From Desulfatiglans sp. (GTDB taxonomy: Bacteria > Desulfobacterota > DSM-4660 > Desulfatiglandales > HGW-15), in contig JAAZBV010000037.1 in the NCBI GenBank assembly GCA_012513605.1, positions 29,027-93,026 on the forward strand: a stretch of DNA of 64,000 bases. The letters run 5' to 3'. The notes below the pieces were generated by a model, which saw only the letters and a list, made by a program, of their open reading frames with translations, did no database searches and had not been told where the DNA came from. Within the stretch, counting starts at the first letter, position 1; each line of letters starts with the position of its first letter. Below, piece after piece: positions 1 to 64,000 of the stretch. Both the position numbers and the translations under genes were made by a program.

Positions 1-459
1 AATTAAATATACAGTATCATCCTTGCTCAGGATAATATTCTTATCCTCACTGGCAAAGAGTGTACCCCATGTGTCTATTTTTTCAGACGAATAAAAACCC
101 ATTTTATCGATATTTATAATCCCACGAATATCAATACCCATGACAGGTGAAGGTTTTTCTGTCTTTGGAACCTCCGGCACTGTTTTTTCCGGTTGGGCTA
201 AAAGCTCAGACATCTCATAGAGGGTGATTACATCACCTGGGATAAGAAGGTGGGGGTTTGTAATAAAGCTGTTCATTTCCCACAATTTTGGCCACACGCT
301 GGTGTCACCATAGTAACGCTCGCATAAATCCCATAATGTATCGCCTTTAATGACGGTATGAGTCATTTTTTCAGCGGCTATGGAAAGAGGGGAATAGAGT
401 ATTGCTGTGACAAAAAAGAACAATGATAATTTGAATAACTGGATTTTTATCTTTTTCAT
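1..459 (-). CDS. LysM domain-containing secreted protein (5' part only; gene runs off the left edge)
   Basis: Absent from the ORF track because it is open to position 1. Manual translation from ATG 459..457 gives MKKIKIQLFKLSLFFFVTAILYSPLSIAAEK (signal peptide), then HTVIKGDTLWDLCERYYGDTSVWPKLWEMNSFITNPHLLIPGDVI, a textbook LysM motif. Confidence 0.75.
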   Translation of the reverse strand, partial: MKKIKIQLFKLSLFFFVTAILYSPLSIAAEKMTHTVIKGDTLWDLCERYYGDTSVWPKLWEMNSFITNPHLLIPGDVITLYEMSELLAQPEKTVPEVPKTEKPSPVMGIDIRGIINIDKMGFYSSEKIDTWGTLFASEDKNIILSKDDTVYLI

Positions 460-668
460 AGGTGAATATCCTGTAATTATTTGGATTTTTGATAAATTAC
501 ATCTTTCAGTGATTATTGTCAAACGATTTTTATCCTGAATTAGTTCAAGTTAATTTGTTTTAAGTAATATTTTACTATACGATTCATATCCCCGCTTTAT
601 TACTTTGCTAAAAGTGTGTATACTGACAGGGAAAATGCAAAATTGATGCCTGAAAGGAGGATTTAAAC

Positions 669-1652
669 ATGATATTTATAAACAGACGGGAGTTTATTTA
701 CACCTCAATGATCGGGATTGCTGGTATTTCCCTGAATGTGCCTGCCTTTGGAATAAAAAAAGTAGGCAAGGAGAAAGTATCGCTTGTTAAAACCGGTGAT
801 CGTAATAAAGGTGTGGAGAAGTCAATTGGGTTAGTCGAATTTCCATCCATGAAGGGCAAAAAGGTATTTATTAAACCAAATTTTAATACATCTGACCCTG
901 CACCCGGTTCCACCCACAATGATGTTTTGTCTTCACTTGTTAAGGAGATAAAGAAAAGAGAGGCCTTAAAGGTAACAGTTGGCGACAGGTGCGGCCCTGG
1001 CGACACACAGAAGGTTATGGAGGCAAAGGGGATATTTGCCCTTGCCAGGGACGAGGGTTTTGAAGTCATTAATTTTGAAAAGATGAATGAAAAGGAGTGG
1101 GTTATTATTAATCCTCCGGGTTCTCACTGGGAGGGTGGTTTTTTAATGGCCCGTCCCATTGTTGAATCTGAATATACAGTCACAACAGGCTGTATAAAAA
1201 CTCATGGTTATGGCGGCCATTTTACCATGTCCATGAAACTCTCTGTAGGCGCTGTCCACAAAAAACATATGTTTCCGCAACTGCATAACTCACCTGATAT
1301 GCGCAAGATGATAGCTGAAATAAATCTCGCATACAGGCCGGAGCTTATTGTTCTTGATGGTGTTGAGGTATTTACAGACGGCGGCCCAATGGAGGGGCAA
1401 AGAAAAAAGGCAGATGTAATAATTGCAGGAACAGACAGGGTTGCAATTGATGCTGTTGGCCTTGCAATCTTAAAGGAGCAGGGTTCCAACCCGCAGATTA
1501 TGGGGAAAAAGATATTTGAACAGGATCAGATGAAGCAGGCAGTGGAAATTGGGTTAGGGGTTTCAGGCCCTGAAGAGATAGAGATCGTGACAGATGATCC
1601 AGCCAGCAAGGCATATGCGAACAGGATAACTGACATATTAATGAAAGGTTAA
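669..1652 (+). CDS. DUF362-like protein with twin-arginine-type signal peptide
   Basis: 327-aa ORF. The N-terminus MIFINRREFIYTSMIGIAGISLNVPAFG has an RR-x-F-I motif plus a hydrophobic stretch. VFIKPNFN...GDR and CIKTHGYGG resemble DUF362 as I remember it. GGAGG lies upstream of the ATG. Confidence 0.65.
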   Translation: MIFINRREFIYTSMIGIAGISLNVPAFGIKKVGKEKVSLVKTGDRNKGVEKSIGLVEFPSMKGKKVFIKPNFNTSDPAPGSTHNDVLSSLVKEIKKREALKVTVGDRCGPGDTQKVMEAKGIFALARDEGFEVINFEKMNEKEWVIINPPGSHWEGGFLMARPIVESEYTVTTGCIKTHGYGGHFTMSMKLSVGAVHKKHMFPQLHNSPDMRKMIAEINLAYRPELIVLDGVEVFTDGGPMEGQRKKADVIIAGTDRVAIDAVGLAILKEQGSNPQIMGKKIFEQDQMKQAVEIGLGVSGPEEIEIVTDDPASKAYANRITDILMKG

Positions 1653-1659
1653 TAAAATA

Positions 1660-1686
1660 GGGTAGACACGCTGGTCTACCCCTACA
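1660..1686. repeat. GC-rich palindromic hairpin (gggtagac-acgctg-gtctaccc-ctaca) between convergent genes; REP-like, possible bidirectional terminator
   Basis: 8-bp perfect stem read directly, followed by ctacaatcttttt. It belongs to the gtagggg...cccctac style family seen at 6700, 32123, 38863, 52047, 52100 and 60931. Confidence 0.5.
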
Positions 1687-1884
1687 ATCTTTTTAAAATA
1701 GGATATCTGGTTCCTGCGGTCTCTGTGGGGACCAATTGTTAAGGCTCTCTGCGCTGAATCCGGTCAACTATAAATTAACTGACGTAGTTACTAAAACAAT
1801 GAATTCTCAAATAAATCGTGGGGAGCATGAAATATTTGCGGACATAAACCCCTGAAAAAGTTCCAGAGATTTAGATATCTTTAC

Positions 1885-2325
1885 CTAAAAATTATCCTGT
1901 TTACATGCTTGGGTAAATCTCTTCATGATGCTTGATGCATGAGCGGTTTCTTTTACTGTCATCATTATTTCATCAATATTGCGGCCTGATGCCTTTACAT
2001 CATCTGCCTGGTTTAGAATGTATGCCTTCATGATATCCGTGTTGTATTCCGGGTGGAACTGCACACCCCATGCAGAGGTTCCTATTCTTATGGCATGGTA
2101 AGGTTCAAAATCATTTGAAGCAAGTATGGTTGCTCCTTGTGGAATCATGATGGCTGATTGTGCATGAGTTACATGAACAGGGATTGATGATGGCATATCT
2201 TTAAAAAGGGGGTCTTTGTCGGCTTCAGAGGAAAGAGTTATTTCAACTGTGCCTATCTCCTCACCCTTTGGATGAAAACTGACCTTTCTACCACCAATAG
2301 CCTTGATAACATAAATACTTTTCAT
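1885..2325 (-). CDS. Class I glutamine amidotransferase-like fragment (N-terminally truncated, likely a gene remnant)
   Basis: 146 aa ending with AWGVQFHPEYN (His/Glu of the GATase1 triad). It starts where GuaA-like GATases have already passed the nucleophile-Cys strand. Only 17 nt separate it from the upstream gene's stop. Confidence 0.55.
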   Translation of the reverse strand: MKSIYVIKAIGGRKVSFHPKGEEIGTVEITLSSEADKDPLFKDMPSSIPVHVTHAQSAIMIPQGATILASNDFEPYHAIRIGTSAWGVQFHPEYNTDIMKAYILNQADDVKASGRNIDEIMMTVKETAHASSIMKRFTQACKQDNF

Positions 2326-2342
2326 CTATTTTAAAAATCCTT

Positions 2343-3461
2343 TTAAATCTCTTTTTCCCTTTCATTTTTTTCTGCAACACAATAGATACCGCCCTCTTCA
2401 GCACCCGGTTTAAAGCACCTGTTGCAGGATATGCATCTGGCCTTTGTGGTGTCACCACTTTTCCACCTTGCTGCAAGGTCAGGTTCCCTGATTAGCGGTC
2501 TTGACATGGTAACATAATCGATCGCATCCTCTTTTACAGCCTTTTCACAGATCTCATATGACCTGAAACCTCCAACAACCATGACAGGGCAGTTGACAAT
2601 TTTTTTAACCTCTCTGGCATATGGCATATTCCATGCCTCTTTTTCAGGCCTGTTTACCCTCATCCTTAATGGGCCATATTTTATACCCGAGGCGCTGTTG
2701 CCCGATGATACCTCTATGGCGTCAATACCAGCATCAGAGAGCCTTTTTGCCACATATAAACCATCATCGATCTGGAGACCTCCATCCATATTATCCGCGC
2801 AATTCATCTTGATCATTACCGGAAAATCATCGCCCACATTTGCCCTTACCTTCTGGTAAACCTCAATAACAAATCTGCTCCGGTTTTCTATCTCTCCGCC
2901 GTATTCATCTTTTCTCAGGTTTGCATGGGGTGACATGAACTGGTTTAAAAGATACCCGTGTGCAGCATGGAGCTGTACAGCATCAAAACCATACTCCCTT
3001 GCACGGTATGCGCCTTCACCAAAGGCATTAATCAATTCCTTTATTTCTGTGAAAGATAGGGCTCTCGGTTTTGCCTGGTAATGGGCCACCATAACGGCTG
3101 ATGGCGCAACCAGTTCACCTCCTGCATTATCAGGTATGGCCTGCCCACCTGCATGCACAAGCTGGATGGCAATGGTTCCTCCTGCATCATGAACGGTTTT
3201 AACAACCCTCTTATACTCCTCTTTAAATGCATCGCTGTTTATTCCAAGTGCACCTGCAAGTTGTTTTCCTTCAGGTCTGACAAATGTATAACCAGATATC
3301 AGGAGCCCGATGCCACCATCTGTAAGCCCCCTATAGAGGCTTATAAGTTTTTCAGTTGGCCTGCCATCTGGGTCACACATACCTTCCCATGTGGCAGACC
3401 TCACAAGACGGTTCTTTATCTTTAAACCTTTAATACCGGTTTCCTCAAATATTGTTGTCAT
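2343..3461 (-). CDS. NADH:flavin oxidoreductase, Old Yellow Enzyme family
   Basis: 372 aa. Contains QLHAAHGYLLNQFMSP and YGGEIENRSRF motifs and a C-terminal Cys cluster (CISCNRCF...YC), as in the 2,4-dienoyl-CoA reductase-type N-terminal domain. Confidence 0.85.
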   Translation of the reverse strand: MTTIFEETGIKGLKIKNRLVRSATWEGMCDPDGRPTEKLISLYRGLTDGGIGLLISGYTFVRPEGKQLAGALGINSDAFKEEYKRVVKTVHDAGGTIAIQLVHAGGQAIPDNAGGELVAPSAVMVAHYQAKPRALSFTEIKELINAFGEGAYRAREYGFDAVQLHAAHGYLLNQFMSPHANLRKDEYGGEIENRSRFVIEVYQKVRANVGDDFPVMIKMNCADNMDGGLQIDDGLYVAKRLSDAGIDAIEVSSGNSASGIKYGPLRMRVNRPEKEAWNMPYAREVKKIVNCPVMVVGGFRSYEICEKAVKEDAIDYVTMSRPLIREPDLAARWKSGDTTKARCISCNRCFKPGAEEGGIYCVAEKNEREKEI

Positions 3462-3469
3462 AAATTACT

Positions 3470-4568
3470 CTAACGTTTCATCCTGAGATAGGCATCAATA
3501 AAAGTGTCAATATCACCATCCATGACCTTTTCAAGGTTACCAACCTCTTCGTTTGTCCTGTGATCTTTAACCATTCTGTAAGGGTTAAACACATATGACC
3601 TTATCTGGCTTCCCCAGGCAATATCCTTCTGGTTCTGGTGCATCTCCTGTTTCTTTTGATCCTGCTTGCCTTTTTCAAGGTCATACAGCCTTGCTTTCAG
3701 TACCATCATTGCCATCTCTTTGTTCCTGTGCTGGGATTTTTCATTCTGGCACTGCACAACAGTATTTGTTGGAATATGTGTTATCCTGATTGCTGAACTT
3801 GTCTTGTTAACATGCTGCCCGCCAGGCCCGCTTGCCCTGAATGCATCGATCCTGAGGTCCTTTTCATCTATCTTGATATCTATGTCTGTGTCAACCTCAG
3901 GGATAACTGAAACAGATGCAAATGTGGTGTGCCTTCTGCCTGTTGCATCAAAGGGTGATATCCTGACCATGCGGTGAACCCCGTGTTCAGCCTTCATGAA
4001 TCCGTATGCATAGGGGCCTGATGCAGAGAATGTGACACTCTTTACCCCTGCCTCATCGCCAGGCATGTAGTCAATTACCTCGGTCTTATACCCTTTTGAT
4101 TCACACCATCTCAAATACATCCTGTAGAGCATTTCAACCCAGTCCTGTGACTCCGTTCCCCCTGCGCCTGCATTAATTGATACTATGCTGTTTCTTCTAT
4201 CATCAGGATCACTCATAAGACACTGAAGATCAAGACTTTTCACCCTTTTCTCCAGACCGGTTATATCCCTTTTAAATTCCTCAATCGACTCCTTATCATC
4301 TTCTTCAGAGGCGAGCTCAATAAGCATGGATATATCCTCTGTTTCCTTTTTTAAACCTTCCCAGTTGTCTATGGTATCCTTAAGATTTGACCGTTCCTGA
4401 GATATGCGTGAGACCTCCTCCTGGGGCTTGTCCCAGAAACCCTGTTTTGACATGATTGCATCGAGCCGTTCAAGCTCCAATATTTTAGAATCCAGGTCAA
4501 AGATGACTCCGAAGCATGACAAGGATTTCATTGAGTGTATCTAGTTTTTCTTTAAGATCATTTTCCAT
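3470..4568 (-). CDS. prfB: Peptide chain release factor 2, requires programmed +1 frameshift
   Basis: Main frame carries SPF and GGQ motifs. The short upstream frame from ATG 4568 reads MENDLKEKLDTLNEILVMLRSHL then TGA (4499..4497). The sequence GGAG-tcat-CTT TGA C is the canonical RF2 autoregulatory shift site. Skipping T4499 joins to DLDSKILELERL... Confidence 0.95.
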
Positions 4569-4869
4569 AATTTTTTTCTCCTTCACATATAGTATAAATG
4601 CAAAAAGAAGATAACACCAAAAGAAATGATAGTAAAGTGAATGATAAGTGACAACAGGGTTAGGAATATCTTGTTGAATTCCAGTGTCCCCTCCCCTCCG
4701 AGGCGTTCAGGCGGTTTTCCCGCGCACGGCGATCCAGTCGGCAGTCCATCTGTTACAGGATTGGCTGACCTCTGAAAGGACCGAGTTTAATGAGAATAAC
4801 ACCTTCTCTGAAAAAAAGGCATTCAGCGGGCGCTGATGATCTAGGCCTATACCTGGCCCCCTGCTTTAA

Positions 4870-6171
4870 TTACCTCATCATCCCAGGCAATAAAAGCACA
4901 ATATCCGGGAATATGGTGAGGATTACCAGCCCCAGGACTACGGCAATTAGAAATGGTATGATACCCTTGAAGATTGTATGCAGTTCAATATCACGGGCTA
5001 TCCCCTTTATCACAAACACGTTAAGACCAACAGGCGGTGTTATGGCCCCTGCCTCAAGCAGTATGACAATCATCACCCCGAACCATATGGGGTTAAAGCC
5101 TGCCTTTATAATCACAGGGTAAAAAATATTGATGGTTATGATCAGAAAAGAGAGGGAGTCCATTATGCACCCACCTACAAGGTAGATAACCATAACACAC
5201 AGTAAAACAACATAGGGTGAGGCATTAAGCCCTCGCACCCACTCTGCAAGGGCCTGGGGCAGACCGCTTATTGTAAGAAAACGGCTGAAGATCATTGCAC
5301 CCGCAACTATTAGAAGCACCATTGCTGATGTACGGGTGGTGTTTGTTATGGCGCTCTTAAAACTTGCCCAGCTTAAACTGCGCCTGATAAGACCTATCGC
5401 TATGGCCCCGGCAGCGCCTATGCCTGCTGCCTCTGTCGGGGTGAACCATCCCATTAAGAGCCCACCTATGACAAGCAGAAAAAGGAGTATCATCTCAGTT
5501 GTACCTGATAATGACCTGATCTTTTCTTTTAGATTGGTTTTTGCTGCGGGTGCACCAAGAGAAGGTTTGATAATGCACATAGTTAATATTATCCCGATAA
5601 AGAGCATAGAGAGCAGTAGACCGGGCAATATTCCGGCAACAAACAGCTTACCAATGGAAACCTCTGTCTGTATCCCATACACAATAAGCACAATACTGGG
5701 GGGGATTAGTATGCCCAGAGTACCTCCGGCTGCTACTGTTCCAGCAGCTAAAGAGAGGTCATACCTGTTCTTTTTCATTTCTGGCAGGCTTACAGTACCC
5801 ATTGTTGCGGCTGTTGCTGCGCTTGACCCGCATATGGCGGAAAATCCTGCACAGGCCCCTATTGTTGCAACAGCCAACCCCCCCGGTATAAAACCAAGCC
5901 AGGCATTGGCGGTATTATAGATCCTTTTACTTATCCCTGAATGGAAGGCTATCTCGCCCATAAAGACAAAGAGTGGAATAACCAGCATTGTATAAGAGCT
6001 AAACTGGGTATAGAAATTATCACTCAGGATAAAAAGCCCGCCATCAAATGACGTAAGGCATGCAAAGCCAAGGAACCCTGCCATGATCATGGAAAAGGCT
6101 ATGGGCATCCCCAGCAGCATGAGAAACACCATTACCAGGATACCCAGGAGGCCAATCATCTCTCCGCTCAT
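4870..6171 (-). CDS. dctM: TRAP transporter large permease (DctM family)
   Basis: Highly hydrophobic polytopic ORF. Preferred start is ATG 6171 (MSGEMIGLLGILV...), which forms an ATGA overlap with the dctQ stop. The ORF-track start at 6234 is probably an artefactual extension. Confidence 0.85.
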   Translation of the reverse strand: MSGEMIGLLGILVMVFLMLLGMPIAFSMIMAGFLGFACLTSFDGGLFILSDNFYTQFSSYTMLVIPLFVFMGEIAFHSGISKRIYNTANAWLGFIPGGLAVATIGACAGFSAICGSSAATAATMGTVSLPEMKKNRYDLSLAAGTVAAGGTLGILIPPSIVLIVYGIQTEVSIGKLFVAGILPGLLLSMLFIGIILTMCIIKPSLGAPAAKTNLKEKIRSLSGTTEMILLFLLVIGGLLMGWFTPTEAAGIGAAGAIAIGLIRRSLSWASFKSAITNTTRTSAMVLLIVAGAMIFSRFLTISGLPQALAEWVRGLNASPYVVLLCVMVIYLVGGCIMDSLSFLIITINIFYPVIIKAGFNPIWFGVMIVILLEAGAITPPVGLNVFVIKGIARDIELHTIFKGIIPFLIAVVLGLVILTIFPDIVLLLPGMMR

Positions 6172-6653
6172 TTTTCGCCTCCGGAGAGCATCCTGAGAAT
6201 GTCTGTAACAAGAACAAGGGTAAGGGCAAGGCAACCCAAAGAGACTATGGCAGCAAATGGCAATACCGGCATTCTTAATACCTCTGTCAGTTCACCTATC
6301 TCATAGACCCCTTTTGTATAAAGGATGGATTGCCATGTGATTATAAAAAAGAGTATCACACCCATGATATCCATAAGGGCCTTGATAATAAGTCCTACCG
6401 ACCCGGGAAGCCTGTCCAGTAAAATGGTTATGCGTATATGTCCCTTAACAACCTGGGTATAGGCAATAGCACATGCAATAACGAGCACACCCATCTGACT
6501 CAATATATCAACAGTGCCTTTCAAAGGAGCACCAAAAACACTTCGTCCTATAACGTTGATACATACTATTACCATAATGGCAATAACAGAGATACCTGCT
6601 ATCCAGTTGAGAAAGCGGGAAATGAAGTTTACTGTTTTTTCAAAAATAACCAA
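6168..6653 (-). CDS. dctQ: TRAP transporter small permease (DctQ family)
   Basis: 161 aa with four hydrophobic segments, lying between the DctP-like and DctM-like genes with a 4-nt overlap to dctM. Confidence 0.8.
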   Translation of the reverse strand: MVIFEKTVNFISRFLNWIAGISVIAIMVIVCINVIGRSVFGAPLKGTVDILSQMGVLVIACAIAYTQVVKGHIRITILLDRLPGSVGLIIKALMDIMGVILFFIITWQSILYTKGVYEIGELTEVLRMPVLPFAAIVSLGCLALTLVLVTDILRMLSGGEK

Positions 6654-6699
6654 GATCCGTTCCTTTCATATAGGTATAATCATTTCGCTGTTTACTAAC

Positions 6700-6776
6700 G
6701 TAGGGGCACTGCGCACCGTGCCTTTTAATCATACCCGGTACAATGCCACCACGGGCACGCTGCAGCGTGCACCTAC
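6700..6776. repeat. Inverted pair of GC-rich units (gtaggggcactgcgcaccgtgcc ... ggcacgctgcagcgtgcacctac) inside the dctP-dctQ intergenic spacer
   Basis: Read directly. The two arms are imperfect reverse complements separated by about 30 nt. Same family as the other gtagggg palindromes. Confidence 0.6.
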
Positions 6777-6818
6777 ATTCCTGACCATAGAGATATATAA
6801 AAACCCCTTAATACATGC

Positions 6819-7850
6819 CTAATAAATATTATTATACTTTTCAAGCAGCCGATTAAATTCATCAAGCCATTCCCTTGCAGGGAGCCCCCTGGCTGTAGTC
6901 TGTTCAAGCCATTCATCCATCATTGAGCTTAACAACTTCATCATCTTCGCCCTTTCTGCTGGTAAAATCTCTGTCATCTTTACCCCGTTCTCAACGGCAA
7001 ATGAGAGGCCGTCTTCTCCTGCCTTATGGGCAAAATTGCCTGCCCACTCACTGTGCTCCATCCTGATATCGTTTACTGCATTCTTAAGATAATCAGGCCA
7101 TAAATTGAACCTCTTTTCATTAACGATTGTAAACATCACAGCAGCCGGCGCCGGAAATGAGGTAATATAATCGATTACCTCATTGAACCTGAAGGGTTTT
7201 ATTATCTCGAATGTGGTGTAATTGCCCTTTATGATATTTTTCTGAAGCGCCTCATATATCTCTGATACCGGCAAAAACACAGGTGAGGCGCCAAGTTTTT
7301 CAAGGGCCTGAACACCGGTCCCGGTTGACCTTATCTCTTTTCCCCTGAAGTCATCTATTGAGTTTACAGGAAACCTGCCAAAGAATCCTCCACCTTTTTC
7401 ACCAAGGCCGTTACAACTGAATGAGATGACCTTTACCCCCGCAAATTCCGGAGGGTCAAATTTGTTATACATATCCCAGGCAATAAGAACCGGCACCATT
7501 GTATGTTTGTACGGATGTGGATAATTGAGGAGTGCCATCATGGGGAACCTTTCTGGCCTGAAGGATGATGCATTCATCCCAACGTCCGCAACACCCCTTA
7601 ATATACCCTCTATGGTGTTTTTGCCTGTAAGCAGTGTTGCATTATAGAATGGCCTCACCTTTACCCTGTTTTGGGTACGGGTCTCTATCATCTCGATCCA
7701 TTTTTCCGTTGCCCTGCCCGGTGGTGAGGTTTGTGATGTCCAGTTGGTAAAGGTGAGTACTATTTCGGGTTTTTCCGCAAGAGCGTATCCCGGATTAAAT
7801 ATGACCCCAAAAAACAAGAGTACAACAGGCAACAAAAAAATTTTACGCAT
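6819..7850 (-). CDS. dctP: TRAP transporter solute-binding protein (DctP family)
   Basis: 343 aa with signal peptide MRKIFLLPVVLLFFGVIFNPGYALA. Size and position upstream of dctQM fit a DctP-type receptor. Substrate unknown. Confidence 0.8.
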   Translation of the reverse strand: MRKIFLLPVVLLFFGVIFNPGYALAEKPEIVLTFTNWTSQTSPPGRATEKWIEMIETRTQNRVKVRPFYNATLLTGKNTIEGILRGVADVGMNASSFRPERFPMMALLNYPHPYKHTMVPVLIAWDMYNKFDPPEFAGVKVISFSCNGLGEKGGGFFGRFPVNSIDDFRGKEIRSTGTGVQALEKLGASPVFLPVSEIYEALQKNIIKGNYTTFEIIKPFRFNEVIDYITSFPAPAAVMFTIVNEKRFNLWPDYLKNAVNDIRMEHSEWAGNFAHKAGEDGLSFAVENGVKMTEILPAERAKMMKLLSSMMDEWLEQTTARGLPAREWLDEFNRLLEKYNNIY

Positions 7851-8078
7851 TTTAATTACTGATCCTCTCTGGTTATGGGCTGTGGTTATATCCTAAAAGA
7901 GAATCTGAATCAACCTGTATGAAAGGTTTTGGTCATAATCCGGGGCGCCTGAACTGATAAGATTGAATAGCTTGATAACCAGCTTTTTCCCTTGCTTTTT
8001 CAGCCTATTAGCCTTATTGATAATCTTACGTTCAATACAGACAAAATATGCTGCATTTTTTGTATAGAAGGAGTTTTC

Positions 8079-9338
8079 ATGATTACCCGAATCCAAGCAA
8101 AGAATTACAGGTGCCTTCGATATATTGATCAGAAACTTGAGCCATTCCAGCTTCTGGTTGGCGCAAATGCCACAGGTAAGACAACCTTTCTGGATGTGGT
8201 TAATTTTCTAAGTGAATTAATCTCTTCAGGTGTTGAATCATCCATCAGGAATCGCTCTACATATCCAAAAGACCTTACCTGGAACAGGGCTGGTAAGGGA
8301 TTTGAACTTGCTATCGAAGCTGCATTTCCTCAAAAACTCCGTGATCTTCTTGCACATCCAAATTATACACACATTCGTTATGAGGTCGGTATTGATATTG
8401 ATATTGATGGCGAAGGAGTTGGCATTTCTGATGAGAGAGTATGGTTAATGAAAAACTCTAATGATCATCCGATACAGCGTAAACTCTTTCCTGAAAACAT
8501 ATTTGAGCCTGAAACAATCTTATTACCTAAAAAAGGAATTCGTTCAGGAGGAAGCAGACAACTGGTTGTAAGTAAAGTAATAGGTGGAAATGACAATTTT
8601 ACAGTTGAGACATCAAAAGGTTATAGTCCATCGTGGAAGCAGTCGCCCAAGAAATCTGCACTCGGAAATCTTCCTGCTGATGAATCAAGCTTTCCTGTTT
8701 CCTCATGGCTTAGAAACTTTCTAATGCAGGAAACACAAAGATTTGTACTTAACAGCGACTTGATCAGAAGGGCAAGTCCACCTGGGCAGAGTCGCGGATT
8801 TAAACCTGATGGATCGAATCTGCCTTGGGTTATTGAACAGATAGATATAAAAAGAATCAATAATTGGGTTAAGCATTTGCAAACGGCTTTACCTGACCTG
8901 AAAGATATCCGTACCGTTTTAAGAGAGGATGATAAACACCGTTATCTTGTATTGGAATATGCAAATGATCTTGAAATTCCATCCTGGCTTGCATCCGATG
9001 GAACACTTCGGTTGCTTGCTTTAACACTTCCAGCCTATCTTCCTGAATTCAATGGTATCTATTTGATTGAAGAACCGGAAAATGGCATTCATCCAAAAGC
9101 GGCTGAAACAGTATTCCAATCTTTATCTTCAGTTTATGATGCACAGGTACTCCTTGCTACCCATTCACCTGTACTGCTGAGTCTGATAAAGCCCAAAGAT
9201 TCAAGCAAAGTCCTTTGTTTTGCTAAAAGAGATGATGGCTCAACAGATATAATATCAGGAGATCGTCATCCTAAATTAAAGGAATGGCAAGGAGAACCTA
9301 ACCTCTCTGTATATTTTGCAGGAGGTGTACTGGGATGA
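8079..9338 (+). CDS. AAA/ABC-type (AAA_21/SMC-like) ATPase, candidate defence ATPase
   Basis: Walker A GANATGKTT, Walker B/D-loop IYLIEEPENGIHP, H-loop LLATHSP, with a long insert between them. Start chosen at ATG 8079 (MITRIQAKNYRCL...), preceded by GAAGGAG. ATGA overlap with the next gene. Confidence 0.8.
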   Translation: MITRIQAKNYRCLRYIDQKLEPFQLLVGANATGKTTFLDVVNFLSELISSGVESSIRNRSTYPKDLTWNRAGKGFELAIEAAFPQKLRDLLAHPNYTHIRYEVGIDIDIDGEGVGISDERVWLMKNSNDHPIQRKLFPENIFEPETILLPKKGIRSGGSRQLVVSKVIGGNDNFTVETSKGYSPSWKQSPKKSALGNLPADESSFPVSSWLRNFLMQETQRFVLNSDLIRRASPPGQSRGFKPDGSNLPWVIEQIDIKRINNWVKHLQTALPDLKDIRTVLREDDKHRYLVLEYANDLEIPSWLASDGTLRLLALTLPAYLPEFNGIYLIEEPENGIHPKAAETVFQSLSSVYDAQVLLATHSPVLLSLIKPKDSSKVLCFAKRDDGSTDIISGDRHPKLKEWQGEPNLSVYFAGGVLG

Positions 9339-9976
9339 ATTCTGAACAATATCTGAAAGACCTGATCATAGTTGTAGCGGACAGTGAGATGGAATTTGTT
9401 ATACACTCACTTCTTGAACGATATCAGTCCCTCGGTATTCAAAAGATAGTGTTTGACATAAAAAGACATATCCAGAGAGATGCCGGGTGTCTTACGGATT
9501 GTCATAATTATCTTCGTGAAGATATACGTTATTATCGGTATAGTATGGTACTATTTGATAAGGAAGGTTGTGGCAGGGAAAAATACAGTTCAACAGAAAT
9601 TGAAGAAGAAGTAGAAAGAAGACTTTCAATAAATGGTTGGGATGAACGCTGTGCTGCAATAGTAATTGATCCTGAATTGGAAGCATGGGTGTGGAGCGAC
9701 TCTTCGGAAGTTGATAAGGTGTTTGGCTGGAATAATCGAAAACCTCCTCTGCGTGAATGGCTTAAATCAAATACCCCTTATTGGTCAAGGGAAAGGCTTA
9801 AACCTGAACGACCAAAAGAGGCCCTTCGGTCTGCCATGAAAGAAGTACGTCAGCCCTTTTCTTCCAGACTTTTTGCTGATCTGGCTCAAACAGTCAGTTT
9901 GGAACGTTGTATAGATCCATCTTTTAATAAATTAAAAATTATCCTGAAAACCTGGTTTACCCCAGTTAAACCATAG
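9335..9976 (+). CDS. Toprim-like / DUF4276-like partner protein of the ATPase (tentative)
   Basis: 213 aa. The acidic motifs on predicted strands, IIVVADSEMEF, MVLFDKEG and AIVIDPELEAWVW, resemble the E...DxD...E-EAW layout of DUF4276/RloB/OLD-Toprim partners. Translationally coupled to the ATPase. Confidence 0.5.
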   Translation: MNSEQYLKDLIIVVADSEMEFVIHSLLERYQSLGIQKIVFDIKRHIQRDAGCLTDCHNYLREDIRYYRYSMVLFDKEGCGREKYSSTEIEEEVERRLSINGWDERCAAIVIDPELEAWVWSDSSEVDKVFGWNNRKPPLREWLKSNTPYWSRERLKPERPKEALRSAMKEVRQPFSSRLFADLAQTVSLERCIDPSFNKLKIILKTWFTPVKP

Positions 9977-9980
9977 CCTT

Positions 9981-11492
9981 TTAACTAATAAACAGATCCT
10001 TTGTAGAAAAATTCGGGTCACTTGTAAGGTTAACGCCAAGGCGTCTTAAACCCGCCTCATCACCAGGTGTCGGGATATGGGTCATATGCACCTCGCAGTC
10101 CCTGAGCTCATTCAGCTTTTCCATTGCAAGCTGGGCAGCCGGGTTGTGCGTAGCGCTTATGCTTAATGCGATCAGTGTCTCAAGGAGATCAAGGTTCAGG
10201 TTCTTTTCATTCAGCACCCTTGTTTTAAGGTTCATGACTGACTCTGTTATATTGGGTGAGAGAATCTTAATCTTGTCAGGTATCTCTGCAAGATGTTTTA
10301 TCGCATTAAGTATCAGGCCTGATGCAGCATGAAGATAGGTGGAATTGCTGCCTGTCACAATTGTGCCGTCCTTTAACTCAATGGCAGCGCCGCAGAATAT
10401 GCCCTCATTCCCCTTGTTCTTTTTCCCGGCCTCAACAGCAGCCTCATGGGCCGGTTTTACAACATTTCTGTATTCAGGGGTGATATTAAAATCCTCCATA
10501 AGGAGTTCTGCCCGCTCAACAGTATCTTTGCCTGTAAGCCCCATTGCGTATTCACACTGATACCTGAAGAACCGCCTTACTATCTCCTGCCTGGATGCCT
10601 CCCTGGTTGCCTCATCATCAGTGATTGCAAAACCGACACGGTTTACACCCATGTCTGTGGGGGAATGGTACGGAGATTCACCCCCGCTTATCTTTTTCAA
10701 AATCCTTTTCAGGACCGGGAAAACCTCCACATCGCGGTTATAGTTAACCGCCTTTTCGTTATATGTCTCAAGGTGGAAGGGGTCTATCATGTTAAAATCC
10801 TTGATGTCGGCAGTAGCCGCCTCATATGCGATATTAACAGGGTGATTAAGAGGCAGGTTCCAGATGGGGAATGTCTCGAATTTCGCATACCCTGCGTTTA
10901 TCCCCCTTTTGTGTTCATGATAAACCTGTGTAAGACAGGTGGCGAGTTTTCCGCTTCCAGGGCCAGGGCCGGTCACGATTACAAGGGGCTTTTTTGTCTC
11001 TATAAAGGCATTTGCCCCATAACCTTCGTCACTTACAATAAGGTCAAGATCAGTCGGGTAACCTTTGGTAAACTGGTGGGTAAACACATTAATACCGCGT
11101 CTTTCAAGCTTGTTTTTAAACTGCCTTGCAGATGGCTGCCCATTATATCGTGTTATAACCACTGCCAGCACATCAATCCCCCAGCTCCTTAAGTCATCTA
11201 TGAGTTTCAGGGCCTCTGAGTCGTATGTAATGCCAAAATCGGCCCTCATCTTTTTCCTTTCTATATCACCAGCATATATGCAAAGGATCAGGTCGGCCTG
11301 GTCTTTAAGCTTCTGAAGAAGCCTCATTTTAATATTTGGATCATATCCCGGCAGCACCCTTGATGCGTGATAGTCATAAAGAAGTTTTCCGCCAAATTCC
11401 AGATAAAGCTTATCATTGAATTTTTTTGCCCGCTCAATGATCTCTGTGGACTGTTCTGTAATATATTTTTCATTGTCAAAAGCTACTTTCAC
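9981..11492 (-). CDS. DUF1846 (UPF0371) family protein
   Basis: 503 aa. The N-terminus FDNEKYITEQSTEIIERAKKFNDKLYLEFGGKLLYDYHASRVLPGYDPNIKMRLL matches my memory of the UPF0371 family. Confidence 0.7.
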   Translation of the reverse strand: MKVAFDNEKYITEQSTEIIERAKKFNDKLYLEFGGKLLYDYHASRVLPGYDPNIKMRLLQKLKDQADLILCIYAGDIERKKMRADFGITYDSEALKLIDDLRSWGIDVLAVVITRYNGQPSARQFKNKLERRGINVFTHQFTKGYPTDLDLIVSDEGYGANAFIETKKPLVIVTGPGPGSGKLATCLTQVYHEHKRGINAGYAKFETFPIWNLPLNHPVNIAYEAATADIKDFNMIDPFHLETYNEKAVNYNRDVEVFPVLKRILKKISGGESPYHSPTDMGVNRVGFAITDDEATREASRQEIVRRFFRYQCEYAMGLTGKDTVERAELLMEDFNITPEYRNVVKPAHEAAVEAGKKNKGNEGIFCGAAIELKDGTIVTGSNSTYLHAASGLILNAIKHLAEIPDKIKILSPNITESVMNLKTRVLNEKNLNLDLLETLIALSISATHNPAAQLAMEKLNELRDCEVHMTHIPTPGDEAGLRRLGVNLTSDPNFSTKDLFIS

Positions 11493-11827
11493 CTTGATCC
11501 CGCTCCTTTTAAGTAAAGATATTTATCTCTCAATCATGCATGAACTAAAAATAAGTAATAATTAAATACCAGCAGGTTTATAATCTTTAATAATATTTTT
11601 TATCAATATATTTTTTTAGGGTAGTAGTAAATATTTGTGAAGTGAATGGAGGGATGGGATTTTCAGGTTGGGTTAAGCGAAGCAACCCAACGATTTTTCG
11701 GTTCAAAAAATGCCTCATCCATTGTTTTTAAGCGACCATTTCCTTTTTTCACATATTGTTAATAAACAGTTGCTTTACACCTTCCATAATTGTACAATCC
11801 AATAGTACAATTAAGCAGGAGATTAAT

Positions 11828-12058
11828 ATGAAAACAGTAGCTGTAAGTGAACTGAGAGATAATTTAATGACTTTTATAAAAAAGGTAAAGTCAGGGGAAA
11901 ATTTTATTGTAACATCAAGGGGCCATGAAGTAGCTAAACTTGTACCTGTAGAAAATAAAAAACAGATGGCAAAAGAAAGGCTTAAAGAGCTTCAAAAGAC
12001 TGCCTATGTAGGAGATGTGCTTTCCTCTGTTGATGAGGAGTGGGAGGCTTTAAAATGA
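11828..12058 (+). CDS. Type II antitoxin, Phd/YefM family
   Basis: MKTVAVSELRDNLMTFIKKVKSGENFIVTSRGHEVAKLVPV is a typical Phd/YefM N-terminus. AGGAG lies 7 nt upstream of ATG 11828. ATGA overlap with the PIN gene. Confidence 0.85.
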   Translation: MKTVAVSELRDNLMTFIKKVKSGENFIVTSRGHEVAKLVPVENKKQMAKERLKELQKTAYVGDVLSSVDEEWEALK

Positions 12059-12450
12059 TTGTTGCCGATACCCATATTATAATCTGGGAGGCATTATCTC
12101 CTGAAAAAATATCAAAAAAGGCAAAGGCTGCAATTATGGAGGCTAATGAAAATGGTGGGATTATTTTCTGTGATATATCACTATGGGAAATTACCATGTT
12201 GATGAATCGAAACAGGGTAAAGGTAGATGCCTCATACAAAGAATTCATAAATCTGTTACTCAGTTCTAATAATTACGTTTTACAGGGCATTGATCCCGAT
12301 ATAGCTGATCTATCAACAAAGATATTTAATAACACGGAAAATGATCCAGCCGATAAACTGATAGCCGCCACAGCAGTTATCAAAAAAGCCAGCCTCGTAA
12401 CAGCAGACCGGACAATGCGATCTTCATCTGAAGTTGCTACTATATGGTAG
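12055..12450 (+). CDS. vapC: PIN-domain toxin (VapC-like ribonuclease)
   Basis: MIVADTHIIIWEAL... (first acidic residue of the PIN fold) and a C-terminal DPADKLIAATAV...LVTADR, typical of PIN toxins. Confidence 0.8.
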   Translation: MIVADTHIIIWEALSPEKISKKAKAAIMEANENGGIIFCDISLWEITMLMNRNRVKVDASYKEFINLLLSSNNYVLQGIDPDIADLSTKIFNNTENDPADKLIAATAVIKKASLVTADRTMRSSSEVATIW

Positions 12451-12478
12451 GTTGTGCTATGCGAAGAAACCCAATTTT

Positions 12479-13067
12479 TTAATGGCAGTATTGATCATAA
12501 TTCAAATTAATTTCTGTTATTGCAGTATCTTTGTATTTTTCGCAAGGATAAATATCAATGATTTCAAATTTTAAAATTACTGTTTCTTTATTACTATTTA
12601 CAGTATCAATGAGGAATGATTGTAGTTGGTAGGTATCTTTTAACTCAAGAATGTATTGCGAATTATTGTTTACATATAATTTAATTGTCTTTACCCTTGA
12701 GTTCTCTTTCAATGGACTCACAGATACCATAATCGGTCTTTCCTTCAACCCAAGCTATATTAAATTTCAGATCACATACATTTTCCGGTCTGTATGTTAT
12801 TCCACTATTTGTTGTTTTTAATGAAGAAGAAGCTTTTGCATTTATTGTGTTACCGCAACAATACCAGCTACAACCCTGATAATCGATTTCGTTGAGGTCT
12901 TTTTCATTTATTGGGAATTCCTGCATTATCTCCAATTTATATTCTTTATCAAGCAGCTGATGAGGTGTTAGGCTTGGATAAATAATTTTTAGATTTTCAC
13001 TAGAATATCCTTCTTTTGGTATTAAAAAGATGAAAAGAAAGATTAGAATAGTTTTTATTTTATTCAT
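12479..13067 (-). pseudogene. Secreted beta-sandwich (discoidin/NADase-type glycan-binding-like) protein split by a frameshift
   Basis: ORFs 12681..13094 and 12479..12748 overlap in different frames. The first has signal peptide MNKIKTILIFLFIFLIP and ends ...NIAWVEGKTDYGICESIE. The second continues ...ENSRVKTIKLYVNN...FEIIDIYPCEKYKDTAITEINL. The two read as halves of one domain. Confidence 0.45.
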
Positions 13068-13077
13068 AGATGGGTTA

Positions 13078-13344
13078 CTAAAGCTGCTGTGCAAATTTTT
13101 TATTTACTGAGGGATGATGATTAATGCCTAATAAACCATCAATAGAGATGTCTTCATCAAGAAGGGGCCAATGGATTCCATACCCGGAAGGAGAAATTAC
13201 ATATGAATTCAATTCTTCATCGGAGGCATCTTTAAGAACAGAAGATATCTCACTCAAAGGGAAGCTTCTATCCTTTCCATCTATTTTTATTAATAGATTA
13301 TCACCCTCAAACTTTATATTTTCTATTTTATGATACTTGCTCAT
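13078..13344 (-). CDS. DUF2442 domain protein
   Basis: 88 aa. The C-terminal GYGIHWPLLDEDISIDGLL is the DUF2442 signature as I recall it. ATGA overlap with the upstream DUF4160 gene. Confidence 0.75.
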   Translation of the reverse strand: MSKYHKIENIKFEGDNLLIKIDGKDRSFPLSEISSVLKDASDEELNSYVISPSGYGIHWPLLDEDISIDGLLGINHHPSVNKKFAQQL

Positions 13345-13598
13345 TTATTAAGCCTCCGTTGGAACTCTCCCCATTGCTCTTCTATATATTCAAAATGATC
13401 AAATATGATTTTTCTTATTTGCCTTTGGTCATTTGGAGACATATTATACGAAAATTCTTCATTAATATCAAAATGCTCTTTATCAAGCCAATATTTACAT
13501 TCCATATCGCCTTTTCTACAATGAATATGGATAGGTTCATTTCCCTCATTCGCATAGAAGAAAAGTCGCCAGCCTAAAATAGTAAGTATTGTTGGCAT
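13341..13598 (-). CDS. DUF4160 domain protein
   Basis: Start taken at ATG 13598 (MPTILTILGWRLFFYANEGNEPIHIHCRKGDMECKYWLD), the typical DUF4160 N-terminus. The ORF-track start at 13673 is an upstream extension. Confidence 0.75.
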   Translation of the reverse strand: MPTILTILGWRLFFYANEGNEPIHIHCRKGDMECKYWLDKEHFDINEEFSYNMSPNDQRQIRKIIFDHFEYIEEQWGEFQRRLNK

Positions 13599-13763
13599 AA
13601 TAATAGCCTTGTTTTCTATATCATATAATAATAAATTCAAGAATTCCGGCGATCTCGATATTTCCACTAACATCTAAAAGATGATCCGGATATTCACAAT
13701 AACATATAGAATTTTCAAACAGTTTCATGTTGAAGAATTGGAATAATAGCTACATTCAATATG

Positions 13764-13803
13764 GTAAACCGTCATGCCCGCGAAGGTTGGCATGACGGTT
13801 TAC
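13764..13803. repeat. Perfect 15-bp-stem hairpin gtaaaccgtcatgcc-cgcgaaggtt-ggcatgacggtttac
   Basis: Arms verified by eye as exact reverse complements. It lies 19 nt downstream of the stop of the small NTF2-like gene (minus strand). No T-run follows, so it is REP-like rather than a classical terminator. Confidence 0.6.
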
Positions 13804-13821
13804 TAATCTAATAATACTTCT

Positions 13822-14574
13822 CTATACCGACTTTACCAGCCTGTCAGGGCCAAATGGTTCTGCCGGAAACACCTTTGAAAATATGGGTATAGAGATTGGC
13901 TTTGCATATGACTGACCAGGTTTATAATCTGCCTTTGCAAAGGTCTTGTATTCAAGCCTCTCTATCTTCCATCCCTTGATATCTTTTACATAAGACACCT
14001 CATATACACCAGCTTCCCACCATTTTCTGATACCTTCACCCTGAAGTCGTGCCATTTTTACAAGCGTCGAATCTGAATCAATTGGCGCACCGACCTGTAT
14101 GGAATAGGTGAATATGGCCTTTGCTGATCTCTGATCAGGGGATATCTCTACCCTATCCTGCTCAGGTTTAAAATCAATCCCTGGTGCATGATTTATTTTT
14201 CTACCGGTCATCCCGGAGGCAAAACAGTTACAGAAGAGACGTTTTATACCGGAAGTGCCCTTAAAGAGCCCTCCATTAAAAACAACCTCTGCATTGTCAG
14301 TGAACATGGCTGGTATCTCACTGTACCTTCCTTTATCCAGCAGCTCTTCATATTGTTTATGAAGCACATTGATAATTTTTTCATTTTCAAGTATAGTTAT
14401 CTGTTTTGCAAGATCGTCTATATTTGTTTTTTTATCACTGCTGAACAGGGTCTTTGCATAACCCGGTACAGTCGCAGCAGCAACCGCAGACATACCGGCC
14501 CCGACCTTCCAAATAAAGGAGCGGCGGCCTCTGTCAGCCTGCATATCGTCTGTTTGAGACTTTAATATAGCCAT
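13822..14574 (-). CDS. Tat-signal NTF2/SnoaL-like protein, small partner of cassette A
   Basis: Start at ATG 14574, 1 nt after the large gene's TAA, with AAAGGAG 6 nt upstream. MAILKSQTDDMQADRGRRSFIWKVGAGMSAVAAATVPGYA is a twin-arginine signal (RRSFIWK). The mature part has an NTF2-like pattern (YEELLDKGRY...FTDNAEVVFNGG). Confidence 0.7.
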   Translation of the reverse strand: MAILKSQTDDMQADRGRRSFIWKVGAGMSAVAAATVPGYAKTLFSSDKKTNIDDLAKQITILENEKIINVLHKQYEELLDKGRYSEIPAMFTDNAEVVFNGGLFKGTSGIKRLFCNCFASGMTGRKINHAPGIDFKPEQDRVEISPDQRSAKAIFTYSIQVGAPIDSDSTLVKMARLQGEGIRKWWEAGVYEVSYVKDIKGWKIERLEYKTFAKADYKPGQSYAKPISIPIFSKVFPAEPFGPDRLVKSV

Positions 14575-14575
14575 A

Positions 14576-16357
14576 TTAAACTCCTTTCTTTTTCTTTGGG
14601 CCATAAAACTCCCTGATATTAAAGCAACCGATATGACGCCCGAGCGCCCCTACAACACCCAGGTTAACCCCAGTCGCTCCGCCTGAAAAACCAAAACCGC
14701 AGTCATGGGTAACCTTGGTATTGATCAGTTCAATCATCTGGGCGCCATTACAGGCCTCCTCATTCTGACAGAACAAATAGACACCCTCACGAAGTTTTAC
14801 ATATATACAGGGAGAACACCACTGGGCGCCCATTGTCTGGTTTGCAGTAAAGATTGTCCATGACATTGAATGGGGAGAGGTATAAAGATGCATGGAGGTC
14901 ATCTGGTCAGAGTATGACCATGAAAATGCATGACCTACCAGCTCATCTGTAAATTCATGGCGCACATACTGGGGGGGCTCAAGACCTTCCATCTCGCAGA
15001 CGCCAAAAATGGCCCTGTATGTTGTCTCATTGCCGTAATACTTTGTGCCCATATGTGAATGTATGCATGTGGTGAGACCGTTTGTAAGGTCAACAGCCAT
15101 CTTGACAGATGCACGGGGCTTGCTGTCTGTAAGCATATGAGCAAACCATGCAAGGTTATCATCCCCTTCATAGACCCGGCAAGGCTCCTCATGCCATTTA
15201 TTTTCACCCTCTTCCATATACCTGAGTTTATATTTTTCAGGAAACTCATAATGGCGCACAGGCCCACCATTGTCATAACGAAGTATAAACTTTTTCCCGA
15301 CCAGGATATCAGAATATGGCATATTGTTTATGGCCATCATCTGAGGCGCTGCACCCTCTGTGCCTCCAAATTTTATCGTATTTTTCAGGGCTGCCTCATG
15401 TACCTCTTCATCAGTCATGTATTTGAAGGTCCTTGCAGGCCTGTATGTCATCCTCTGCCATTTCCCAGGGATTGTAGGGTCACCAGGGGCCTGGTAAACC
15501 ATGCCGCTCTTGCCATGCTCATCAAAGGGTTCAAGAAAGGCAAGCTGACCCACAACCTTGCCTTCACCCCTGAACATATAGTATTCCAGTTCATCCTTCT
15601 CATTAAATCCAAGGCGAACACCAGCCTGTGTACATTCAAACAGATCACATACAAAGGATGTGAACATGCCGGAAAATTCGCACTCTGTCTTGTCATGAAT
15701 AAAGATGTGGTGATTCACACGTACATAGTCCGAAGGAGCGACATAGCTAAGGTCATCTGCCTGGCGGGTAAGATCAACAAAGTTTGTATTGGCAACAGAG
15801 GCATATAACTCCAGCACTTCATGACCAGTATCCTGCTTCCAGTACAACCCCTTGCCCTCCAATCTGTTTGTAAGATGATGAAGCTCTTTCGGGGCCTCCT
15901 GCCCTGCAACCTCAACATAACCGAAATATAACTGACGCTGAACCTCCCTGTCATCTACGACTATCGGGTCTCCGCCAAGGGTCGGCTCTGTTCTGCCTGT
16001 GGAGAGTCCGACTTCAATAACTGTTACAAGATTAGTATCCTGATCAATATATACATTATATCCCCTCTGATCTTCAGGCATCATATGAGAGAAGAAAATC
16101 ATCTGCCTGAGTGTGAGAGCGCCGTATCCCGCCTTGATCTTTTTCCCGCCATTCTCAGAGAATGTCAGCCTGTTTTTGTCATCAAACTTGTATTCAAGCA
16201 CAGGGCCATTCTGGGTGATGATCTTGATAGATTTGCCCTTAAGCACATCCGATAGATCGGATTTACTTTTTGGTCCGGCCTCGGTTGCCTTGAGGGCCTT
16301 TCCTATCTGATCTTTCGTTAATTTTGTATACTTGAATCGATGCATCGGAATATTCAT
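14576..16357 (-). CDS. 593-aa signal-less protein with four lipocalin/MoaF/PAD-like repeats, large partner of cassette A
   Basis: AAGGAGAG RBS before ATG 16357. L-x-G-K/H motifs at residues 39, 166, 352 and 473 are each followed by alternating beta-strand-like segments. No signal peptide or TM segment. Paralog of 18669..20480. Confidence 0.6.
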   Translation of the reverse strand: MNIPMHRFKYTKLTKDQIGKALKATEAGPKSKSDLSDVLKGKSIKIITQNGPVLEYKFDDKNRLTFSENGGKKIKAGYGALTLRQMIFFSHMMPEDQRGYNVYIDQDTNLVTVIEVGLSTGRTEPTLGGDPIVVDDREVQRQLYFGYVEVAGQEAPKELHHLTNRLEGKGLYWKQDTGHEVLELYASVANTNFVDLTRQADDLSYVAPSDYVRVNHHIFIHDKTECEFSGMFTSFVCDLFECTQAGVRLGFNEKDELEYYMFRGEGKVVGQLAFLEPFDEHGKSGMVYQAPGDPTIPGKWQRMTYRPARTFKYMTDEEVHEAALKNTIKFGGTEGAAPQMMAINNMPYSDILVGKKFILRYDNGGPVRHYEFPEKYKLRYMEEGENKWHEEPCRVYEGDDNLAWFAHMLTDSKPRASVKMAVDLTNGLTTCIHSHMGTKYYGNETTYRAIFGVCEMEGLEPPQYVRHEFTDELVGHAFSWSYSDQMTSMHLYTSPHSMSWTIFTANQTMGAQWCSPCIYVKLREGVYLFCQNEEACNGAQMIELINTKVTHDCGFGFSGGATGVNLGVVGALGRHIGCFNIREFYGPKKKKGV

Positions 16358-16449
16358 TTTCTTCTCTCCTTTTTCAAAATTGATTTTGGTTTATCTCTGT
16401 TGTAAATAATCCTTGGATGTCTTTACAGGTTCTTTATTTTTTAATGTTG

Positions 16450-17598
16450 CTACTTTTCCCCTGACATCAAATTGACTATGCTGAAATATGCCTTTTTGGG
16501 CCTCATTTCACGGTCAAAGAGCAGGGGATAGTCTGTTCTCCCCGGTACAGGGAAATTATTTTTCCAGGATATGCCGTCATGCAGCCCCCAGAATGTGACC
16601 CTGCTGACCTTATCTTTATGCCTGTTAAAGATGGTGAAGATATCACTGTATCTCTTTGCCAGTTCGTCAGCGACTGATTCAGGAAGACCATCCTTATATG
16701 GATTCATCTCCTGATTATTTTCATGCCTTATACCGATATCGGCTGAGGGTGTATTCGTCCAGGGGCTGGGCAGTACAGAGACATCCAGCTCTGTAAACAT
16801 GACCTTAACACCCAGCTCTGAAAAATCCCTTATAGTGTTTTCAATCTCGATCAGTTCAGGGAATTTCATGTCCCAGTGCGCCTGAACGCCTACTGCATCT
16901 ATCCTTAACCCCTTTTCCTTTAGTTTTTTAACTATCCTGACTGCCCCTGCACGCTTTTCAGGTATGACAAGGTTGTAGTCATTATAATAGAGTTCAGCAT
17001 CCGGGTCTGCCATGCGGGCATATTCAAATGCCTTTTCTATAAACTCATCACCGGCGATTTTATAAAAACCAGATTGCCTCATGGTGCCATCTTCATTTAA
17101 TGCCTCATTCACCACATCCCATCCATGCACCTTACCCTTGTACCTTCCTGCAACAGTAAAGATATGATCCCTGATCCTGTTAAAAAGGGTCTCCTTATCA
17201 ACCTGGTCATTAGAACCCTCTTTTGTAAATACCCCTTGCCCGAGCTGGCTGTGCCATACCAGTGTGTGTCCTATCAGCTTTACATTATTTGCCTGTGCAA
17301 ATTCTGCAATCTTGTCTGCCCTTTCAAACCTGTATTGATCAAGGGCAGGATGCAATGAGCCCCACTTCATCTCATTTTCAGGTGTGACGGCGCTAAAATG
17401 GCTCTTTATCAGCTCAGAGGAAACCGGGTTATCAAGAAGCCCGGGAAAGATCGCTGCGCCAATAAGAAAATTATCCTTGTAATAATCCTTCAGCCCTTTC
17501 TCTATATCACCGCTATCCGAGGGTTTCAGATTGCAGGATAAAAAAAGTAAAAGTAAAAGAGGGCTAATGTACAGGATTACATGTTTAAGACTTTTCAT
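16450..17598 (-). CDS. Endo-1,4-beta-xylanase, glycoside hydrolase family 10, lipoprotein
   Basis: TPENEMKWG, GHTLVWHSQ, WDVVNEAL (acid/base Glu) and MFTELDVS (nucleophile Glu). The N-terminus MKSLKHVILYISPLLLLLFLSC has a lipobox. The alternative start at 17628 would add 10 aa. Confidence 0.9.
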   Translation of the reverse strand: MKSLKHVILYISPLLLLLFLSCNLKPSDSGDIEKGLKDYYKDNFLIGAAIFPGLLDNPVSSELIKSHFSAVTPENEMKWGSLHPALDQYRFERADKIAEFAQANNVKLIGHTLVWHSQLGQGVFTKEGSNDQVDKETLFNRIRDHIFTVAGRYKGKVHGWDVVNEALNEDGTMRQSGFYKIAGDEFIEKAFEYARMADPDAELYYNDYNLVIPEKRAGAVRIVKKLKEKGLRIDAVGVQAHWDMKFPELIEIENTIRDFSELGVKVMFTELDVSVLPSPWTNTPSADIGIRHENNQEMNPYKDGLPESVADELAKRYSDIFTIFNRHKDKVSRVTFWGLHDGISWKNNFPVPGRTDYPLLFDREMRPKKAYFSIVNLMSGEK

Positions 17599-17720
17599 TC
17601 TGTCTGATTTTAATATGAATCTTATCATCCTTCATAACCTGCCTTTTATATTTATTGTGATAACTGCCTATCATCCATAAAAAATATTCAGGGACAGTGA
17701 ATAAATTTGTTTTCATCCAA

Positions 17721-17885
17721 AAACTGTCGTTTTTGGATTTCCACCCTCCGTAGCAGAGCTACTGCGGAGGACGGGCAAGCAATCAGCATTCAACTTTCAG
17801 CAAAAGGCATTCAAAAGAAAGAGTTAGCTGAAAGCTGATCGCTGACTGCTGAAAGCTCCATCCAGAATTTGTCTCTTTCTGGATG
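17721..17885 (+). repeat. ~165-bp structured intergenic repeat, copy 1 (family B)
   Basis: Collinear with 51866..52030. Shared stretches: aaactgtcgtttttggatt, ctactgcgga, ggcaagc, cagcattca, aaaaggcattcaaaa, aaagagtt.gctga, ctgaaagc.ccatccaga, ctctttctggatg. Hairpins at both ends (atccaaaaac/gtttttggat and catccaga/tctggatg). Confidence 0.8.
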
Positions 17886-17893
17886 AACGCAAA

Positions 17894-18667
17894 TTAAGCC
17901 TGCACAGGAACCAGAATCTTATCCGGGCCATTCGGCTCCCCAGGGTAAACCTTTGAAAAGGGAACTGATGATACAGGCATGGAGTATGTCTTACCCGGCC
18001 TGTAATCTGTCTTTGCCACGGCCTGATATTCCAGCCTCTTTATTTTCCAAGCGCCGTTTAATGCATCCTTTATACATGAGATATGGCATGTCCCACCTTC
18101 CCACCACCTCATGACCCCTCCGCCCTGAAGACGCGCCATACTTACCAGAACCGAATCGGAAGCCAGAGGGGCGCCGATCTGCATGGAATATGAAAATTGT
18201 GCCTTTGCTGAACCACGATCACCTGATACCTGCACCTGATCCTGATCAGACTCACAGGCATTCTCAAACCCTGGCGCAGGTGAAATCCTTTTTCCTGTCA
18301 TACCTGACCTGAAGAGACCGCAATAAAGACGTCTTAGACCGGTCTCTTTTCCTGTATACACACCACTGTTAAAGATTACCTCGCCATCATTTGAAAAGAG
18401 TTCTACCAGGGTTTCATATGCACCCCTGTCCAGTAAAGATTCATAGGTGTGATAAAGGTCATGGACTGATTTTTCATCTTCAAAAATCCTGACCCTGTTA
18501 TTTAAACGCTCCATCTCTGATTCCATGCCCTTATCTTTTTTAAAGAGAGGCACTGCGACAGCCGGAACAGCAGTGGCCAGCAGTGCTGACACAGCAGCCC
18601 CAGCCTTCCAGATGAATGACCTGCGGCCGGCATTCGGCTGATCAATGGATTTTGATGTGGTATCCAT
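17894..18667 (-). CDS. Tat-signal NTF2/SnoaL-like protein, small partner of cassette B
   Basis: ATG 18667 lies 1 nt after the large gene's TAA, with AAAGGAG upstream. MDTTSKSIDQPNAGRRSFIWKAGAAVSALLATAVPAVA is a Tat signal. Collinear with the cassette A small protein. Confidence 0.7.
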   Translation of the reverse strand: MDTTSKSIDQPNAGRRSFIWKAGAAVSALLATAVPAVAVPLFKKDKGMESEMERLNNRVRIFEDEKSVHDLYHTYESLLDRGAYETLVELFSNDGEVIFNSGVYTGKETGLRRLYCGLFRSGMTGKRISPAPGFENACESDQDQVQVSGDRGSAKAQFSYSMQIGAPLASDSVLVSMARLQGGGVMRWWEGGTCHISCIKDALNGAWKIKRLEYQAVAKTDYRPGKTYSMPVSSVPFSKVYPGEPNGPDKILVPVQA

Positions 18668-18668
18668 A

Positions 18669-20480
18669 TTATGCTCCTTTCCTTTTTGCGTTAGGTCCAA
18701 AATACTCTTTGACTTTATATTGCCCGAGGTCACGCGCAATAGCGCCGATTACGCCCAGGTTGATCCCGTCTCTGCCGCCGTGAAAGCCAAACCCATCCGC
18801 ATGCATGGTCTTATTATTTTCAATAATACATGTCTCAGCGCCATTACATGCCTCTTCAACAAGGTCAAATATGTATACCCCGTCCCTGAGTTTCACATAA
18901 ATGGCAGGCGCACACCACTGTATACCTAGTGTCTGGTCCTGCATGTAGATTGTCCATGCCGAGGAATGGGGGGTGGTATAAAGATGCATTGAGGTCATAT
19001 TGTCAGAATATGTCCTTGTAAATCCGCAGCCTACCAGCTCATCCGTAAACTCATGGCGCATGTATTTTGCAGACTGGACGCCTTCCATCTCTGCAACACC
19101 AAAGAATGCCTCATATACGACTTCATCACCGTAATAGGGAGAGCCGACCTTTGAATAAATGCATGTAGTAAGGCCGTTTGTAAGATCGAGGGCGATCTTT
19201 ACGCTTGTTGGCACTTTAATCCCGGTAAGCATATGTGCAAAGAAGAGCAGATTTTCATCAGCCTCAAATGCCCTGTAGGTCTCCTTCTGCCATTTTGAAT
19301 CACCCTCATTTTTCCATTCAAGGTTATAGGCGTCTGATACCCTGTAATTGAAAACAGGGCCGCGGTCAAACCGGAGAGTAAACTCTTTTCCTTTGAGAAG
19401 GTCACTGTATGGAAGTGTGTTGCCTCCCATCATGCCGGCCTGGGCCTGTGGGGTGTCTGGGTTATCTGTAAAGGTCACAGTCTTTGTTTCAGCAATCTTG
19501 TTTATCTCGTCCTGTGAGATATATTTAAGATTTCTGGCTGGGCGGTAAATAATCCTATCGCCGCCTTTGGGCACTTTTGGTGCAGGCTGATCAGCAGCGC
19601 CGGGTTTAGGAGCCCCAAAGCCCATATTTATCTTTTCACCGTGTTCATCAAATGGCTGAAGGGCTGTAAGGTGACCCACAACCTTGCCTTTGCCTCTGAA
19701 CATATAATATTCCAGCTCGTCTCTTTCATTAAAGCCAAGCCTCATACCTATCTGTGTTTCCGTGAACAGGTCAACAGCATACATGGTCAGTATGCCAGAA
19801 AATTCACACTCGGTTCTGTCATAGATAAACATGTTATCATTAACAAGTATATAATCTGATGTTGCACAATAGCTCAAATCATCCACATGCCTTGTCAGCT
19901 CAACAAAGTTCGTGGTGCATACAGAGGCATAAAATTCAAGGGTTTCAATGCCTGTATCCTGTTTCCAGTGCATGCCCTTACCCTGTATCCTGTTTGTAAG
20001 TCGATGTAGTTTTTCCGGTGCGGCTTTGCCAGTCACATCTACATAACCGTAAAATATCTGGCGCACTGCCTCCCTGTCATCCAGTACTATTTCGCCGCCC
20101 ATGCCTCCCTGCTTTATTCCGCTTGAAAGAGAGACATCAAATACCGTAACAAGATTGGTATCAAGGTCGTAAAACACATTATAACCCCTCTGTTCATTCG
20201 GGATCATATGAGAGAATAAAACCATCTGCTTGAGTGTAAGCGCACCATAACCGGTCTTAATCTTTTTTCCGCCGTTTTCAGAGATGATAAGCTCCTTTTT
20301 ATCCCTGAAACTGTACTCAAGGACAGGGCCATCCTTTGTAATAATCTTTAAGGACTTGCCCGAAAGAATGTCTGAAAATTCAGAAACGCATTTGGGCCCG
20401 GTTTCAGCAGCCTTGAGTTTTTTACCTATTTCATCCTTTGTCAGTTTTGTATACTTGAAACGGTGCATTGGTATGTTCAT
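18669..20480 (-). CDS. 603-aa signal-less four-repeat lipocalin/MoaF/PAD-like protein, large partner of cassette B
   Basis: First 16 residues are identical to the cassette A large protein (MNIPMHRFKYTKLTKD) and it is collinear throughout. AGGAGGAG RBS. Only 43 nt downstream of the GPH transporter stop. Confidence 0.6.
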   Translation of the reverse strand: MNIPMHRFKYTKLTKDEIGKKLKAAETGPKCVSEFSDILSGKSLKIITKDGPVLEYSFRDKKELIISENGGKKIKTGYGALTLKQMVLFSHMIPNEQRGYNVFYDLDTNLVTVFDVSLSSGIKQGGMGGEIVLDDREAVRQIFYGYVDVTGKAAPEKLHRLTNRIQGKGMHWKQDTGIETLEFYASVCTTNFVELTRHVDDLSYCATSDYILVNDNMFIYDRTECEFSGILTMYAVDLFTETQIGMRLGFNERDELEYYMFRGKGKVVGHLTALQPFDEHGEKINMGFGAPKPGAADQPAPKVPKGGDRIIYRPARNLKYISQDEINKIAETKTVTFTDNPDTPQAQAGMMGGNTLPYSDLLKGKEFTLRFDRGPVFNYRVSDAYNLEWKNEGDSKWQKETYRAFEADENLLFFAHMLTGIKVPTSVKIALDLTNGLTTCIYSKVGSPYYGDEVVYEAFFGVAEMEGVQSAKYMRHEFTDELVGCGFTRTYSDNMTSMHLYTTPHSSAWTIYMQDQTLGIQWCAPAIYVKLRDGVYIFDLVEEACNGAETCIIENNKTMHADGFGFHGGRDGINLGVIGAIARDLGQYKVKEYFGPNAKRKGA

Positions 20481-20523
20481 TTTCTCTCCTCCTGATAAAT
20501 GTTATAGTACTAATCCCTGATTA

Positions 20524-21951
20524 TTAAGCCTCTGCCCTTCGTTTTGAAAGGTCTTCTTCTATCTTGAGCATAACACTGCTTTTTAATGGATAGAATAACA
20601 TCACGAGCCCGCCAAGAACCCCAAAGATAGCAGGGTAAAAGCTCATTACCATTCTAATGCCAAATATTGATTCGCTTGACTGTGCGACATTTGCCACAAA
20701 CCCGTAATAACCTAATATCCCGTTTACAAAGCTGCCGCCAAAGGCAAGACCCAGTTTCAGGGCAAACAATGATGCAGCCATTATAAGCCCGGTTGATCTT
20801 CTTCCGAATTTCCATTCGCCATAATCGGCAGTGTCTGTGTAGATTGCCCACTGAAGCACAGAGACCACCCCCATAAGGAATGAAACTGCAATATTAAGCC
20901 CGAAAATCATTAGTACATTATGGGGCTGCACATAATAAAAGGCGCATGAGATCACAGCGCTGGCGATAAGCGCACCGGTATAGGCATTCTTTTTGTCCAG
21001 TGTTTTTGCAAATGACTGTGCCATAAGCGCACCCACAAGGGTTGAAGCGCTGCCAACAGATGCAAACCATTCGGTAAAAGAGCTGATTGAAAGATTTACA
21101 TTGAAGATTTCCTGTTCAAGCACATAATACTTAAAATAGTAAGGGGTAGATGTCCCGCGCATTACCGCATACAGAAGCTGAAAAACAGTTGCAATGGCTA
21201 TTATCACCCAGGGTGTGTTCTTAAAGAGGTATTCTAAATCCTTGATCGAATTTTTCTGCTGTGATTTGGGAGGCTGCACCCTCTCCTTTGTAGAAAAATA
21301 GGTGAACACAAAAAGAATGATAGCAAGCACTCCAAAGGCCACCATTGCCCAGGTCCAGCCGATCTGCTCGTTACCCTGTCCGAAATGGCCGACAAGGGTC
21401 AGGGTAAATTTTGAAACTATAAGCTGCCCTATAAATGCGATAACAAATCTGTATTGTGATGCGCTTGTACGCTCCTGCGAGTTGGGAGTCATAACCCCCA
21501 TAAGGGCAGAATAAGGGACGTTTACCGCTGTATAAAGCATCATCAGGAAGGTATAGGTTATATAGGCATAAATGATTTTACCGATGTTCCCCAGATCAGG
21601 TGTAAAGAATGTCACAACCCCGCATATAGCGAGGACAGGGGCAAGAAGAATGATATAGGGACGAAACTTTCCCCACCGGGATTCTGTCCTGTCGGCGATC
21701 ATGCCCATTATAGGGTCATTAATCGCATCCCAGATCCTGGTGACAAGAAACATCCAGAACACTGCGCTGGGGGATATGCCGAATACATCTGTGTAAAAAT
21801 ATGAGATGTAGAGCATAAACATCTGGAAATAGAGATTGGAGGCCGCATCACCAAGGCCGTATCCTATCTTTTCTTTTGCGGGTAATCTTCTGGATGATTC
21901 TCCATTTGTGGAATAACTGACGTCTGGGGTTCTAGCTTCAGAATTAGTCAT
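20524..21951 (-). CDS. Glycoside-pentoside-hexuronide (GPH):cation symporter, MFS superfamily
   Basis: GYGLGDAASNLYFQMFMLYISYFYTDVFGISPSAVFWMFLVTRIWDAINDPIMGMIADRTESRWGKFRPYIL is the canonical MelB/XynT/YicJ N-terminal signature. 12 hydrophobic segments. Confidence 0.9.
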   Translation of the reverse strand: MTNSEARTPDVSYSTNGESSRRLPAKEKIGYGLGDAASNLYFQMFMLYISYFYTDVFGISPSAVFWMFLVTRIWDAINDPIMGMIADRTESRWGKFRPYIILLAPVLAICGVVTFFTPDLGNIGKIIYAYITYTFLMMLYTAVNVPYSALMGVMTPNSQERTSASQYRFVIAFIGQLIVSKFTLTLVGHFGQGNEQIGWTWAMVAFGVLAIILFVFTYFSTKERVQPPKSQQKNSIKDLEYLFKNTPWVIIAIATVFQLLYAVMRGTSTPYYFKYYVLEQEIFNVNLSISSFTEWFASVGSASTLVGALMAQSFAKTLDKKNAYTGALIASAVISCAFYYVQPHNVLMIFGLNIAVSFLMGVVSVLQWAIYTDTADYGEWKFGRRSTGLIMAASLFALKLGLAFGGSFVNGILGYYGFVANVAQSSESIFGIRMVMSFYPAIFGVLGGLVMLFYPLKSSVMLKIEEDLSKRRAEA

Positions 21952-22229
21952 ATGTCACCTGATTTTGTAGTTTTTGGATACGATATAAGAGATATCGTTC
22001 AATTTGATCACGGGAGTATAGAGTAAATAAAAAGGCATGTCAAACAAAGTATCGCATACTCGTTAATAACCTTTTTTATACCGGGTTACCTTCATTTTTT
22101 TAATAGGAAGAGGGCTGAGTAAACAAATTGGTTAAAAAATTTTATATCCATTTTCCGGGGGTTACCCCTGCGCCTCTTGTCCCGCCGTAGTTTGAAAGTT
22201 TTTAACGAAGGCGGATGCGCCCTTAGCCC

Positions 22230-25200
22230 TTAGCCCTTCGCCTCTCTCAACAAATACTTCTCATATGCCGCCCTTACCCTCTTAATACATTCATCAAGCC
22301 TTTGAAGCAGCTTTTCTCCGTCAGCTTCAATGCCAAGCATCTTTTTTGCAAGGGTGTTTATCTCGCTCTTTTCAGCAGGGATGGTATGGGTCTGTCTGTC
22401 TTCAAGTATCTGCAGATAGTGTTCTATCCTTCTTAAGAATATGTAGTCATCCTTAATTATATTCGCAGCCTTATCATCAAAAATGGCTGCCTCTGTCAAT
22501 GATTTAATAGCAAGCAGGGTATTGCTTTCTGTCTCAAGTCTCTTTTCACAACCATATATAAGCTGAAGCCCCTGTACCATAAACTCCACATCCCTGATCC
22601 CTCCGCTACCGGACTTCACATCTATCCCTGCATTGAGCCCCTGAGAGCTGTTTTTTACTGCCTTTTTTCTCAGCCTCTCTATCTCATTAACAACCATTCC
22701 CCTTTTCCATGGTTTCATGATAAAGGGTTTAAGGCTGGAGAGGAACTCATATCCCAGCGTAATATTACCCGCAACCGGCCTCATCTTGAGGGCTGCCTGT
22801 TTCTCCCAGAATGATGCAGAACTTCGGTAATACTCTATAATGGATGGTATTGACTGGACAATCTCTCCTGAGCTTCCAAATGGTCTGAGCCTCAAGTCCA
22901 CCCTGTATGCATACCCCTCTTCTGTATGAGATGAAAGAGATGCCCTGATATCCTCAAGTATCTTCCCTGCTATCTCCCTGCGTCCGTTTCCGGCCTCGCC
23001 ATCAGGTTTAAAAACACCTATCAGATCAATATCAGAGCTGTAATTGAGTTCATTTCCTCCCAGCTTTCCAAAGGCCATAACACAGAAATAATCAAGGGGC
23101 GATGCCTCATGGGGCTCATAATCCTCTATCCTGCATTTGACAGACTGCTCAAGAACAACCTGTGTGCATGCCTCTGCAAGAATAGATAGCTCATGCATTA
23201 TTATCCTGCTCGATACGCCCATGTAAATGTCTCTTGTGCCTATCCTTAATATCTCACGCCGCCTGAACCTCCTGAGTTTGTTGAGCCAGTCCCTCTCTTC
23301 GCGGCAGCTATCAGCCGCCTTCCTGAGCTCATGTTCAAGGTCTTCCCTTTTCCTGATGGAGTTGAGAAGCTCAGGGTTCATGAGCCAGTCAAAAAAACCC
23401 GGGTATCTTATAAGGGTATCAGACAAAAACTGGCTGTTAGAAAAGATTGCCAGAAGCATCTCAAGATGCATCGGTTGAGACAAAAGAACATTGTAATGAA
23501 ACTCAGGGCTGGCAAGAGAACGTATATATCGTTCCCAGTTATTAAGGGCCATATCAGGATCAGGTGTTCTTTTTATAATGTCCCATGCAAGTATGGCAAG
23601 CCTTCCGAATATCTCCCTTCGGCTTCCACCCTCACCCGCAAGCCCCTGAAGGTTTACATAGGCCCGGGCCGGTTCCTTAATCCCGCTTTCAGATAAGATA
23701 CGGCCCCTGATCTCAGGAGACATGGTGTCAGATAGAATAACATCAGCTATTGTCCCTGTGTCATGCCTTGGGAGAGAATCGAGCCCGAAATATTTTTCAG
23801 CAAATACCCTTACTGCTGCCATATGGGTTTCAAGGTCTATATAGAGCTGCTGTGCCGGGGTTATAGCGCCGCCATATCTGTATCCCATCCTCCTTGCAAG
23901 GTGTTCAAATTCAGGGGTCTCTGTCTCAGGCAGGAAAAGATCAAGGGCAGAACCTCTAAGCATCCTGAGTCCGTTTATGAGTTCACGCATGAACCTGTAT
24001 GCCTCAGTAAGCCTGTCATGCACTTCATAGTTCATGAACCCGTTATCCTTGAGGGCATTAAGGGCATTATGAATGCTGTATGTTCGAATATCCTTCGAAC
24101 TCTTCCCGTACATGACCTGTAAGGTCTGCACCCCGTATTCAAGATCAACAAGCCCACCAGGGCTGAACTTTGCATTGAGCTTGCCCATTGCAGCCTTTTC
24201 CTTTATCTGCCTCTCTCTGAGTTCTCTTATCTCCTCAAAATCTATTCTGTTTGAGAAATAAACCACCTCATCGCGTATACGCTCTATGCGGCCTCCAAAC
24301 TCCCTGTCGCCGCCTATGCACCGCATTCTCACAAGTGAGAGCATCTCAAATGAATGTGCTTGACCTCCTGTGCCGTAATACTGGCAGTAACTCTCCATGC
24401 TGACCGCAAGAGGGCCTGATTTACCATGGGGTCTAAGCCTTAGATCAATCTGAAATATGCCCTCTCGCTTTGCCTCAATAAAATGGAAAATACCCCTGAC
24501 CATGAGTTCAAAAAACTCGGTATTTGTAATATTTTTTTCACCATCGGTTCTGCCCCTGTCGCTGTAAATAAAAAGGATCTCAAGGTCTGATGCATACCCT
24601 ATGGCCTCCCCTCCCAGCTTGCCAAGGCCCATAATGGCATATCTCGCCTCCAGGCCGGAATCGGTCTTTGGGATACCGTACTGCCTGACAAGATCCTCAT
24701 ACACAATATCAGCGGTCCTGTTTATAACAAGCTCTGCCAGTGCTGTAAGTTTTCTTGAAAGGAACCTGAAATCCAGGTCAGGGTTAAGGATATGGTCAAG
24801 ATCAATACGAAATATCTCCTGATCCTTGAACCAGTTTAAGACCCTCTTTTTTGACTCAAAATCCACAGCCTCATCAATTGCCTTATCAAGCCTCTCAGAT
24901 AGATTTTCTGTTGATTTGCTGATCATTGTCTTCTTTTCTACGTTGTCGAATACGGTCAGAAGTGATTCGTACTGAAGCCTGATAAAATCCTCCCACAAAA
25001 AATCGCTTGCGCCCAGGAGCCTTGCAAGGTCCTTAAGGTTTCTCCCGTCAGTAAGGTGCCTGAACCACTCTTCCCTGAATGGCTGTTTGACGATATCCTT
25101 TATAATAAATTCAAAACGTGAAAGTGCCGCATATGGGTCAGGGGCCTTTGCAAGAAAATAGGTAAACTGCTTTGTAAGCAGCACAGAGAACTTGATCCTC

Positions 25201-26018
25201 TCGATTGCATCCCTGTCTTCAATCTTACCTCCGCCCGCGTCTGTAAGGTCAAGACTGTCTTCAACCCTACCGTGAAAGGTGCGTATCCTCACATGCTCAA
25301 TCTGAATGCTGTTAAGCGCGAGGGCATTTGAAAGGGCATACATAAATGCTGGCGTATCCTGTGAAACAACCTTAAGACGTGTGAACGGGCCTGACTCATT
25401 ATCAACTGCAAGCTCCACAGGATAGAGTACAGGCTCTGCCCCCCTGTCCATGCGTGCAAGGTGACGAACAACCATCTCATTGACCCTGTTTTTTGCATTC
25501 ATTATTGCTTCTTCCGCCCCGTTTTCCAGCATGGATATTATGGACATGAGTCGGTCATTAAACTCCTGCGACCAGGCCTCAAAGGAAACAGATCTGGTAA
25601 GGTATCCGGAAAAGAAGTCTACAATCATCCTCCTGTCATGCTGATCAGGCAGGATAAAAAACCTTTCTTTGTGCGACCTTCTTTTTTTTATTTCCATTTC
25701 CTTACGTTCATAGGTGTAGACATCGCCTGACACTATATTAAAACCGGTCCCGGACAAAAGACCAGCTATCAATGAAAACTCAGAGGGGTAATCAAAAGCA
25801 GTTACAGTGCATTCAATATTGTCATCACGTGTTTTCACAATACTGGTCTGTACAGGGTTTGATTTCTTAAGGCTTGAAATAAGCCTGATATGGGAAATGA
25901 CATCAGCTGTAATGAATTTTTTATAATAATCATCACCGAGACGATCAAGATGCTCTTTAATTATCTTTTCATCAACCCCGGGGAGTTCTTTTAAAATATA
26001 ATCAAGTTCTGGTTTCAT
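22230..26018 (-). CDS. glnE: Glutamine synthetase adenylyltransferase/adenylyl-removing enzyme with long N-terminal ACT-like extension
   Basis: Two nucleotidyltransferase cores (GLGKLGGEAIGYASDLEILFIY / FQIDLRLRPHG and AFGKLGGNELNYSSDIDLIGVF / YRVDLRLRPFG). 1262 aa, about 300 more than classical GlnE. Confidence 0.9.
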   Translation of the reverse strand: MKPELDYILKELPGVDEKIIKEHLDRLGDDYYKKFITADVISHIRLISSLKKSNPVQTSIVKTRDDNIECTVTAFDYPSEFSLIAGLLSGTGFNIVSGDVYTYERKEMEIKKRRSHKERFFILPDQHDRRMIVDFFSGYLTRSVSFEAWSQEFNDRLMSIISMLENGAEEAIMNAKNRVNEMVVRHLARMDRGAEPVLYPVELAVDNESGPFTRLKVVSQDTPAFMYALSNALALNSIQIEHVRIRTFHGRVEDSLDLTDAGGGKIEDRDAIERIKFSVLLTKQFTYFLAKAPDPYAALSRFEFIIKDIVKQPFREEWFRHLTDGRNLKDLARLLGASDFLWEDFIRLQYESLLTVFDNVEKKTMISKSTENLSERLDKAIDEAVDFESKKRVLNWFKDQEIFRIDLDHILNPDLDFRFLSRKLTALAELVINRTADIVYEDLVRQYGIPKTDSGLEARYAIMGLGKLGGEAIGYASDLEILFIYSDRGRTDGEKNITNTEFFELMVRGIFHFIEAKREGIFQIDLRLRPHGKSGPLAVSMESYCQYYGTGGQAHSFEMLSLVRMRCIGGDREFGGRIERIRDEVVYFSNRIDFEEIRELRERQIKEKAAMGKLNAKFSPGGLVDLEYGVQTLQVMYGKSSKDIRTYSIHNALNALKDNGFMNYEVHDRLTEAYRFMRELINGLRMLRGSALDLFLPETETPEFEHLARRMGYRYGGAITPAQQLYIDLETHMAAVRVFAEKYFGLDSLPRHDTGTIADVILSDTMSPEIRGRILSESGIKEPARAYVNLQGLAGEGGSRREIFGRLAILAWDIIKRTPDPDMALNNWERYIRSLASPEFHYNVLLSQPMHLEMLLAIFSNSQFLSDTLIRYPGFFDWLMNPELLNSIRKREDLEHELRKAADSCREERDWLNKLRRFRRREILRIGTRDIYMGVSSRIIMHELSILAEACTQVVLEQSVKCRIEDYEPHEASPLDYFCVMAFGKLGGNELNYSSDIDLIGVFKPDGEAGNGRREIAGKILEDIRASLSSHTEEGYAYRVDLRLRPFGSSGEIVQSIPSIIEYYRSSASFWEKQAALKMRPVAGNITLGYEFLSSLKPFIMKPWKRGMVVNEIERLRKKAVKNSSQGLNAGIDVKSGSGGIRDVEFMVQGLQLIYGCEKRLETESNTLLAIKSLTEAAIFDDKAANIIKDDYIFLRRIEHYLQILEDRQTHTIPAEKSEINTLAKKMLGIEADGEKLLQRLDECIKRVRAAYEKYLLREAKG

Positions 26019-26150
26019 GATGTCCTTTAAAAACAGGGTTCAAGGGGTCTAGGTTTCCGGGGGTCAAGTGTTTTTATCTCTTTCACTCGACCCCTTGAAC
26101 CCTGGACCCCTGTCTTTTACATATACCACAGTTCTTTTATTCAGCGAAAA

Positions 26151-26185
26151 GAAAATAAAAAACCCCCGAAGGATATCTTCGGGGG
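26151..26185 (-). terminator. Rho-independent terminator of glnA
   Basis: The minus strand reads cccccgaag-atatc-cttcggggg followed by tttttttatttt, about 100 nt downstream of the glnA stop. Confidence 0.75.
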
Positions 26186-26284
26186 TTTCATTATTTTATT
26201 AATAAGAGAAAATCAGGTTGTATAACCAACCTGTTCAACGATATTTTTAAGCATATTCATTTTGCCTGAAAATATCGTTTTAAT

Positions 26285-27709
26285 TTAGATATCATAATAC
26301 ATTACATATTCCCACGGATGGGGCCTTAAGTCAGTGGCCTCAACCTCTTTCACCATCTTGTAATTGATCCATGTTTCTATAACATCAGGGGTAAACACAT
26401 CACCCTTAAGCAGATATGCATGATCGTTTGCAAGACTGTTTAATGCCTCCCTCAGTGAGCCAGGGGTCTTTGGAACCTTTGCGAGCTCTTCAGGTTCCAT
26501 ATCATAGATATCCCTGTCAAGCGGCTGGCCCGGATCAATCTTGTTCTGAATACCATCAATAGCAGCCATAAGTATGGCAGAAAAGGCCAGGTATGGGTTT
26601 GCGCTCGGATCAGGACAGCGGAATTCTATTCTCTTTGCCTTTGGTGATGTTGAATAGAGCGGGATCCTTATAGAGGCGCTCCTGTTCCTTCTTGAATATG
26701 CCAGGTTAACAGGTGCCTCATAACCCGGTACGAGTCTCTTGTAACTGTTGGTTGTCGGGTTTGTAATAGCACACAGGCTCGCTGCATGCTTTAAGATACC
26801 GCCAATAGCATACATAGCCATCTCTGAAAGACCCGCATATCCGTCACCGAAAAAAAGATTCTGATCACCTTTCCAGAGTGATACGTGAACATGCATACCT
26901 GAGCCATTATCACCAAAAAGCGGTTTAGGCATAAAGGTTACGGTCCTGTTATTCATCTTGGCAGTATTTTTTATGACGTACTTAAATTTTAAAAGGTTGT
27001 CAGCCATCTGAACAAGTGGGGCAAACCTCATATCGATCTCACACTGCCCGCCTGTTGCAACCTCATGGTGCTGCGCCTCAACAGTGAGACCAACCTTCTG
27101 CATGGTAAGAACCATGTCACTTCTCAAGTCCTGCAAGCTGTCAGTCGGCGGCACAGGAAAATATCCCTCTTTATAACGCACCTTATAGCCAAGGTTAGGG
27201 TTTTCCACCCTCCCTGTATTCCAGGCACCCTCAACAGAATCAATATGATAATAACCTTCATACTGATTTTGGTCAAAACGCACATCATCAAAGATAAAAA
27301 ATTCCGCTTCAGGACCGAAAAATGCAACATCAGCAATCCCAAGGGTCTTGAGATAATTCTCAGCCTTTCTTGCTATATTGCGAGGGTCTCTAGTGTAATC
27401 TTCACCTGTAACAGGGTCGCAGATATTGCATATCATCACAAGTGTCTTTGTCTTGAAAAAGGGGTCAATAAAGGCAGATTCTGCAACCGGTTTTATAAGC
27501 ATATCAGACTCATTAATCGCCTGCCATCCCCTGATGCTTGAGCCGTCAAAACCCATACCAGCTACAAAGGTATCCTCGTCAAACTGGCTGACAGGGTATG
27601 AACAATGCTGCCACATGCCGGGAAAGTCCATGAACCTGAGGTCAACCATCTCAACCTTTTCATCTTTTATTAGTTTTAGTACATCCTTTGGTGTTTTTAT
27701 TTCCGCCAT
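26285..27709 (-). CDS. glnA: Glutamine synthetase type I
   Basis: 474 aa with a canonical GSI sequence. [22 protein letters not shown] contains the adenylylatable Tyr (E. coli NLYDLPPEE equivalent), consistent with the adjacent glnE. Confidence 0.95.
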
Positions 27710-27803
27710 GCTATCCTCCTGAAAATAAGGTAATGTAAATTTTATATGTTTAAAATAATATCTTTTTTCAAATCACATCTAATAGACTTGTCATTATATA
27801 AAA

Positions 27804-27818
27804 GCAATTGCTGTGCCA
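27804..27818 (-). promoter_or_regulatory. Sigma-54 promoter of glnA (TGGCAC-N5-TTGCT)
   Basis: The reverse complement of gcaattgctgtgcca is TGGCACagcaaTTGC(t), a perfect -24/-12 consensus about 95 nt upstream of the glnA ATG. Confidence 0.75.
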
Positions 27819-27979
27819 TAAACAGTGTCCTAATGTTATCCCTGTTATATCAACACGTTAACAATTACAGCCCTTTTCCCCATTATTTATATAGTTACAA
27901 TATTGTAGATAAAGACCGGATCAGTTTACATATTGGTATCTTTTATCTGGAATACTGTACCTGTCTGCTATCTAATTCC

Positions 27980-29062
27980 CTATGCAACCTCACCATTCAT
28001 ATCAAAGTATTTTCTTATACCGGTAATGGAGACCCTTTTTTTAGGCCCCGGATAATCCTTTCTCACATCCCTTATTCTAACGACTGAGTCCATGATCCTA
28101 TCCATTGTCAACTCATTTTCAAAAAGCCGCTTTCTGATAAGTTCTATAGCCTCAACAACATAACCCTGGCGTTCACATATAAGCAGTAAATCAGCGCCTG
28201 CCATGAATGCAGCGACAGCGCCCTGCGCAACACCGATGCTTTTTTGTATGGCCCCCATTTCAAGGTCATCTGTAAGAATCAGCCCTTTGTATCTTAATTT
28301 TTCTCTCAATATCCCGGTCATTATTTTGTGCGACAGGGTTGCAGGATATTCAGGGTCAATATCAGGGTAGATAGCATGGGATGTCATAATCCCTGCCACA
28401 TCTTTCTTAACTGCCTTTTTAAATGGCTTTATCTGCCCTTTTTGTATCTCTCTTGATTCATATTTGATAGTCACATTTCCCTGATGAGGGTCAAAATTTG
28501 CGAGCCCAAGCCCGGGGAAGTGTTTGGCTACAGCCATTACCCCATTTTTCTGGAGGGTTTCTATCATAACCCCGCCCAGAAGGCCAACCTTATCAGGATC
28601 ATCACTGAAGATACGGGTCCCAAGATGTTTGTCCGGGATGCCCCTTTTCACATCCATTACCGGGGCCAGATCCATATTAAGCCCCACCATCCGCATCTCT
28701 TTTGCAGTTATCCTGGCAAACTCCTTTGCCATCTTTAAGGATTTTGAGGATTCACCGATCGCCTCATTACCGGGGAATATGGTAAAAGGCCCTTTAAGCC
28801 TGGCGACCATTCCTCCCTCCTGATCAACTGCAATTAATATGGAATTACCATGATATTTCATAGATGCTGCCTGTATGGATCTGCACAGCTCTGCTATCTG
28901 AACAGGGTTATCTATATTCCTTTTAAAAAGGACAATACCTCCAATATTGTATTCCCGTATCAGTGACTCTGTCTCTTCATCGAGATATAAACCTGGCATC
29001 CCGATCATAAACAATTGACCTATACAGGAGTCAATCTCTGAGTTATCAAGGATGGTGTTCAT
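27980..29062 (-). CDS. nagZ: Beta-N-acetylhexosaminidase, GH3 (NagZ)
   Basis: 360 aa. Contains VDQEGGMV, KHFPGLG and LILTDDLEMGA motifs of single-domain GH3 NagZ. Confidence 0.85.
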   Translation of the reverse strand: MNTILDNSEIDSCIGQLFMIGMPGLYLDEETESLIREYNIGGIVLFKRNIDNPVQIAELCRSIQAASMKYHGNSILIAVDQEGGMVARLKGPFTIFPGNEAIGESSKSLKMAKEFARITAKEMRMVGLNMDLAPVMDVKRGIPDKHLGTRIFSDDPDKVGLLGGVMIETLQKNGVMAVAKHFPGLGLANFDPHQGNVTIKYESREIQKGQIKPFKKAVKKDVAGIMTSHAIYPDIDPEYPATLSHKIMTGILREKLRYKGLILTDDLEMGAIQKSIGVAQGAVAAFMAGADLLLICERQGYVVEAIELIRKRLFENELTMDRIMDSVVRIRDVRKDYPGPKKRVSITGIRKYFDMNGEVA

Positions 29063-29151
29063 TTAATGGCCTCTTTAGTATTAATCCTTTGACATCGCAC
29101 ATAATTACTTATAATCAGATACCGGCAAATGCAACAGATATATTTTTTAAT

Positions 29152-29183
29152 GTCATTCCCAGGCTTGACCGGGGAATCCAGGG
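29152..29183. repeat. gtcattcc...ggaatcc type short repeat (family E)
   Basis: gtcattcccaggcttgaccggggaatccaggg is near-identical to 51214..51245 (gtcattccaaggcttgaccgtggagtccag). Related copies at 61024..61050 and 40639..40662. Confidence 0.65.
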
Positions 29184-29204
29184 CTTTTAAAAAGGGTTTA
29201 ACCA

Positions 29205-30113
29205 ATGAAAGCAATGATAATGGCAGCAGGTTTTGGTACAAGGCTTAAGCCCCTTACTGACCATATCCCAAAGGCGCTTGTGCCTGTGCTTAACAGGCCC
29301 ATACTCGAAAGAAATATAGAGTATCTGGCCGAATACGGGATAAAGGATATCATTATAAATGCCCACTATCATATGGAGCAGATGGAATGCTATATAAAAG
29401 GATGTAAAATACCGGGTGTGAACCTTTCAATAAGCCTGGAGCCCGATGAGATACTTGGCACAGGAGGTGGGCTTTCAAAGTGCAGACCATTTCTAAAGGA
29501 TGATACCTTCATACTTATTAACAGCGATATCCTTACAGATATTCATCTTGATCAGGCCATAAAAAGCCACATGGGATCAGGGGCTATTGTAACCATGGTG
29601 CTGCACGATTTCCAGCGTTTTAACCAGGTAGAGGTTATAAACAACACTGTTACGAAAATACATAGGGATATTGCACCGGGCAGGTTTGCCTTTACAGGTA
29701 TACATGTGCTCTCGCCTCATATTTTTGATTGGCTTCCGCCAAAGGGCTATTCAGATATAATCTCTGAATGCTACACACCCATGATAGAATCAGGCAAAAC
29801 AATAAACACCCATATGGCAACAGGCCATTACTGGCATGACACAGGTACTATTGAAAGTTACAAAATGGCAAACAAAGACCTCCTTGAGGTTGAAAACAAA
29901 AGATTCATTAAAGGTAAAAATACCTGTATTGATCCATCGGTCAAACTCATAAACTGGGTTATAATCGGTAATAATGTTTGCATAGGTAAAGATACAATCA
30001 TAGAAAATTCAATAATATGGGATGATGTCGCCATAGGAAAGGAGATGTACATTAAAGACAGTATTGTTATATCAGATGATGTAATTATACATACATCTCA
30101 GGGTAGCAGGTGA
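29205..30113 (+). CDS. Sugar-phosphate nucleotidyltransferase with C-terminal left-handed beta-helix (MurU/GlmU-like)
   Basis: MKAMIMAAGFGTRLKPLTDHIPKALVPV (G-x-G-T-R-L NTP-transferase motif). The C-terminal hexapeptide-like repeats read IIGNNVCIGKDTIIENSIIWDDVAIGKEMYIKDSIV. Divergent from nagZ. Confidence 0.8.
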   Translation: MKAMIMAAGFGTRLKPLTDHIPKALVPVLNRPILERNIEYLAEYGIKDIIINAHYHMEQMECYIKGCKIPGVNLSISLEPDEILGTGGGLSKCRPFLKDDTFILINSDILTDIHLDQAIKSHMGSGAIVTMVLHDFQRFNQVEVINNTVTKIHRDIAPGRFAFTGIHVLSPHIFDWLPPKGYSDIISECYTPMIESGKTINTHMATGHYWHDTGTIESYKMANKDLLEVENKRFIKGKNTCIDPSVKLINWVIIGNNVCIGKDTIIENSIIWDDVAIGKEMYIKDSIVISDDVIIHTSQGSR

Positions 30114-30433
30114 AGAGATAGTCAACATCGTTATACTGGGCAGACACTCAGGTCCGCCCCTGCGGCTTTAACGACCAATGGCAGCAAGCAAATCCTTTCC
30201 AGATTATAACAGCAATTATGAAAATATTTTTAATAAGAGCCTTAACCCGAATAAAAGAGATCGGCGGAAAAAATCCGAATAATGATAAAAGACAGATCAA
30301 GCGATTATATCTTTGCTTAAAGACATTTATAATGTTATAAACCATTTTATTTATTGGATATTAGACCCTGATTTTATTGGAACTGGTCCAGTGGAATCCG
30401 GGTTTTTTTATTTTCTGAAAGGAACAGTGTTAA

Positions 30434-32119
30434 ATGATTTTTGAAGATTTACAATTGAAAGATGAATTGTTGCAGGCCGTAAGCGAGCTTGGATATACCA
30501 CCCCTACCCCCATACAGACAGATGCAATCCCGGAAATTATCAGCGGTGAAAGAGACTTTATAGGTCTTGCCCCCACAGGCACCGGAAAGACCGCCGCCTT
30601 TGGTCTGCCTATGATTCAATTGATAGACTTTGACCTGAAACAGACACAGGGGCTTATACTCTGCCCTACCCGCGAACTCTGCGCCCAGATCACCGGCGAC
30701 CTGAAAAAACTGAGTAAGTATGTAAAGGGCGCAAAGATCGTTGCCATTGCTGGCGGGGCAAGCATGGAAAACCAGATCAGGGATATTAAAAAGGGTGTGC
30801 AGATTATTGTTGCCACACCCGGCAGGCTGCTTGACCTTATCAACAGGAAGGTCGTCAAGCTGACTAATGTATCCTATGTTGTACTGGATGAAGCGGATGA
30901 GATGCTTAACATGGGCTTCAAGGAGGACCTTGACTCCATACTTGAATCAACACCCGATGATAAAAGGGTATGGCTTTTTTCCGCCACCATGCCTGACGAG
31001 GTAGCCCGGATTACAAGGCAGTACATGGATGAACCGGTAACAATCACTGTAGGTGGAAAAAATAAAAGTGCAACCAATATAGAACACCTCAATTATATTA
31101 TTCATGAAAAGGACAGGTATCAGGCATTAAAGAGGATACTGGATAATGCACCTGACATCTATGGACTTATATTCTGCCGCACACGCATGGAGACCCAGGA
31201 AATAGCAGATAAACTTATCAAAGATAACTATGATGCTGATGCCCTGCATGGCGACCTGTCACAGGCAGCAAGAGATCATGTCATGAACAGGTTCAGAAAC
31301 AGGACACTCCAGATCTTGGTTGCAACCGATGTTGCGGCAAGGGGGCTGGATGTAAAAGAGATAACACACGTTATAAACTACAGGCTGCCTGATGAACCGC
31401 AAGTTTATACCCACAGGAGCGGCAGGACCGCAAGGGCGGGTAAATCAGGCACATCCATAGTTATCACCAACCTGAAGGAAAAGTTCAAGGTTACACAGAT
31501 AGAAAAGAGTTCCGGCATCAAGTTTACCTATGCAAAGGTGCCGGGCGGCTATGAGGTGTGTGAAAAACAACTCTATGCGATGATAAACAGGATGGTAGAG
31601 GTTGATGTAGATTATGAAGAGATAGCCCCATTTTTACCACCAGTGTTTGAAACCCTTGAAGGACTTTCAAAGGAGGAGCTGATCCAGAGGTTTGTCTCTC
31701 AGGAATTTAACAGGTTTCTTACCTATTACAAAGATGCACAGGATATTAACGCCCCTTTAGGAAGGGCAAGGGATGAAGAGAGGGGTAAAAAGAGGTCAGG
31801 GAAGGAACAGGGAAACCTTAGCCAGGGTAAATCCAGACGTCTTTTTATAAATGCAGGGGCGCTGGATGACCTTACCAAAAAAAACCTTGTAAAATCCATT
31901 TGCAGCATAAGCGGGATATCCTCTCAGAAGGTAGGCTCCATTGAGATCATGAGGGAGTTCTCATTTGTTGATGTAGATGCAGCCGTTGCAGACAGGGTGG
32001 TAAACTCCATGAAGGGTGCAGAGCTGGATGGCAGGGAGATAAATATTGAATATGCAGAGAAGAAAGGCAATAAAGACCGGGGCGCATCTAAGGGTAAAAA
32101 GTTTAAGAAAAAGAGATAA
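30434..32119 (+). CDS. DEAD-box ATP-dependent RNA helicase with C-terminal DbpA-type RNA-binding domain
   Basis: Motifs APTGTGKT, PTRELC, DEADEM, SAT and HRSGRTARAG. The basic C-terminal tail and long 5' leader are typical of DeaD/CsdA-type helicases. Confidence 0.9.
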   Translation: MIFEDLQLKDELLQAVSELGYTTPTPIQTDAIPEIISGERDFIGLAPTGTGKTAAFGLPMIQLIDFDLKQTQGLILCPTRELCAQITGDLKKLSKYVKGAKIVAIAGGASMENQIRDIKKGVQIIVATPGRLLDLINRKVVKLTNVSYVVLDEADEMLNMGFKEDLDSILESTPDDKRVWLFSATMPDEVARITRQYMDEPVTITVGGKNKSATNIEHLNYIIHEKDRYQALKRILDNAPDIYGLIFCRTRMETQEIADKLIKDNYDADALHGDLSQAARDHVMNRFRNRTLQILVATDVAARGLDVKEITHVINYRLPDEPQVYTHRSGRTARAGKSGTSIVITNLKEKFKVTQIEKSSGIKFTYAKVPGGYEVCEKQLYAMINRMVEVDVDYEEIAPFLPPVFETLEGLSKEELIQRFVSQEFNRFLTYYKDAQDINAPLGRARDEERGKKRSGKEQGNLSQGKSRRLFINAGALDDLTKKNLVKSICSISGISSQKVGSIEIMREFSFVDVDAAVADRVVNSMKGAELDGREINIEYAEKKGNKDRGASKGKKFKKKR

Positions 32120-32122
32120 GCT

Positions 32123-32151
32123 GTAGAGATGGGTTTAAAACCCGTCTCTAC
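32123..32151. repeat. Palindromic hairpin gtagagatgggttt-aa-aacccgtctctac between convergent genes
   Basis: Near-perfect inverted repeat read directly, 4 nt after the helicase stop and 20 nt from the esterase stop. It can act as a bidirectional terminator-like element. Confidence 0.6.
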
Positions 32152-32170
32152 TCCAGTAAGAGGCAAAACC

Positions 32171-33127
32171 TTATTTTAAAGCCCTTTTAACCGCATTATC
32201 CCTCTCCGCGCTAAACCTTTTTACTACAGATGCAGAGATAATGGAATCAAACCCGTGTGTGGCCCCAGGGTATACATGCAGCTCAGTCGGGACACCTGCC
32301 TGCAACAGCCTCTGTGCATACTCTATATCCTCATCAAGAAACAGGTCCAGTTCGCCCACAGCTATATAGGCTGGCGGCAGGCCCGATAGATCCTTTGCCC
32401 TTGATGCAGCAGCATATGGAGATACAATGCCATCTTTTATCGAATCACCTAAGTATGCCTTCCATGCAAAGATATTCTTTTCACGATCCCATGTACGCAG
32501 GTCTGTTATGGCATGGCTTGAAGGAGTAATGTTACGATCATCTATCATGGGGTAAATGAGGAGCTGAAATGATAATGCTATCTCTCCCCTGTCCCTTGTC
32601 ATAATTGCAAGCCCTGCTGCAAGCCCGCCACCTGCGCTCCCTCCTCCTATGGCCACCCTTGTTTTATCTATGCCCAGGCTTTCCGCATTATTTACCATCC
32701 ATTTGAGGCTCGCATAACAGTCTTCAACAGGCGCAGGGAATGGGTTTTCAGGCGCAAGCCTGTAGTTTGTGGAGACCATAACACACCCGGTATTTACACA
32801 CATCGAGCGCATGGTGTAATCATCCGCTGTAAGGTCTCCAAGCAGATACCCTCCGCCATGTATCCAGAGCATGGCTGGTCTTTTCCCAGTTTCTGCCTCT
32901 GGTGTATATACTCTTACAGTAATATCCGGTGCACCCTTTGGTCCGGGGATTGATAAATCCCTTGAACTGACACCTTTTACAGCAGGCATCATCGATACCA
33001 TCCGGCCAAATATCTCATCACTCATCTTCCTTGCTGTATCGAGATCATCAAAATTTAAAGAGCCATCCGCAGGGATCATCTCAAGCGCCGGGGCAAGCTC
33101 CGGGTCTATCCGTTTCATAAGATCCAT
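32171..33127 (-). CDS. Alpha/beta hydrolase, hormone-sensitive-lipase-like esterase
   Basis: WIHGGGY (oxyanion HGGG) and GGGSAGGGLA (G-x-S-x-G nucleophile elbow). 318 aa. Confidence 0.85.
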   Translation of the reverse strand: MDLMKRIDPELAPALEMIPADGSLNFDDLDTARKMSDEIFGRMVSMMPAVKGVSSRDLSIPGPKGAPDITVRVYTPEAETGKRPAMLWIHGGGYLLGDLTADDYTMRSMCVNTGCVMVSTNYRLAPENPFPAPVEDCYASLKWMVNNAESLGIDKTRVAIGGGSAGGGLAAGLAIMTRDRGEIALSFQLLIYPMIDDRNITPSSHAITDLRTWDREKNIFAWKAYLGDSIKDGIVSPYAAASRAKDLSGLPPAYIAVGELDLFLDEDIEYAQRLLQAGVPTELHVYPGATHGFDSIISASVVKRFSAERDNAVKRALK

Positions 33128-33154
33128 AACTATTCTCTCCTCTTTTAGATTCTA

Positions 33155-33196
33155 ACCTTAAACCGTAAACCTCACACCGTAGACCTCAAACCGTAT
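33155..33196. repeat. Short tandem repeat (aaccgtaaacctca / caccgtagacctca / aaccgta)
   Basis: Three successive ~14-nt units read directly in the esterase-MFS intergenic spacer. Confidence 0.55.
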
Positions 33197-33198
33197 TT

Positions 33199-34347
33199 TT
33201 ATACCTCTTTCAATTTCCCCACAAGCATACACGCTGCGACAATAATCACCCCTGTACCGAGTATGCCTGCCTGAAAGCTCCATCTATCTGCTATTGCACC
33301 TAAGACTATGGGTGAAAGCCCCGGTCCTATGATCCCTGACATGCTCATCAGTATGCCCGTAAAGACACTGCGTTCACTCAATGTTGTAAGCCTTGATATG
33401 GCAACTAACCCAGCAGGGAAAAACACAACACTGAAGGTCGCCTGAAGGAATAATACTGAGCTTAAGAGCCAGGGGGCGCTGATTACTGCTATAGCTATTG
33501 TTGTTATTCCCGCTGCAAACAGCAGGACAAAAAGCAGTTTTTTGAGGTTGAACCGGTCTATAATAAAACCCACTGAGATCATGGCGATAAACCCACCGAT
33601 CCTGGAAATACCGAATATGGTGTTGGCAGTCTCTATCGGGATCCCCCGCTCCTTTACCAGGAACAGGGGAATAACATTGAATATACCCATGCTGGCAACT
33701 GCGCATGAACTCCACAGTGCGGTCATGATCCAGAAATCCTTACTTTTTACAATCTCCATCATACCGCCCTTTTCTATCTTTTCCGGTCTCGGGTCAGGGG
33801 ATGTAACATGGAGTATGACACCAAGTATCAGGCATGCAGCGCTCATGATCAGAAAGATATTTTTCCAGTTCATTACAGAGATGATCATGGTAACCATAAA
33901 CGGGACAGTAAGCATGCCGAAGCCTGCAGCAGTCTCATGAACGGATATTGCCTTACCCCAGTTGTCACGGCTGAAGACCGCGGTTATGAGAGGTATTCCG
34001 CATGGTAGGTAAATGCCTGAAGCGAGCCCCAAAAGAAAAGCAATTGAGGCAAAGGATACATAGGATGTGGCAAAGCGCATTATAATAAAGGCAATGGTCA
34101 TACCGTAAAAGGAGACCAAAATGGAGCGTTTGTAACCTATCTTAAGTGACATGAAACCGGCATAAAAGACAGATATGGTATTCCCTATCCAGAAACAGAA
34201 AAAGAGAACGCCTGCCATTGCATGGGTAATGGCAAATTCATCCTCTATCAGTGGCATCAGTGGTGAGGTGATGGATTTAGCGATAAAGTTCACATACCAC
34301 AGTGTCCAGAACAGGAGTAAAAGAAAAATCTTCATAAAAATACTCAA
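33199..34347 (-). CDS. MFS transporter
   Basis: 382 aa with about 12 hydrophobic segments. The start is uncertain: 34347 is a TTG, and an ATG lies at 34335. Confidence 0.75.
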   Translation of the reverse strand: MSIFMKIFLLLLFWTLWYVNFIAKSITSPLMPLIEDEFAITHAMAGVLFFCFWIGNTISVFYAGFMSLKIGYKRSILVSFYGMTIAFIIMRFATSYVSFASIAFLLGLASGIYLPCGIPLITAVFSRDNWGKAISVHETAAGFGMLTVPFMVTMIISVMNWKNIFLIMSAACLILGVILHVTSPDPRPEKIEKGGMMEIVKSKDFWIMTALWSSCAVASMGIFNVIPLFLVKERGIPIETANTIFGISRIGGFIAMISVGFIIDRFNLKKLLFVLLFAAGITTIAIAVISAPWLLSSVLFLQATFSVVFFPAGLVAISRLTTLSERSVFTGILMSMSGIIGPGLSPIVLGAIADRWSFQAGILGTGVIIVAACMLVGKLKEV

Positions 34348-34380
34348 GAATGAATTGACGAAAATTAAAAAGCGCTAATT

Positions 34381-34462
34381 TTCACCACGGAGGACACGGA
34401 GGTCATGGAGAGCTAATTTTTTATGTTTTACTCCGTGCTCTCCGTGCTCTCTGTGGTTAAAA
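34381..34462. repeat. caccacggaggac...ctccgtg...gtggttaaaa repeat (family C), copy 1
   Basis: ttcaccacggaggacacggagg...ctccgtgctctccgtgctctctgtggttaaaa. Both ends are shared with 46775..46876. Confidence 0.65.
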
Positions 34463-34615
34463 CAAAATCTAATTTTTTACGTTATTGTACACTTATTAAT
34501 AATAATATCTTTATTAGTTGACCCTGTATCTCTTTGCAAGGATATTTATGGGGTTGACATAATGAATAATAATTTTATTTAATGAATCATTTTAAATAAG
34601 GAGAATATTACAAAA

Positions 34616-36295
34616 ATGAATGTAAACCGGTTTTATCTTTTCACTGTTCTTTTACTTACGCTTTCTATTTCAGGGTGTACAAGTCATATTACTATTACTG
34701 GTAAAAATCTTGAAAACACGGAGAAAAAATATAAAAATGTCATAGTCATGGTGCCTGATGGCTGCTCCATGAGCATACAGACACTTGCCCGCCTTTATAA
34801 AGGCGCGGACATAAACCTTGATAAACTCCTTACAGGTTCGGTTAGGACATACTCTGCCAATTCTGTTATTACTGACTCTGCTGCTGCTGCCACTGCCTTT
34901 GCAACAGGCCATAAGACCACATCAGGATTTATAGGCGTAGCGCCCCGCGCCAAAGACCTTTTGCCCTGGGTTACCCCTGAGGTCCCTCCATATTATCCCA
35001 TTCCAACTATCCTTGAGGGGGCTAAATTATCCGGGAGATCAACAGGTGTTGTTGTGACAAGCACAATACCCCATGCAACCCCGAGCGGTTTTGCGGCCCA
35101 CTCATCATCACGCTTTATGCCGGATGACATCATGGAACAGATGGTTCACCAGAATCTGGACGTGGCATTTGGAGGGGGCATGGTTCATCTTTTACCTGAA
35201 GGAGAATCATTTAAAACAGATGATGGAAAGAGCTGGAAAGGTACCAGAAAAGATACAGAGAACCTGATGAATACCCTCAAAGAAATGGGCTACAGCATCA
35301 TAAGCAGCAAAGATGAACTGGCTGAAGTTAAAGGCAAAAAGGTATGGGGTCTTTTTAATGGCACTGACCTTGTACCAGACATAGACCGGGATGAACTTAA
35401 TCCCACGCAGCCATCCCTTGCAGAGATGACAAAAAAGGCGATTGAGATACTTACAACCAATGAAAAGGGTTTTCTTATGGTGGTTGAGGGGAGCCAGGTA
35501 GACTATGCAGGCCATGCACATGACCCGGCCTATATGGTGACAGAGTTTCTGGCCTTTGATGAGGCTGTAGGTGTTGCTGTGGATTTTGCAAAAACGAATA
35601 ATGACACAATAGTGGTGATCTTTCCTGATCATGATACAGGCGGATTAAGCATAGGTAACAACAGCGAGATGGGGCGCAAATACGGGAATACAACGGTTGA
35701 TACACTTATAACGCCTTTGAAAAAGGCAACTACTACTATTCAGGGGCTGCTTGAACTTGCATATCAGGATAATACATCTACCACAGAAGAGATAAAGGGA
35801 CTTTTTAAAGACAAATGGAACCTTGACCTTACCGAGGTCCAGGCAGAAGAGATATTAAAATTCAAGAAATTTCCTTATGGTGTTGCAGATTATATCTCAA
35901 ACAACTTCACAGTAATCGGCTGGACAACAGGAGGCCATTCAGGCGTTGATGTGCCCCTGTGGGTTTACACCCCGTATGATTATACTCCGCTCAGGGGAAA
36001 CATAAACAATACAGATATACCCATTAACCTTGCAAAGATGATGGATATTGACCTTAGAATGATAGGTGATGAGCTGTTCGTCGACGCACAAAGTGTATTC
36101 CCTGATTCAAAGATTACAGAGGATAAGACAGGGCGGATCTTCGAGACAGGTAAATTTAAAATCCCTGTTAATAAAAATATTGTGATGAATGGGGATAAGA
36201 TTACAAGTACAAAGGGTGTCTCGGTCTTTATCAGTGAGATAAACAAATTTTTTATACCCAAGGAGATGGTAAGGGTAATAGAGGGTAAAAAATAG
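34616..36295 (+). CDS. Alkaline phosphatase (PhoA family) lipoprotein
   Basis: ITDSAAAATAFATGHKT (active-site Ser motif), EGSQVDYAGHAHD and FPDHDTGG metal ligand motifs. Signal peptide with lipobox LSISGC. Confidence 0.9.
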   Translation: MNVNRFYLFTVLLLTLSISGCTSHITITGKNLENTEKKYKNVIVMVPDGCSMSIQTLARLYKGADINLDKLLTGSVRTYSANSVITDSAAAATAFATGHKTTSGFIGVAPRAKDLLPWVTPEVPPYYPIPTILEGAKLSGRSTGVVVTSTIPHATPSGFAAHSSSRFMPDDIMEQMVHQNLDVAFGGGMVHLLPEGESFKTDDGKSWKGTRKDTENLMNTLKEMGYSIISSKDELAEVKGKKVWGLFNGTDLVPDIDRDELNPTQPSLAEMTKKAIEILTTNEKGFLMVVEGSQVDYAGHAHDPAYMVTEFLAFDEAVGVAVDFAKTNNDTIVVIFPDHDTGGLSIGNNSEMGRKYGNTTVDTLITPLKKATTTIQGLLELAYQDNTSTTEEIKGLFKDKWNLDLTEVQAEEILKFKKFPYGVADYISNNFTVIGWTTGGHSGVDVPLWVYTPYDYTPLRGNINNTDIPINLAKMMDIDLRMIGDELFVDAQSVFPDSKITEDKTGRIFETGKFKIPVNKNIVMNGDKITSTKGVSVFISEINKFFIPKEMVRVIEGKK

Positions 36296-36350
36296 GATTA
36301 AATAATTAACCGGATGTAACCTTTTGGCCTTTTAAACGTTAAAAAAGCAA

Positions 36351-36833
36351 ATGGATAATTTTCAGGACTTTTACAGGAAGCAAAATAAAAGCCTGTTTTC
36401 CTATCTGATGCGGATGACAGACGACTATTATTTATCCATGGATATAATGCAGGAGAGTTTTTTACGCTGTTTTGAGAGGTACAGGGATAAAACCCTTAAT
36501 ATCTCATTGCTTTACACGATAGCGCGCAACCTGTTTATTGATTTTACGCGCAGGGAAAAAAGAAAGTCGCCGCTTGAACAGGATACAGCGGATCAGAATG
36601 CGGACATTGAGAATGAATACAGGGTTAAACAGGAATACAGGAAGGTTATTAACGCAATGAAGAGGCTTGAAAAAGATGAAAGGGAGATACTGGCACTGAC
36701 GCTGAACGAAGAGCTGAAATACAGGGATATTGCTTCCATAATGGGGATTAACGAAGGTAATGTTAAGATCAGGGTGCACAGGGCGCGTTTAAAACTGAGG
36801 GAATTTTTAAGTGAGGGGAATAACCATGAATGA
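36351..36833 (+). CDS. ECF-type RNA polymerase sigma-70 factor
   Basis: 160 aa. Region 2 (DIMQESFLRCFERY...ARNLFIDFTRRE) and region 4 (REILALTLNEELKYRDIASIMGINEGNVKIRVHRARLKL). Confidence 0.9.
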   Translation: MDNFQDFYRKQNKSLFSYLMRMTDDYYLSMDIMQESFLRCFERYRDKTLNISLLYTIARNLFIDFTRREKRKSPLEQDTADQNADIENEYRVKQEYRKVINAMKRLEKDEREILALTLNEELKYRDIASIMGINEGNVKIRVHRARLKLREFLSEGNNHE

Positions 36834-37398
36834 TTCTATCAGCCTGTATATTGATGATGAACTGAATCTTGATGAAAAGATAGATTTTGTAAAAAGGATA
36901 CATGATGAGGAGCAGTTCTACTCTGAGGCTGTTGACCTCCTTGTGCAGGAAAGACTGCTTTGCTCTGATGTTGTTGAGGAGATACCGCAGATATCTCTTA
37001 AAGAGAAATCTAAAATATTCAATCTCCAGTTCCTGCGCCCCTATTTCAGGGTAGCGGAATTCGGGGTTGTTGCTGTGCTTCTGGTTATATTTATTGCAGT
37101 CAGGGTCCCTGTAAAAAGAGAGGTGGTTAGAGTTGAATCCGTCTCAAAGAGATTTGTTGTCTACATGCCAGATTCTCAAAATGTGCAGATTGCCGGGAGT
37201 TTTACAAACTGGAACAGTGTGCCCATGAAGATGGTCGGCCCCAGCGGTTACTGGGAGATAGAACTGGATGTGACCAGAGGAGAGCACAAATATGTATTTA
37301 TAATAGGGGATGACAAAAAGATAGCTGACCCTACCATATTGTTAAGAGAAAGGGATGATTTCGGCAGCGAAAACAGTGTTATCCTGGTGGAGGCATAG
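36826..37398 (+). CDS. Anti-sigma factor with extracytoplasmic CBM48/AMPK-beta glycogen-binding-like domain
   Basis: ATG 36826 overlaps the sigma stop by 8 nt. N-terminal anti-sigma helix MNDSISLYIDDEL, one TM segment (FGVVAVLLVIFIAV), then FVVYMPDSQNVQIAGSFTNWNSVPMKMVGPSGYWEIELDVTRGEHKYVFIIGD. Confidence 0.7.
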   Translation: MNDSISLYIDDELNLDEKIDFVKRIHDEEQFYSEAVDLLVQERLLCSDVVEEIPQISLKEKSKIFNLQFLRPYFRVAEFGVVAVLLVIFIAVRVPVKREVVRVESVSKRFVVYMPDSQNVQIAGSFTNWNSVPMKMVGPSGYWEIELDVTRGEHKYVFIIGDDKKIADPTILLRERDDFGSENSVILVEA

Positions 37399-37400
37399 GT

Positions 37401-37736
37401 ATGAAAATAAGCCTCCTTATTTTTTCAGTATTTTTGTTATGTTCCAATGGATGCGCTGTTCAGCAGTATAAAATAGTAAATAATGAACTCCGTATCTATC
37501 TTAAGGACAATGATGCTGAAAAGGTCTATTTACATACCTCCCTTGATGAGTATGCCCCGCAGGAGGTTATAAAAGATGAGTCAGGGCTGTGGGTTTCAGT
37601 TCTTCCGGCTGATATGGAGTTTAAATATTTTTATATGATAGACGACAAAATGTTTGTTCCTGAATGCAGCATGAATGAAAAGGATGATTTTGGTTCAGTC
37701 AACTGTGTTTATATCCCCCTCCTGGGGATGCAGTGA
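37401..37736 (+). CDS. Lipoprotein paralogous to the anti-sigma sensor domain (CBM48-like)
   Basis: Lipobox LLCSNGC. LRIYLKDNDAEKVYLHTSLDEY...GLWVSVLPADMEFKYFYMIDDKMF...EKDDFGSVNCVY parallels the anti-sigma C-terminus (...ERDDFGSENSVI). Confidence 0.7.
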   Translation: MKISLLIFSVFLLCSNGCAVQQYKIVNNELRIYLKDNDAEKVYLHTSLDEYAPQEVIKDESGLWVSVLPADMEFKYFYMIDDKMFVPECSMNEKDDFGSVNCVYIPLLGMQ

Positions 37737-37788
37737 TCATCTTTCAATTCGTTTTCAGGAATTTACAGGTTTAAATTGTGAGGATAAA

Positions 37789-38727
37789 ATGGATATAGCA
37801 AAAATTATTTTAAAGGGTCTGTTCCTGGTACTTCTACTACCTTCGGTATTAGTAGCTGATGTACTGGATGATGAACTCCCTGCAAATACCCCTGTTCAGA
37901 TAAAAGAGAGGGCAAGGGAGGTTATCAACCTTGGGGTTGAAAACCAGGGGGTTATGAAGATGACTAAAGCAATGGTTCAAAACAAATTTACTGAACAGCA
38001 GATGGTCAGGGCCTATGATATTATTGGAGAGGCCAAAAAAAACGGGGTTCCTGTCGAACCTGTAATGAACAAACTGCATGAGGGTATAGTAAAGCGTGTA
38101 CAGAGCCAGAACATCATCATGGCAATGGAAAAGGTTAGTAAAAGATATCAGAGCGCAGCCCAGTATGCATACAGCATGAGTGACAGTGAAGAAGAGACTG
38201 ATGCGCTGACAGGAGATATTGCTGAATCACTTGCTGCCGGTATGACAGACAATGATATAGAAATGATAGGCGAGATGCTGGATCAGGCTCAGATTCAACC
38301 AAAAGAAAAATCACCGCTTAAAATGCAGACCCTTGCTACAGTAAAGACTATGACGCGTACAGGTGCAGGGTCAACATCGGTTGTAAATACTATAAGGGCA
38401 GCCCTTAAAAAGGGTTATGATCAGGGTAAAATGAAGGGTCTTGAAAAGGCATTTGTCAATCAGGTAAGAGGGAATCATAACCCTTCAGATATAGCTGAGG
38501 CCTTGACCAGAGGGATAAAGGCGGGTGTATCACTGGATGAAATGGGTCGGCAGGGCTATATGAATTCTGCCGGATCAGCAGGCGCTGGCGGTTATGGGAC
38601 TGGTTATGGGGCAGGTAATGGAGCGGGCATGGGCGGCGCAGGAGGCATATCCGGCGGTTCCGGTTCCGGAGGCATGGGCGGTTCAGGACATGGTTCTGGC
38701 GGAGGTGGCGGTAGAGGTGGAAGATAG
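37789..38727 (+). CDS. Secreted helical protein with C-terminal glycine-rich tail
   Basis: Start at ATG 37789 (MDIAKIILKGLFLVLLLPSVLVA signal). Ends GSAGAGGYGTGYGAGNGAGMGGAGGISGGSGSGGMGGSGHGSGGGGGRGGR. No family recognised. Confidence 0.6.
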   Translation: MDIAKIILKGLFLVLLLPSVLVADVLDDELPANTPVQIKERAREVINLGVENQGVMKMTKAMVQNKFTEQQMVRAYDIIGEAKKNGVPVEPVMNKLHEGIVKRVQSQNIIMAMEKVSKRYQSAAQYAYSMSDSEEETDALTGDIAESLAAGMTDNDIEMIGEMLDQAQIQPKEKSPLKMQTLATVKTMTRTGAGSTSVVNTIRAALKKGYDQGKMKGLEKAFVNQVRGNHNPSDIAEALTRGIKAGVSLDEMGRQGYMNSAGSAGAGGYGTGYGAGNGAGMGGAGGISGGSGSGGMGGSGHGSGGGGGRGGR

Positions 38728-38862
38728 AGAAATCTATAGATATCGTGATTAATATGCCGCCCAGATGTGGCTGATATATTAATAGAAAACATACCATCAA
38801 AAAAATAAAGCCCCGTGGGAGCGGCATTTATTCAAGTGAATAAAACAATGGTGGAAATAACT

Positions 38863-38890
38863 GTAGGGGCGAATAATTATTCGCCCCTAC
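38863..38890. repeat. Perfect 28-bp palindrome gtaggggcgaataattattcgcccctac
   Basis: Read directly. Lies between convergent genes. Same family as 52047, 52100 and 60931. Confidence 0.8.
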
Positions 38891-38955
38891 AAATGTTCTA
38901 TAACCTGGTCTTTAGATTTATTTCACAATATTTTGAACAGTAATGAACTAAAAAA

Positions 38956-39120
38956 TCAATTCCCACCTGGCCCTGGTGATGGGGGAGATGGATATCCGCT
39001 CCCATCAGGTATACCGTCACCGGAGTTGGGTGCAGGCCCCGGCCCGTTTCCTGCATTGGCAGGTGTAAAGGCAAAAATCGTAAACATTGAAATTACAAAA
39101 ACCATAATCATCTTTTTCAT
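38956..39120 (-). CDS. Small secreted Gly/Pro-rich peptide (54 aa), below the ORF-track size cutoff
   Basis: Manual translation: MKKMIMVFVISMFTIFAFTPANA|GNGPGPAPNSGDGIPDGSGYPSPPSPGPGGN. A strong GGAGGAG lies 4 nt upstream of ATG 39120. The plus-strand ORF 38933..39178 is its shadow. Confidence 0.65.
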   Translation of the reverse strand: MKKMIMVFVISMFTIFAFTPANAGNGPGPAPNSGDGIPDGSGYPSPPSPGPGGN

Positions 39121-39214
39121 TTTGCTCCTCCATTATAAGTTATTAATAAAAGCCAGGAGTATCTCCTGGCCATTTTGATGAATCGTTGTAATATAAGCTG
39201 ACAAGAGTAAGCCG

Positions 39215-39475
39215 CTATTTACAAGATCCATCGCGTTTCTGTATCCTGTCCCTGGTCATATCCCCTGTACCGCTTTTTACTGCTGTGCCCTTGTTTGTAT
39301 TAAGGCGTGACTGTGTCCGTATCTTTGTCTGGCTCTTAATCTGACTCTGGGTAACAGCCCCTTTACCCATTGACCCGGAATACATTTTCCCATTTCCACC
39401 CTTTCCGCCTGCAAAGACAAAAGAAGAAAACATAAAAACTGCTGCTGTTGAAAATACCAATAATTTTTTCGTCAT
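39215..39475 (-). CDS. Small secreted Gly/Lys/Thr-rich protein (86 aa)
   Basis: Start at ATG 39475, preceded by AGGAGG. MTKKLLVFSTAAVFMFSSFVFA|GGKGGNGKMYSGSMGKG...TRDRIQKRDGSCK. The ORF-track start at 39658 is an extension lacking an RBS. Confidence 0.6.
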   Translation of the reverse strand: MTKKLLVFSTAAVFMFSSFVFAGGKGGNGKMYSGSMGKGAVTQSQIKSQTKIRTQSRLNTNKGTAVKSGTGDMTRDRIQKRDGSCK

Positions 39476-39709
39476 TTTTAGACCTCCTTGATCTCTATTC
39501 GGCACAGGATATTTGTCTGTACCTGTAAAAGCTTTATTCTGGCTATATAACGAATGAAGTTCTGAAAGGTTACAGACTTTTTCTGGGTCGAACCTGATGG
39601 ATGATTTTAGTTTAATTTTCTTGACACATATTAACACCCGGCCTATGTTCATAACCATATTATCGGTGTTCCTATCACAGAATAAATAAAATCAAATCAG
39701 GAGGGTTAC

Positions 39710-40588
39710 ATGATGAAAAGGGTACAGAAATGGGCCATTGTAGCAGGTTTGTTTATGACTATTGGGTTCAGCGCTTCTTATGCCTCTGCTCAAACCGAAT
39801 GCACACGGGATAATTTAAAGGCCATCACAGGCCAGTTTTTAGCATCCATTGAATCGCACAAACCAGCGGACGCTCCCCTTGCCTCAAATGCAAGGTATAC
39901 AGAAAACGGCTTAGATGTGGCAACAGGCAAGGGCACATGGGAGACAGCAGGAAAGGTGATCTTTAAACGAACAATGGTGGATACCAAAAAATGTGGTACA
40001 CACACCCAGACTATTATCGAGGAAAACGGCAAGCAGATCCTTTATGGTATAAGGCTCAAGGTGGAAAAAGGCAAGATATCAGAGATAGAGGCCATTGTTG
40101 TGAGAGGCAAAGAGGTACTTGATACCAAGGCCATAATGGATACAGTAAATCAGGACTGGGAAGACCCCCTTCCGCCCCAGCAGCGCAGCTCCCGCCTCGC
40201 AATGATAGCGGTAGCAGATGATTATTTTGAACTGTTCGTAAAGGATAAAAAGCGTGTGGTATCTGACCTGGCCTATTCAGGCTTCTGTGACAGATGGGAG
40301 AACGGCGCAATAACAACAAAGGGTGGCATGAACCAGAATGTTATAATGCCCAAGCATGACTGCTCACCAGAGGGTTTTGCCGACATGACCGAAACCCATG
40401 GCAAGAGACGCTTTCTTGTGGATGAGGAGACAGGTGTTGTTGTTGCCTATATGCTCTTTAATAATTCATGGCCTGATTTCCATATGTTCAAAATTAATAA
40501 TGGCCTTGTTGTATGGATCCAGGCATATTTTGAATACAGCAAGACATATAAGACCATGGGTTGGCCTGATGAGCCTGCGTGCGAATAA
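39710..40588 (+). CDS. Secreted hypothetical protein
   Basis: 292 aa. Signal peptide MMKRVQKWAIVAGLFMTIGFSASYASA, with a CAGGAGGG RBS. No family recognised. Confidence 0.6.
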   Translation: MMKRVQKWAIVAGLFMTIGFSASYASAQTECTRDNLKAITGQFLASIESHKPADAPLASNARYTENGLDVATGKGTWETAGKVIFKRTMVDTKKCGTHTQTIIEENGKQILYGIRLKVEKGKISEIEAIVVRGKEVLDTKAIMDTVNQDWEDPLPPQQRSSRLAMIAVADDYFELFVKDKKRVVSDLAYSGFCDRWENGAITTKGGMNQNVIMPKHDCSPEGFADMTETHGKRRFLVDEETGVVVAYMLFNNSWPDFHMFKINNGLVVWIQAYFEYSKTYKTMGWPDEPACE

Positions 40589-40709
40589 TTAAGATGGTCG
40601 GGGATAAACCCCAATGTTGTTGGATTAAAATTATTGATCGTCATTCCCCGACTTAATCCTGTTTAAAGCGGATGTTGACATTTTACACGTTTTTAGGGAG
40701 CAATAAAAA

Positions 40710-41048
40710 ATGAAAGTAAAGGTTGAGTTTACCGCTACACTGCCCATTAAAATATTAAAAATAAAGAAATGGCATGTTGCTTCATGCCCTATTCTGGATG
40801 TTTTTTCACAAGGTGACACAGAAAAAATTGCCAAAAAGAACCTTTCAGAAGCTCTATCTTTATTTTTCAGGTCTTGCTTTGAAAGAGGCACACTTGATGC
40901 TGTTTTAAAACAATGTGGTTTCAGTGTTACAGAACCCGAAAACTCCCAAATAGAACAGAAAAGCAGTATTGTAGATAGAGAGGATTACATAAATATACCG
41001 ATACCCTTTCTTGTTACTCAAAACCCACAAGCAGAATGTCACGTATAA
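40710..41048 (+). CDS. hicB: HicB-family antitoxin
   Basis: KKWHVASCPILDVFSQGDTEKIAKKNLSEALSLFF matches the UPF0150/HicB N-terminal fold pattern. Overlaps the hicA-like gene by 13 nt. Confidence 0.7.
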   Translation: MKVKVEFTATLPIKILKIKKWHVASCPILDVFSQGDTEKIAKKNLSEALSLFFRSCFERGTLDAVLKQCGFSVTEPENSQIEQKSSIVDREDYINIPIPFLVTQNPQAECHV

Positions 41049-41236
41049 CACCAGTAAAATGGAAAACCCTTGAATGTATTTTTTTAAAAGATGGTTTTCT
41101 ATTTGAAAGACAAGAAGGTGACCACCGTTCCTATTCTAAGAAAAATGTATTAAGACCGATTGTCATTCCTTCATATAACGAAATTGATGTTGATATAATT
41201 AAAAGCAATATGAGAACAGCCGGAATGACAAGATAA
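41036..41236 (+). CDS. hicA: HicA-family mRNA interferase toxin
   Basis: 66 aa. VKWKTLECIFLKDGFLFERQEGDHRSY resembles the YcfA/HicA motif (W..l...L...GF...rq.GSH). Confidence 0.7.
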   Translation: MSRITPVKWKTLECIFLKDGFLFERQEGDHRSYSKKNVLRPIVIPSYNEIDVDIIKSNMRTAGMTR

Positions 41237-41454
41237 CGATACTTTGAATTATTAATAAAATGTAGATGATTCTTGTATCTTTTTTATACCTTTAAACAAG
41301 CCTATCTGCACCCCTTTTAAACTATTTCCTGAATAAAGGGTATCAATCGGGTAACAGCCTAATAATCTGCTTAATACTGGAATATAACTTTCTGCTTACT
41401 TTTCTTACTTAATGATTTTTAAACTGCTTACTATGTGCTTACTTTTAGATTCAG

Positions 41455-41494
41455 GGAAATAAAAAAGGGTTAAAGCAAAAATGCTGAAACCCTT
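41455..41494 (-). terminator. Terminator-like hairpin downstream of tRNA-Leu
   Basis: The minus strand reads aagggtt-tcagcatttttgcttt-aaccctt followed by ttttttatttcc, starting 8 nt after the tRNA 3' end. Confidence 0.5.
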
Positions 41495-41501
41495 GTCTTT
41501 A

Positions 41502-41589
41502 TGGTGCCTAGGACGAGACTTGAACTCGTACGGGACTAGGTCCCGAGGGATTTTAAGTCCCTTGCGTCTACCAATTCCGCCACCCAGGC
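41502..41589 (-). tRNA. tRNA-Leu (anticodon UAA), class II with long variable arm, CCA encoded
   Basis: The reverse complement GCCTGGGTGGCGGAATTGGTAGACGCAAGGGACTTAAAATCCCTCGGGACCTAGTCCCGTACGAGTTCAAGTCTCGTCCTAGGCACCA folds into a cloverleaf. Acceptor GCCTGGG/CCTAGGC, anticodon loop CTTAAAA, variable arm GGGAC-cta-GTCCC, T arm ACGAG-TTCAAGT-CTCGT. Confidence 0.95.
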
Positions 41590-41663
41590 AATTATAAAGG
41601 GCTTTTTTAATAATATGATGGAGTTATGTCAAGCTATATTTGATATCGTCTAAATTCTTTTCA

Positions 41664-41731
41664 TCTTTGAACATTGAATCTTAGATCTTTGAGCTTTCAC
41701 CTTTGAGCTTTCAGCTTTGAGCCTTGAGCTT
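41664..41731. repeat. Degenerate tandem repeat (ctttgagctttca units)
   Basis: tctttgaacattgaatcttagatctttgagctttcacctttgagctttcagctttgagccttgagctt, read directly. Confidence 0.55.
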
Positions 41732-42791
41732 ATCTTAAATACACCGGGTTGGTAAATATCCAGGGCCGCCATCCGAAAACAGAGACATACTTATAGACCT
41801 CCACCCTGTAGACACCCTTTTCCTTTACACGGTATACCGCCTCCATGCCACGATGTTTATAAACCGTTTCACCATTCCTTATAACCCTTATCTCTCCCTT
41901 TGATGGGAGTTCAATGACAAGGTTTCCCGTGCTCCTGAATTTATCTTCCTCACCCATCAGGAGGTCTGAGCCATCATCAGACAAAAGATAGAATTTAAAA
42001 CCCCTTGCAGGGGCCAGCCTGTCATTAGCAATAAATAGCCGCCCTGCCTTCATGGCGTCATATATATCGGTCTTTGCAGCGTTAAAATCCTTATAAAAAC
42101 GTTTTTTAAGAAATATATGGATATTAATGGAATTAAGCAGAAACCCATATGAGAGAAATGTTGCCCTGACAAACCAGAGTTTAAACACGGTCCCGTGTGC
42201 ATCAGACCCGCCAACAGCAACAACCTTTCTATTCTGGCAGAGTTTATCCCAGTAGCTTAAAGTTTCACGGCTTGGCCCTTTAAGGGCCAGTACCTTGAAA
42301 CAGATATGAAACAGGCCATGGAATACAGATTTTATACGCTCCTTCCATCTTGATGAAAAATTCCAGATACATATGCCGGTAAAACCTGTCACTGAAAGGT
42401 CATGCCACCTGTAGGCAATGGATTTTTCCATGAAGGGCATGCCCTTTTCAAAGGGGTGTGCCATAAAACCGAAACCTCCCTGTTCATTTACCATGTCTAT
42501 CACCTTCTGGGGAGATGCATCTTCATTATCAGGTATGGCCTTTATGTCATATGCAAGGTAATGGTGGCTATCTTTACCTATCTCAGCCCCTATAAGAAGA
42601 GCAAATGGCCCGGTTCCATAGAGCCCCTCATCATCAAGACTGAAATTCTCATTCATATGACCGTGATCATTGAAACAGATAAAATCGATCCCGTTTCTGG
42701 CTGCCTTTTCAGCTATTTCAGTATAACTGCCCCTGCCATCAGAATGGCTTGAGTGAACATGTATGTTACCCACATACTCATGATTGAACAT
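41730..42791 (-). CDS. PHP-domain metallohydrolase (CehA/McbA-like)
   Basis: GNIHVHSSHSDGRGSYTEIAEKAARNGIDFICFNDH (PHP motif I/II) and a later GGSDAHG. 353 aa. Confidence 0.75.
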   Translation of the reverse strand: MFNHEYVGNIHVHSSHSDGRGSYTEIAEKAARNGIDFICFNDHGHMNENFSLDDEGLYGTGPFALLIGAEIGKDSHHYLAYDIKAIPDNEDASPQKVIDMVNEQGGFGFMAHPFEKGMPFMEKSIAYRWHDLSVTGFTGICIWNFSSRWKERIKSVFHGLFHICFKVLALKGPSRETLSYWDKLCQNRKVVAVGGSDAHGTVFKLWFVRATFLSYGFLLNSINIHIFLKKRFYKDFNAAKTDIYDAMKAGRLFIANDRLAPARGFKFYLLSDDGSDLLMGEEDKFRSTGNLVIELPSKGEIRVIRNGETVYKHRGMEAVYRVKEKGVYRVEVYKYVSVFGWRPWIFTNPVYLR

Positions 42792-42809
42792 AAGAAGATT
42801 CCCCGGATC

Positions 42810-44504
42810 CTATTCAAATTTCTTAAGCGCCTCAATTCCCATTTTCATGGGTTTATATATAGTAAATAGAGTTATTGCAATCACAAGAATAAATGAGCCT
42901 GAAATCATTACCCATTCCCCGGATGTAATTGACCTCTTGTAGAGATCCGCGCTGAAAAAGATGTATACAGGCCCTGCCTCAAGCATGATGATAACAGACA
43001 TGTAAATAGCGCTTAAAATCATGTAAACAAGCCCGCCGAAACCTGTTGAGACCTGTGTGATATTCTCATATTTGAATCTTGGATAGAGGGCGCCCAGGCC
43101 TATACCAAGAGATACAATGGCAAACACGCTGAAAAACATGGTGACCGAGGAGAGGATCATCATGAATGTTGAAACATCAAGAAGCCGGTTGGTTGCAATT
43201 ATGAGTATCTCACCCAGTGCAAGCATAGGGAAAATATAGATAAGGTATTTTCCTACAAGGAATCTTTTTATGGAGAGAGGCGATTTTCGTATGATCCAGA
43301 AAGAGCTCCCCTCAGCACTCACAGCAGGGAACACAAACCTTACAGATATGGATGCAAGCACAAAACTGGCTAAGCCAAGGTTTAAAAAGGCCACTGTGTT
43401 TTGCAGAAAGTCGAGCCTTATGGCGCTTCTTTCAAGGGGGAGGACACTGAAATTATACAGATAGACCGCAACAAGGGCACCAAGGAGCAAAAGCTGAGAC
43501 CACTGGGTATTGTCCCTGAAAAATATACGCACATCCTTCTCAAGTATCGCCCCGGTATCATCTCCCATTGGTTTTTTCATCACCCTTACAGCCATATCAA
43601 GAAACCCCTTCCCGGCCCTTCTCCTCTTTGCCTCCTGTGATTTTGAGAAACCGTTAAAATAGACTGAACCTGCAACCCATATATTGATCACCATAAGTGC
43701 AAGGGCTGTTGACCATAGCAGCATTATATTAAAAAGGTTACTCTCTCCTGCCCTGCGGCTTATATGGCTCCATAGCACATCGGTGATCCAGTTTGTGGGC
43801 AGAAACGGGTGGTCAGGGGCCTCAAGCACACTCACATACTGCATTATGCTGAAAAAGGCATCAGGGTCAACCAACCGCTCAGGTCTGATGAGCCTGAACA
43901 TCAGGTAAAGGGTTATTACAGCAAAGACCATGAATATCATGATAATGTCCCTTGTCTTCTGGGCAGGGAATATGCTTACCATGATTACAGTAATAAAGAT
44001 ACCTGCTGCCGAGGCAATGATGGAGAGGGCTAGCCCCAGGTGAAACAGGTCAAAATAGAATAAAAATCCCGGTTTAAATACCCATCCATAGGCCATCATG
44101 ACAGGGAGCCCGAATATGATCACCATCCATGAACTGTCAAACAGGGTAAAGATCACCCTGCTGATAAAGACCTCTCCAAGGCTGGCAGGCGATGAGTGGC
44201 ACAGCTCAAGATCATTTGAAAGATAGAGATTGGAAAGTGAGGTAATGATATTGCTGAATACAAGCAGGCTGAAAAAGGTCAGAAAGACCATTGAAAGAAG
44301 ATAATTAGCCAGTATATCGCCTATGATCTCTGTTGATCTGAAATAGGAAAGCACCCGTGATGACAGCACAAACATGAGAGTCCAGAAAATAAGCCCCACT
44401 GCAAGCATAACAAGAGCCTTTTTCCTGGCACCAGGTTCTGCTGAGGAGATACTGTTCTTTAAAGCCAGTATCCTTACACTAAGAAGCAGAAAGAGATTTT
44501 TCAT
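42810..44504 (-). CDS. Polytopic membrane protein, putative ABC exporter permease
   Basis: 564 aa with more than 10 hydrophobic segments. Overlaps the upstream ABC ATPase gene by 26 nt. Confidence 0.65.
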   Translation of the reverse strand: MKNLFLLLSVRILALKNSISSAEPGARKKALVMLAVGLIFWTLMFVLSSRVLSYFRSTEIIGDILANYLLSMVFLTFFSLLVFSNIITSLSNLYLSNDLELCHSSPASLGEVFISRVIFTLFDSSWMVIIFGLPVMMAYGWVFKPGFLFYFDLFHLGLALSIIASAAGIFITVIMVSIFPAQKTRDIIMIFMVFAVITLYLMFRLIRPERLVDPDAFFSIMQYVSVLEAPDHPFLPTNWITDVLWSHISRRAGESNLFNIMLLWSTALALMVINIWVAGSVYFNGFSKSQEAKRRRAGKGFLDMAVRVMKKPMGDDTGAILEKDVRIFFRDNTQWSQLLLLGALVAVYLYNFSVLPLERSAIRLDFLQNTVAFLNLGLASFVLASISVRFVFPAVSAEGSSFWIIRKSPLSIKRFLVGKYLIYIFPMLALGEILIIATNRLLDVSTFMMILSSVTMFFSVFAIVSLGIGLGALYPRFKYENITQVSTGFGGLVYMILSAIYMSVIIMLEAGPVYIFFSADLYKRSITSGEWVMISGSFILVIAITLFTIYKPMKMGIEALKKFE

Positions 44505-45243
44505 GTGCGAGCATTGCCCCTTCTGTAAGTTTTAAAAATACATTCTCAAGGCTGCCGTCCACACCGGCCTTTCTTTTAAGCTCATCCGGGCTTCCAATAG
44601 CTATTATTTTACCAGACTGTATTATTGCCACCTCGTCACAGATTTCCTGGGCAATATCAAGTGAATGGGTAGAGACAAAGACAGTCTTGCCCCTGTCTGC
44701 CTCATTTCTGAATATATCCTTGACCAGCCTTGCGCCCCTTGGGTCAAGCCCTACCATGGGTTCATCAACTATCAGCACCTTCGGGTCATGCAGCAGGGCA
44801 GAACACATGACAAGCCTCTGTTTCATGCCATGTGAATAGCTCTCAACCAGTTCATCAGACCAGTGGCTTAGCTCAAAGATCTCAAGGAGTTCCATAATCC
44901 TCTTGTCAGGATCCATAACCCCTTTCAGGCCGTAAAGCCCCCCTATAAAGCGAAGGAACTCAATACCTGTGAGCTTTTCATATATGAATGGCCTGTCAGG
45001 TATAAAACCTGTTATCCTTTTTATCTCCTCCGGGTATTCGTTTAGATCCATATTATTGATGATGATCCTGCCCTCTGAAGGCTGTAGAATACCTGCCATC
45101 ATCCTCAGGGTGGTAGTTTTTCCTGCGCCGTTTGGCCCCAGGAATCCATAGATAATACCCTCCCGCACCTTGAGGCTGACATTGTCAACAGCCCTTAAAC
45201 CTTTGTACCTCTTTGTAAGGTTGGTAAGTTCAATTATATTCAA
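44479..45243 (-). CDS. ABC transporter ATP-binding protein
   Basis: Walker A GPNGAGKTT, signature-like SHGMKQRL, Walker B VLIVDEPMVGLD, H-loop STHS. Confidence 0.9.
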   Translation of the reverse strand: MNIIELTNLTKRYKGLRAVDNVSLKVREGIIYGFLGPNGAGKTTTLRMMAGILQPSEGRIIINNMDLNEYPEEIKRITGFIPDRPFIYEKLTGIEFLRFIGGLYGLKGVMDPDKRIMELLEIFELSHWSDELVESYSHGMKQRLVMCSALLHDPKVLIVDEPMVGLDPRGARLVKDIFRNEADRGKTVFVSTHSLDIAQEICDEVAIIQSGKIIAIGSPDELKRKAGVDGSLENVFLKLTEGAMLAHEKSLSAS

Positions 45244-46741
45244 AGTCTATTACCTCGATAGCAAGTTTTCCGATTACAGCCATGATCTCTACCTGTTTAT
45301 CTATATTCCCCCTTAAAAGGGTTATATGCGAAACATCCGCAGGAAACTGGTTCATGGTGGGGTCAATTGTAATCCACTCCCCTGTATATACCTCGACCCA
45401 TGCATGATAATAAAAATTTTCCCTTGTATACACAAGGCCTGTTGATATCCTTGCAGGGATACCAACAGCCCTTAAGAGGGCAGTTAATAGGATTGCATGC
45501 TCATTGCAGTCGCCTGTCATTGTCTCAAGCACCTCTGTTGCGCTGGGGATACTTATAACAGGCCGCTTTTCTATGTTGGTATAGACCCATTCCATCATCT
45601 TTTGGGAAAGGATAACAGGGTCTTTAATATTTCCTGCTATCTTCTGTGCTTTACTGATAATTGCATCCTCATCACTCTCAATATTGTATTCAGGGGCAAG
45701 ATATTTTTTCATATCTGGCTCTTCAACTGTATAGGGAACCCTGTAACCGGCCCTGAAGGGCCCCTCTTCTACTGTAACACTCAATATACCATTTATGTAT
45801 TTCTGTCTTTCTCCTGAAATGTCTGCAAGGTCAAATCCTGTATCTTCAATGCCTTTAAGCCGGATTGTAAGCCCTTTTAATCTTTTTGTGTCAGGAAGTT
45901 TTTTATCCGTGCGCACAACAGTAACTTCATAGAAGTCTTCTACCCCATCTTCAATATTTAAAGGCGCATTGGCAGGGCTGGATTTTACCATTGTTAACCC
46001 CATTATACTCTGCTCTTTAAGAATATCACCATTCATATCGAACCAGAAATTGAGCCTGGCGCCCATGACCTCCCCTTCTACCATGAATGTATCATACTCA
46101 ATATTATTAATTTTGATTTTTTCTCTTGAAATAACTTTAAAGGTGGCCTGCCTTTGCATCATGGTTGCCGGATCAAAAAATGTCGTATTAAAACTTTCAC
46201 CAGGAACAGGTTTAATATTTCTAAACATATGATCAAGTCCGCTGCTTATTACAGGTGTCTCATTCAATCTTATCTCCTTTACTTTACCTCTTCTACCTGT
46301 TCCGGTAGTTATTTTAAGCAGATTCCCCTCGACCTTTCCCGTGATCCTGTAATTTATGACACCCGAATTCATCTTGAAAAAGAAATTTTTAAGTCGGAAA
46401 CTCTCATCTACACTGGCCTGTGTAATGGTGTAAAGCCCCTTTTCAAAACCCATAAGGTTCAGTTTAAGGAACAACTCATCCTGTATGTAGTAACCCCCTT
46501 CAAAGGGTTTAAGGGCGGTTACAGCATACCCTACCTTTTTATTATTAAGAAATATCTCCTTCCAGTCCTGTCTTGCCTCACCGGCCTTAACATTAATAGC
46601 AGCAGACTGAACAGGATCATTGTAAAGGTAGTGTTTCCTAAAAAGGATGGAGAGCATCACTACCCAGAAAATTACAATCAGTATGCCTGTAAGATTTAAA
46701 ATGTTTCGTTTCTTTCCGATCATATTAGTACTGTATTTCAT
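45230..46741 (-). CDS. Membrane-anchored transglutaminase-like (Cys-His-Asp) domain protein
   Basis: N-terminal TM segment ILNLTGILIVIFWVVMLSILF. The C-terminal TGDCNEHAILLTALLRAVGIPAR...YYHAWVEVY...WITIDPT is the transglutaminase core. Confidence 0.8.
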   Translation of the reverse strand: MKYSTNMIGKKRNILNLTGILIVIFWVVMLSILFRKHYLYNDPVQSAAINVKAGEARQDWKEIFLNNKKVGYAVTALKPFEGGYYIQDELFLKLNLMGFEKGLYTITQASVDESFRLKNFFFKMNSGVINYRITGKVEGNLLKITTGTGRRGKVKEIRLNETPVISSGLDHMFRNIKPVPGESFNTTFFDPATMMQRQATFKVISREKIKINNIEYDTFMVEGEVMGARLNFWFDMNGDILKEQSIMGLTMVKSSPANAPLNIEDGVEDFYEVTVVRTDKKLPDTKRLKGLTIRLKGIEDTGFDLADISGERQKYINGILSVTVEEGPFRAGYRVPYTVEEPDMKKYLAPEYNIESDEDAIISKAQKIAGNIKDPVILSQKMMEWVYTNIEKRPVISIPSATEVLETMTGDCNEHAILLTALLRAVGIPARISTGLVYTRENFYYHAWVEVYTGEWITIDPTMNQFPADVSHITLLRGNIDKQVEIMAVIGKLAIEVIDFEYN

Positions 46742-46774
46742 AAATTCAATGTCATATGAAATATAACGTTATCA

Positions 46775-46876
46775 TTCACCACGGAGGACATCCGCCTTCG
46801 CTGAATCTATAGCGGGACAGGCGGAGAGCACGGAGAAAAGCTTTATAAATAAATCTCCGTTCTCTCCGTGGTTAAA
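46775..46876. repeat. caccacggaggac...ctccgtggttaaaa repeat (family C), copy 2
   Basis: ttcaccacggaggacatccgccttcgctgaatctatagcgggacaggcggagagcacggag...tctccgttctctccgtggttaaaa. Shares both termini with 34381..34462. Confidence 0.65.
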
Positions 46877-46970
46877 AATATATTATCGTATTTCCTTATA
46901 ATATATGCGTATAATGATGTGAGTCAAGGCGGTATTCTTTTCTTCTTTAACAGGGCCTGAATGCAAAAGG

Positions 46971-47630
46971 CTAAATTTCATATCCCGCTTTTTCAACCAG
47001 ACTGCGTGAATTCGCAAGCATTTTAGATAAAAAACCATCAGGTAGCCCTGCGCCCTTTATAACCTTCTCTGCAAAGGCATCTGTTATAATATTCCCAGGT
47101 TCATGGCAGTCTGAATCAAGAACCATTTTAGCGCCATTTTCCAGAGCAAGCCTTGCCACATGACCGTTTGTAAGGCTGTGGCCTGACCTTGATGTTATCT
47201 CAAGAAAAACACCCTTTTCTGCTGCAAGCATTACCTCTTCAGGTGTTATTAAACCTGGATGAGCCAGTATATCAATGCCCGCCTCTATACCTGCGAGGTT
47301 TGTACCGGGAGCAACCGGTTCCACAATGGTCTCACCATGCAGAACGATTATTTTTGCGCCCAGAGCCCTTGCCTCTCTAACAAGGCCGGCAATCAAAGGT
47401 GGAGGGACATGGGTAATCTCTATACCGGGTATGACAGTAACAGACTGTGCCCTGTTCAGTTCATTCGCAACCCTGATTATCCTAGGGATAGTAAAATCCA
47501 CATTTGACTGGTCAGCATGGTCAGTTATAGCTATAGCCCTGTAACCTGCTGCCTCATATCTTCTTGTAAGCTCCGCAGGTATAAGCACACCATCGCTGAA
47601 TATTGAATGTGAATGAAGGTCTATCATCAT
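46971..47630 (-). CDS. PHP-family phosphoesterase (histidinol-phosphatase-like)
   Basis: MMIDLHSHSIFSDG...AIAITDHAD...HGE...LDSDCH PHP metal-ligand motifs. 219 aa. Confidence 0.8.
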   Translation of the reverse strand: MMIDLHSHSIFSDGVLIPAELTRRYEAAGYRAIAITDHADQSNVDFTIPRIIRVANELNRAQSVTVIPGIEITHVPPPLIAGLVREARALGAKIIVLHGETIVEPVAPGTNLAGIEAGIDILAHPGLITPEEVMLAAEKGVFLEITSRSGHSLTNGHVARLALENGAKMVLDSDCHEPGNIITDAFAEKVIKGAGLPDGFLSKMLANSRSLVEKAGYEI

Positions 47631-47633
47631 TTT

Positions 47634-48134
47634 TTACATCTTGTATTTGCCGAAGTCTTCGGGATTGAGGTTTTCAAGTATCTCCTGCCACTTCTTGCCC
47701 TCTTCGGTCTTTACCTCAGGTTCAGCACTCATAAGATCAATATGCCTTGACTTGTCTATAACCTCTTCAGAGACAAAAATCGGGGCATTTACCCTTAGTG
47801 AAAGGGCCAGTGCGTCACTAGGCCTTGCATCTACCTGCATCAGGCCTCCATTATGAGCAATGTGAATAAGGGCATAGTAGACATTATTTTTAAGATCGCA
47901 GATCTCTATCTTTTCAACCTTTACATCAATCATATCGAGTATATTTTTTAATAGGTCATGGGTCATGGGTCTGTCAAAATCTATCTTTTCCATCTTGCTG
48001 GCTATGGCTGTAGCCTCCATAAGCCCTATCCATATGGGCAGTGTCTTTTCACCATAGACCTCTTTCAGAATAACAATCGGACTGTTCGTTATCGGGTCCA
48101 TTGTCAGCTTGGATATGGTCATTGGTTTAAACAT
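47634..48134 (-). CDS. Bifunctional nuclease (BFN/DUF151) family protein
   Basis: LPIWIGLMEATAIA...DRPMTHDLL...ARPSDALALSLR matches the BFN domain pattern. 166 aa. Confidence 0.75.
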   Translation of the reverse strand: MFKPMTISKLTMDPITNSPIVILKEVYGEKTLPIWIGLMEATAIASKMEKIDFDRPMTHDLLKNILDMIDVKVEKIEICDLKNNVYYALIHIAHNGGLMQVDARPSDALALSLRVNAPIFVSEEVIDKSRHIDLMSAEPEVKTEEGKKWQEILENLNPEDFGKYKM

Positions 48135-48264
48135 TATTGTCTCCCTTGAAATTATTTTGTTTTCAGGTTAATCATATTCTTGTACATAGTATTATGTTTG
48201 TCAATATAACTTTATTTTATGACCAATATGATAAACATGTTTAAAGGAGAAACAACACCGTGCC

Positions 48265-50820
48265 ATGAATAAATTAATCAATAATGATAACTTCCCCTAT
48301 TTTTTTGATTATAAACCCGGTCTTTTCCTGTGGTGGTTCTTCTATCGTCTTGTTGGAAGGGTCAAGCTGGATGAAAACTTCAAGAACTCCTTGAGGGCAA
48401 TGCAGAAGGAAGGGACTATCGTTTATGCAATAAAACATAAAGGGCTCCTTGATTTCCTGCTATACCATTTCACCCTTAAAATGAGGAGCCTCCCATACCC
48501 CAGGATAGCCTTTGGTATGGACCTTTCACTGATACTGCCCGCATTGACACTGATAAAGGTAACTTTGTCACGCATATCCGCATTTCTGCGCTCAGGAAGG
48601 GATCAAAATCCATTTGATTCCCACTTTTATGAAAATGCTTTGCGAAGAAAAACCCCTTCGCTTGTTTCACTCCTTGACCCGGCTGGTTTTCTCAAATCAT
48701 TTATCTATTCTGAGACCGATAATCTTTTTTTTCTAATAGAGCAGCAGAAAAAAACAGCTACACCCATATTCATTGTCCCACAGCTTATCCTCTTTAAACG
48801 ATCCCCTGAAACACAAGGATTCAGGCTGAAGGACATATTTTTCGGTTTCAAGGATAACCCGAGTACATTAAGGAAGGTAATACTTTTTTTCAGGCACCCT
48901 AAATCGACCTTCATAGATTTTGCAGAACCAATTAATCTTAAAAGTTATCTGGAGGATCAGCCTGAAGGGGTATCTACTGACCAGATAAGCCTGGAACTTA
49001 AGGATGAGCTGATAAGGAGGATAGACAGCCAGAAGAGGATAATCCTTGGCCCTATCATGAAATCACGTCAGCAGCTCAAGGAGATTGTCCTTAAAGACAG
49101 TGAGATAACCGCCCTGATAGACAAGATCGCCGGCAATGACAGGAAAAAGATCAGGGCAAAAAGAAAAATGGCAGGAAAGTACTTTGACGAAATAGCTGCG
49201 GATTACAACAGCTCATATGTAAGCCTTTTCCGTGTAATCCTGAAGTGGCTCTGGAAAAAGATTTTTAATGGCATTGATACGGTCCCATCAGAGCTTGCGG
49301 TTATAAGGGAATGGGCAAGAAAGGGGCCACTCATATATGTACCGTCACATAAAAGCCATGTTGATTATCTGGTGCTGAATGATGTTCTCTATGACTTTAA
49401 TATGCATATCCCGAGGATCGCAGCAGGCCAGAACCTCTCATTCTGGCCAATGGGCTATATATTCAGAAAGTGCGGTGCATTCTTTATCAGGCGATCATTT
49501 CAGGGTGCAAAACTCTATTCAGAGGTCTTTTCACGTTATATAAAGGCCCTGCTCCAGGATGGTCACCCTATCCAGTTCTATATAGAGGGGGGAAGAAGCA
49601 GGAACGGCAAACTGGTTCAGCCAAAAACAGGTTTTTTATCCATTTTGATGGATGCCTATGAACAGGGTTACTGTAAAGACCTGATATTTGTCCCAACATC
49701 GGTGCTCTATGACAGGGTGGTTGAGGAGGGGTCATATCTGAAAGAGCTGAGCGGGGCACAAAAGGAGAGCGAGAATTTCAGACAGGTGATAAAGGCGCGG
49801 CGGTTTCTTAAAAGCAGCTACGGCAGGATATATATCCGTTTTGATAAACCCTTTTCCATTAAGGAATGGATGCAGGAGCAACCATCTGGTGATTCACACA
49901 GGGATCAGCTTGCTGCCGGCATAGCCCATTCCATTAACAGTGTAACGCTCATTACCCCGCTGGCAATTGTAAGCACTGCAATCCTGACTTCACACAGAAA
50001 AGGGTTTTACATGCCGGAACTCAGGAAAACAATTGAACTCTTCATTTACCTTGCAAAAAGGGTAAACGCCCCGGTATTTGAGGGGCTTATTGATATTGAT
50101 AATTCCATAAATGAGGCAATTGCCTTGTTAACAGAGTGGGGGGTTATTGAACTGGTTAATGACCCACAGGGAGGTGAAAATCCATTTTACTTTATTCAGG
50201 ATGATAAAAAACTTGAGCTGGAATATTACAAAAATACCATTATCCATTTTTTTATAGACTATTCCTTTGTAGCAATATCCCTGCTCAGCCAGTCAGATGA
50301 AGATACAAGCCCTGGAGTAGCCCTCTCTGTATTCAATTTTCTGTCAGACACCTTTACCAATGAGTTTCTTTTTGCTTCTGCCCTGAAACCGGCAGAGAGG
50401 TTTAATTCAGTAACAGCCTCTTATATTGAAAAAGGTTTTATCAGAGATATCCCTGAAACCTGTAGATTCAGGGTGACAAGGGCAGGGTTTGACAGGCTTC
50501 CATCTATTGCTGCCCTTGCTAAAACCTTTATTGAATCATACTGGATAGCCGCAAATGTTATCATGAAGGGGAAGGATACAAAGATATCAGGAGAAAACCT
50601 CCTTAAAGAGACTATATCCACAGGGAAAAAATATTATAATTCCGGGGTAATAGATCATATCGGTTCAGTATCCCGTGTCAATTTCCAGAATGCCATTGCC
50701 TATATTAATAAAAACATACTGCCTGCTGAAAGGGCTAAAATAGATGATATGGTTACAGATGATATTACCCTTTCAGGGTTTATCAAAAAACTCCATTCTT
50801 TTGGCAAGGTTAGCGCATAA
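48265..50820 (+). CDS. plsB: Glycerol-3-phosphate 1-O-acyltransferase
   Basis: 851 aa. Contains VPSHKSHVDYLVL (HX4D), GAFFIRRSF and YIEGGRSRNGKL, the PlsB acyltransferase blocks. Confidence 0.85.
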   Translation: MNKLINNDNFPYFFDYKPGLFLWWFFYRLVGRVKLDENFKNSLRAMQKEGTIVYAIKHKGLLDFLLYHFTLKMRSLPYPRIAFGMDLSLILPALTLIKVTLSRISAFLRSGRDQNPFDSHFYENALRRKTPSLVSLLDPAGFLKSFIYSETDNLFFLIEQQKKTATPIFIVPQLILFKRSPETQGFRLKDIFFGFKDNPSTLRKVILFFRHPKSTFIDFAEPINLKSYLEDQPEGVSTDQISLELKDELIRRIDSQKRIILGPIMKSRQQLKEIVLKDSEITALIDKIAGNDRKKIRAKRKMAGKYFDEIAADYNSSYVSLFRVILKWLWKKIFNGIDTVPSELAVIREWARKGPLIYVPSHKSHVDYLVLNDVLYDFNMHIPRIAAGQNLSFWPMGYIFRKCGAFFIRRSFQGAKLYSEVFSRYIKALLQDGHPIQFYIEGGRSRNGKLVQPKTGFLSILMDAYEQGYCKDLIFVPTSVLYDRVVEEGSYLKELSGAQKESENFRQVIKARRFLKSSYGRIYIRFDKPFSIKEWMQEQPSGDSHRDQLAAGIAHSINSVTLITPLAIVSTAILTSHRKGFYMPELRKTIELFIYLAKRVNAPVFEGLIDIDNSINEAIALLTEWGVIELVNDPQGGENPFYFIQDDKKLELEYYKNTIIHFFIDYSFVAISLLSQSDEDTSPGVALSVFNFLSDTFTNEFLFASALKPAERFNSVTASYIEKGFIRDIPETCRFRVTRAGFDRLPSIAALAKTFIESYWIAANVIMKGKDTKISGENLLKETISTGKKYYNSGVIDHIGSVSRVNFQNAIAYINKNILPAERAKIDDMVTDDITLSGFIKKLHSFGKVSA

Positions 50821-50839
50821 GTTATTTACTGTTTTGTTT

Positions 50840-51163
50840 TTACTCTTTCTTTTTAAAGGTGAGGATCTTTCCGGGTTTTTTATCATTGTTACTGTTTCCA
50901 GTATCATTGTCTGCCTCGTTTCCCTCTAACCGGAGAGGTTCTATCTTTTCAAGACGCATGCTATTACCGCCCATTGTAAAAACCTCACCATTTATATACT
51001 CCTCACGCAGAATCCATGTGATAACCTGGTGGGGTATTGTTAAAAGGAGAAATGTCACCTGGTACCAATCCTTTTTAATATCTGGCTCTATTCGCTCTAT
51101 CCTGGCGTATACCCCGGGCTCATCCTTGAAGTATACCAGGACAAGATCACCTTCAATATTCAT
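50840..51163 (-). CDS. Hypothetical protein
   Basis: 107-aa ORF filling an otherwise empty spacer, with a GAGG upstream of its ATG. No family recognised. Low-complexity acidic/basic tail. Confidence 0.4.
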   Translation of the reverse strand: MNIEGDLVLVYFKDEPGVYARIERIEPDIKKDWYQVTFLLLTIPHQVITWILREEYINGEVFTMGGNSMRLEKIEPLRLEGNEADNDTGNSNNDKKPGKILTFKKKE

Positions 51164-51215
51164 GTTAAAAAATACCTCGATTCTAATTCGATCATTATAT
51201 CCTCAACACCACCCG

Positions 51216-51830
51216 TCATTCCAAGGCTTGACCGTGGAGTCCAGTTTTCATTACCCAAAACCAATTTACATAATGATTATTCATTAACCATATCCGCTTT
51301 TCATTCATAACAGTTTTACAGGCCAAGTAAAGTAAAAATATAACATTAATGCCATCCTTTTCTCCTGTATGGACAAAGTTATTATTCTGAAATGTCTCAG
51401 CGGTTTTACCAACCACAAGCAGGATTCCATTTGGCTTTAGATGTAAAGCAGCGGTTTCAATGGCCCTGTTCAGGTCATTATATGTGGCCATGTAATCTAT
51501 GCTGTCTGGTATTGCAACAACATCGAACATGCGGCCAAGCCTTATATCCCGCATATCACCTTCAATATACTCAATATCAGGATGAAGCGCCCTTGCCATT
51601 GAAAGCATCCCCTGGCTCAGGTCCACACCTGTAATTGTAAAATGCTTTTTAAAAACCCTGTCAATGCCACCTGCGCCGCTCCCAAGGTGCAGCATTGTTA
51701 AAGGCGTAAACGGACAATGGCTTTTAATCAGAGATACATAGTGACCCGCCTCATCTTCATATTCATCCGGGTCAGAAAGCAGACCATCTACCCAGGCCAG
51801 TTCATTATATGTAATCCATTCTGATGTCAT
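51216..51830 (-). CDS. Class I SAM-dependent methyltransferase, C-terminus replaced by repeat-derived codons
   Basis: LHLGSGAGGIDRVF...GVDLSQGML...IEGDMRD (motifs I-III). The last 11 codons plus stop (MKTGLHGQALE*) are encoded by the family E repeat at 51214..51245. Confidence 0.75.
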   Translation of the reverse strand: MTSEWITYNELAWVDGLLSDPDEYEDEAGHYVSLIKSHCPFTPLTMLHLGSGAGGIDRVFKKHFTITGVDLSQGMLSMARALHPDIEYIEGDMRDIRLGRMFDVVAIPDSIDYMATYNDLNRAIETAALHLKPNGILLVVGKTAETFQNNNFVHTGEKDGINVIFLLYLACKTVMNEKRIWLMNNHYVNWFWVMKTGLHGQALE

Positions 51831-51865
51831 AATTTCATTTATCCTTACTATTTAGTGTCCATTAT

Positions 51866-52030
51866 AAACTGTCGTTTTTGGATTTTCATCCTCCTTAGCA
51901 GTGCTACTGCGGATGATAGGCAAGCGGTCAGCCGTCAGCATTCAGCTTTCAGCTTTCAACAAAAGGCATTCAAAACAAAGAGTTGGCTGACTACTGAAAG
52001 CCCCATCCAGATTTTACCTCTTTCTGGATG
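51866..52030 (+). repeat. ~165-bp structured intergenic repeat, copy 2 (family B)
   Basis: Collinear with 17721..17885 in the same orientation. The ORF-track entry 51855..52076 is a translation of this repeat. Confidence 0.8.
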
Positions 52031-52046
52031 GACACCATTTATATTT

Positions 52047-52127
52047 TGTAGGGGCGGTACCCCCGTGTCCGCCTAATTGTATAGCATAATAACCTTTTAT
52101 GTAGGGGCGGTACCCCTGTGTCCGCCC
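52047..52127 (+). repeat. Two direct copies of tgtaggggcggtacccc(c/t)gtgtccgcc
   Basis: 52047..52073 and 52100..52127, read directly. Each unit can fold (ggggcggtacccc). Confidence 0.75.
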
Positions 52128-52133
52128 GGTTTT

Positions 52134-52748
52134 TTAATTCGGGTTCTCAAGTATCCGCATATCAACAAGAATATCCTCGATTTCTTGTGGACCTTTTACG
52201 CGATATGCCATTAACCCCATTTCCCTGGCGCTGTTTATATTGAGTTCATTATCGTCGAAAAAGAGAACTGATGCAGGATGGCAGCCAAGACTGCTTAATA
52301 CATGTTCAAATGCATCTTTGTCAGGTTTGAGTTTACCCATTTCATGAGAGGCAAAGTGGTAATCGAGCATCTTTTCAATGCCCATCTCTTTCATAAGGCG
52401 TGGCCAGTGCAATTCATTTGAATTACTGAAACAGGCAAGAGTTTTGTGGCTTAATCTATTAAGGAGATCCGGTACGCCCGGATATAACCCGCTTGGCCAA
52501 AGAGTAAAGTTATCAATAAACTCTTCGATTCCAACAGGCAAATTCATCTCTTTAATAATATCAGTAGCGAATTGCCTGGCGGTGGTATCTCCTTTTTCAA
52601 AAGAACGCACTGAAGGAGACCGTAACCATGCCTCCCACATTTCGCTTTCATTATAAATATTTTTCGTCCATTTGATCATGGTAGGAACACCTGTTAGTTC
52701 AACCAGAACCCCGCCTAAATCAAATAGAATAATTTCTATAGTATTCAT
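52134..52748 (-). CDS. HAD-superfamily hydrolase (subfamily IA-like)
   Basis: Start at ATG 52748 (MNTIEIILFDLGGVLVEL, HAD motif I, YihX-like DLG variant). Later CFSNSN (motif II) and FFDDNELN (motif IV). Confidence 0.8.
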   Translation of the reverse strand: MNTIEIILFDLGGVLVELTGVPTMIKWTKNIYNESEMWEAWLRSPSVRSFEKGDTTARQFATDIIKEMNLPVGIEEFIDNFTLWPSGLYPGVPDLLNRLSHKTLACFSNSNELHWPRLMKEMGIEKMLDYHFASHEMGKLKPDKDAFEHVLSSLGCHPASVLFFDDNELNINSAREMGLMAYRVKGPQEIEDILVDMRILENPN

Positions 52749-52910
52749 AATACTTTTGTTCCTTATTTTAAATTGCAAAACCTTCCTAACAAAACTCTAT
52801 CGATTAAATGTATGTTGGGCTGATTACCTAGCCTGACTGATAGCGTTTTCTTACGAAAAACTTAATTCCCAGCAGCCTTTCAGTTAAAAGCGAGTCATTA
52901 TTGTTTTATT

Positions 52911-53804
52911 TTATTCATGAAATTTCCATACATCGTGAATAAGGAAATTATCGAAGGTCTTGATTTGGTCTTTGAGTATCTCCTCGCTTGTCATATTAGG
53001 ACGTATATCAAAGTAATAGACCCCATCTAAAGGATTAAGTTTGATTGTGTATCCTTTGAAATGCCCTGGTAAAAATGTAGCATTGATTCCATATTTTCCT
53101 TCCTCGCCTTTTCTTTGGACATCATTTAGAAAAATTGCAAAGTGCGGTGTATTTGTGTCAGTAAGTTTGTTATATAGAAATTTATCAATGAATATTTTAT
53201 CGACTCGATCTTTGCTTGATGTTTTAACAGAGCCAATAGCTTTAGTGATATCATCAACCTTGATTATCAAGTCATGTTGGTAGCTCATGGTGAATGCTAC
53301 ATCGCCATTAATTTTGACAGGAACAGAAATAGTTCCAGATGTAACATTAATGCCTACTTCCTTTATAATTAAACGGATAAAATGTTCAAAAAGGTCTCCA
53401 TTAATCTTTCTGGCAGTGTTTGATCTGTTGGCTGGAAGTGCATCTAACGCTGCACCTATTGACTGCTGACAGGTGTAAATATAGTTATTCAATAATTTTC
53501 TGTTTTTTTCCAGTTTTGACTCTTGGCTCTTAATGTTACATAGAATATTTTTAAATGCTTTTTGACATGATTCAAAATCTTCAAATGAAAGCATAAGATT
53601 GCTATTTATTGGTCTTGTAACATTATATGTGCCATCCTGTTTATATTGAAAGAACCTATAATGAGTCTCGTTTCTCGAAACAATAACTGCCTGTAATTCT
53701 GTTTTTATAAACTCCAAATACAGCAGGCAAAAATCTGTGTAATCCGATATGGACTGAAAATTCTCTTTATCTGTTGCCCTTTTTAAAATGTTTTTTAGTT
53801 TCAT
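52911..53804 (-). CDS. Putative type II restriction endonuclease
   Basis: 297 aa, ATGA-coupled directly downstream of the DNA methyltransferase. GDLFEHFI...HDLIIK...GSVKTSSKDR is compatible with a PD-(D/E)xK core. Specificity unknown. Confidence 0.6.
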   Translation of the reverse strand: MKLKNILKRATDKENFQSISDYTDFCLLYLEFIKTELQAVIVSRNETHYRFFQYKQDGTYNVTRPINSNLMLSFEDFESCQKAFKNILCNIKSQESKLEKNRKLLNNYIYTCQQSIGAALDALPANRSNTARKINGDLFEHFIRLIIKEVGINVTSGTISVPVKINGDVAFTMSYQHDLIIKVDDITKAIGSVKTSSKDRVDKIFIDKFLYNKLTDTNTPHFAIFLNDVQRKGEEGKYGINATFLPGHFKGYTIKLNPLDGVYYFDIRPNMTSEEILKDQIKTFDNFLIHDVWKFHE

Positions 53805-54754
53805 CGAATAGAATTCCTTCTGTTTTCATTTTCCCTGTCGATGGTTACCCATTCGTCTATTGTTTTATATGGAACCCTTTCTAAACGTTGTATGGCCCAT
53901 TCATTATACTCATGAGATAGATCACAGCCGAGCCATCTTCGTCCCAATTGTTCAGCAACAACAATGGTTGTGCCAGATCCCGAAAACGGATCAATGACAA
54001 GATCATTTGGATTAGAAGAAGCTAATACCAACTTTCGCAACAGCTCTTCTGGTTTTTGAGTAGGGTGTGGTGTTTTTTCTTCCATACCATTACAAGTAGT
54101 CGGAACCTCAATAATATCTTTGGGCTTCGCTCCTTTTGGGTGTGGAAACCAAATGTCATTACGTTTGCCGTTGTTACCATACTGGCTTGTCTCAGCCTGT
54201 GGATGAGATGGATACTTTAGTGTATGTCTACTATATGGGATTCGTACATCATCTATATTCATAGTGAACTGAGAACTTTTTCTGAGATGAAGAATGCTTT
54301 CATGTGACCTCCCCCAATCTTTGCCCAGGTTGGCTTTATTCTTATAATACCAGATTATCCACTTGCACCCTTTAAAATATTTCATAGAAGGGTGTTTCAG
54401 ATCAGCCAAAATTTCTGAAAAACCACAGATATATAATGTTCCCGATTTTTTTAAGACGCGAGATGACTCACTAATCCATTGCATAGACCATTCGATATAT
54501 TTTTCCTGGCTTTCAAATTTATCCCAATCGGCTTTATTGATGTTGTATGGTGGGTCTGCAAAGATGAGATCAACAGTTTCACTTGAAAGACTTTTTAACC
54601 ATTCGATACTATCTCCTTCATATAAAATGTTATCTTTACACTTATAAACAGGATAGAAAGTGGTACAATTTTGCAATGGTAAAAACTCACCTCGTGTTGG
54701 GATTTCAAAAAGAAGTGGTTGCATTATTTCTTGTTTCAGTTTTTTAACAGGCAT
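53801..54754 (-). CDS. DNA methyltransferase, beta-class N6-adenine/N4-cytosine (DPPY type)
   Basis: DLIFADPPYNI (motif IV) precedes the C-terminal VIDPFSGSGTTIVVAEQLGRRWLGCDL (motif I), which is the beta-class order. Start preferred at ATG 54754 (AAAGGA upstream). A TTG at 54775 is also possible. Confidence 0.85.
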   Translation of the reverse strand: MPVKKLKQEIMQPLLFEIPTRGEFLPLQNCTTFYPVYKCKDNILYEGDSIEWLKSLSSETVDLIFADPPYNINKADWDKFESQEKYIEWSMQWISESSRVLKKSGTLYICGFSEILADLKHPSMKYFKGCKWIIWYYKNKANLGKDWGRSHESILHLRKSSQFTMNIDDVRIPYSRHTLKYPSHPQAETSQYGNNGKRNDIWFPHPKGAKPKDIIEVPTTCNGMEEKTPHPTQKPEELLRKLVLASSNPNDLVIDPFSGSGTTIVVAEQLGRRWLGCDLSHEYNEWAIQRLERVPYKTIDEWVTIDRENENRRNSIR

Positions 54755-54946
54755 TAATTGTCCTTTTAACTTCAATACACAATTGGTTTACCAGCTCTGG
54801 TTATCTTTACATTTTGAATGTTATATTAAAAGACGAATTGGATATTTCCAATTAAAAGTTTTTTAGCGTTAAAGAGTTGGAATAATAACTGTTTGCATTT
54901 TATTTATCAATCATAAATACTCCTGATTTTTATGAAGAAAATCATT

Positions 54947-55086
54947 TCTCACGCAAAGTCACAAAGCCCACAAAGTTAAGAAACATAAAAATATTATGTA
55001 AAAAGCATTTGATTTTCTTAGTGTCCTTTGCGTCTCTGTGTGAGATATTGCTTTAATTGCTTTTGCTTTTCGCCTTAGCTTGACGC
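54947..55086 (-). repeat. ~135-bp repeat (family D), left copy, inverted relative to 61083..61212
   Basis: Its reverse complement ggcgtcaagctaaggcgaaaagcaaaagc...tctcacacagagacgcaaaggacactaag...cttaactttgtgggctttgtg aligns base-for-base over most of its length with 61083..61212. Confidence 0.8.
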
Positions 55087-55351
55087 CAATGCGCCTGCGC
55101 GGAAATGTCGCACTATGCATCTTAAGTCAACAGTATTGAGAGTAAATCCTTCCCTTACGAAAATCACAGAACTTAACATTTTAAGAATACTCGGTATTAT
55201 ATTTATTTCTTTGTGTACTTAAGTTGACTCCAGTTTTTTACTCTGTGCTCTCCGTCTCATTAAATTGTTGAAGTGGCAGGCTAAAATTGAACCGCAAAGA
55301 CGAAAAGGGCGCTAAAAAAACAAAAATTATGTTCTTTGGTTTTATCATAGT

Positions 55352-55389
55352 CTTTTGCTGAAAGCTGAACGCTGATGGCTGACCGCTTG
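55352..55389 (-). repeat. Partial inverted copy of the family B repeat core
   Basis: The reverse complement caagcggtcagccatcagcgttcagctttcagcaaaag matches caagcggtcagccgtcagcattcagctttcagc at about 51915..51950. Confidence 0.6.
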
Positions 55390-55400
55390 AAGCCAAGAGC

Positions 55401-56105
55401 CTACAACCCCTTTTCAACACATATCTGGAGCAGCACTCCAATATGGTTTTCCATGGCTTTTGCGGCCTCTTCAGGGTTGCGGTTTTTAATTGCCTCGAAT
55501 ATGGTTATGTGCTGATCAAAGGTCATTTCATCCAGTTTCTGATCCTTTATAAGGGTAGGGAAGGCGAGATTCATGCCGTAATACAGTACATCATAAAAGC
55601 TCTTCATAAGGTGCACATGAACTATATTTTTTGCTGCATAGGCGATATTCATGTGAAAGCTCAGTTCATTATCAAGGTCCCTTTCGAGGCTGTCCCTTGC
55701 ATCAAGTAGCCTGTTAAGGCTCTGTTCTATTATCTTGATATCCTCTTCAGTGGCCCTCCTTGCTGCCAGCGCTGCGCTGCTTGATTCAAGCACAAGCCTT
55801 ACCTCAAGGAGGTCAACAATGGTGAAATCCTGGCCGTTCAGTAACTGTAAAAGGGGTTTTTTATTCTTTCGGGTATCTTCCCCCATCACAAATGTCCCGA
55901 CACCCCGTCTACTTTCTATTAACCCCTGGTCAATAAGTTTCTGGATGGCCTCCCTTACAGTCGGTCGCCCAACATTAAGCATCTGGGCCATTTCCCTTTC
56001 TGAGCTGAGTTTTTCCCCTGAACGTATTTCACCCCTGTAAATCATGTCCCTGATCTGTGAATAGACCTTGTCAGACACCTTTACTGATCTGATTGGCTTA
56101 AGCAT
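55401..56105 (-). CDS. GntR-family transcriptional regulator, FadR/FCD subfamily
   Basis: Winged HTH LSSEREMAQMLNVGRPTVREAIQKLIDQGLI, plus an all-helical C-terminal FCD-like domain. Divergent from the ior gene. Confidence 0.9.
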   Translation of the reverse strand: MLKPIRSVKVSDKVYSQIRDMIYRGEIRSGEKLSSEREMAQMLNVGRPTVREAIQKLIDQGLIESRRGVGTFVMGEDTRKNKKPLLQLLNGQDFTIVDLLEVRLVLESSSAALAARRATEEDIKIIEQSLNRLLDARDSLERDLDNELSFHMNIAYAAKNIVHVHLMKSFYDVLYYGMNLAFPTLIKDQKLDEMTFDQHITIFEAIKNRNPEEAAKAMENHIGVLLQICVEKGL

Positions 56106-56128
56106 ATCTTCCTCAAATGGTTTTAACT

Positions 56129-56139
56129 GGTATTACCAC
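56129..56139. promoter_or_regulatory. Candidate GntR/FadR-type operator TGGTATTACCA
   Basis: A perfect palindrome matching the TGGT-N-ACCA style of FadR-subfamily operators, 24 nt upstream of the gntR ATG. A further GTTACCA follows immediately. Confidence 0.4.
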
Positions 56140-56204
56140 GTTACCAATTTCAGGTCAATCGAAATTCTAACAGGGAGCTTTATTGCTGTAACCTCTATAA
56201 TTCC

Positions 56205-56233
56205 TTGACTAATCAAAATCTGGCCGGTATTAT
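56205..56233 (+). promoter_or_regulatory. Sigma-70 type promoter for the ior-acs operon (TTGACT-17 nt-TATTAT)
   Basis: -35 TTGACT at 56205..56210, a 17-nt spacer, -10 TATTAT at 56228..56233. About 110 nt upstream of the ior ATG. Confidence 0.55.
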
Positions 56234-56244
56234 TCAAAAAACCT

Positions 56245-56269
56245 TGTGTAATCTTACCGCATTACCACA
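56245..56269. promoter_or_regulatory. Inverted repeat tgtGTAATcttaccgcATTACcaca overlapping the predicted transcription start
   Basis: GTAAT/ATTAC arms with an 8-nt spacer. Contains a third copy of the TTACCAC half-site seen in the 56129 palindrome. Confidence 0.35.
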
Positions 56270-56344
56270 AAGGATAAAATAAAGACTATGTGATATTGTT
56301 TATCATTCTTAATAAAAAGATCAACCAGGGAGGAAAACAAGAAT

Positions 56345-58843
56345 ATGAGCGCCAATGAAATGAAAAAAATGTGCACTGATGAGGCAGGAAAAGAGTATGT
56401 GCTTCAGGGCAACATGGCATTTGCAGTCGGCTGTGTTAGATCAGGTATACACGGTGCTGACGGATATCCGGGTACACCCAGTACAGAGGTTATAGACAGG
56501 GGTTTAAGTGAAGTCCAGGATATGATCAATGTGGGCTGGTCTGTTAATGAGGCTGTTGCAGTGGGCGTGGGTTTTGGTTATACCCTTGCAGGCGCTGATG
56601 TTGTTGTAACCATGAAGATACCAGGGCTCTTTCAGGCAGGTGACCTGTTTACCAGCGCATCATTTTTTCAGGATAAGAGGGGCGCTCTTATCTATTATAT
56701 AGCAAGTGATTTCACACCCAGCTCAACACAGCATCTTGTTGATCCAAGATACCTGTTCAAGACATGCATGCTCCCTGTTATTGAACCAAGGACACACCAG
56801 GAGATGATGGATGCGCCAGGCCTTGCAGCAGATATTGGCAGAAAATACAATACCCCTGTTGTTATCCTTGCAAGCAGCGGCCTTTGCCACAGTGAAGGTC
56901 TTGTAAGGCTGAATGAGATTAAAAAACGTGATCTTGTTGAGATGCCTTCCAATCTCTCCCGGTTTAATCTGCTCCCGGCCATGGCAAGGGAAAATTATGA
57001 CTCGGTTATAGACCAGAGGATGCCCGGCCTTGAAGAGCTTGTGGAAAACTCGACCATGATTGAGTGGACAAAAGCTGGCAGCAAAAAGGGTATTATTACA
57101 TACGGTATGAATACAGCCTATGTAAAGGAGGTTCTTGATCTGTTTAACCTTGATGTGGATGTGTTGTCCATCCCAATGACAAATCCCCTTCCAATAAAAC
57201 AGATCAGAAAATTCTATGACGCAATTGATGGAGATGTATATGTGATAGAGGATGGTTACAAATACCTCCAGGAGGAGTTGGAAAGGGCGGGTATGAAGGT
57301 AGTCGGCAAGGAAAAATATACAAAGATTACCGAATGGTCACCCGCTCTTATAGCCGAAAAATTCGGTTTTGATATAGCAAAGCCAAAGGAAAAGGTAAAG
57401 CCTGTACCAAGGCCGCCCATGATCTGCGCCGGCTGCCCCTATACACTTTTCGGGAATGTAATAGCAAAGATGAGAAAACAGGGCAAGATAGAGAATGTCT
57501 TTGGTGACATAGGCTGCAATGCACTATTATACTTTATGAATGCCCTTGAAACAGGTCTGGCAATGGGTGCGAGTGACAGCCAGAGACAGGGTTTTATATT
57601 AACCAAACCGGACAAGGCAGCCAAATGCATAAGCATTATCGGTGACAGCACAGAGTGCCACTCAGGTATGGATGCCACACGTAACGCAGTATACAGAAGA
57701 ATACCAGGTGTCAAGGTTGTGCTTGATAACTACTGGACAGCAATGACAGGCGGACAGCCGGCGCCCAGTTCTCCTGTTAACCTTGCTGGTCAGGAGAGCA
57801 TGTATGACCTTGTAAAGGCCCTTGAGGGAAACGGCAACAGGGTGCTTGTTGCAAGCTCCTACGATAGAAAAGAGATACAAAAGACCATGAAAGATGCCCT
57901 TGAATTTGCTGAAAAGGGCGAGTTTGTTGTTGTTGTAATAAGAGGGTGCTGTGTTAAACAGCAGCCGAACTCCAAGAAGGCGATACGCCTCAAGATCAAC
58001 CACGATAAATGTAAAAAGTGTTATTCATGCCTGATGTGTGCGGGTATAGAAAAGGGCGTGGATGAATTCCCGTTATACAATACCCTCTGTTCAGGGTGTG
58101 CAGGAGAAAACCCCGCATGTCTACAGATGTGCCCGTTTGATGCCATTGAGTTCCTGGCTGAAGGTGAAAACAAGGCCGCCGAAGCCGGAAGCTTTCCAAC
58201 CCCGCCTGAACTTGTTATGCCAAAGTACAACATAGCGGATTTTCCTGAAAGGCTTACACTTGCCATAAGGGGTGTTGGCGGGCAGGGTAACCTCTTTTTT
58301 GGCAGGGTTATGACACAGCTTGCATTTGTCGCAGGTTATTCTAAAACAAACATAGTAAAGGGCGAGACCCACGGCATGGCCCAGATGGGAGGCCCTGTTA
58401 TAAGCACTTTCTCATGCGGTAAGGTGCACAGCCCTGTGCTATTCCCGAAAAGCGCTGACTGTATTATCACCATGGAGGTAAGCGAGCTGTTAAGGCCTGG
58501 TTTTCTTGAACTGTTAAGGGATGGCGCAACAATACTCATATCAAAAACAAAGATAGTGCCGCCTGTAATTACATATGAGCAGTATCCCACTGAGGCGGAT
58601 ATTTCAAAGGCTGTTCAGGGTTTCAAGGTGGTTGAGGTGGATATACTTGCAAAGGCGGTTGAGATAGGCGACCCCACAGGTAAGATAGCAAATGTGGTTA
58701 TGATTGGCGTAATGAGCATACTTCCACCATTTGACAAATTCCCTGTTGAGCTGTGGCTAAAGGCTATAAAGAATGTCAGCCCCAAACCCGCTATATGGGC
58801 AGGCAACTACGCTGCGTTTATGGCAGGAAGGAATCTTATATGA
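56345..58843 (+). CDS. Indolepyruvate/arylpyruvate:ferredoxin oxidoreductase, fused alpha-beta (IorA-IorB) polypeptide
   Basis: 832 aa. Has an N-terminal TPP/pyrimidine-binding region, two 4Fe-4S motifs (CKKCYSCLMCAG and CSGCAGENPACLQMCP), then an IorB-like domain starting LAIRGVGGQGNLFFGRV. Confidence 0.8.
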   Translation: MSANEMKKMCTDEAGKEYVLQGNMAFAVGCVRSGIHGADGYPGTPSTEVIDRGLSEVQDMINVGWSVNEAVAVGVGFGYTLAGADVVVTMKIPGLFQAGDLFTSASFFQDKRGALIYYIASDFTPSSTQHLVDPRYLFKTCMLPVIEPRTHQEMMDAPGLAADIGRKYNTPVVILASSGLCHSEGLVRLNEIKKRDLVEMPSNLSRFNLLPAMARENYDSVIDQRMPGLEELVENSTMIEWTKAGSKKGIITYGMNTAYVKEVLDLFNLDVDVLSIPMTNPLPIKQIRKFYDAIDGDVYVIEDGYKYLQEELERAGMKVVGKEKYTKITEWSPALIAEKFGFDIAKPKEKVKPVPRPPMICAGCPYTLFGNVIAKMRKQGKIENVFGDIGCNALLYFMNALETGLAMGASDSQRQGFILTKPDKAAKCISIIGDSTECHSGMDATRNAVYRRIPGVKVVLDNYWTAMTGGQPAPSSPVNLAGQESMYDLVKALEGNGNRVLVASSYDRKEIQKTMKDALEFAEKGEFVVVVIRGCCVKQQPNSKKAIRLKINHDKCKKCYSCLMCAGIEKGVDEFPLYNTLCSGCAGENPACLQMCPFDAIEFLAEGENKAAEAGSFPTPPELVMPKYNIADFPERLTLAIRGVGGQGNLFFGRVMTQLAFVAGYSKTNIVKGETHGMAQMGGPVISTFSCGKVHSPVLFPKSADCIITMEVSELLRPGFLELLRDGATILISKTKIVPPVITYEQYPTEADISKAVQGFKVVEVDILAKAVEIGDPTGKIANVVMIGVMSILPPFDKFPVELWLKAIKNVSPKPAIWAGNYAAFMAGRNLI

Positions 58844-60909
58844 CAAAAAAACTCTACAAACTGCTTTTTCACCCTGAAAGTATAGCGGTAATAGGGGCGA
58901 GTAATGAAAAGCTCAAGACAGGCGGAAGGGTAACAGATAATATCAAATCCAATGGATACACCGGAAAGCTATGGGCAATAAACCCTAAAGCGCCCGATGT
59001 AATGGGGCTCCCCACATTTAAGAGTGTGGCTGATCTGCCATCTGCCCCTGATCTCGCATATATTGCCATTCCTGCCCCGTTTGTAAGGGCAAGCCTCGAA
59101 GAACTGGCCGCTAAAGGTTCAAAGGCGGTTATTATACTTACCGCAGGTTTTGGCGAAAAGGACCAAAAGGGAAAGGATGAGGAAAAGGTATTCCTTGAGA
59201 TAGCCGAAAAAAACAATATGACGCTGATTGGCCCTAACTGCTCCGGCTTTTTAACTACATGCTATTCAGGTAAATTTGCAGGGCTTATCCCCAGGCTTAA
59301 AAAGGGGCAGATAGATATCATTAGCGGCTCAGGCGCAACAGTGGATTACCTGATGGAGCAGGCCACCATGAGGGGGCTCTCATTCAGTAATGTAGTAAAC
59401 ATGGGTAACTCCATACAGATCGGGGTAGAGGATATATTTGAACTTGTTGATGAAAACTACGGCCCTGAAAATTCAAGGCTCATCCTCATGTACATGGAAT
59501 CGGTCAAAAAACCGCAGAAGCTCCTCAAACATGCAAGGAGCCTTACCAAAAAGGGATGCACAATAGTCGGTATAAAATCTGGTGTTACTGCTGCCGGAGA
59601 AAGGGCCGCCGCAAGCCACACAGGCGCAATGGCCTCACCTGATACAGCAGTGCAGGCGCTCTTTGATAAGGCAGGGATCATAAGGGTACAGAGCAAGGCA
59701 GAGCTTATAGAGATTGCCTGCACCTTCAATGCCCTTAAAGGGCTTATTACCGATTACAGGGTATGTATTGTTACTGATGCTGGTGGCCCTGGTGTTATGC
59801 TTTCAGATGAACTGGGCAGGCAGGGGCTCAAGCAGCCTGTTCTTACCAAAGAGACACAGAGGCGGCTCTCAGAAGTGCTTCCTCCAGAGGCAGCAATCGG
59901 AAACCCGATTGATACGCTTCCAAGCCGCACCCCTGAACAGATGGAGAAAATATTCACAATACTGAATGAGACAGAAAAGGATAATATAGATGTGATTTTT
60001 GCCATTACAGGCAACTCAGGCATGACAGACAACTGGAAACTGTATGAGGCCATTATGAAGGGCATGGATGGAGGTTCTATCCCGGTTATTCCCATTATCA
60101 GTTCAGCCAGTACATGCCGTGATATGATTGATAAATTAAGGGATGCTGGCAGGATAATATTCCCTGATGAGGTGCCTGTAGGAACAGCCCTTGGCAGACT
60201 GAGTCGCAAACCGGTTTTAGCTGAACCAATGGAGCTGCCCGCTGATTTTGATAAAGTAAAGATAGAGAATATCCTTAAAGAACAGGGTGAACAGCTTGAT
60301 CCTGATACTGTAAAGGGGATCATGGCTGCATCCGGTCTCAAACTCCCGTTCCAGGCGGATGTTTTTGATAAGGCAGACCTTAAAGCCGCTTGTGAAAGGG
60401 CAGGGTACCCACTTGTCATTAAGGTAATTGGCCCGCTTCACAAGAGTGATGTGGGCGGTGTAAAGATTGGCATTGCAGATTATGAAAAGGCCGTTATCGC
60501 ATTTGATGAACTCCTGAAAATCAAAGATGCAAAAGGGGTACTCGTGCAGCAGATGATAGAGGGCACAGAGGTAATACTCGGCGCTAAAAAGGAGGAGAGG
60601 TTCGGGCATCTCATCATGTTCGGCCTTGGCGGTATCTATACCGAGGCACTCAAGGATGTAAGTTTTGCCCTTGCTCCACTTGGTTTAGAGGGAGGTATGG
60701 CCATGATCAACAAAATCAAGACCCTGCCGATATTAAAAGGCATAAGAGGACAGAAGGGTATATCTCTTGATGTGCTGGCAGATTACCTCGCACGCTTAAG
60801 CCTTCTGGTGCATCACTTTCCACAGATAGAGGAGATAGACCTTAACCCGGTGAAGGGTTATGGAAAAGATCTCTATGTTGTGGATGCACGGATAATAAAA
60901 GGAAAATAA
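58840..60909 (+). CDS. ADP-forming acyl-CoA synthetase (acetate--CoA ligase family, fused alpha/beta)
   Basis: ATG 58840 forms an ATGA overlap with the ior stop. N-terminal CoA-binding PESIAVIGASN, a phosphohistidine-region AASHTGAMA, and a C-terminal ATP-grasp GYPLVIKVIGPLHKSDVGGVKIGI. Confidence 0.85.
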   Translation: MTKKLYKLLFHPESIAVIGASNEKLKTGGRVTDNIKSNGYTGKLWAINPKAPDVMGLPTFKSVADLPSAPDLAYIAIPAPFVRASLEELAAKGSKAVIILTAGFGEKDQKGKDEEKVFLEIAEKNNMTLIGPNCSGFLTTCYSGKFAGLIPRLKKGQIDIISGSGATVDYLMEQATMRGLSFSNVVNMGNSIQIGVEDIFELVDENYGPENSRLILMYMESVKKPQKLLKHARSLTKKGCTIVGIKSGVTAAGERAAASHTGAMASPDTAVQALFDKAGIIRVQSKAELIEIACTFNALKGLITDYRVCIVTDAGGPGVMLSDELGRQGLKQPVLTKETQRRLSEVLPPEAAIGNPIDTLPSRTPEQMEKIFTILNETEKDNIDVIFAITGNSGMTDNWKLYEAIMKGMDGGSIPVIPIISSASTCRDMIDKLRDAGRIIFPDEVPVGTALGRLSRKPVLAEPMELPADFDKVKIENILKEQGEQLDPDTVKGIMAASGLKLPFQADVFDKADLKAACERAGYPLVIKVIGPLHKSDVGGVKIGIADYEKAVIAFDELLKIKDAKGVLVQQMIEGTEVILGAKKEERFGHLIMFGLGGIYTEALKDVSFALAPLGLEGGMAMINKIKTLPILKGIRGQKGISLDVLADYLARLSLLVHHFPQIEEIDLNPVKGYGKDLYVVDARIIKGK

Positions 60910-60930
60910 TACATAAAAAAGTTTTAGCAA

Positions 60931-61013
60931 TGTAGGGGCAGGCCAGCGTGCCTGCCCGGTACTGACGATTCATGTCTCCAAAAACAGGGAGGACACGCAG
61001 GTCCGCCCCTACA
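60931..61013. repeat. Inverted pair tgtaggggcaggccagcgtgcctgccc ... ggacacgcaggtccgcccctaca
   Basis: Read directly. The gtagggg/cccctac ends face each other across about 40 nt. Followed by the family E unit gtcatccccgcacaggcggggatccat (61024..61050). Confidence 0.65.
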
Positions 61014-61082
61014 GTAACTGGGTGTCATCCCCGCACAGGCGGGGATCCATTTTCTCCTAACAAATATAGACTCACGCGTATT

Positions 61083-61212
61083 GACGTCAAGCTAAGGCGA
61101 AAAGCAAAAGCCTGAAAATGTGTCTCACACAGAGGCACGAAGAACACTAAGAGAATCAAAAGCTGTTTGACATAATATATTTTGTCTTTTAACTTTGTGG
61201 CTTTGTGTGAAT
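61083..61212 (+). repeat. ~135-bp repeat (family D), right copy
   Basis: gacgtcaagctaaggcgaaaagcaaaagcc...tctcacacagaggcacgaagaacactaag...ttaactttgtggctttgtgtga. Homologous to the reverse complement of 54947..55086. Confidence 0.8.
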
Positions 61213-61216
61213 AATT

Positions 61217-62278
61217 TTATTTCAAATATTCAATAAGCGCAGCCATTGCATCTGTCTCGGTTTTGCCCGATAATGCCCTTCTGAGGCTCACCATCTCATT
61301 ATATTCCTCCTGGGTAAGCAGGAGATGCTCCTTTCTGGTGCCTGATTGCTGGATATCTATGGCAGGCCAGAGCCTCAGTTCAGCGCATCTGCGGCTCAGT
61401 ACCAAATCCATATTACCTGTGCCTACAAATTCCTGATAGATAATGTCATCCATCCTGCTGCCTGTATCCACCAGTATTGTGGCAAGGATTGTAAGCGACC
61501 CGCCATTATCAATATTTCTTGCCGCTCCAAATATCCTCCTGGGCATCTCCATTGCGTTTGCACCAAGCCCGCCAGTGAGTGTGCGGCCATAACTTTTGGT
61601 ATCAGCGTTGAATGCGCGTGATAAACGGGTGAGCGAATCTATAAATACCACTGCATCTCCACCTGCCTCTGCAATGCGCGTTGCGATATTAATTGTCATC
61701 CTGGTCATGCGCAGGTGCTGGGTAATACTCTCATCAGCGGAGGATGAGAGTACATGTGCCTTGTTTAACGCACGTCTAAAGTCTGTAACCTCCTCAGGTC
61801 TTTCATCCACGAGGAGCACAAAGACTGAAACATCCGGGTGATTTTTTATGATGGAACCGGCCATGTGTTTAAGTATTGTTGTTTTACCTGACTTGGGCGG
61901 GGCTATTATAAGGCCGCGCTGCCCCTTGCCGATAGGCACAATCATATCAAGTGCCTTTCCCATGACATCATCTGGCCCTTGTGAGATATGGAGCCTTTCA
62001 GATGGGCTTATACTCACAACATCTTTCAGCGAGACGATTTTTTCGTATTCTTCAAAAGGCCTGCGATTGATTTTTTCTATTACATCAAGCTTCAGATTTC
62101 CCTTACCGGCTTCATTAATTGCAGTCGGACCTTCAAGATAGACACCTTCCTGGAGATTGTATTTATATATAAGGTCAGGGGCGACAAAGACATCATCTGT
62201 GCCGGGTTTAAAATTATTTTCAATCGATCTTAAAAAACCATATTTTCGTTCAAAGAGTTCAAGATATCCTGATGCCAT
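61217..62278 (-). CDS. rho: Transcription termination factor Rho, short form lacking the N-terminal helix bundle
   Basis: GQRGLIIAPPKSGKTTIL (Walker A), VFVLLVDERPEEV, and Q/R-loop regions. It starts at GYLELFERKYGFLRS, which aligns with E. coli residues ~53-67. An in-frame TAA lies 9 codons upstream of the ATG. Confidence 0.9.
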   Translation of the reverse strand: MASGYLELFERKYGFLRSIENNFKPGTDDVFVAPDLIYKYNLQEGVYLEGPTAINEAGKGNLKLDVIEKINRRPFEEYEKIVSLKDVVSISPSERLHISQGPDDVMGKALDMIVPIGKGQRGLIIAPPKSGKTTILKHMAGSIIKNHPDVSVFVLLVDERPEEVTDFRRALNKAHVLSSSADESITQHLRMTRMTINIATRIAEAGGDAVVFIDSLTRLSRAFNADTKSYGRTLTGGLGANAMEMPRRIFGAARNIDNGGSLTILATILVDTGSRMDDIIYQEFVGTGNMDLVLSRRCAELRLWPAIDIQQSGTRKEHLLLTQEEYNEMVSLRRALSGKTETDAMAALIEYLK

Positions 62279-62489
62279 AACTATATTTTTACCTTGTGTG
62301 ATATATTATTAGTTTGTTTAAACAGTTACCATAAAATGGGTATGAATATCAAAATTTATTTATAGTATAACGCAGGATAGTAAATTTTATTCAGCTTGCA
62401 GCAAAAGCCCTTTTAAGCTCGTTTTCAAGGGGTCGTATAACTTCATATATCCGAATAATATCCCCTATTGTGTCAGGTTATCATTTCTA

Positions 62490-63248
62490 TTATTCAAGCC
62501 CCGGAAAATTGATATACATATGGCATCCGCGCCACAGAGGTATGGGCTTTTCATCAGGGGTATCAAATTTCTGTTCATCGTTTGCCATTGCAACAGATGC
62601 GAAAAAACCTGTACTGCTTATGGCTAAACACTGCTTTTCTATCTCTTTAAGATTCTCAGGTATCTTTGCATGGTCTTCAGGGTATCGGGCTGCCCTAACA
62701 ACTACATATTCCGGCCCTTTTGTCTCACCTATAAACCATATAGAGGGATCAATCTCAGGGTTGCCCTGAAATGACATAAGCTCATACCCTTTTTTTTCAA
62801 TATACTCCCTCACTACCTGAACAGCCATGTCATGGAGCTCAAAAGAGGTCATCTCTATCTTTTCATCAGTTACAAAGGAGACAGGATTAATGGGGTTTTT
62901 TGTTGATGCATCAATAAGCCCCCAGCCTGGAATATCAGCTATCCATTCATCTGCCTTATCTGTCTTTCTCATGGGCATGATACAGGCATGGCCCTTGCTT
63001 TCCTCTGCAACAGCGAAGAGAGAGTCATAAGTTCCCGGGCCATACACATTATTGTCCACATCCTCAACATGAACAAAAAAGAGCTGGTTTCCCAACCTGA
63101 AAGAGAGGTGCTCCATAAAGGGCGGGTAGGGGTGGGCCTTAAGCCATGACACTGTACCCTGCGGCCCCTGGTTATCTATATGTAATGCCGCACACTTCCA
63201 GCATTCAAAAAATTCCGGTGACATCATCTCCATTGCTATATCAAACAT
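62490..63248 (-). CDS. Hypothetical protein
   Basis: 252-aa ORF with no competing ORF. No motif I can place. Confidence 0.5.
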   Translation of the reverse strand: MFDIAMEMMSPEFFECWKCAALHIDNQGPQGTVSWLKAHPYPPFMEHLSFRLGNQLFFVHVEDVDNNVYGPGTYDSLFAVAEESKGHACIMPMRKTDKADEWIADIPGWGLIDASTKNPINPVSFVTDEKIEMTSFELHDMAVQVVREYIEKKGYELMSFQGNPEIDPSIWFIGETKGPEYVVVRAARYPEDHAKIPENLKEIEKQCLAISSTGFFASVAMANDEQKFDTPDEKPIPLWRGCHMYINFPGLE

Positions 63249-63292
63249 ATTTTACTCCTGTTCTGACAAGGATTTACACATTAAAACCTTGA

Positions 63293-64000
63293 TTATAAGG
63301 CCCTGTGATCCGTGCCTGTTTTTGAAAGATAATACTCATACCCCCCTTTATAATGGGTCATTTCACCGCGGTCAATCTCAAAAACATGATCTACCAGAGA
63401 GCGTAAAAAAAACCTGTCATGGCTTACAAGTGCAATTGTGCCGCTGAATCCCTTTAAAATCCCAAGAAGTATCTCACGCGACTGGATATCCAGGTGGTTT
63501 GTGGGTTCATCAAGGACAAGAAAATTCACAGGGCGTGACAGGATGGTGGCAAGAACCACACGGCTTTTTTCACCTCCCGAAAGACTCTTTATCTGTTTAT
63601 CTACAGTATTTCCTGAAAAAAGAAAGGCTGCAAGCAGGTTTCTTACAACACCCAGGTTCTCATGGGGCATGGCTGCCTGTAGTGTCTCAAGCACTGTTTT
63701 GTCAGGGATGAGTATATCCATTGAATGCTGGCTGAAATAACCTATATTCACATTTGCCCCGATATTGAGTCTCCCGCCTGAAGGCTCTGTCTGGCCCGCA
63801 AGGAGTTTTAAAAAGGTGGACTTGCCTGCCCCGTTAACACCCACAACAGCAATCTTGTCCTGACGTCTTATAAGGCCTGTGCAATTACTGAACACGGTTT
63901 TTGGCTCCTTGCCGGGTGTTTCCCATATCTTGGTGAGATTATCAAAACCTGCCACATCCTCGCCTGACCTTGGTGTCTCCCTGAACTCAAACCTTATAAC
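63293..64000 (-). CDS. ABC-F family ATPase (3' part; gene continues beyond the right edge)
   Basis: Second ABC cassette: GVNGAGKST, LSGGEKSRV, FLVLDEPTNHLD, VSHDRFF. The frame stays open upstream of the ORF-track Met to position 64000 (VIRFEFRETPRSGEDVAGFD...). Confidence 0.85.
   Translation of the reverse strand, partial: VIRFEFRETPRSGEDVAGFDNLTKIWETPGKEPKTVFSNCTGLIRRQDKIAVVGVNGAGKSTFLKLLAGQTEPSGGRLNIGANVNIGYFSQHSMDILIPDKTVLETLQAAMPHENLGVVRNLLAAFLFSGNTVDKQIKSLSGGEKSRVVLATILSRPVNFLVLDEPTNHLDIQSREILLGILKGFSGTIALVSHDRFFLRSLVDHVFEIDRGEMTHYKGGYEYYLSKTGTDHRAL

Follow-up and report, generated by a model that had tools for sequence, protein, structure and literature searches.

The gene pair and its surroundings

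Two overlapping plus-strand genes, encoding an ABC ATPase and a smaller Toprim-like partner, lie in the 64-kb stretch of Desulfatiglans sp. DNA that was analysed (the window), between minus-strand genes for DctP and a DUF1846 protein (Table 1). The positions and lengths of both open reading frames had been given correctly in an earlier note on this DNA, and its placing of the pair between dctP and the DUF1846 gene was confirmed by the Pfam matches of the flanks. The ATGA coupling that it had reported was found as well: stop and start codon overlap at 9335-9338, and the AGGAGG inside the ATPase gene lies approximately 9 nt upstream of the partner ATG. The start of the longest ORF of the ATPase (TTG at 7992) was rejected in favour of ATG 8079, because the latter has the GAAGGAG 7 nt upstream and the ATPase homologues begin at the same MIT(R) residues. 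The stop codons of the partner and DUF1846 genes are separated by 4 nt.

Table 1. Coordinates of the features at the locus (positions in the window; aa, residues of the protein concerned)
Feature	Position	Strand	Remarks
DctP	6819-7850	minus	PF03480, 2.2e-34
Conserved promoter-like upstream block	7991..8060	+	TTTTCA-16-GATAAT at 7997-8024
GAAGGAG Shine-Dalgarno, ATPase gene	8066..8072	+	Read from the sequence; 7 nt 5' of ATG 8079
MAD3-family / HEC-01A-like ABC ATPase	8079..9338	+	419 aa
Walker A GANATGKTT (aa 28-36)	8160..8186	+	G28, N30, G33, K34 invariant (58/58)
ABC signature-like LASDGTLR (aa 304-311)	8988..9011	+	S306, G308, T309, L310 invariant (58/58)
Walker B / D-loop IYLIEEPENGIHP (aa 327-339)	9057..9095	+	E331, E332, P333, E334, H338, P339 invariant (58/58)
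H-loop LLATHSP (aa 358-364)	9150..9170	+	H362 invariant (58/58)
Coupling site: AGGAGG Shine-Dalgarno in ATPase 3' end plus ATGA stop/start overlap	9320..9338	+	Read from the sequence
MAD4-family Toprim-like (DUF4276-fringe) partner	9335..9976	+	213 aa; predicted nuclease effector
Motif 1 IIVVADSEMEF (aa 11-21)	9365..9397	+	D16 in Toprim glutamate position, E20 four residues on
Motif 2 MVLFDKEG (aa 71-78)	9545..9568	+	D75-x-E77 in Toprim DxD position
Motif 3 IDPELEAWVW (aa 111-120)	9665..9694	+	E114, E116 just after beta4
Motif 4 KPERPK (aa 156-161)	9800..9817	+	Helical C-terminal part; candidate catalytic lysine
DUF1846	9981-11492	minus	1.2e-169

The pair had been described as more AT-rich than its flanks. 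The difference was modest in total G + C content (0.398, against 0.451 and 0.454 in the flanks; 14th percentile of equal-sized windows) and clear in GC3 (0.28-0.29, against 0.45-0.48). Compared with the closest relative (L006, a Desulfatiglans MAG), both genes gave a dN/dS of about 0.07, with dS near saturation; this strong purifying selection indicates that both are real genes and not chance ORFs. The only other DNA in common with this relative is the upstream block (77% over 71 nt), which in L006 is located approximately 2.9 kb upstream of the ATPase gene, before a Band_7/SPFH gene, and which may represent a promoter. Promoter and terminator scans gave results at or below chance, and a search for insertion marks flanking the pair revealed no tRNA gene and no convincing direct or inverted repeats.

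Elsewhere in the window, classical toxin-antitoxin (TA) pairs are present at 11756-13673, 1.8 kb from the pair, and an MboIIA-like type II restriction-modification (RM) pair at 52911-54775, 43 kb away, contains the sole DNA methyltransferase of the window. The remaining ORFs of at least 120 aa matched housekeeping or unrelated families, the large ones being GlnE-like, PlsB, IOR, ACS and similar.

Family, fold and motifs of the two proteins

The ATPase scored above the cut-off of the NCBIfam equivalog model for MAD3 (NF047739; 2.5e-144, 481.6 bits, cut-off 420). Among its 129 PADLOC matches, HEC-01A (PDLC04184) ranked first (3.4e-42; residues 1-376 against positions 1-400 of the 464 of the profile), and AriA (2.9e-28), mad3 (3.1e-26) and AbiLi (8.3e-21) were also matched. 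Pfam identified AAA_21 (8.9e-25) and AAA_15 (5.7e-18), and there was a match to the RecF N-terminal domain at 2e-7. The AlphaFold2 (AF2) model of the protein (pLDDT 88.1) showed an ABC fold, for which Foldseek placed PtuA (1.3e-12) and Thermus OLD (6.5e-11) at the top; the best structural neighbours were PtuA, class 1 OLD, GajA, Rad50 and SMC heads. All six motifs quoted in the earlier note, three in each protein, were present. Conservation of the ATPase motifs was counted over 58 family members (Table 1); in Walker B, the usual aspartate is replaced by glutamate.

The partner likewise exceeded the cut-off of its NCBIfam equivalog model, MAD4 (NF047734; 9.1e-65, 218.6 bits, cut-off 160). Its PADLOC matches, to mad4 (2.1e-7) and HEC-01B (PDLC04210; 1.3e-5, 23 bits), were weak and were taken without PADLOC's own thresholds. 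The PADLOC comparison that had been suggested for both proteins points to a HEC-01-like pair. Going by these profiles, names for the family already exist: MAD3/MAD4 in NCBIfam and HEC-01-like in PADLOC. The sole Pfam family matched by the partner was DUF4276 (PF14103), at 21.3 bits (E 3.5e-4), under the gathering threshold of 30.2 bits, with an alignment running nearly from end to end (residues 18-200 against positions 6-187 of 192). The same family was matched at E<=0.01 by 33 of 84 homologues, the best at 9.1e-8. Judged by these scores, the partner is a fringe relative of DUF4276 and not a formal member.

As marks of a Toprim domain we took an alpha/beta core of four strands in which beta1 is followed by an acidic residue, beta2 by a glycine and beta3 by DxD. 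The AF2 model of the partner (pLDDT 92.3, pTM 0.87) has a four-strand alpha/beta core and a helical C-terminus, with D16 in the beta1-alpha1 loop and motif 2 at the end of beta3. Its two best PDB matches in Foldseek (probability 0.97-0.99, E 4e-3 to 6e-3) were both to Xanthomonas OLD, in the C-terminal region that contains the Toprim domain; the fold match is weak, with a TM of about 0.4. Matches to BFVD folds were weak throughout, including one to an RloB-like phage protein (E 0.034), and a profile of the partner family retrieved no meaningful relative from the PDB sequences (best E-value 0.11, aRF1). The fold of the partner is consistent with the Toprim-like one that had been proposed, and the overall description of the locus as an ATPase plus Toprim/DUF4276-like pair of OLD/AbiL/PARIS design is supported by Pfam, fold, NCBIfam and PADLOC results.

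Conservation in the partner was counted over 50 sequences, MADS-embedded MAD4 included. Seven residues (D16, D49, D75, E114, E116, K156 and K161) were kept in 49 or 50 of the 50. In motif 1, D16 was found in 49/50 and E20 in 40/50 sequences, the latter being V or A in MADS-type MAD4; in motif 2, D75 was present in 50/50 and E or D at position 77 in 46/50. Motif 3 had P113, E114, L115, E116, W118 and W120 invariant (50/50), and motif 4 had P157 and P160 in all 50 and K156 and K161 in 49. The earlier remark that the partner starts with ADSEME in place of the usual EG-x-TE was correct as an observation, but the deviation is no peculiarity of this locus; it is found throughout MAD4.

The spacing of the acidic pairs mirrors that of the metal A and B ligands of BpOLD, with which it was compared (Schiltz 2019, PMC6755086; E400/E404, D455/D457, T506/E508 and, as the lysine, K562). 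From this spacing, D16/E20 would correspond to E400/E404; E114/E116 would correspond to the metal B ligands T506/E508, and the partner lysine to K562. The acidic and lysine residues may thus fall where the two-metal site of OLD would sit. We offer this mapping as a hypothesis, because the Toprim glutamate is an aspartate here and E20 is not kept in MADS-type MAD4.

Stand-alone occurrence and relatives

MAD3 and MAD4 are known from the eight-gene 'methylation-associated defense system' (MADS), in which they form an embedded ATPase/Toprim sub-module. Using tblastn (E<=0.01) with a complete reference MADS operon, the only matches in the window were MAD3 (33%) and MAD4 (31%); MAD1, 2, 5, 6, 7 and 8 were not found in its 64 kb. 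MADS genes could lie elsewhere, since the window covers 64 kb of the genome. The reference, a single operon, was a Piscinibacter plasmid locus (L004) in which MAD1-8 were all confirmed. Complete MADS was rejected as an identification on the absence of MAD2, MAD5, MAD6, MAD7 and MAD8 from the window; the MacSyFinder model of the MADS authors makes the MAD6 kinase, MAD7 and MAD8 mandatory (bioRxiv 10.1101/2023.03.30.534895).

Relatives of the partner were detected at 443 loci in 185,579 species genomes (~0.24%), patchily and scattered across phyla. In all of the best 80 of these 443 loci, from roughly 18 phyla, the ATPase gene lies directly upstream of the partner gene, and in all 80 MAD1/2/5/6/7/8 were absent (tblastn at 1e-4, with the one reference operon). 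No pseudogene fragments of MADS were seen by tblastn beside the pairs, either in the window or in the best 80 loci. Many carriers of the stand-alone clade are uncultured anaerobes from sediment and groundwater, in lineages such as Desulfobacterota, Planctomycetota, Chloroflexota, Acidobacteriota and even Bathyarchaeia. The location of the pair differs even among close relatives (79-85% identity). Relatives were found on two of 72,556 plasmids (tblastn), one hit being a complete MADS operon and the other a partner-less ATPase beside RM-like genes. No relatives were found in a scan of IMG/VR viral contigs, and 5,426 E. coli genomes had no blastn match to the MAD3-MAD4 genes of Piscinibacter.

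The stand-alone proteins are 27-44% identical to MADS-embedded MAD3/MAD4, and the MADS-type MAD3 proteins form a separate tight clade (>=72% identity). In a neighbour-joining tree the MADS clade is one long branch; with a partner-less relative as the root, which is a weak rooting, the stand-alone proteins do not form a monophyletic group. The PADLOC models separated the two groups as well: stand-alone ATPases scored 143-144 bits with HEC-01A and 91-108 with mad3, whereas a genuine MADS MAD3 scored 247 bits with mad3 and 112 with HEC-01A. Other stand-alone partners had barely any or no match to the HEC-01B and mad4 models, showing that the current HEC-01B models cover this clade poorly.

Enrichment of homologous pairs next to known defence genes had been set beforehand as a test, and none was found among 125 nearest neighbours at 34 loci. 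No neighbour family recurred more than twice; two methyltransferases and two Cas proteins were encountered. These neighbours were the two nearest ORFs per side in crude greedy ORF calls, and the families were the 25 most frequent, by which single defence genes may be missed. Most relatives lie amid housekeeping genes without a methyltransferase nearby. At two loci (L087/L088), the pair comes after a SNF2/PLD helicase and an MmeI-type methyltransferase, and at another (L003) after an Mrr-type endonuclease. Of the two findings that the earlier note had named as refuting its reading, the lack of enrichment was thus seen and the lack of a Toprim-like fold was not. The lack of enrichment agrees with published findings on HEC candidates as a group, which also occur away from Hma loci and show no enrichment beside other defences (Payne et al. 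2024, bioRxiv 10.1101/2024.01.29.577857).

Predicted role and comparison with known systems

The locus very probably holds a stand-alone MAD3/MAD4-family pair. Combinations of an ABC ATPase and a Toprim protein are a well-known theme in defence that will not surprise specialists, and the present pair is a real, fairly ordinary further instance of a family that has already been catalogued. Most likely, its predicted function is that of an autonomous anti-phage module with an ATPase as sensor and a nuclease as effector. Both proteins would be made together from one transcript by translational coupling, and the ABC ATPase, dimerising on ATP, would serve as sensor and gatekeeper. Upon an infection cue it would license the Toprim-like partner, which would cut nucleic acid by two-metal catalysis involving D16/E20, D75/E77, E114/E116 and a lysine (K156 or K161). 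Phage replication would then halt and the cell would probably be sacrificed, by abortive infection of the kind known from OLD, Gabija and PARIS. That the two proteins form a complex and that the partner is a nuclease are predictions for this pair, as are its trigger, its substrate and the anti-phage phenotype, and the autonomy of the stand-alone form is suggested by its distribution. Taken as a whole, we consider it fairly probable that the pair is a self-contained ATPase-nuclease module that acts against phages in this way.

Published work on related systems bears on this prediction. In MADS, mad3 and mad4 are each needed for defence, and deletion of mad5 kills the cell except when mad2 or mad3 is missing too, which makes MAD3 part of the toxic effector arm (Maestri et al. 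2024, bioRxiv 10.1101/2023.03.30.534895). DUF4276/Mad4 has been assigned to the Toprim domains, its catalytic residues being E and DxD (PMC12065111), and the OLD metal site is common to HEC-01B (bioRxiv 10.1101/2024.01.29.577857). Evidence on the activity of HEC-01 is mixed: Payne et al. saw no protection of E. coli by the representative that they tested (bioRxiv 10.1101/2024.01.29.577857), whereas one from cold-seep microbes defended E. coli B against one or more of the phages T4, T5 and T7 (bioRxiv 10.1101/2024.09.26.614923).

The pair could instead be an accessory effector that depends on unlinked partners, such as a methyltransferase, an RM system or MADS/Hma-type genes, which we regard as unlikely. 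Within MADS, MAD3 and MAD4 do depend on the other six genes, being required alongside MAD2 and MAD5-8 (bioRxiv 10.1101/2023.03.30.534895); HEC-01 itself was discovered embedded in Hma systems (bioRxiv 10.1101/2024.01.29.577857). The genes preceding the pair in L087/L088 and L003 and the RM pair in the window point the same way. However, that RM pair is distant and of an unrelated type, most relatives have housekeeping neighbours and no methyltransferase nearby, and the cold-seep HEC-01 representative reported to be protective had been cloned alone (bioRxiv 10.1101/2024.09.26.614923).

A selfish, TA-like addiction module, in which a Toprim toxin is restrained by the ATPase and the unit is kept for its own persistence, would fit the tight coupling of the two genes, their GC3 below that of host genes, the patchy distribution, the variable position in close relatives, the classical TA pairs nearby and the Pfam labelling of AAA_21 as a putative AbiEii/type IV TA domain. 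We consider it quite unlikely, as the pair is nearly missing from plasmids and viral contigs, where addiction modules thrive, and the catalytic apparatus of the ATPase is complete, as in defence ABC ATPases of the sensor type; TA and abortive-infection roles are in any case not mutually exclusive.

Housekeeping processing of DNA or RNA (repair or maturation, in the manner of RecF, Rad50 or RNase M5) is very unlikely as the role of the pair. The mostly housekeeping neighbours, the absence of defence-island enrichment, the likeness of the ATPase to Rad50/SMC heads and RecF, and the occurrence of RNase M5 among Toprim domains are consistent with such a role, but a distribution over 443 of 185,579 species genomes scattered across phyla, different loci in relatives of 79-85% identity and the atypical GC3 speak against it, as does the kinship of the ATPase, for which every one of the nearest families (HEC-01A, mad3, AriA, AbiLi, Old, GajA and PtuA) is a defence ATPase. 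Finally, that the pair is the surviving core of a decayed MADS operon, functionless or being lost after deletion of the genes for the methyltransferase, the kinase and the large ATPase, is highly improbable and was rejected on distribution, conservation and divergence: both proteins exceed the MAD3/MAD4 equivalog cut-offs and MADS operons of varying completeness have been noted by Maestri et al. (bioRxiv 10.1101/2023.03.30.534895), but the two-gene layout without other MADS genes recurs in 80/80 best relatives over ~18 phyla, the catalytic motifs are invariant with a dN/dS of ~0.07, and both identity and PADLOC models set the stand-alone proteins apart from the MADS clade. The data lean towards stand-alone pairs being a lineage that is old, diverse and maintains itself.

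The preferred reading, an autonomous ATPase-nuclease module, can be extended tentatively to the history of the family. Stand-alone pairs might represent an old, phylum-spanning abortive-infection system that acts autonomously and without DNA methylation, and of which proteobacterial MADS captured one branch as a toxic effector cassette. The tree supports this in part, since all MADS proteins lie on one long branch and, under a weak rooting, the stand-alone pairs are not monophyletic. If true, the NCBIfam equivalog names would be wrong for several hundred stand-alone pairs, which they assign to MADS. The family would then also count as a Toprim variant of its own, in which Asp stands for the catalytic Glu and the second motif is D-x-E, and it would respond to a trigger other than unmethylated DNA. 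For annotation, it matters that the equivalog models apply the name 'methylation-associated defense system' to MAD3/MAD4 in MADS-free genomes. MAD3-MAD4 seems to be a portable ATPase-nuclease cassette, which supports an effector-arm role in MADS and fits the picture of 'defence systems embedded in defence systems'; the stand-alone clade offers a possible test of the autonomy of HEC-01-type pairs and of what they sense.

Among known systems, OLD (class 1 from Thermus scotoductus, 6P74; class 2 from Burkholderia/Xanthomonas, 6NK8/6NJV; Schiltz et al. 2019) also joins an ABC ATPase to a nuclease region made up of Toprim and helical parts. It is one fused polypeptide, whereas here two ORFs overlap by 4 nt, and it has the invariant Toprim Glu and DxD where the partner has Asp and D-x-E, sequence similarity to the partner being undetectable. 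PARIS has the architecture found here, an ABC ATPase sensor with a separate Toprim nuclease effector, but AriA matched the ATPase less well than HEC-01A did, no relatives occurred on the viral contigs scanned, and the partner had no match to AriB/DUF4435 (Pfam, PADLOC). Similarly, AbiLi matched the ATPase, although the partner had no match to AbiLii (PADLOC). The likeness to PARIS and AbiL that had been proposed therefore holds for the architecture and not for membership; PARIS, AbiL and OLD proper were each rejected on a defining feature (AriB, AbiLii and the fusion, respectively). Menshen NsnB/NsnC-DUF4276 and RloB-type systems likewise pair a DUF4276-like Toprim effector with an ABC ATPase, and Mad4 has explicitly been named a DUF4276 homologue (PMC12065111). 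NsnB weakly matches MADS MAD3, no NsnA or ParB-like component is present here, and canonical DUF4276 has a conserved Toprim glutamate (PMC12065111), with the EG-x-TE start given in the earlier note, where the partner family has A-D-x-x-x-E.

HEC-01 (Hma-embedded candidate 01, PADLOC-DB v2) is likewise a two-gene unit of an ABC ATPase and a TOPRIM partner, adjacent and on the same strand; the pair described here is embedded in no defence system and its partner matches HEC-01B weakly. [quoted passage not shown] Its MAD3-MAD4 genes nevertheless agree with the pair in gene order, tight coupling and ATPase motifs; the two MADS proteins are 31-33% identical to those of the pair, and MADS MAD4 has all seven invariant acidic and lysine residues of the partner in common.

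Protein families and candidate active sites

The ATPase matched the Pfam families AAA_21 (8.9e-25) and AAA_15 (5.7e-18), and was aligned end to end with the NCBIfam MAD3 equivalog NF047739 (2.5e-144, 481.6 bits with a cut-off of 420). Its partner was likewise aligned over its full length with the MAD4 equivalog NF047734 (9.1e-65, 218.6 bits with a cut-off of 160). In PADLOC, 129 defence ATPase models matched the ATPase; the best was HEC-01A (3.4e-42), with mad3, AriA, AbiLi, Old, GajA and PtuA behind it, and the partner was recognised by mad4 (2.1e-7) and HEC-01B (1.3e-5). The locus is very probably a stand-alone MAD3/MAD4-family pair, i.e. one without the other genes of the methylation-associated defence system (MADS, MAD1-MAD8), and resembles the PADLOC candidate HEC-01. 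The earlier note had proposed a DUF4276-like partner, and DUF4276 was indeed the only Pfam family matched, though with 21.3 bits it stayed under the curated cut-off of 30.2. The same family was matched by 33 of 84 partner homologues (E<=0.01), and none of the 84 matched a different Pfam family; judged by these profiles, the partner family lies on the fringe of DUF4276. Mad4 has explicitly been named a DUF4276-type Toprim homologue (PMC12065111).

The model of the ATPase (pLDDT 88.1) matched the folds of PtuA (1.3e-12), Thermus OLD (6.5e-11), GajA, Rad50 and SMC heads. Across 58 sequences, Walker A (G28...K34), the signature-like S306-D-G-T-L-R, Walker B (E331-E332-P-E334) and the H-loop H362 were all invariant. 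The usual Walker B of ABC ATPases ends in Asp-Glu; the MAD3/HEC-01A-like family has Glu in place of this Asp (hhhhEEPE, 58/58).

The partner was modelled with confidence (pLDDT 92.3, pTM 0.87), with strands at residues 8-14, 40-44, 67-75 and 106-111 alternating with helices, and a helical C-terminal half. In a Foldseek search of the PDB, the C-terminal (Toprim plus helical) region of Xanthomonas OLD took the top two places with a probability of 0.97-0.99, the scores being weak (E 4e-3 to 6e-3, TM 0.38-0.43); generic alpha/beta folds followed. Conservation was counted over 50 sequences, two of them MAD4 proteins from MADS. D49, D75, E114 and E116 were invariant, D16, G51, K156 and K161 were found in 49 sequences each and E20 in 40, and position 77 was E or D in 46. 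In the Burkholderia OLD nuclease (BpOLD), metal A is bound by E400 and D455/D457, and metal B by E404 and T506/E508, the latter two on the first helix after beta4, while K562 belongs to the helical domain (Schiltz et al., PMC6755086). From sequence and predicted secondary structure, the partner appears to share the pattern and spacing of this site: D16...E20 (i, i+4), after beta1, would correspond to E400 and E404; D75-x-E77, at the end of beta3, to D455 and D457; E114-x-E116, just after beta4, to T506 and E508; and K156 or K161, in the helical C-terminal part, to K562. G51 could be the Toprim glycine after beta2. The partner had been described as carrying ADSEME instead of EG-x-TE, which is correct; the replacement of Glu by Asp is a feature of the entire family.

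Gene layout and surroundings

When the window was re-read, both ORFs lay exactly where the earlier note had placed them, every motif quoted from them was found in the two proteins, and the minus-strand neighbours, DctP on one side and DUF1846 on the other, were as described (see table). A longer ATPase frame starting at TTG 7992 was rejected. ATG 8079 is preferred because a GAAGGAG Shine-Dalgarno sequence lies 7 nt upstream of it and the homologues start with the same residues. As claimed before, the stop of the ATPase gene and the start of the partner gene overlap as ATGA; with an AGGAGG within the 3' end of the ATPase gene, ahead of the partner start, this is by its sequence a classic layout for translational coupling. 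The stops of the partner and DUF1846 genes are 4 nt apart. The reported AT-richness of the pair was clear in GC3 (0.28-0.29, vs 0.45-0.48 in the two flank genes and glnA) and modest in total GC (0.398 vs 0.451 and 0.454 in the flanks; 14th percentile among equal-sized windows). Compared with the closest relative, a Desulfatiglans MAG locus (L006), dN/dS was ~0.07 for both genes, with dS near saturation. Both ORFs are real genes under selection. No tRNA gene was found beside the pair and no convincing flanking repeat around it.

DNA similarity between the window and L006 was limited to the two genes and a 71-nt promoter-like block (77% identical), and even in this closest relative the upstream neighbourhood differs. 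The block lies just upstream of the ATPase gene in the window; in L006 it lies ~2.9 kb upstream, with a small ORF, a Band_7/SPFH gene and a 312-aa gene in between. Either the promoter moves with the pair and L006 gained inserted genes, or the window lost those genes.

Several other features of the window were observed. Just beyond DUF1846 lies a very AT-rich islet (GC 0.327 vs 0.425 for the window) with two gene pairs; it resembles an accessory patch gained by horizontal transfer. Two overlapping ORFs in this region both match NADase_transloc (PF25302), covering its first third (profile positions 1-56) and last half (77-145); they are probably a single gene split by a frameshift, or a sequencing error. 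A cassette of a SnoaL_4 protein and a ~600-aa MoaF-domain protein is present in duplicate around a GH10 xylanase gene, adjoined by an MFS_2 sugar transporter; the region may be a polysaccharide-use cluster. Next to glnA, a 1262-aa protein joins a GlnD-like N-terminal stretch (PII uridylyltransferase C-terminal) to a GlnE adenylyltransferase body, by sequence an unusual fusion of two nitrogen-signalling enzymes. A complete type II restriction-modification pair forms a second defence system, unrelated to the ATPase-partner pair; its methyltransferase (DPPY motif, 9.9e-42 to 1G60) overlaps by 4 nt a putative type II endonuclease gene, matched to 6EKR at 1.5e-8.

Features of the window and of related loci
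Feature	Sequence	Position	Strand	Remark
DctPQM TRAP transporter genes	window	4870-7850	-	DctP flanks the pair
Promoter-like block	window	7991-8060		71 nt
Promoter-like block	L006	5767-5837		Desulfatiglans MAG
ATPase gene	window	8079-9338	+	419 aa
Walker B, start	window	9057-9068		residues 327-330, then E331-E332
Partner gene	window	9335-9976	+	213 aa
DUF1846 protein gene	window	9981-11492	-	other flank
AT-rich islet	window	11493-13821
Phd/YefM-PIN toxin-antitoxin pair	window	11756-12450		in islet
NADase_transloc ORFs	window	12479-13094	-	12681-13094 and 12479-12748
DUF2442-DUF4160 pair	window	13078-13673		in islet
SnoaL_4/MoaF cassettes	window	13822-16357, 17894-20480	-
GH10 xylanase gene	window	16450-17628		between the cassettes
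GlnD-like/GlnE gene	window	22230-26018	-	1262 aa
glnA	window	26285-27709
Type II restriction-modification pair	window	52911-54775	-	43 kb from the pair
MboIIA-like N6-adenine methyltransferase	window	53801-54775	-	part of this pair
Helicase, methyltransferase and pair	L087/L088	2668-7856		metagenomic lineage
Partner gene	L087/L088	7257-7856		intact by tblastn
MAD3-like ATPase gene	L005	15001-16224		plasmid pGSUB1

Other MADS genes and relatives in other genomes

As a reference we used the complete MADS operon on a Piscinibacter gummiphilus plasmid (L004), all eight proteins of which pass the NCBIfam MAD1-MAD8 models. In tblastn searches of the 64-kb window with these proteins, only MAD3 (33% identity) and MAD4 (31%) matched; MAD1, MAD2, MAD5, MAD6, MAD7 and MAD8 gave no match. 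The remaining window ORFs of at least 120 aa that were scanned belong to housekeeping or unrelated families (TRAP transporter, DUF1846, GlnE-like, GlnA, PlsB, IOR, ADP-forming acetate-CoA ligase, DEAD helicase, MoaF-domain proteins, GH10 and ABC transporters), and the sole DNA methyltransferase of the window is that of the type II pair.

Partner relatives were found at 443 loci in 185,579 genomes (one per species), and the best 80 of these were fetched with 10-kb flanks. They span Planctomycetota, Nitrospinota, Chloroflexota, Acidobacteriota, Bacillota, Desulfobacterota, large sulfur Gammaproteobacteria, Omnitrophota, Latescibacterota, Myxococcota, Bacteroidota, Actinomycetes, other lineages and one Bathyarchaeia archaeon; in the closest, the uncultured Desulfatiglans MAG, the partner is 85% and the ATPase ~79% identical, which points to a related Desulfobacterota organism as the likely source of the window. 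A MAD3-like ATPase gene lies directly upstream of the partner in 80/80, and a tblastn match to MAD1, 2, 5, 6, 7 or 8 (E<=1e-4) was found in 0/80. The annotated surroundings bear this out: the pair lies between isocitrate dehydrogenase and SDR genes (L002), after an Mrr-type endonuclease amid housekeeping genes (L003), with tRNA synthetase genes on one side and a deoxyribosyltransferase gene on the other (L090), or directly behind an SNF2/PLD helicase gene and the gene of an MmeI-type methyltransferase, in surroundings that resemble Hma or RM loci (L087/L088). The last is a widespread metagenomic lineage, its ATPase (P0307) being indexed in 242 blocks of the collection; its partner gene is missing from public gene tables. 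Among the 125 proteins encoded by the two nearest ORFs per side at 34 loci, each Pfam or PADLOC family occurred at most twice; the majority were metabolic, and in the list of the most frequent families methyltransferases and Cas5/6 proteins numbered only two each. The pair was not found on IMG/VR viral contigs and is nearly absent from plasmids. Plasmid pGSUB1 of Geoalkalibacter subterraneus (L005) carries a MAD3-like ATPase (34% identity) without a MAD4-like partner. Behind it come an Eco57I-type methylase, a NERD nuclease and one more DNA methyltransferase, an arrangement that resembles HEC-02 and seems to be an alternative pairing of the same ATPase family.

The best 120 database matches to Piscinibacter MAD3 (from Dickeya, Variovorax, Pseudomonas, Burkholderia, Accumulibacter and others) were all at least 72% identical to it. 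Newer NCBI records name such proteins MAD3; stand-alone ATPases are labelled only 'ATP-binding protein' or 'predicted ATPase'. A second full MADS operon (L086) likewise lies on a mobile element. Pairwise identities were 36-95% (ATPase) and 34-93% (partner) among stand-alone proteins, vs 27-42% and 29-44% between stand-alone and MADS-type proteins. In an NJ tree, the MADS-type proteins formed one clade on a long branch; the stand-alone set was not monophyletic when rooted, weakly, on a partner-less relative. The PADLOC models also told the two types of ATPase apart: MADS MAD3 (L004) scored 247 bits with mad3 and 112 with HEC-01A, the stand-alone ATPases (window, L090, L087) 91-108 and 143-144 bits. 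Stand-alone partners barely reached mad4 and HEC-01B. The pair thus belongs to the MAD3/MAD4 family in a broad sense, and is neither a MADS system nor a member of the MADS-type subclade.

Possible function and comparison with known systems

The pair is somewhat more probably than not an autonomous anti-phage ATPase-nuclease module. The evidence favours a self-sufficient sensor-effector pair, made up of an ABC ATPase that is conserved and seems to be catalytic and, co-translated with it, a putative Toprim-like nuclease of the two-metal kind. If it works like OLD, Gabija, PARIS and Septu, the ATPase would restrain the nuclease and free or activate it when an infection is sensed, leading to cleavage of nucleic acids and to abortive infection. 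With no methyltransferase, the stand-alone form has no way of telling self from non-self by methylation. Rival explanations are that the pair is left over from MADS, acts in trans as an accessory to an unlinked modification system, is an addiction module of the toxin-antitoxin kind, or is a housekeeping nuclease.

For the autonomous module, direct tests of HEC-01 representatives are mixed. HEC-01, an ABC ATPase with a TOPRIM protein found inside Hma systems, gave no protection in the representative tested by Payne et al. (bioRxiv 10.1101/2024.01.29.577857); a cold-seep representative was reported to protect E. coli B from one or more of the phages T4, T5 and T7 (bioRxiv 10.1101/2024.09.26.614923).

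The proposed mechanism draws support from the genetics of MADS. In this anti-phage system of Pseudomonas aeruginosa, which has eight genes and is based on methylation, mad2-4, and so both mad3 and mad4, and mad6-8 are each needed for defence (bioRxiv 10.1101/2023.03.30.534895). Cells die when the specificity gene mad5 is lost, except where mad2 or mad3 has been removed as well, which places MAD3 on the toxic effector arm. In the detection model of the same authors MAD6-8 are mandatory and MAD3/4 'accessory', because their detection is not reliable in every system (bioRxiv 10.1101/2023.03.30.534895).

NCBIfam 2026, PADLOC-DB v2 and papers already cover this architecture, the two protein families and the hypothesis of a role in defence; the value here is one of annotation, with mild interest for the assembly of MADS, and the result is no surprise. 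MADS holds MAD3/MAD4 among eight genes, whereas the window pair and its 80 best relatives are without detectable other MADS genes. The locus adds a further stand-alone member, found in an uncultured lineage akin to Desulfatiglans, and the observation that all of its 80 closest genome relatives stand alone and are rather distant from MADS-embedded MAD3/MAD4; the NCBIfam equivalog names would therefore over-assign them to MADS.

Follow-up and report, generated by a model that had tools for sequence, protein, structure and literature searches.

Two translationally coupled gene pairs in a Desulfatiglans xylan-utilisation operon join a duplicated MoaF module to a twin-arginine-signal NTF2-like partner

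We analysed a 64,000-nucleotide stretch of a Desulfatiglans sp. assembly (GCA_012513605.1, contig JAAZBV010000037.1, positions 29,027 to 93,026), hereafter the window, in which six genes lie on the minus strand in the order GPH symporter, large2, small2, GH10 xylanase lipoprotein, large1 and small1. The first gene (20524..21951) encodes a YagG-like glycoside/xyloside:cation symporter of the GPH family (Pfam MFS_2, E = 1.8e-90; NCBIfam TIGR00792 gph, 385 bits vs. a cut-off of 231, with YagG as the top model). It is followed by large2 (18669..20480), encoding a 603-aa four-barrel MoaF-type protein without a signal peptide (Pfam MoaF, E = 8.7e-20), and small2 (17894..18667), encoding a 257-aa NTF2 (SnoaL_4) partner with a twin-arginine signal (Pfam SnoaL_4, E = 7.3e-12). 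The fourth gene (16450..17628) encodes a GH10 endo-xylanase (Pfam Glyco_hydro_10, E = 4e-99) with a lipoprotein-type signal (…LLLFLSC), the lipobox being read off the translation. The second cassette consists of large1 (14576..16357; 593 aa, likewise four-barrel, MoaF-type and without a signal peptide; Pfam MoaF 80 bits, MoaF_C 34 bits) and small1 (13822..14574; 250 aa, twin-arginine signal and NTF2 domain; Pfam SnoaL_4, E = 1.1e-11), and all four ORFs that the initial annotation had assigned to two same-strand cassettes were present at these coordinates. A candidate sigma-70-like promoter (TTGACA-17-TATACT, 11/12 matches) lies 5′ of the six genes on the minus strand (22015..22043) and was, by consensus match only, the top-scoring site on that strand within 13300..22400, while no terminator-like sites were found between the genes of the block on the minus strand. 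The block is a xylan-utilisation operon; the order large2-small2-GH10-large1-small1 also occurs in L002, L003, L005, L007, L057 and L084, and the GPH symporter family flanks the large/small pair in 9/78 related loci.

BLASTP aligned large1 and large2 over their full length with 352/602 identical residues (58%), in agreement with an earlier by-eye estimate of well over half, and their first 16 residues (MNIPMHRFKYTKLTKD) are identical, as had been reported. The small proteins, compared likewise pairwise, share 117/246 residues (48%, E = 2e-86), and every block previously listed as common to them (RRSFIWK, SGMTG, MARLQG, WWE, RLEY and FSKV(F/Y)P) was found. Translational coupling, also claimed from the outset, is borne out in both cassettes, where a single base separates the TAA of the large gene from the ATG of the small gene, with AAAGGAG inside the final codons of the large gene; the junction of large2 with small2 reads GGAGCATAATATG. 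The dN/dS check that had been suggested placed the module under purifying selection (0.05–0.28; large gene 0.05–0.10, small gene 0.10–0.28), and the two genes form a real module that is conserved, coupled and selected. The copies are old, as the initial annotation held, but they did not arise by local duplication: they fall in two deep clades that each contain both Desulfobacterota and Acidobacteriota, with large2 placed in deep clade 1.

We then considered 89 scorable large genes in MAGs of Desulfobacterota, Acidobacteriota, Gammaproteobacteria and Bacteroidota. A small gene lies directly downstream in 75/89 (84% adjacency), and the large-then-small order is invariant across census pairs. The junction measures -13 to +3 nt in 65/72 pairs, 45 of which carry GGAG-NN(N)-TAA-N-ATG, such that the codons for the C-terminal K-G-A/V of the large protein double as the Shine-Dalgarno sequence. 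Pairwise distances of large and small were correlated (r = 0.66, Mantel 0/999), which co-inheritance alone could produce. The proposal of an obligate functional pair is upheld as far as co-occurrence across four phyla goes, but “obligate” is too strong, because the 14 large genes without an adjacent small gene retain all family residues conserved in at least 98% of members (19 key positions checked); the large protein may therefore also act alone in the cytoplasm.

Context beyond the pair is not conserved. Among 104 immediate flanking ORFs the largest family had at most 9 members, transporters were commonest (MFS/GPH 9, SSF 2, TonB receptors 2), and linkage to GH10 was confined to Desulfatiglandales relatives. 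In L079, L082 and L083 the pair is bordered by TonB-dependent receptors or outer-membrane proteins, with the receptors directly adjoining it in L082 and L083, and secreted DUF8021 proteins occur in 14/78 loci. Nearby genes also included three unrelated kinds of aldehyde-handling gene (AOR in 6 loci, ALDH in 5, TPP enzyme in 3) and hemicellulose genes (GH10 in 7 loci, GH43-like in 3, plus BD-FAE/COesterase neighbours).

The AF2 model of large1 (pLDDT 85.6, pTM 0.84) has four beta-barrels, consistent with its earlier description as a four-repeat protein, but at the sequence level it is a two-barrel module present twice: hhalign aligned the N half with the C half (probability 98%, E = 1.6e-13), with barrel A corresponding to C and B to D, and A vs. 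B gave no match. Residues 334–564, in the C-terminal half, are bona fide MoaF_N + MoaF_C (Pfam PF10703/PF17409), which makes the large protein a MoaF module that has been duplicated internally. Its only solved relatives were the uncharacterised MoaF protein 4Q51 (Foldseek E = 4e-12) and, for the individual barrels, phenolic acid decarboxylases (probability 1.0, target-normalised TM about 0.5). H467, H490, Y482, Y492 and E533 are common to 4Q51 and the large protein, which differs in the tandem duplication of the module and in its pairing with a Tat-NTF2 subunit; the literature searched described no function for MoaF. Single barrels match the calycin-fold phenolic/ferulic acid decarboxylases (PadC, PDC, FDC), and the motif VKLREGVYLFCQNEE resembles VKLTEGVYKVSWTEP, with E533 falling on the catalytic Glu64 of PadC. 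The profile match to PadC is poor and not significant (hhalign E = 0.034, probability 1.5%), identity to phenolic acid decarboxylases is 11–16%, Pfam PA_decarbox did not match the large protein, and the carboxylate-binding Tyr11/Tyr13 pair of PadC is not in register. PadC is moreover one 161-aa barrel, whereas the large subunit has four in a single 593-aa chain about 3.5 times that size. Across the 89 homologs, 105 positions are at least 98% conserved, including E225 (89/89) and E533 (88/89); six His and many Asp and Glu residues are invariant, and aligning the halves sets H91 opposite H407 and E225 opposite E533. No signal peptide was found in any large protein of the census.

The small protein had been described as an NTF2-like partner with a Tat signal, and both the twin-arginine motif and the NTF2/SnoaL_4 domain were confirmed. 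Its signal is near-consensus (RRSFIWKAGAAVSALLATAVPAVA in small2). RRSF[IMLF]xK with a hydrophobic region and an AxA-like site was read in 69/72 small proteins, and the other three were over-extended ORFs in which the RR signal was recovered after setting the true start, leaving an RR motif in every intact small protein with a readable true start. The motif was called by eye, program support being a sub-threshold NCBIfam TAT match only. The AF2 model of small1 combines a confident core with a disordered stretch at residues 1–47. Invariant polar residues are few in the small subunit, which evolves faster than the large.

The initial annotation considered neither protein assignable, a view that has to be revised for both, as the large barrels are phenolic-acid-decarboxylase-like and the small protein is a clear homolog of the lignin-dimer lyase LdpA, its closest solved relative (8ABT; about 32% identity, sequence E = 1.3e-21, Foldseek E = 3.6e-15), far ahead of runners-up such as LinA at 1e-6. 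LdpA and PcfL are gamma-formaldehyde lyases of the NTF2 superfamily from sphingomonad lignin-dimer catabolism (PDB 8ABT-8ABW). LdpA shares the SnoaL_4 fold and an extended C-terminal arm (FP.xP.GPD) with the small subunit, but is a cytoplasmic homotrimer, whereas the small subunit, which comes from anaerobes and MAGs rather than sphingomonads, carries a Tat signal of 40 residues and always has a large partner encoded alongside. In LdpA, the Glu ionises the p-hydroxyphenyl group and expels the benzylic substituent, forming a quinone methide, while the His performs C-C cleavage; we took the roles of active-site residues from PMC9942872. The equivalent of Glu143 is invariant (70/70 small proteins), that of Tyr165 is at least 90% conserved, those of Tyr35 and Tyr147 are Tyr in about two thirds, and that of Asp40 is mostly retained. 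Where LdpA has its essential base, His97, the small proteins have P, L, A or F, and there is no conservation of His183.

The pair has no characterised full-length match, and searches of the PDB by sequence and by fold, of Pfam and NCBIfam, and of published work yielded no characterised two-subunit enzyme that matches it. Its layout resembles that of Tat hitchhiker heteromers such as HybO/HybC, PaoABC and the FAD-glucose dehydrogenase gamma subunit (PMC6719666, PMC4273604), with adjacent genes and the sole twin-arginine signal on the small subunit. Known hitchhikers are, however, redox enzymes with complex cofactors, whereas this pair has no recognisable cofactor motif and its calycin and NTF2 folds are typical of cofactor-free enzymes. 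Rieske dioxygenases (alpha3beta3, the NTF2-like beta being a structural trimer) also have an NTF2-fold small gene beside a larger catalytic-subunit gene, and an (alpha-beta)3 assembly is conceivable here, since LdpA-type proteins trimerise via the same C-terminal arm. This is an analogy only, as gene order and cellular compartment differ, and Pfam matched no Rieske or mononuclear-iron domain in the pair.

We propose, with a probability of roughly 0.4, that each cassette encodes one heteromeric periplasmic enzyme of the Tat hitchhiker type, with phenolic conjugates of plant origin as its probable substrates. The architecture of the pair is well supported: the data directly show how the genes are built and coupled, the Tat motif, the fold relationships, the co-occurrence and the purifying selection, while we infer the physical complex, co-export, substrate class and chemistry. 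Coupling would yield both subunits in fixed proportion, assembly would precede export, and the folded complex would leave the cytoplasm via the Tat pathway, directed by the twin-arginine signal of the small subunit. Catalysis probably resides in the large subunit, which has pseudo-symmetric invariant His/His/Glu sets in phenolic-acid-decarboxylase-like barrels, and the small subunit would contribute an LdpA-like NTF2 cone in which the Glu is kept, with Tyr residues in most members, and the C-C-cleaving His is lost. The complex may carry out acid-base chemistry, without a cofactor or with a simple metal, on p-hydroxyphenyl compounds of plant origin, here likely phenolic or lignin-linked decorations on xylo-oligosaccharides freed by the GH10 lipoprotein, and its products would be imported by the GPH symporter. 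A periplasmic setting is suggested because the GH10 lipoprotein and symporter share the operon and because TonB-dependent receptors, outer-membrane proteins and secreted DUF8021 proteins occur near the pair. The resemblance of the two subunits to LdpA and the decarboxylases hints at phenolic chemistry, as do the neighbouring aldehyde-handling and hemicellulose genes.

The invariant His/Glu sets of the large protein could instead bind metal, which would imply quite different chemistry. H91/H160/E225 and H407/H467/E533 might form two 2-His-1-carboxylate-type sites of a metal-dependent enzyme for a carbohydrate or other non-phenolic substrate, with Tat export serving cytoplasmic metal loading and the small subunit acting as a mere escort. 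The invariant His and acidic residues, their correspondence between halves and the presence of H467, H490 and E533 in 4Q51 are consistent with such sites, as are the faster-evolving small subunit with its few invariant polar residues and the predominance of carbohydrate genes among informative neighbours. We regard this as possible but rather unlikely, given that Pfam and NCBIfam gave no match to a known metal-binding family and that the retention of the LdpA Glu in all 70 small proteins would go unexplained.

It is unlikely that the proteins are independent operon mates, the small one exported alone and the large one acting in the cytoplasm on an imported product. The large genes without an adjacent small gene and the cytoplasmic AOR, ALDH and TPP enzymes near many loci would fit such a division, whereas the stop/start junction conserved over four phyla implies fixed stoichiometry, adjacency is high with constant gene order, and it is hard to see why a small protein with no obvious cofactor would require Tat, other than for export in a folded or complexed state.

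Lipocalin-like barrels and NTF2 cones are frequent ligand carriers, and a non-catalytic periplasmic complex that binds hydrophobic molecules and shuttles them from outer-membrane receptors to transporters would account for the folds of the pair, the prevalence of transporters beside it and the adjoining TonB-dependent receptors. We consider this quite improbable, as a dN/dS of 0.05–0.10 and the near-invariant positions, many of them His, Arg, Glu or Asp, are more enzyme-like than carrier-like, export of binding proteins normally goes through Sec, and both subunits have enzymes as their nearest characterised relatives. That the pair are plain orthologs of a phenolic acid decarboxylase and an LdpA/PcfL formaldehyde lyase is hardly credible despite fold-level matches to both families, being contradicted by residue and architecture tests: the LdpA catalytic His is missing, the large protein has another size and architecture than PadC and no PA_decarbox match, identities are those given above, and both known enzymes lack a Tat signal and a partner subunit.

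The interval between small2 and the GH10 gene is a highly structured 265-nt spacer (17629..17893, minus strand) with inverted repeats and four predicted stem-loops (predicted RNA fold -98.1 kcal/mol, z = -7.5), to which an Rfam search gave no match. The spacer is missing from L005, partial in L057 and kept in L002 and L084.

The two cassettes, large1/small1 and large2/small2, each join a large MoaF-type four-barrel protein to a small NTF2-like protein with a Tat signal. They lie within a run of six genes in one direction on the minus strand in the ORF listing of the window: a 475-aa transporter (20524..21951), large2 (18669..20480), small2 (17894..18667), a 392-aa GH10 xylanase (16450..17628), large1 (14576..16357) and small1 (13822..14574). 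The transporter is YagG-like and scores above the cut-off of the GPH model, and the GH10 translation carries a lipoprotein signal. A strong sigma-70-like site (22043-22015) precedes the transporter gene, no terminator-like sites were found on the same strand between the six genes, and the flanking genes (GlnE, GlnA, DUF1846, a TRAP transporter and AAA ATPases) are unrelated. A cassette protein has an identical database record, annotated as hypothetical and assigned to a Desulfatiglans sp. MAG. The 265-nt spacer between small2 and GH10 (17629-17893, minus strand) folds into four successive stem-loops with arms of up to 27 nt (−98 kcal/mol, z = −7.5); it is near-identical in two related loci (L002 and L084), lacks one hairpin in L057 and lacks most of the element in L005. 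An Rfam search of 13000..22600 returned no match, and the spacer could be an intercistronic stabiliser, an attenuator or a small repeat element.

We scanned one genome per species for related loci and found 77, every one from a MAG (78 with the window), in Desulfatiglandales/Desulfobacterales, Acidobacteriota, Gammaproteobacteria (Steroidobacteraceae), Bacteroidales and Chloroflexota, with multiple loci in several genomes and a maximum of six in one Desulfobacterales MAG. Together with the window these held 91 large genes, 89 of which could be scored for a small neighbour. The initial annotation had proposed an obligate pair, and the census upheld the linkage but not its strictness: a small gene lies directly downstream on the same strand in 75 of the 89 (72 of them intact) and small homologs on long contigs adjoin a large gene, but no small gene is present beside the other 14. 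Large genes without a partner kept the family residue at all 19 key positions checked. Pairwise distances among large and among small proteins were correlated (r = 0.66, a value reached by 0 of 999 Mantel permutations).

Each large gene of the two cassettes ends in AAAGGAG-NN-TAA, followed by one base and the ATG of the small gene; across 72 pairs the gap was +1 nt in 45, −4 (ATGA) in 8 and −1 in 8. The near-invariant C-terminal K-G-(A/V) codons of the large gene (AAAGGAG; 14576-14584 and 18669-18677 in the window) also serve the small gene as its Shine-Dalgarno sequence, and their conservation probably reflects a nucleotide-level constraint. As the yardstick for a Tat signal we took S/T-R-R-x-F-L-K, a hydrophobic region and a signal-peptidase site, present on one subunit only. 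Of the 72 intact small proteins, 69 as read carry RRSF[IMLF]xK, then some 17 hydrophobic residues and then an AxA-like site, and the other three, which are over-extended ORFs, show the same signal once the true start is set; the NCBIfam TAT match of the small protein was sub-threshold only. The large N-terminus, MNIPMHRFKYTKLTK, has no signal, and large proteins share the conserved non-signal start M(N/D)IPMHRFKYTKLT.

A signal-less large subunit and a Tat-signal small subunit would be made in a fixed ratio, which suggests that they assemble in the cytoplasm and are then exported as a folded complex, a reading with indirect support from coupling, adjacency and co-variation. Known hitchhiker systems, in which a signal-less subunit uses the signal of its partner, are likewise assembled in the cytoplasm and exported folded (PMC4273604, PMC6719666). 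We consider this architecture, a large/small heteromer co-exported by Tat, probable in its own right and the firmest part of the overall reading. The 14 solitary large genes would suit two independent proteins, a reading that the coupled junctions and the frequent adjacency make improbable.

The large proteins are 58% identical from end to end and the small proteins 48%; the collinearity and the majority of identical positions first judged by eye were thereby confirmed, as were the 16 identical N-terminal residues in a BLAST-level comparison of large1 and large2. This divergence had been read as an old duplication. The window cassettes fall into two deep clades, each including Desulfobacterota and Acidobacteriota, which indicates ancient paralogous lineages that moved between phyla rather than a local duplication. 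dN/dS, a measure the initial annotation had proposed, was 0.05-0.10 for large and 0.10-0.28 for small genes against orthologs. Across phyla, members of the family share about 70% identity, and all carry the annotation 'hypothetical'. A search of 1.84 billion proteins at E <= 0.001 recovered only 354 cluster representatives, about ten of which are full-length four-barrel clusters (30-42% identity), and the pair family is rare yet widely transferred. The top full-length match in the 50%-identity representative library was only 42% identical despite many homologs at 60-100%, and the cluster of the query itself apparently has a fragment as its representative, such as the short matches of 105-134 aa at 74-85%. 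A four-barrel sister subfamily of about 572 aa (L031 4086-5804 and L061 11135-12856) lies just downstream of a normal pair without a small gene of its own, and is probably the same as the 572-574-aa clusters found at 36-42% identity in the representative search.

Neither protein had been assignable in the initial annotation, and NCBIfam indeed gave no name for either; relatives could nevertheless be found for both. The MoaF domains PF10703 (MoaF, N-terminal) and PF17409 (MoaF_C, C-terminal) matched large1 at 80.4 bits (cut-off 23.3) and 34.0 bits (cut-off 22.1), both above the gathering thresholds, and large2 at 71.1 bits and 20.8 bits, the latter slightly below the cut-off of 22.1. An AF2 model of the large protein from 48 homologs (pLDDT 85.6, pTM 0.84) contains four beta-barrels at residues ~43-148, 169-272, 356-456 and 476-579. 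The N-terminal and C-terminal halves align with each other (hhalign probability 98%, E 1.6e-13, 25% identity), barrel A corresponding to C and B to D, which indicates that the protein is a tandem duplicate of a two-barrel MoaF module. Foldseek against the PDB returned first 4Q51, an uncharacterised Burkholderia 'MoaF' structure (E 4.4e-12, TM normalised to target 0.73-0.76, ~250 residues covering one half), and then phenolic, ferulic and p-coumaric acid decarboxylases, each matching single barrels at probability 1.0 and a target-normalised TM of ~0.5. PDB sequence and profile searches with the large family agreed with Foldseek, the profile adding none beyond 4Q51.

The PA_decarbox Pfam signature had no match in the large protein at E <= 0.1, and hhalign of the large family with the phenolic acid decarboxylase PadC was non-significant (E 0.034, probability 1.5%). 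In this short local alignment, non-significant alone, E533 lies opposite Glu64 of B. subtilis PadC, the catalytic residues of which are Tyr11, Tyr13, Arg41 and Glu64 (PadC sequence checked against 2P8G). Across 89 large sequences, conservation reaches at least 98% at 105 positions, including H6, R7, H91, H160, H407, H467, H490, E225, E227 and E533; the internal repeat pairs H91 with H407 and E225 with E533, with E225 present in 89 of 89 sequences and E533 in 88. The large subunit is under the stronger constraint of the two, which suggests that it is the main catalytic component. The conserved histidines and glutamates would also be at home in a metal enzyme with unrelated chemistry, which we regard as unlikely but as the best-placed rival to phenolic chemistry.

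The small protein is a Pfam SnoaL_4 member whose AF2 model has a confident NTF2 core and a disordered stretch at residues 1-47. Its closest solved relatives, at 32% identity, are the LdpA diarylpropane lyases (E 1.3e-21 by sequence, 3.6e-15 by Foldseek), which account for all top Foldseek matches of the model and stand well ahead of LinA, scytalone-dehydratase-like proteins and BaiE (~1e-6). The alignment with the gamma-formaldehyde lyase structure 8ABT spans residues 49-247 and includes the C-terminal trimerisation arm with FP.EP.GPD. In LdpA the phenol is ionised by Glu143, which also donates a proton to the benzylic leaving group; the oxyanion hole is made up of Tyr35 and Tyr147, Tyr165 is a proton relay, and the C-C bond is cleaved with His97 as base, which pairs with Asp40 in a dyad (motif I) essential by mutagenesis (PMC9942872). 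When 70 small subunits were aligned, the Glu143 equivalent was invariant (Glu in 70/70) and that of Tyr165 at least 90% conserved, with more variation at the equivalents of Asp40 (D 53, N 12), Tyr35 (Y 47, F 21) and Tyr147 (Y 46, C 21). The His97 column held P in 20, L in 18, a gap in 8, A in 6, I in 6 and others, with Phe in small1 and His never among the residues listed for the 70. Because the His97 equivalent is lost, the small protein is not an LdpA-type deformylase. small1 retains the equivalents of Glu143, Tyr35 and Tyr147, the entire quinone-methide-forming half-site, and small2 has Cys at the Tyr147 equivalent.

Judged from these residues, the small protein may bind or activate a p-hydroxyphenyl group. 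A ligand shuttle is a further alternative, slightly less likely than two independent proteins. LdpA and the related PcfL are cytoplasmic homotrimers acting on diarylpropane or phenylcoumaran dimers, whereas the Tat signal of the small subunit argues for another compartment. Simple orthology of the pair with LdpA or phenolic acid decarboxylases is excluded by the residue tests and the four-barrel architecture.

A census of the 104 ORFs that directly flank the pair found no constant third gene; the most frequent families were MFS transporters (9, of which 6 GPH), TPP enzymes (3) and AOR (3), followed by TonB receptors (2) and COesterase/BD-FAE (2). In a ±8 kb neighbourhood around each of the 78 loci we counted secreted DUF8021 proteins at 14 loci, GPH symporters at 9, GH10 at 7, aldehyde:ferredoxin oxidoreductase (AOR) at 6, aldehyde dehydrogenase (ALDH) at 5, and GH43-like and TPP enzymes at 3 each, counts that overstate independence since many loci are orthologous. 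GH10 loci are Desulfatiglandales-type, most with the order large2-small2-GH10-large1-small1, and TonB-dependent receptors or outer-membrane barrels adjoin the pair in three loci (L079, L082 and L083). The aldehyde-handling enzymes near the pair are of three unrelated, non-homologous types, found in different lineages and phyla. The theme of this context is envelope-located processing of imported plant-derived material, and the hosts are bacteria of anaerobic sediment, digesters and peat.

We propose that the putative hitchhiker complex would carry out acid-base processing, in the periplasm, of phenolic or lignin-linked decorations on hemicellulose fragments, and give this full reading a probability of roughly 0.4. 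Acid-base phenolic chemistry is proposed because the nearest characterised relatives of both subunits use p-hydroxyphenyl substrates via quinone methides, and because the window operon is xylan-directed and aldehyde-handling genes recur nearby. Linkage to a xylanase and a xyloside symporter, a small subunit resembling a lignin-dimer lyase, barrels resembling phenolic acid decarboxylases and anaerobic hosts together make the pair a concrete candidate for handling phenolic or lignin-linked hemicellulose without oxygen, a task for which we are aware of few enzymes. A sharper version, which we regard as a long shot, has the complex act in the periplasm as a lyase or hydrolase that needs no cofactor and cleaves p-hydroxyphenyl units at their benzylic (alpha-carbon) bonds via a quinone methide; its targets might conceivably be benzyl-ether lignin-carbohydrate links on xylan, or bonds of lignin or lignan oligomers. 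If benzylic-bond cleavage is true, anaerobes like Desulfatiglandales and Acidobacteriota would gain access to lignified plant material without oxygen, and paralogs in multi-copy genomes would differ in substrate.

Both domains come from known superfamilies and the hitchhiker principle is already known. In the literature searched we found no description of the tandem-MoaF architecture, of the fixed Tat-NTF2 pairing or of any function for MoaF domains, and no functional work on MoaF, PF10703, the monoamine regulon, MoaF with SnoaL, Tat with NTF2 hitchhikers, or DUF8021. A Tat-exported heteromer of two cofactor-free enzyme folds would be an unusual use of the hitchhiker route, and the pair would then provide a way into the function of the MoaF domain, to which none is assigned. 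Co-expression of the two genes would address the hypothesis directly.

Several smaller observations concern the surroundings of the pair. AOR sites were located in L069 (6657-8711), L070 (9877-11931), L012, L013, L058, L007 and L079, and in L069 and L070 the AOR gene directly follows a large gene that has no small partner; ALDH sites were in L034, L036, L037, L038 and L060, and TPP enzyme sites in L009, L010 and L054/L079. DUF8021 proteins occur as single modules of ~330 aa or tandems of ~580 aa, in L076 (5532-16355), L077 (12131-14273), L045, L048, L058, L039, L015, L022, L033 and L082/L083 (6851-8584), with five copies in L076, whose large gene has no small gene. The secreted ~330-aa neighbour was considered as a same-fold stand-in for the small subunit and rejected, being unrelated to it (hhalign E 0.62). 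In the window, about 12 kb from the cassettes, an Abhydrolase_3 esterase (32171-33127, minus strand) adjoins an MFS transporter (33199-34347, minus strand) and matches BD-FAE, a family of bifunctional feruloyl/acetyl-xylan esterases; it may be a further hemicellulose-decoration gene of this Desulfatiglans sp. genome. Directly past small1, two ORF pairs (11756-12450 and 13078-13673) look toxin-antitoxin-like by eye, one a 100-aa antitoxin-like ORF followed by a 136-aa PIN-like ORF and the other two overlapping ORFs of ~90-110 aa, and GC falls to 34% over 12001-14000, which suggests that the operon ends at a patch of accessory genes.

Follow-up and report, generated by a model that had tools for sequence, protein, structure and literature searches.

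MoaF domains have a family name but no assigned function, and our literature search for MoaF, PF10703 and MoaF-domain proteins returned nothing on the function of any such protein, most occurrences of 'MoAF' being an acronym with another meaning. Phenolic acid decarboxylases (PADs) are cytoplasmic homodimers that act on p-hydroxyphenyl substrates via a quinone-methide intermediate and need no cofactor; the catalytic set of BsPAD comprises Tyr11/Tyr13/Arg41/Glu64. A precedent for joint export of two subunits is the NiFe hydrogenase-2 HybO/HybC, a heteromer that uses Tat hitchhiking. LdpA (formerly LsdE; Novosphingobium aromaticivorans and Sphingobium SYK-6; PDB 8abt-8abw) is an NTF2-like, cofactorless lyase of lignin β-1 dimers (diarylpropanes) that likewise acts via a quinone-methide intermediate (PMC9942872). 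Its motif I, a His97-Asp40 acid-base dyad, is essential by mutagenesis, its motif II is a Glu143-Tyr165-Gln170 triad, and Tyr35/Tyr147 constitute the oxyanion hole (PMC9942872).

Here we describe a gene pair found in a 64,000-nucleotide stretch of Desulfatiglans sp. DNA (hereafter the window). What is new is a signal-less MoaF-type large subunit, translationally coupled to an NTF2 partner that carries a Tat signal and is related to the lignin-dimer lyase. The four-barrel, doubled form of MoaF is strongly conserved across phyla, and the two-gene unit is concrete enough to express, offering a testable handle on the role of MoaF domains. The window contains two paralogous pairs, each with its members adjacent, in a co-directional block:

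14576..16357, minus strand: large subunit A (593 aa), a tandem [MoaF_N-MoaF_C] x 2 lacking a signal peptide
13822..14604, minus strand: small subunit A, of the NTF2/SnoaL_4 type (Pfam SnoaL_4, 1.2e-11), bearing a twin-arginine signal and a C-terminal arm
16450..17628, minus strand: GH10 endo-xylanase between the two pairs (Pfam Glyco_hydro_10, 4e-99)
17894..18739, minus strand: small subunit B, a second Tat-signal NTF2 protein (47% identity to small subunit A)
18669..20480, minus strand: large subunit B, 603 aa, paralogue 58% identical to large subunit A
20524..21951, minus strand: MFS_2 transporter of the glycoside-pentoside-hexuronide type, heading the block (Pfam MFS_2, 1.8e-90)

A Desulfatiglans sp. 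MAG protein is 100% identical to large subunit A. Small subunit A likely starts at the ATG at 14574, giving 250 aa, and the N-terminus of the GH10 protein looks like a lipoprotein signal (…LLLFLSC).

Architecture of the large subunit

The original prediction had drawn attention to an L-x-G-[KH] motif recurring in large subunit A. The motif is indeed present at residues 39 (LKGK), 166 (LEGK), 352 (LVGK) and 473 (LVGH) and at no other site in the protein, against 0.40 occurrences expected (P(>=4) = 6.5e-4; 20,000 protein shuffles). Among 113 homologues its family form is [LI]-x-G-[KRHT]; G168, G354, L473 and G475 never vary, and conservation is 90% or higher at L39, G41, K42, L352 and K355. The predicted structure (pLDDT 90.3, pTM 0.88) comprises four β-rich units of about eight strands each, with one of the four motifs directly ahead of strand 1 in every unit. 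The strand-like segments picked out earlier from the translation coincide with predicted strands 53-58, 63-68, 180-185, 367-374/377-382 and 487-494/497-503. The four barrels are as follows, with Pfam values for single quarters of the protein:

15953..16252, minus strand: barrel 1, MoaF_N type, about residues 36-135 (borders approximate); LKGK at 39; MoaF_N 7e-7 (29.5 bits) at 36-117; strands 43-117; hhalign to MoaF positions 10-110
15509..15952, minus strand: barrel 2, divergent MoaF_C type, about residues 136-283; LEGK at 166; strands 169-272; hhalign to quarter 4 and to the C part of MoaF
15038..15328, minus strand: barrel 3, MoaF_N type, about residues 344-440; LVGK at 352; MoaF_N 1e-8 (35.4 bits), best stretch 344-436; strands 356-436
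14603..15037, minus strand: barrel 4, MoaF_C type, about residues 441-585; LVGH at 473; MoaF_C 1.4e-8 (34.9 bits) and MoaF_N 2.4e-4 (21.4 bits, slightly under the 23.3 cut-off); strands 476-579; alignment to 4q51

Barrel 1 is preceded by an invariant N-terminus, MNIPMHRFKYTKLT, and a helix (15-27). The linker ahead of barrel 3 (273-343), which is of low confidence in the model, contains a helix at 316-325, and an R-x-F-K-Y segment plus helix is conserved ahead of each half of the protein. Barrel 4 has a conserved EEACNG at residues 533-538.

Both the repeat structure and its assignment to MoaF were supported. By self-BLAST, residues 4-73 match 307-387 (32.5% identity, E = 9e-6) and residues 145-225 match 451-533 (E = 5e-6), and hhalign on the family alignment pairs the N half with the C half at a probability of 98.5% (E = 2.2e-15, 194 columns). 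The same method relates quarter 1 to quarter 3 (E = 4e-12) and quarter 2 to quarter 4 (E = 8.6e-8). Between barrel types the signal is fainter, with quarters 3 and 4 matching in a 16-column stretch at the motif (E = 2.3e-3) and quarters 1 and 2 giving a non-significant result. The N- and C-type barrels thus appear distantly related to each other, which would explain why the L-x-G-K strand-1 motif is present four times. A single non-repetitive fold was rejected on the half-versus-half profile match together with the four β units of the model.

Searched as a whole, large subunit A matches Pfam MoaF_N (PF10703) at 1.1e-22 in three stretches (80.4 bits; gathering cut-off 23.3) and MoaF_C (PF17409) at 2.7e-8 (34.0 bits; cut-off 22.1), and NCBIfam has no model for it. 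Each half also aligns with single-unit MoaF proteins in hhalign, at 9e-36 for the N half and 3e-62 for the C half, bearing out the proposed tandem MoaF-like duplication. Quarter 2 alone has no Pfam match and aligns by hhalign with the C part of single-unit MoaF at E = 1.2e-18. We conclude that the large subunit is very probably a head-to-tail doubling of the two-domain MoaF unit, comprising four small β-barrels of the calycin/MoaF/phenolic-acid-decarboxylase class, and that it is paired with the small subunit.

The anticipated resemblance to MoaF and PAD was recovered by a Foldseek search with the model, in which the best PDB match was the MoaF protein 4q51 (E = 1.5e-13, target TM-score 0.78, rmsd 3.2 Å, 260 columns), followed by PADs. 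The former, a Burkholderia cenocepacia protein of ~280 aa, shares with the large subunit the L-x-G-[KR] strand-1 motif and an N-terminal R-x-W/F...LT-x-E-E helix. In the large subunit, by contrast, the unit is doubled in one chain to give four barrels, of which barrel 2 has diverged below Pfam detection, and the protein has an NTF2 subunit with a Tat signal as its partner.

The PAD matches 8adx, 8a85, 2gc9, 3nad and 4uu3 all have a Foldseek probability of 1.00, with E of 6e-3 to 2e-2 and target TM-scores of 0.48-0.52. PAD/PDC proteins (e.g. 2p8g, 2gc9, 3nad, 4uu3, 8adx) therefore share a fold class with the large-subunit barrels (TM ~0.5), but PAD is a single barrel of ~160-180 aa as opposed to four, and sequence similarity is non-significant. 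There was no Pfam PAD match to the whole protein or its quarters, and in hhalign against BsPAD quarter 4 was the best but weak (E = 1.3e-3, probability 18%), the other quarters being non-significant. This alignment pairs E64 with E533, R41 with Q512 and Y11 with Y492; a transfer of PAD catalytic residues on this basis was dropped because the alignment is too weak.

In the 113-sequence family alignment 90 positions are invariant, mostly glycine and aromatic residues, and about 30 of them are His, Arg, Asp, Glu, Lys or Cys, including H6, R7, H91, E225, E227, H407, H467, H490, E534 and C536.

Large subunit B was originally said to carry the same four motifs. This stands by position, as there are four homologous sites, but not literally: the strict motif is found only at 39 (LSGK) and 362 (LKGK), the other two sites reading IQGK (165) and LVGC (482). 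Its MoaF_C score, 20.8 bits, is slightly under the 22.1 cut-off.

Pairing of the subunits and export

The small-subunit gene lies directly downstream of the large-subunit gene in 62 of 77 related loci, which belong to Desulfobacterota, Acidobacteriota, Gammaproteobacteria, Bacteroidales, Sedimentisphaerales and others, and the spacing from large stop to small start has a mode of 1 nt. The same spacing is seen in the window, where the large stop (14578..14576) is 1 nt from the ATG at 14574 and an AAAGGAG ribosome-binding site (14587..14581), located within the last codons of the large subunit, precedes this ATG by 6 nt. To judge from this nucleotide arrangement, the two genes are translationally coupled. 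The two subunits also co-diverge, their pairwise distances being correlated at r = 0.80, a value reached in none of 2000 Mantel permutations. One clade of large subunits has no adjoining small-subunit gene, and the large subunit is therefore apparently able to work alone, in the cytoplasm.

Only the small subunit has a twin-arginine signal. In small subunit A it reads GRRSFIWK followed by a hydrophobic stretch with a GYA end; the arginine pair is kept in 88 of 89 homologues, inside a G-R-R-S-F-x-W-K motif, and there is a weak match to the TAT model TIGR02811 (E = 1.4e-3). No signal peptide was found on the large subunit, whose N-terminus (P4 M5 H6 R7 F8...) is hydrophilic and nearly invariant in the alignment of 113 homologues. 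We hypothesise that the two subunits assemble in the cytoplasm and that the large subunit would be carried to the periplasm on the Tat signal of the small subunit, by hitchhiking similar to that of NiFe hydrogenases. As in HybO/HybC, the twin-arginine signal is on the small subunit alone and the signal-less large subunit is encoded beside it. The MoaF/NTF2 pair differs from HybO/HybC in that its folds are unrelated to those of the hydrogenase, it has no evident cofactor, and its co-export is a prediction. A literature search combining NTF2, twin-arginine and hitchhiking returned nothing on function.

The small subunit and LdpA

Among solved structures, LdpA is nearest to the small subunit (phmmer E = 1.4e-21, residues 59-257; Foldseek E = 3e-15 at 32% identity, with the best non-LdpA match at 8.5e-7). 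The proteins are 28-32% identical and have in common a C-terminal arm ending ...FP-x-x-P-x-GPDRL. LdpA lacks a Tat signal, the alignment beginning at residue 9 of its chain and at residue 59 of the small subunit, past the signal. It is described as a homotrimer, with a second subunit unmentioned, whereas the small subunit has the large-subunit gene as a partner. By analogy with the LdpA trimer, which is joined through a C-terminal arm of this kind, a (large-small)3 complex may form.

Equivalents of LdpA Y35, D40, E143, Y147 and Y165 are kept in the small subunit. With residues mapped by one pairwise HMMER alignment, E197 (LdpA E143) is invariant, the tyrosines Y219, Y85 and Y201 are found in 80, 77 and 73 of 89 homologues, respectively, and the position of D40 is Asp in 75 of 89. 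The equivalent of His97 is absent, being F145 in small subunit A and Leu, Pro, Val, Ile or Phe in 82 of 89 homologues; Q170, whose position is Lys or Arg, and H183 are likewise altered. LdpA-type catalysis is thus not to be assumed for the small subunit, since the catalytic His97 is replaced family-wide.

Proposed function

We tentatively propose, as the most likely of several readings, that the complex is a Tat-exported, cofactor-free periplasmic enzyme for a hydrophobic or phenolic plant-derived substrate. It would act as a cofactor-independent acid-base enzyme of the lyase, decarboxylase or hydratase type on a small compound derived from the plant cell wall. In the Desulfatiglans window it could work downstream of the GH10 xylanase, with products imported by the MFS_2 transporter. 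Features that fit an enzyme are the mean identity of ~63% across phyla (about 60-70% for the four-barrel form), the invariant charged residues, up to five paralogues per genome, the match to LdpA with its retained residues, and the fold kinship with PAD. Features that do not are the loss of LdpA His97, the weak mapping of PAD residues, the unconserved neighbourhood, a xylan context confined to one clade, and Tat export, which is equally compatible with a bound metal or cofactor. If the substrate is phenolic, this would be an anaerobic, cofactor-free periplasmic route for lignocellulose-derived aromatics.

A more specific and considerably more speculative version is that the module is an O2- and cofactor-independent periplasmic lyase/decarboxylase for lignin-derived or lignin-carbohydrate phenolic dimers (e.g. 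β-1 or diferulate-type xylan cross-links), built from a PAD-like four-barrel protein and an LdpA-like NTF2 protein that are co-exported by Tat. Were this so, Desulfatiglans, Acidobacteriota and Bacteroidales could cleave lignocellulose cross-links without O2 via quinone-methide chemistry.

Alternatively, though with less probability, the complex could be a non-catalytic periplasmic carrier, its calycin barrels and NTF2 cone binding or shuttling hydrophobic molecules such as lipids, aromatics and sterol- or hopanoid-like compounds. Sequestering or shuttling of hydrophobic ligands is known of lipocalins and of many NTF2 proteins, and ligand binding is a classical property of both the calycin fold class and the NTF2 cone. 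The lost LdpA histidine, the lack of an assignable catalytic motif, and the TonB-dependent receptors and transporters that are frequent neighbours would all suit a carrier. However, the high identity across phyla and the roughly 30 invariant positions with charged, His or Cys side chains are enzyme-like rather than carrier-like, E197 of the small subunit is invariant, and for each subunit the nearest fold relatives that have been characterised are enzymes. Even a mere binding complex would be an unusual case of Tat hitchhiking without an evident cofactor.

The genomic setting in Desulfatiglans raises the further possibility, an unlikely one, of a new carbohydrate-active enzyme that strips off or alters a side group of xylan, or cuts a glycosidic or ester bond, in GH10-made xylo-oligosaccharides before MFS_2 import. 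The pairs in the window are interleaved with GH10 and headed by MFS_2, and a block of pairs, GH10 and MFS_2 recurs in seven related loci (L001-L004, L006, L010, L040), sometimes with an NAGPA-type glycosidase; in L001-L004, L006 and L040 the GH10 gene again lies between the pairs. GH-like and β-helix proteins are encoded downstream of the module in L034, and a ROK kinase and Sugar_tr transporters are found elsewhere. Yet GH10 is present in only about 10 of the 77 loci, all from the Desulfatiglans clade, most loci have no CAZyme neighbour, and we know of no glycosidase precedent for either the calycin/MoaF or the NTF2 fold.

Tat substrates are often cofactor enzymes, and a metal- or cofactor-containing redox enzyme, whose cofactor would be inserted in the cytoplasm and so require Tat, would give the invariant large-subunit histidines and cysteine (H6, H91, H407, H467, H490, C536) a role as ligands. 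An AFOR and a Tat-signal Fe-S protein (subunit) adjoin the module in four loci (L006, L010, L041, L076). We nevertheless regard this reading as distinctly improbable: no known cofactor-binding motif or domain was found with Pfam and NCBIfam, the solved relatives (4q51, PADs, LdpA) are neither named nor described as cofactor enzymes, and hitchhiking of a signal-less partner already suffices to explain Tat export.

A part in molybdenum-cofactor (Moco) biosynthesis was rejected as almost certainly wrong, as it derives only from a name (the PDB title of 4q51 reads 'putative molybdenum cofactor biosynthesis protein F', but MoaF takes its 'moa' from the monoamine regulon of Klebsiella and not from Moco), no Moco-biosynthesis genes lie beside the module in the window or the 77 loci, and a periplasmic location is unfit for cofactor synthesis.

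Related loci

Pfam annotation of 219 flanking proteins from ~60 diverse loci (batches of 132 and 87) revealed no dominant neighbour family besides the small subunit. A recurrent secreted neighbour of 340 aa ('c2') matched nothing in Pfam, NCBIfam or PDB and does not detectably resemble the small subunit. The proposed enzymatic mechanism was not built on the hints from aldehyde enzymes, esterases and transporters, because each occurs in only 2-5 loci. The MFS_2 transporter is present in 11 related loci, and other loci encode TonB-dependent receptors, a carboxylesterase/BD-FAE or aldehyde dehydrogenases. The hosts of the module are sediment, soil and digester bacteria, with several copies per genome.

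Architecture of the large subunit

The large subunits and their partners form a co-directional minus-strand block in the window, listed here in gene order.

Genes of the co-directional block
20524..21951, minus strand: MFS_2 transporter, in the same block as both large subunits
18669..20480, minus strand: large subunit B, paralog of A, a 603-aa ORF confirmed by ORF listing
17894..18739, minus strand: 281-aa ORF after large subunit B (small subunit B), SnoaL_4/NTF2
16450..17628, minus strand: GH10 xylanase, between the 281-aa ORF and large subunit A
14576..16357, minus strand: large subunit A, a 593-aa ORF confirmed by ORF listing
13822..14604, minus strand: 260-aa ORF after large subunit A (small subunit A), SnoaL_4/NTF2

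Large subunit A matches a hypothetical protein from a Desulfatiglans sp. MAG at 100% identity and shares 58% full-length identity with large subunit B. The original prediction read it as a possible tandem MoaF-like duplication from a fourfold L-x-G-K/H motif. This motif occurs at residues 39, 166, 352 and 473 only, and its recurrence is real and non-random (mean of 0.40 matches in 20,000 shuffles of the protein, P(>=4)=6.5e-4). Across the 113 sequences of a family alignment (A1), the sites share the conserved pattern [LI]-x-G-[KRHT], with G168, G354, L473 and G475 invariant, and the strand-like segments quoted with the prediction coincide with beta-strands of the structural model. Only the claim that the paralog has the same four motifs must be loosened: large subunit B has four homologous sites, but keeps the strict pattern at residues 39 and 362 only, the others being IQGK and LVGC.

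The anticipated internal repeat was recovered, with a clear sequence signal for duplication of a two-domain unit. Self-BLAST of protein A aligned 4-73 with 307-387 (32.5% identity, E=9e-6) and 145-225 with 451-533 (24% identity, E=5e-6). When alignment A1 was split into halves and quarters (the four barrel regions in order) and the profiles were compared by hhalign, the N half matched the C half with 98.5% probability (E=2.2e-15, 194 columns, 35-238 vs 348-546), quarter 1 matched quarter 3 (E=4e-12) and quarter 2 matched quarter 4 (E=8.6e-8). Kinship between the N-type and C-type barrels appears only marginally at this level, with no significant hhalign match between quarters 1 and 2, and one of 16 columns only, around the motif, between quarters 3 and 4 (E=2.3e-3). 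As a supporting detail for this kinship, the Pfam MoaF_N model also matches quarter 4 slightly under the cut-off (E=2.4e-4, 21.4 bits).

Profile searches place both halves in the MoaF family. Protein A matches MoaF_N (PF10703, E=1.1e-22) in three stretches and MoaF_C (PF17409, E=2.7e-8); scanned alone against Pfam, quarters 1 (7e-7) and 3 (1.1e-8) match MoaF_N, quarter 4 matches MoaF_C (1.4e-8) and quarter 2 has no match. Against a reference profile of 16 single-unit MoaF proteins (about 250-300 aa) taken from an exhaustive search, the two halves scored E=9e-36 (N) and E=3e-62 (C), with quarters 1 to 4 covering profile positions 10-110, 109-258, 5-112 and 113-257. The sole PDB sequence relative is the MoaF protein 4q51 (residues 334-564, E=5.5e-8).

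An AlphaFold2 model built from A1 (mean pLDDT 90.3, pTM 0.88) comprises four beta-rich units of about eight strands each (43-148, 169-272, 356-456 and 476-579), with helices ahead of the N half (15-27) and the C half (316-325) and a low-confidence linker (about 273-305 and 332-342). In a Foldseek search of the PDB the top match was 4q51 (E=1.5e-13, target TM-score 0.78); 5hal, a protein of 103 residues (9.5e-4), and then several phenolic acid decarboxylases (PADs; probability 1.00, E 6e-3 to 2e-2, TM about 0.5) came next. The fold is thus repetitive and resembles both MoaF and PADs, as predicted. No quarter matched PAD significantly in sequence by hhalign; the best alignment, of quarter 4 with B. 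subtilis PadC (sequence checked against 2p8g; E=1.3e-3, probability 18%), weakly pairs PAD E64 with E533, R41 with Q512 and Y11 with Y492. The large subunit holds two [MoaF_N-MoaF_C] units in tandem and so has four PAD/MoaF-type barrels. Its place in the fold family was known before, since public records already read 'MoaF N-terminal domain-containing protein'. Our literature search found nothing on MoaF function, the doubled architecture or pairing with an NTF2 small subunit, and the role in Moco biosynthesis that the name suggests has no support.

Pairing with a Tat-signal NTF2 protein

The ORFs downstream of both large subunits are SnoaL_4/NTF2 proteins (Pfam E about 1e-11) with 47% mutual identity. 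Both have a twin-arginine motif, G-R-R-S-F-I-W-K, ahead of a hydrophobic stretch, and RR is found in 88/89 homologs. Large-subunit N-termini (MNIPMHRFKYTKLT) are hydrophilic, nearly invariant and without an export signal. At the pair A junction, AAAGGAG (14587..14581) lies 6 nt upstream of ATG 14574, which follows the large-subunit TAA (14578..14576) after 1 nt. This arrangement indicates that small subunit A most likely begins at ATG 14574 (M11 in the ORF listing), and at least 90% of homologs keep this column; its ribosome-binding site falls within the last codons of large subunit A. For pair B, coordinate arithmetic alone gives a probable ATG at 18667, 1 nt past the stop (18669..18671), with the same spacing.

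Among 77 related loci from reference genomes (L-numbers below), the small subunit lies immediately downstream of the large one in 62, and a 1-nt gap is the commonest spacing (17/52 scored pairs). Pairwise distances of the two subunits correlate (r=0.80; 0/2000 permutations as high), the large subunit being more conserved (mean identity 63% vs 48%), and many genomes hold 2-5 copies. The genetic pairing of the large subunit with a Tat-signal, LdpA-like NTF2 protein looks obligate. The large subunit is strongly conserved and widely distributed, across Desulfatiglans and other Desulfobacterota, Acidobacteriota, Gammaproteobacteria including Steroidobacteraceae, Bacteroidales, Sedimentisphaerales and Chloroflexota.

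An adjacent Tat-signal small subunit is absent from L055, L058-L060 and L074 (one clade, 44-51% identity), from L011, L016 and L019 (Acidobacteriota) and from L047/L048. Since these large subunits retain the same signal-less N-terminus and have no such neighbour, they are presumably cytoplasmic. In L038, too, there is none within the DNA examined, which stops about 360 bases past the large-subunit gene. A different SnoaL_4 gene adjoins the large subunit in L053 and L055.

Relationship of the small subunit to LdpA

By a wide margin, the closest solved relatives of the small subunit are 8abt-8abw (LdpA; phmmer E=1.4e-21 over residues 59-257; Foldseek E=3e-15, 32% identity, next family about 1e-6). 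LdpA, an NTF2-like lyase without a cofactor, acts on the lignin beta-1 dimer erythro-DGPD, yielding lignostilbene and formaldehyde via a quinone-methide intermediate, and is a homotrimer joined through an extended C-terminal arm (PMC9942872). This arm is also conserved in the small subunit (…FP-x-x-P-x-GPDRL). We mapped the mutationally essential NaLdpA residues onto small subunit A and tallied them over 89 homologs.

Mutationally essential NaLdpA residues in small subunit A
Y35: Y85, Y in 77/89 homologs
D40: D90, D in 75/89
H97: F145, Leu/Pro/Val/Ile/Phe family-wide
E143: E197, invariant
Y147: Y201, Y in 73/89
Y165: Y219, Y in 80/89
Q170: K224, Lys/Arg
H183: I237, Ile/Val

The small subunit is a relative of LdpA; we do not class it as an LdpA because it lacks the His-Asp dyad, with F145 at the H97 position.

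Proposed function

We propose that the two subunits would assemble in the cytoplasm and that the large subunit would be exported by hitchhiking on the Tat signal of the small one; on the model of trimeric LdpA, a (large-small)3 complex is possible. With lower confidence, we infer an acid-base enzyme that needs no cofactor and whose plant-derived substrate would be hydrophobic or phenolic, because about 30 invariant large-subunit positions (113-sequence alignment) are polar or Cys, the closest characterised relatives of either subunit are enzymes that work without a cofactor, and the window has a xylan context. PAD acts on p-hydroxyphenyl compounds through quinone methides, as does LdpA. Rival readings, less likely but still plausible, are a periplasmic carrier that binds ligands without catalysis, a carbohydrate-active enzyme of a new type, and an enzyme with a metal or cofactor.

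Gene neighbourhood

Apart from the small subunit, nothing in the neighbourhood is fixed, and no family dominated among the flanking proteins scanned in two batches (132 and 87). The xylanase/MFS_2 layout of the window recurs in about 10 Desulfatiglans-clade loci, sometimes with a NAGPA-type glycosidase. Elsewhere the neighbours include TonB-dependent receptors (L022, L037), a GH-like and a beta-helix protein (L034), carboxylesterase/BD-FAE and beta-lactamase-type esterases, TPP enzymes, aldehyde dehydrogenases, Fe-alcohol dehydrogenases and URO-D-like proteins. In several Desulfobacterota loci (L006, L010, L041, L076) the pair adjoins an aldehyde:ferredoxin oxidoreductase (AFOR) whose 4Fe-4S subunit bears a Tat signal of its own, a possible hint that aldehydes are oxidised in the periplasm; Fe-ADH is found near the pair in L010, L052 and L073.

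The commonest accessory gene encodes a secreted protein of about 340 aa adjoining the pair in 14 loci (L012, L018, L022, L028, L030, L031, L033, L041, L054, L055, L061, L067, L070, L076), with the N-terminal pattern C-D-R-x-C-L…Y-x-x-A-L-x-A-H-D-P…T-E-N-G. This family has no relative in Pfam, NCBIfam or the PDB, and no similarity between it and the small subunit could be detected. The window holds a copy:

39710..40588, plus strand: member of the 340-aa secreted family, 24% identical

The N-terminus of the GH10 xylanase ends …LLLLFLSC and resembles a lipoprotein signal, which would place the enzyme in the cell envelope, on the side of the membrane predicted for the Tat-exported complexes. Small subunit A is directly followed, at a position where related loci have other genes, by two small two-gene cassettes (11756..12450 and 13078..13673; PhdYefM antitoxin with PIN toxin, and DUF4160 with DUF2442). 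An overlapping pair of 137-aa and 89-aa ORFs (12479..13094, minus strand) may be one frameshifted gene, since the match of the 137-aa ORF to the NADase_transloc F5/8-type-C domain is confined to its first part (profile positions 1-56 of 146). A GlnE-type adenylyltransferase ORF (22230..26018, minus strand) is 1262 aa long, typical GlnE proteins being shorter; its best GlnE and GlnD_UR_UTase matches lie within residues 853-1254, and each family has a second matched stretch.
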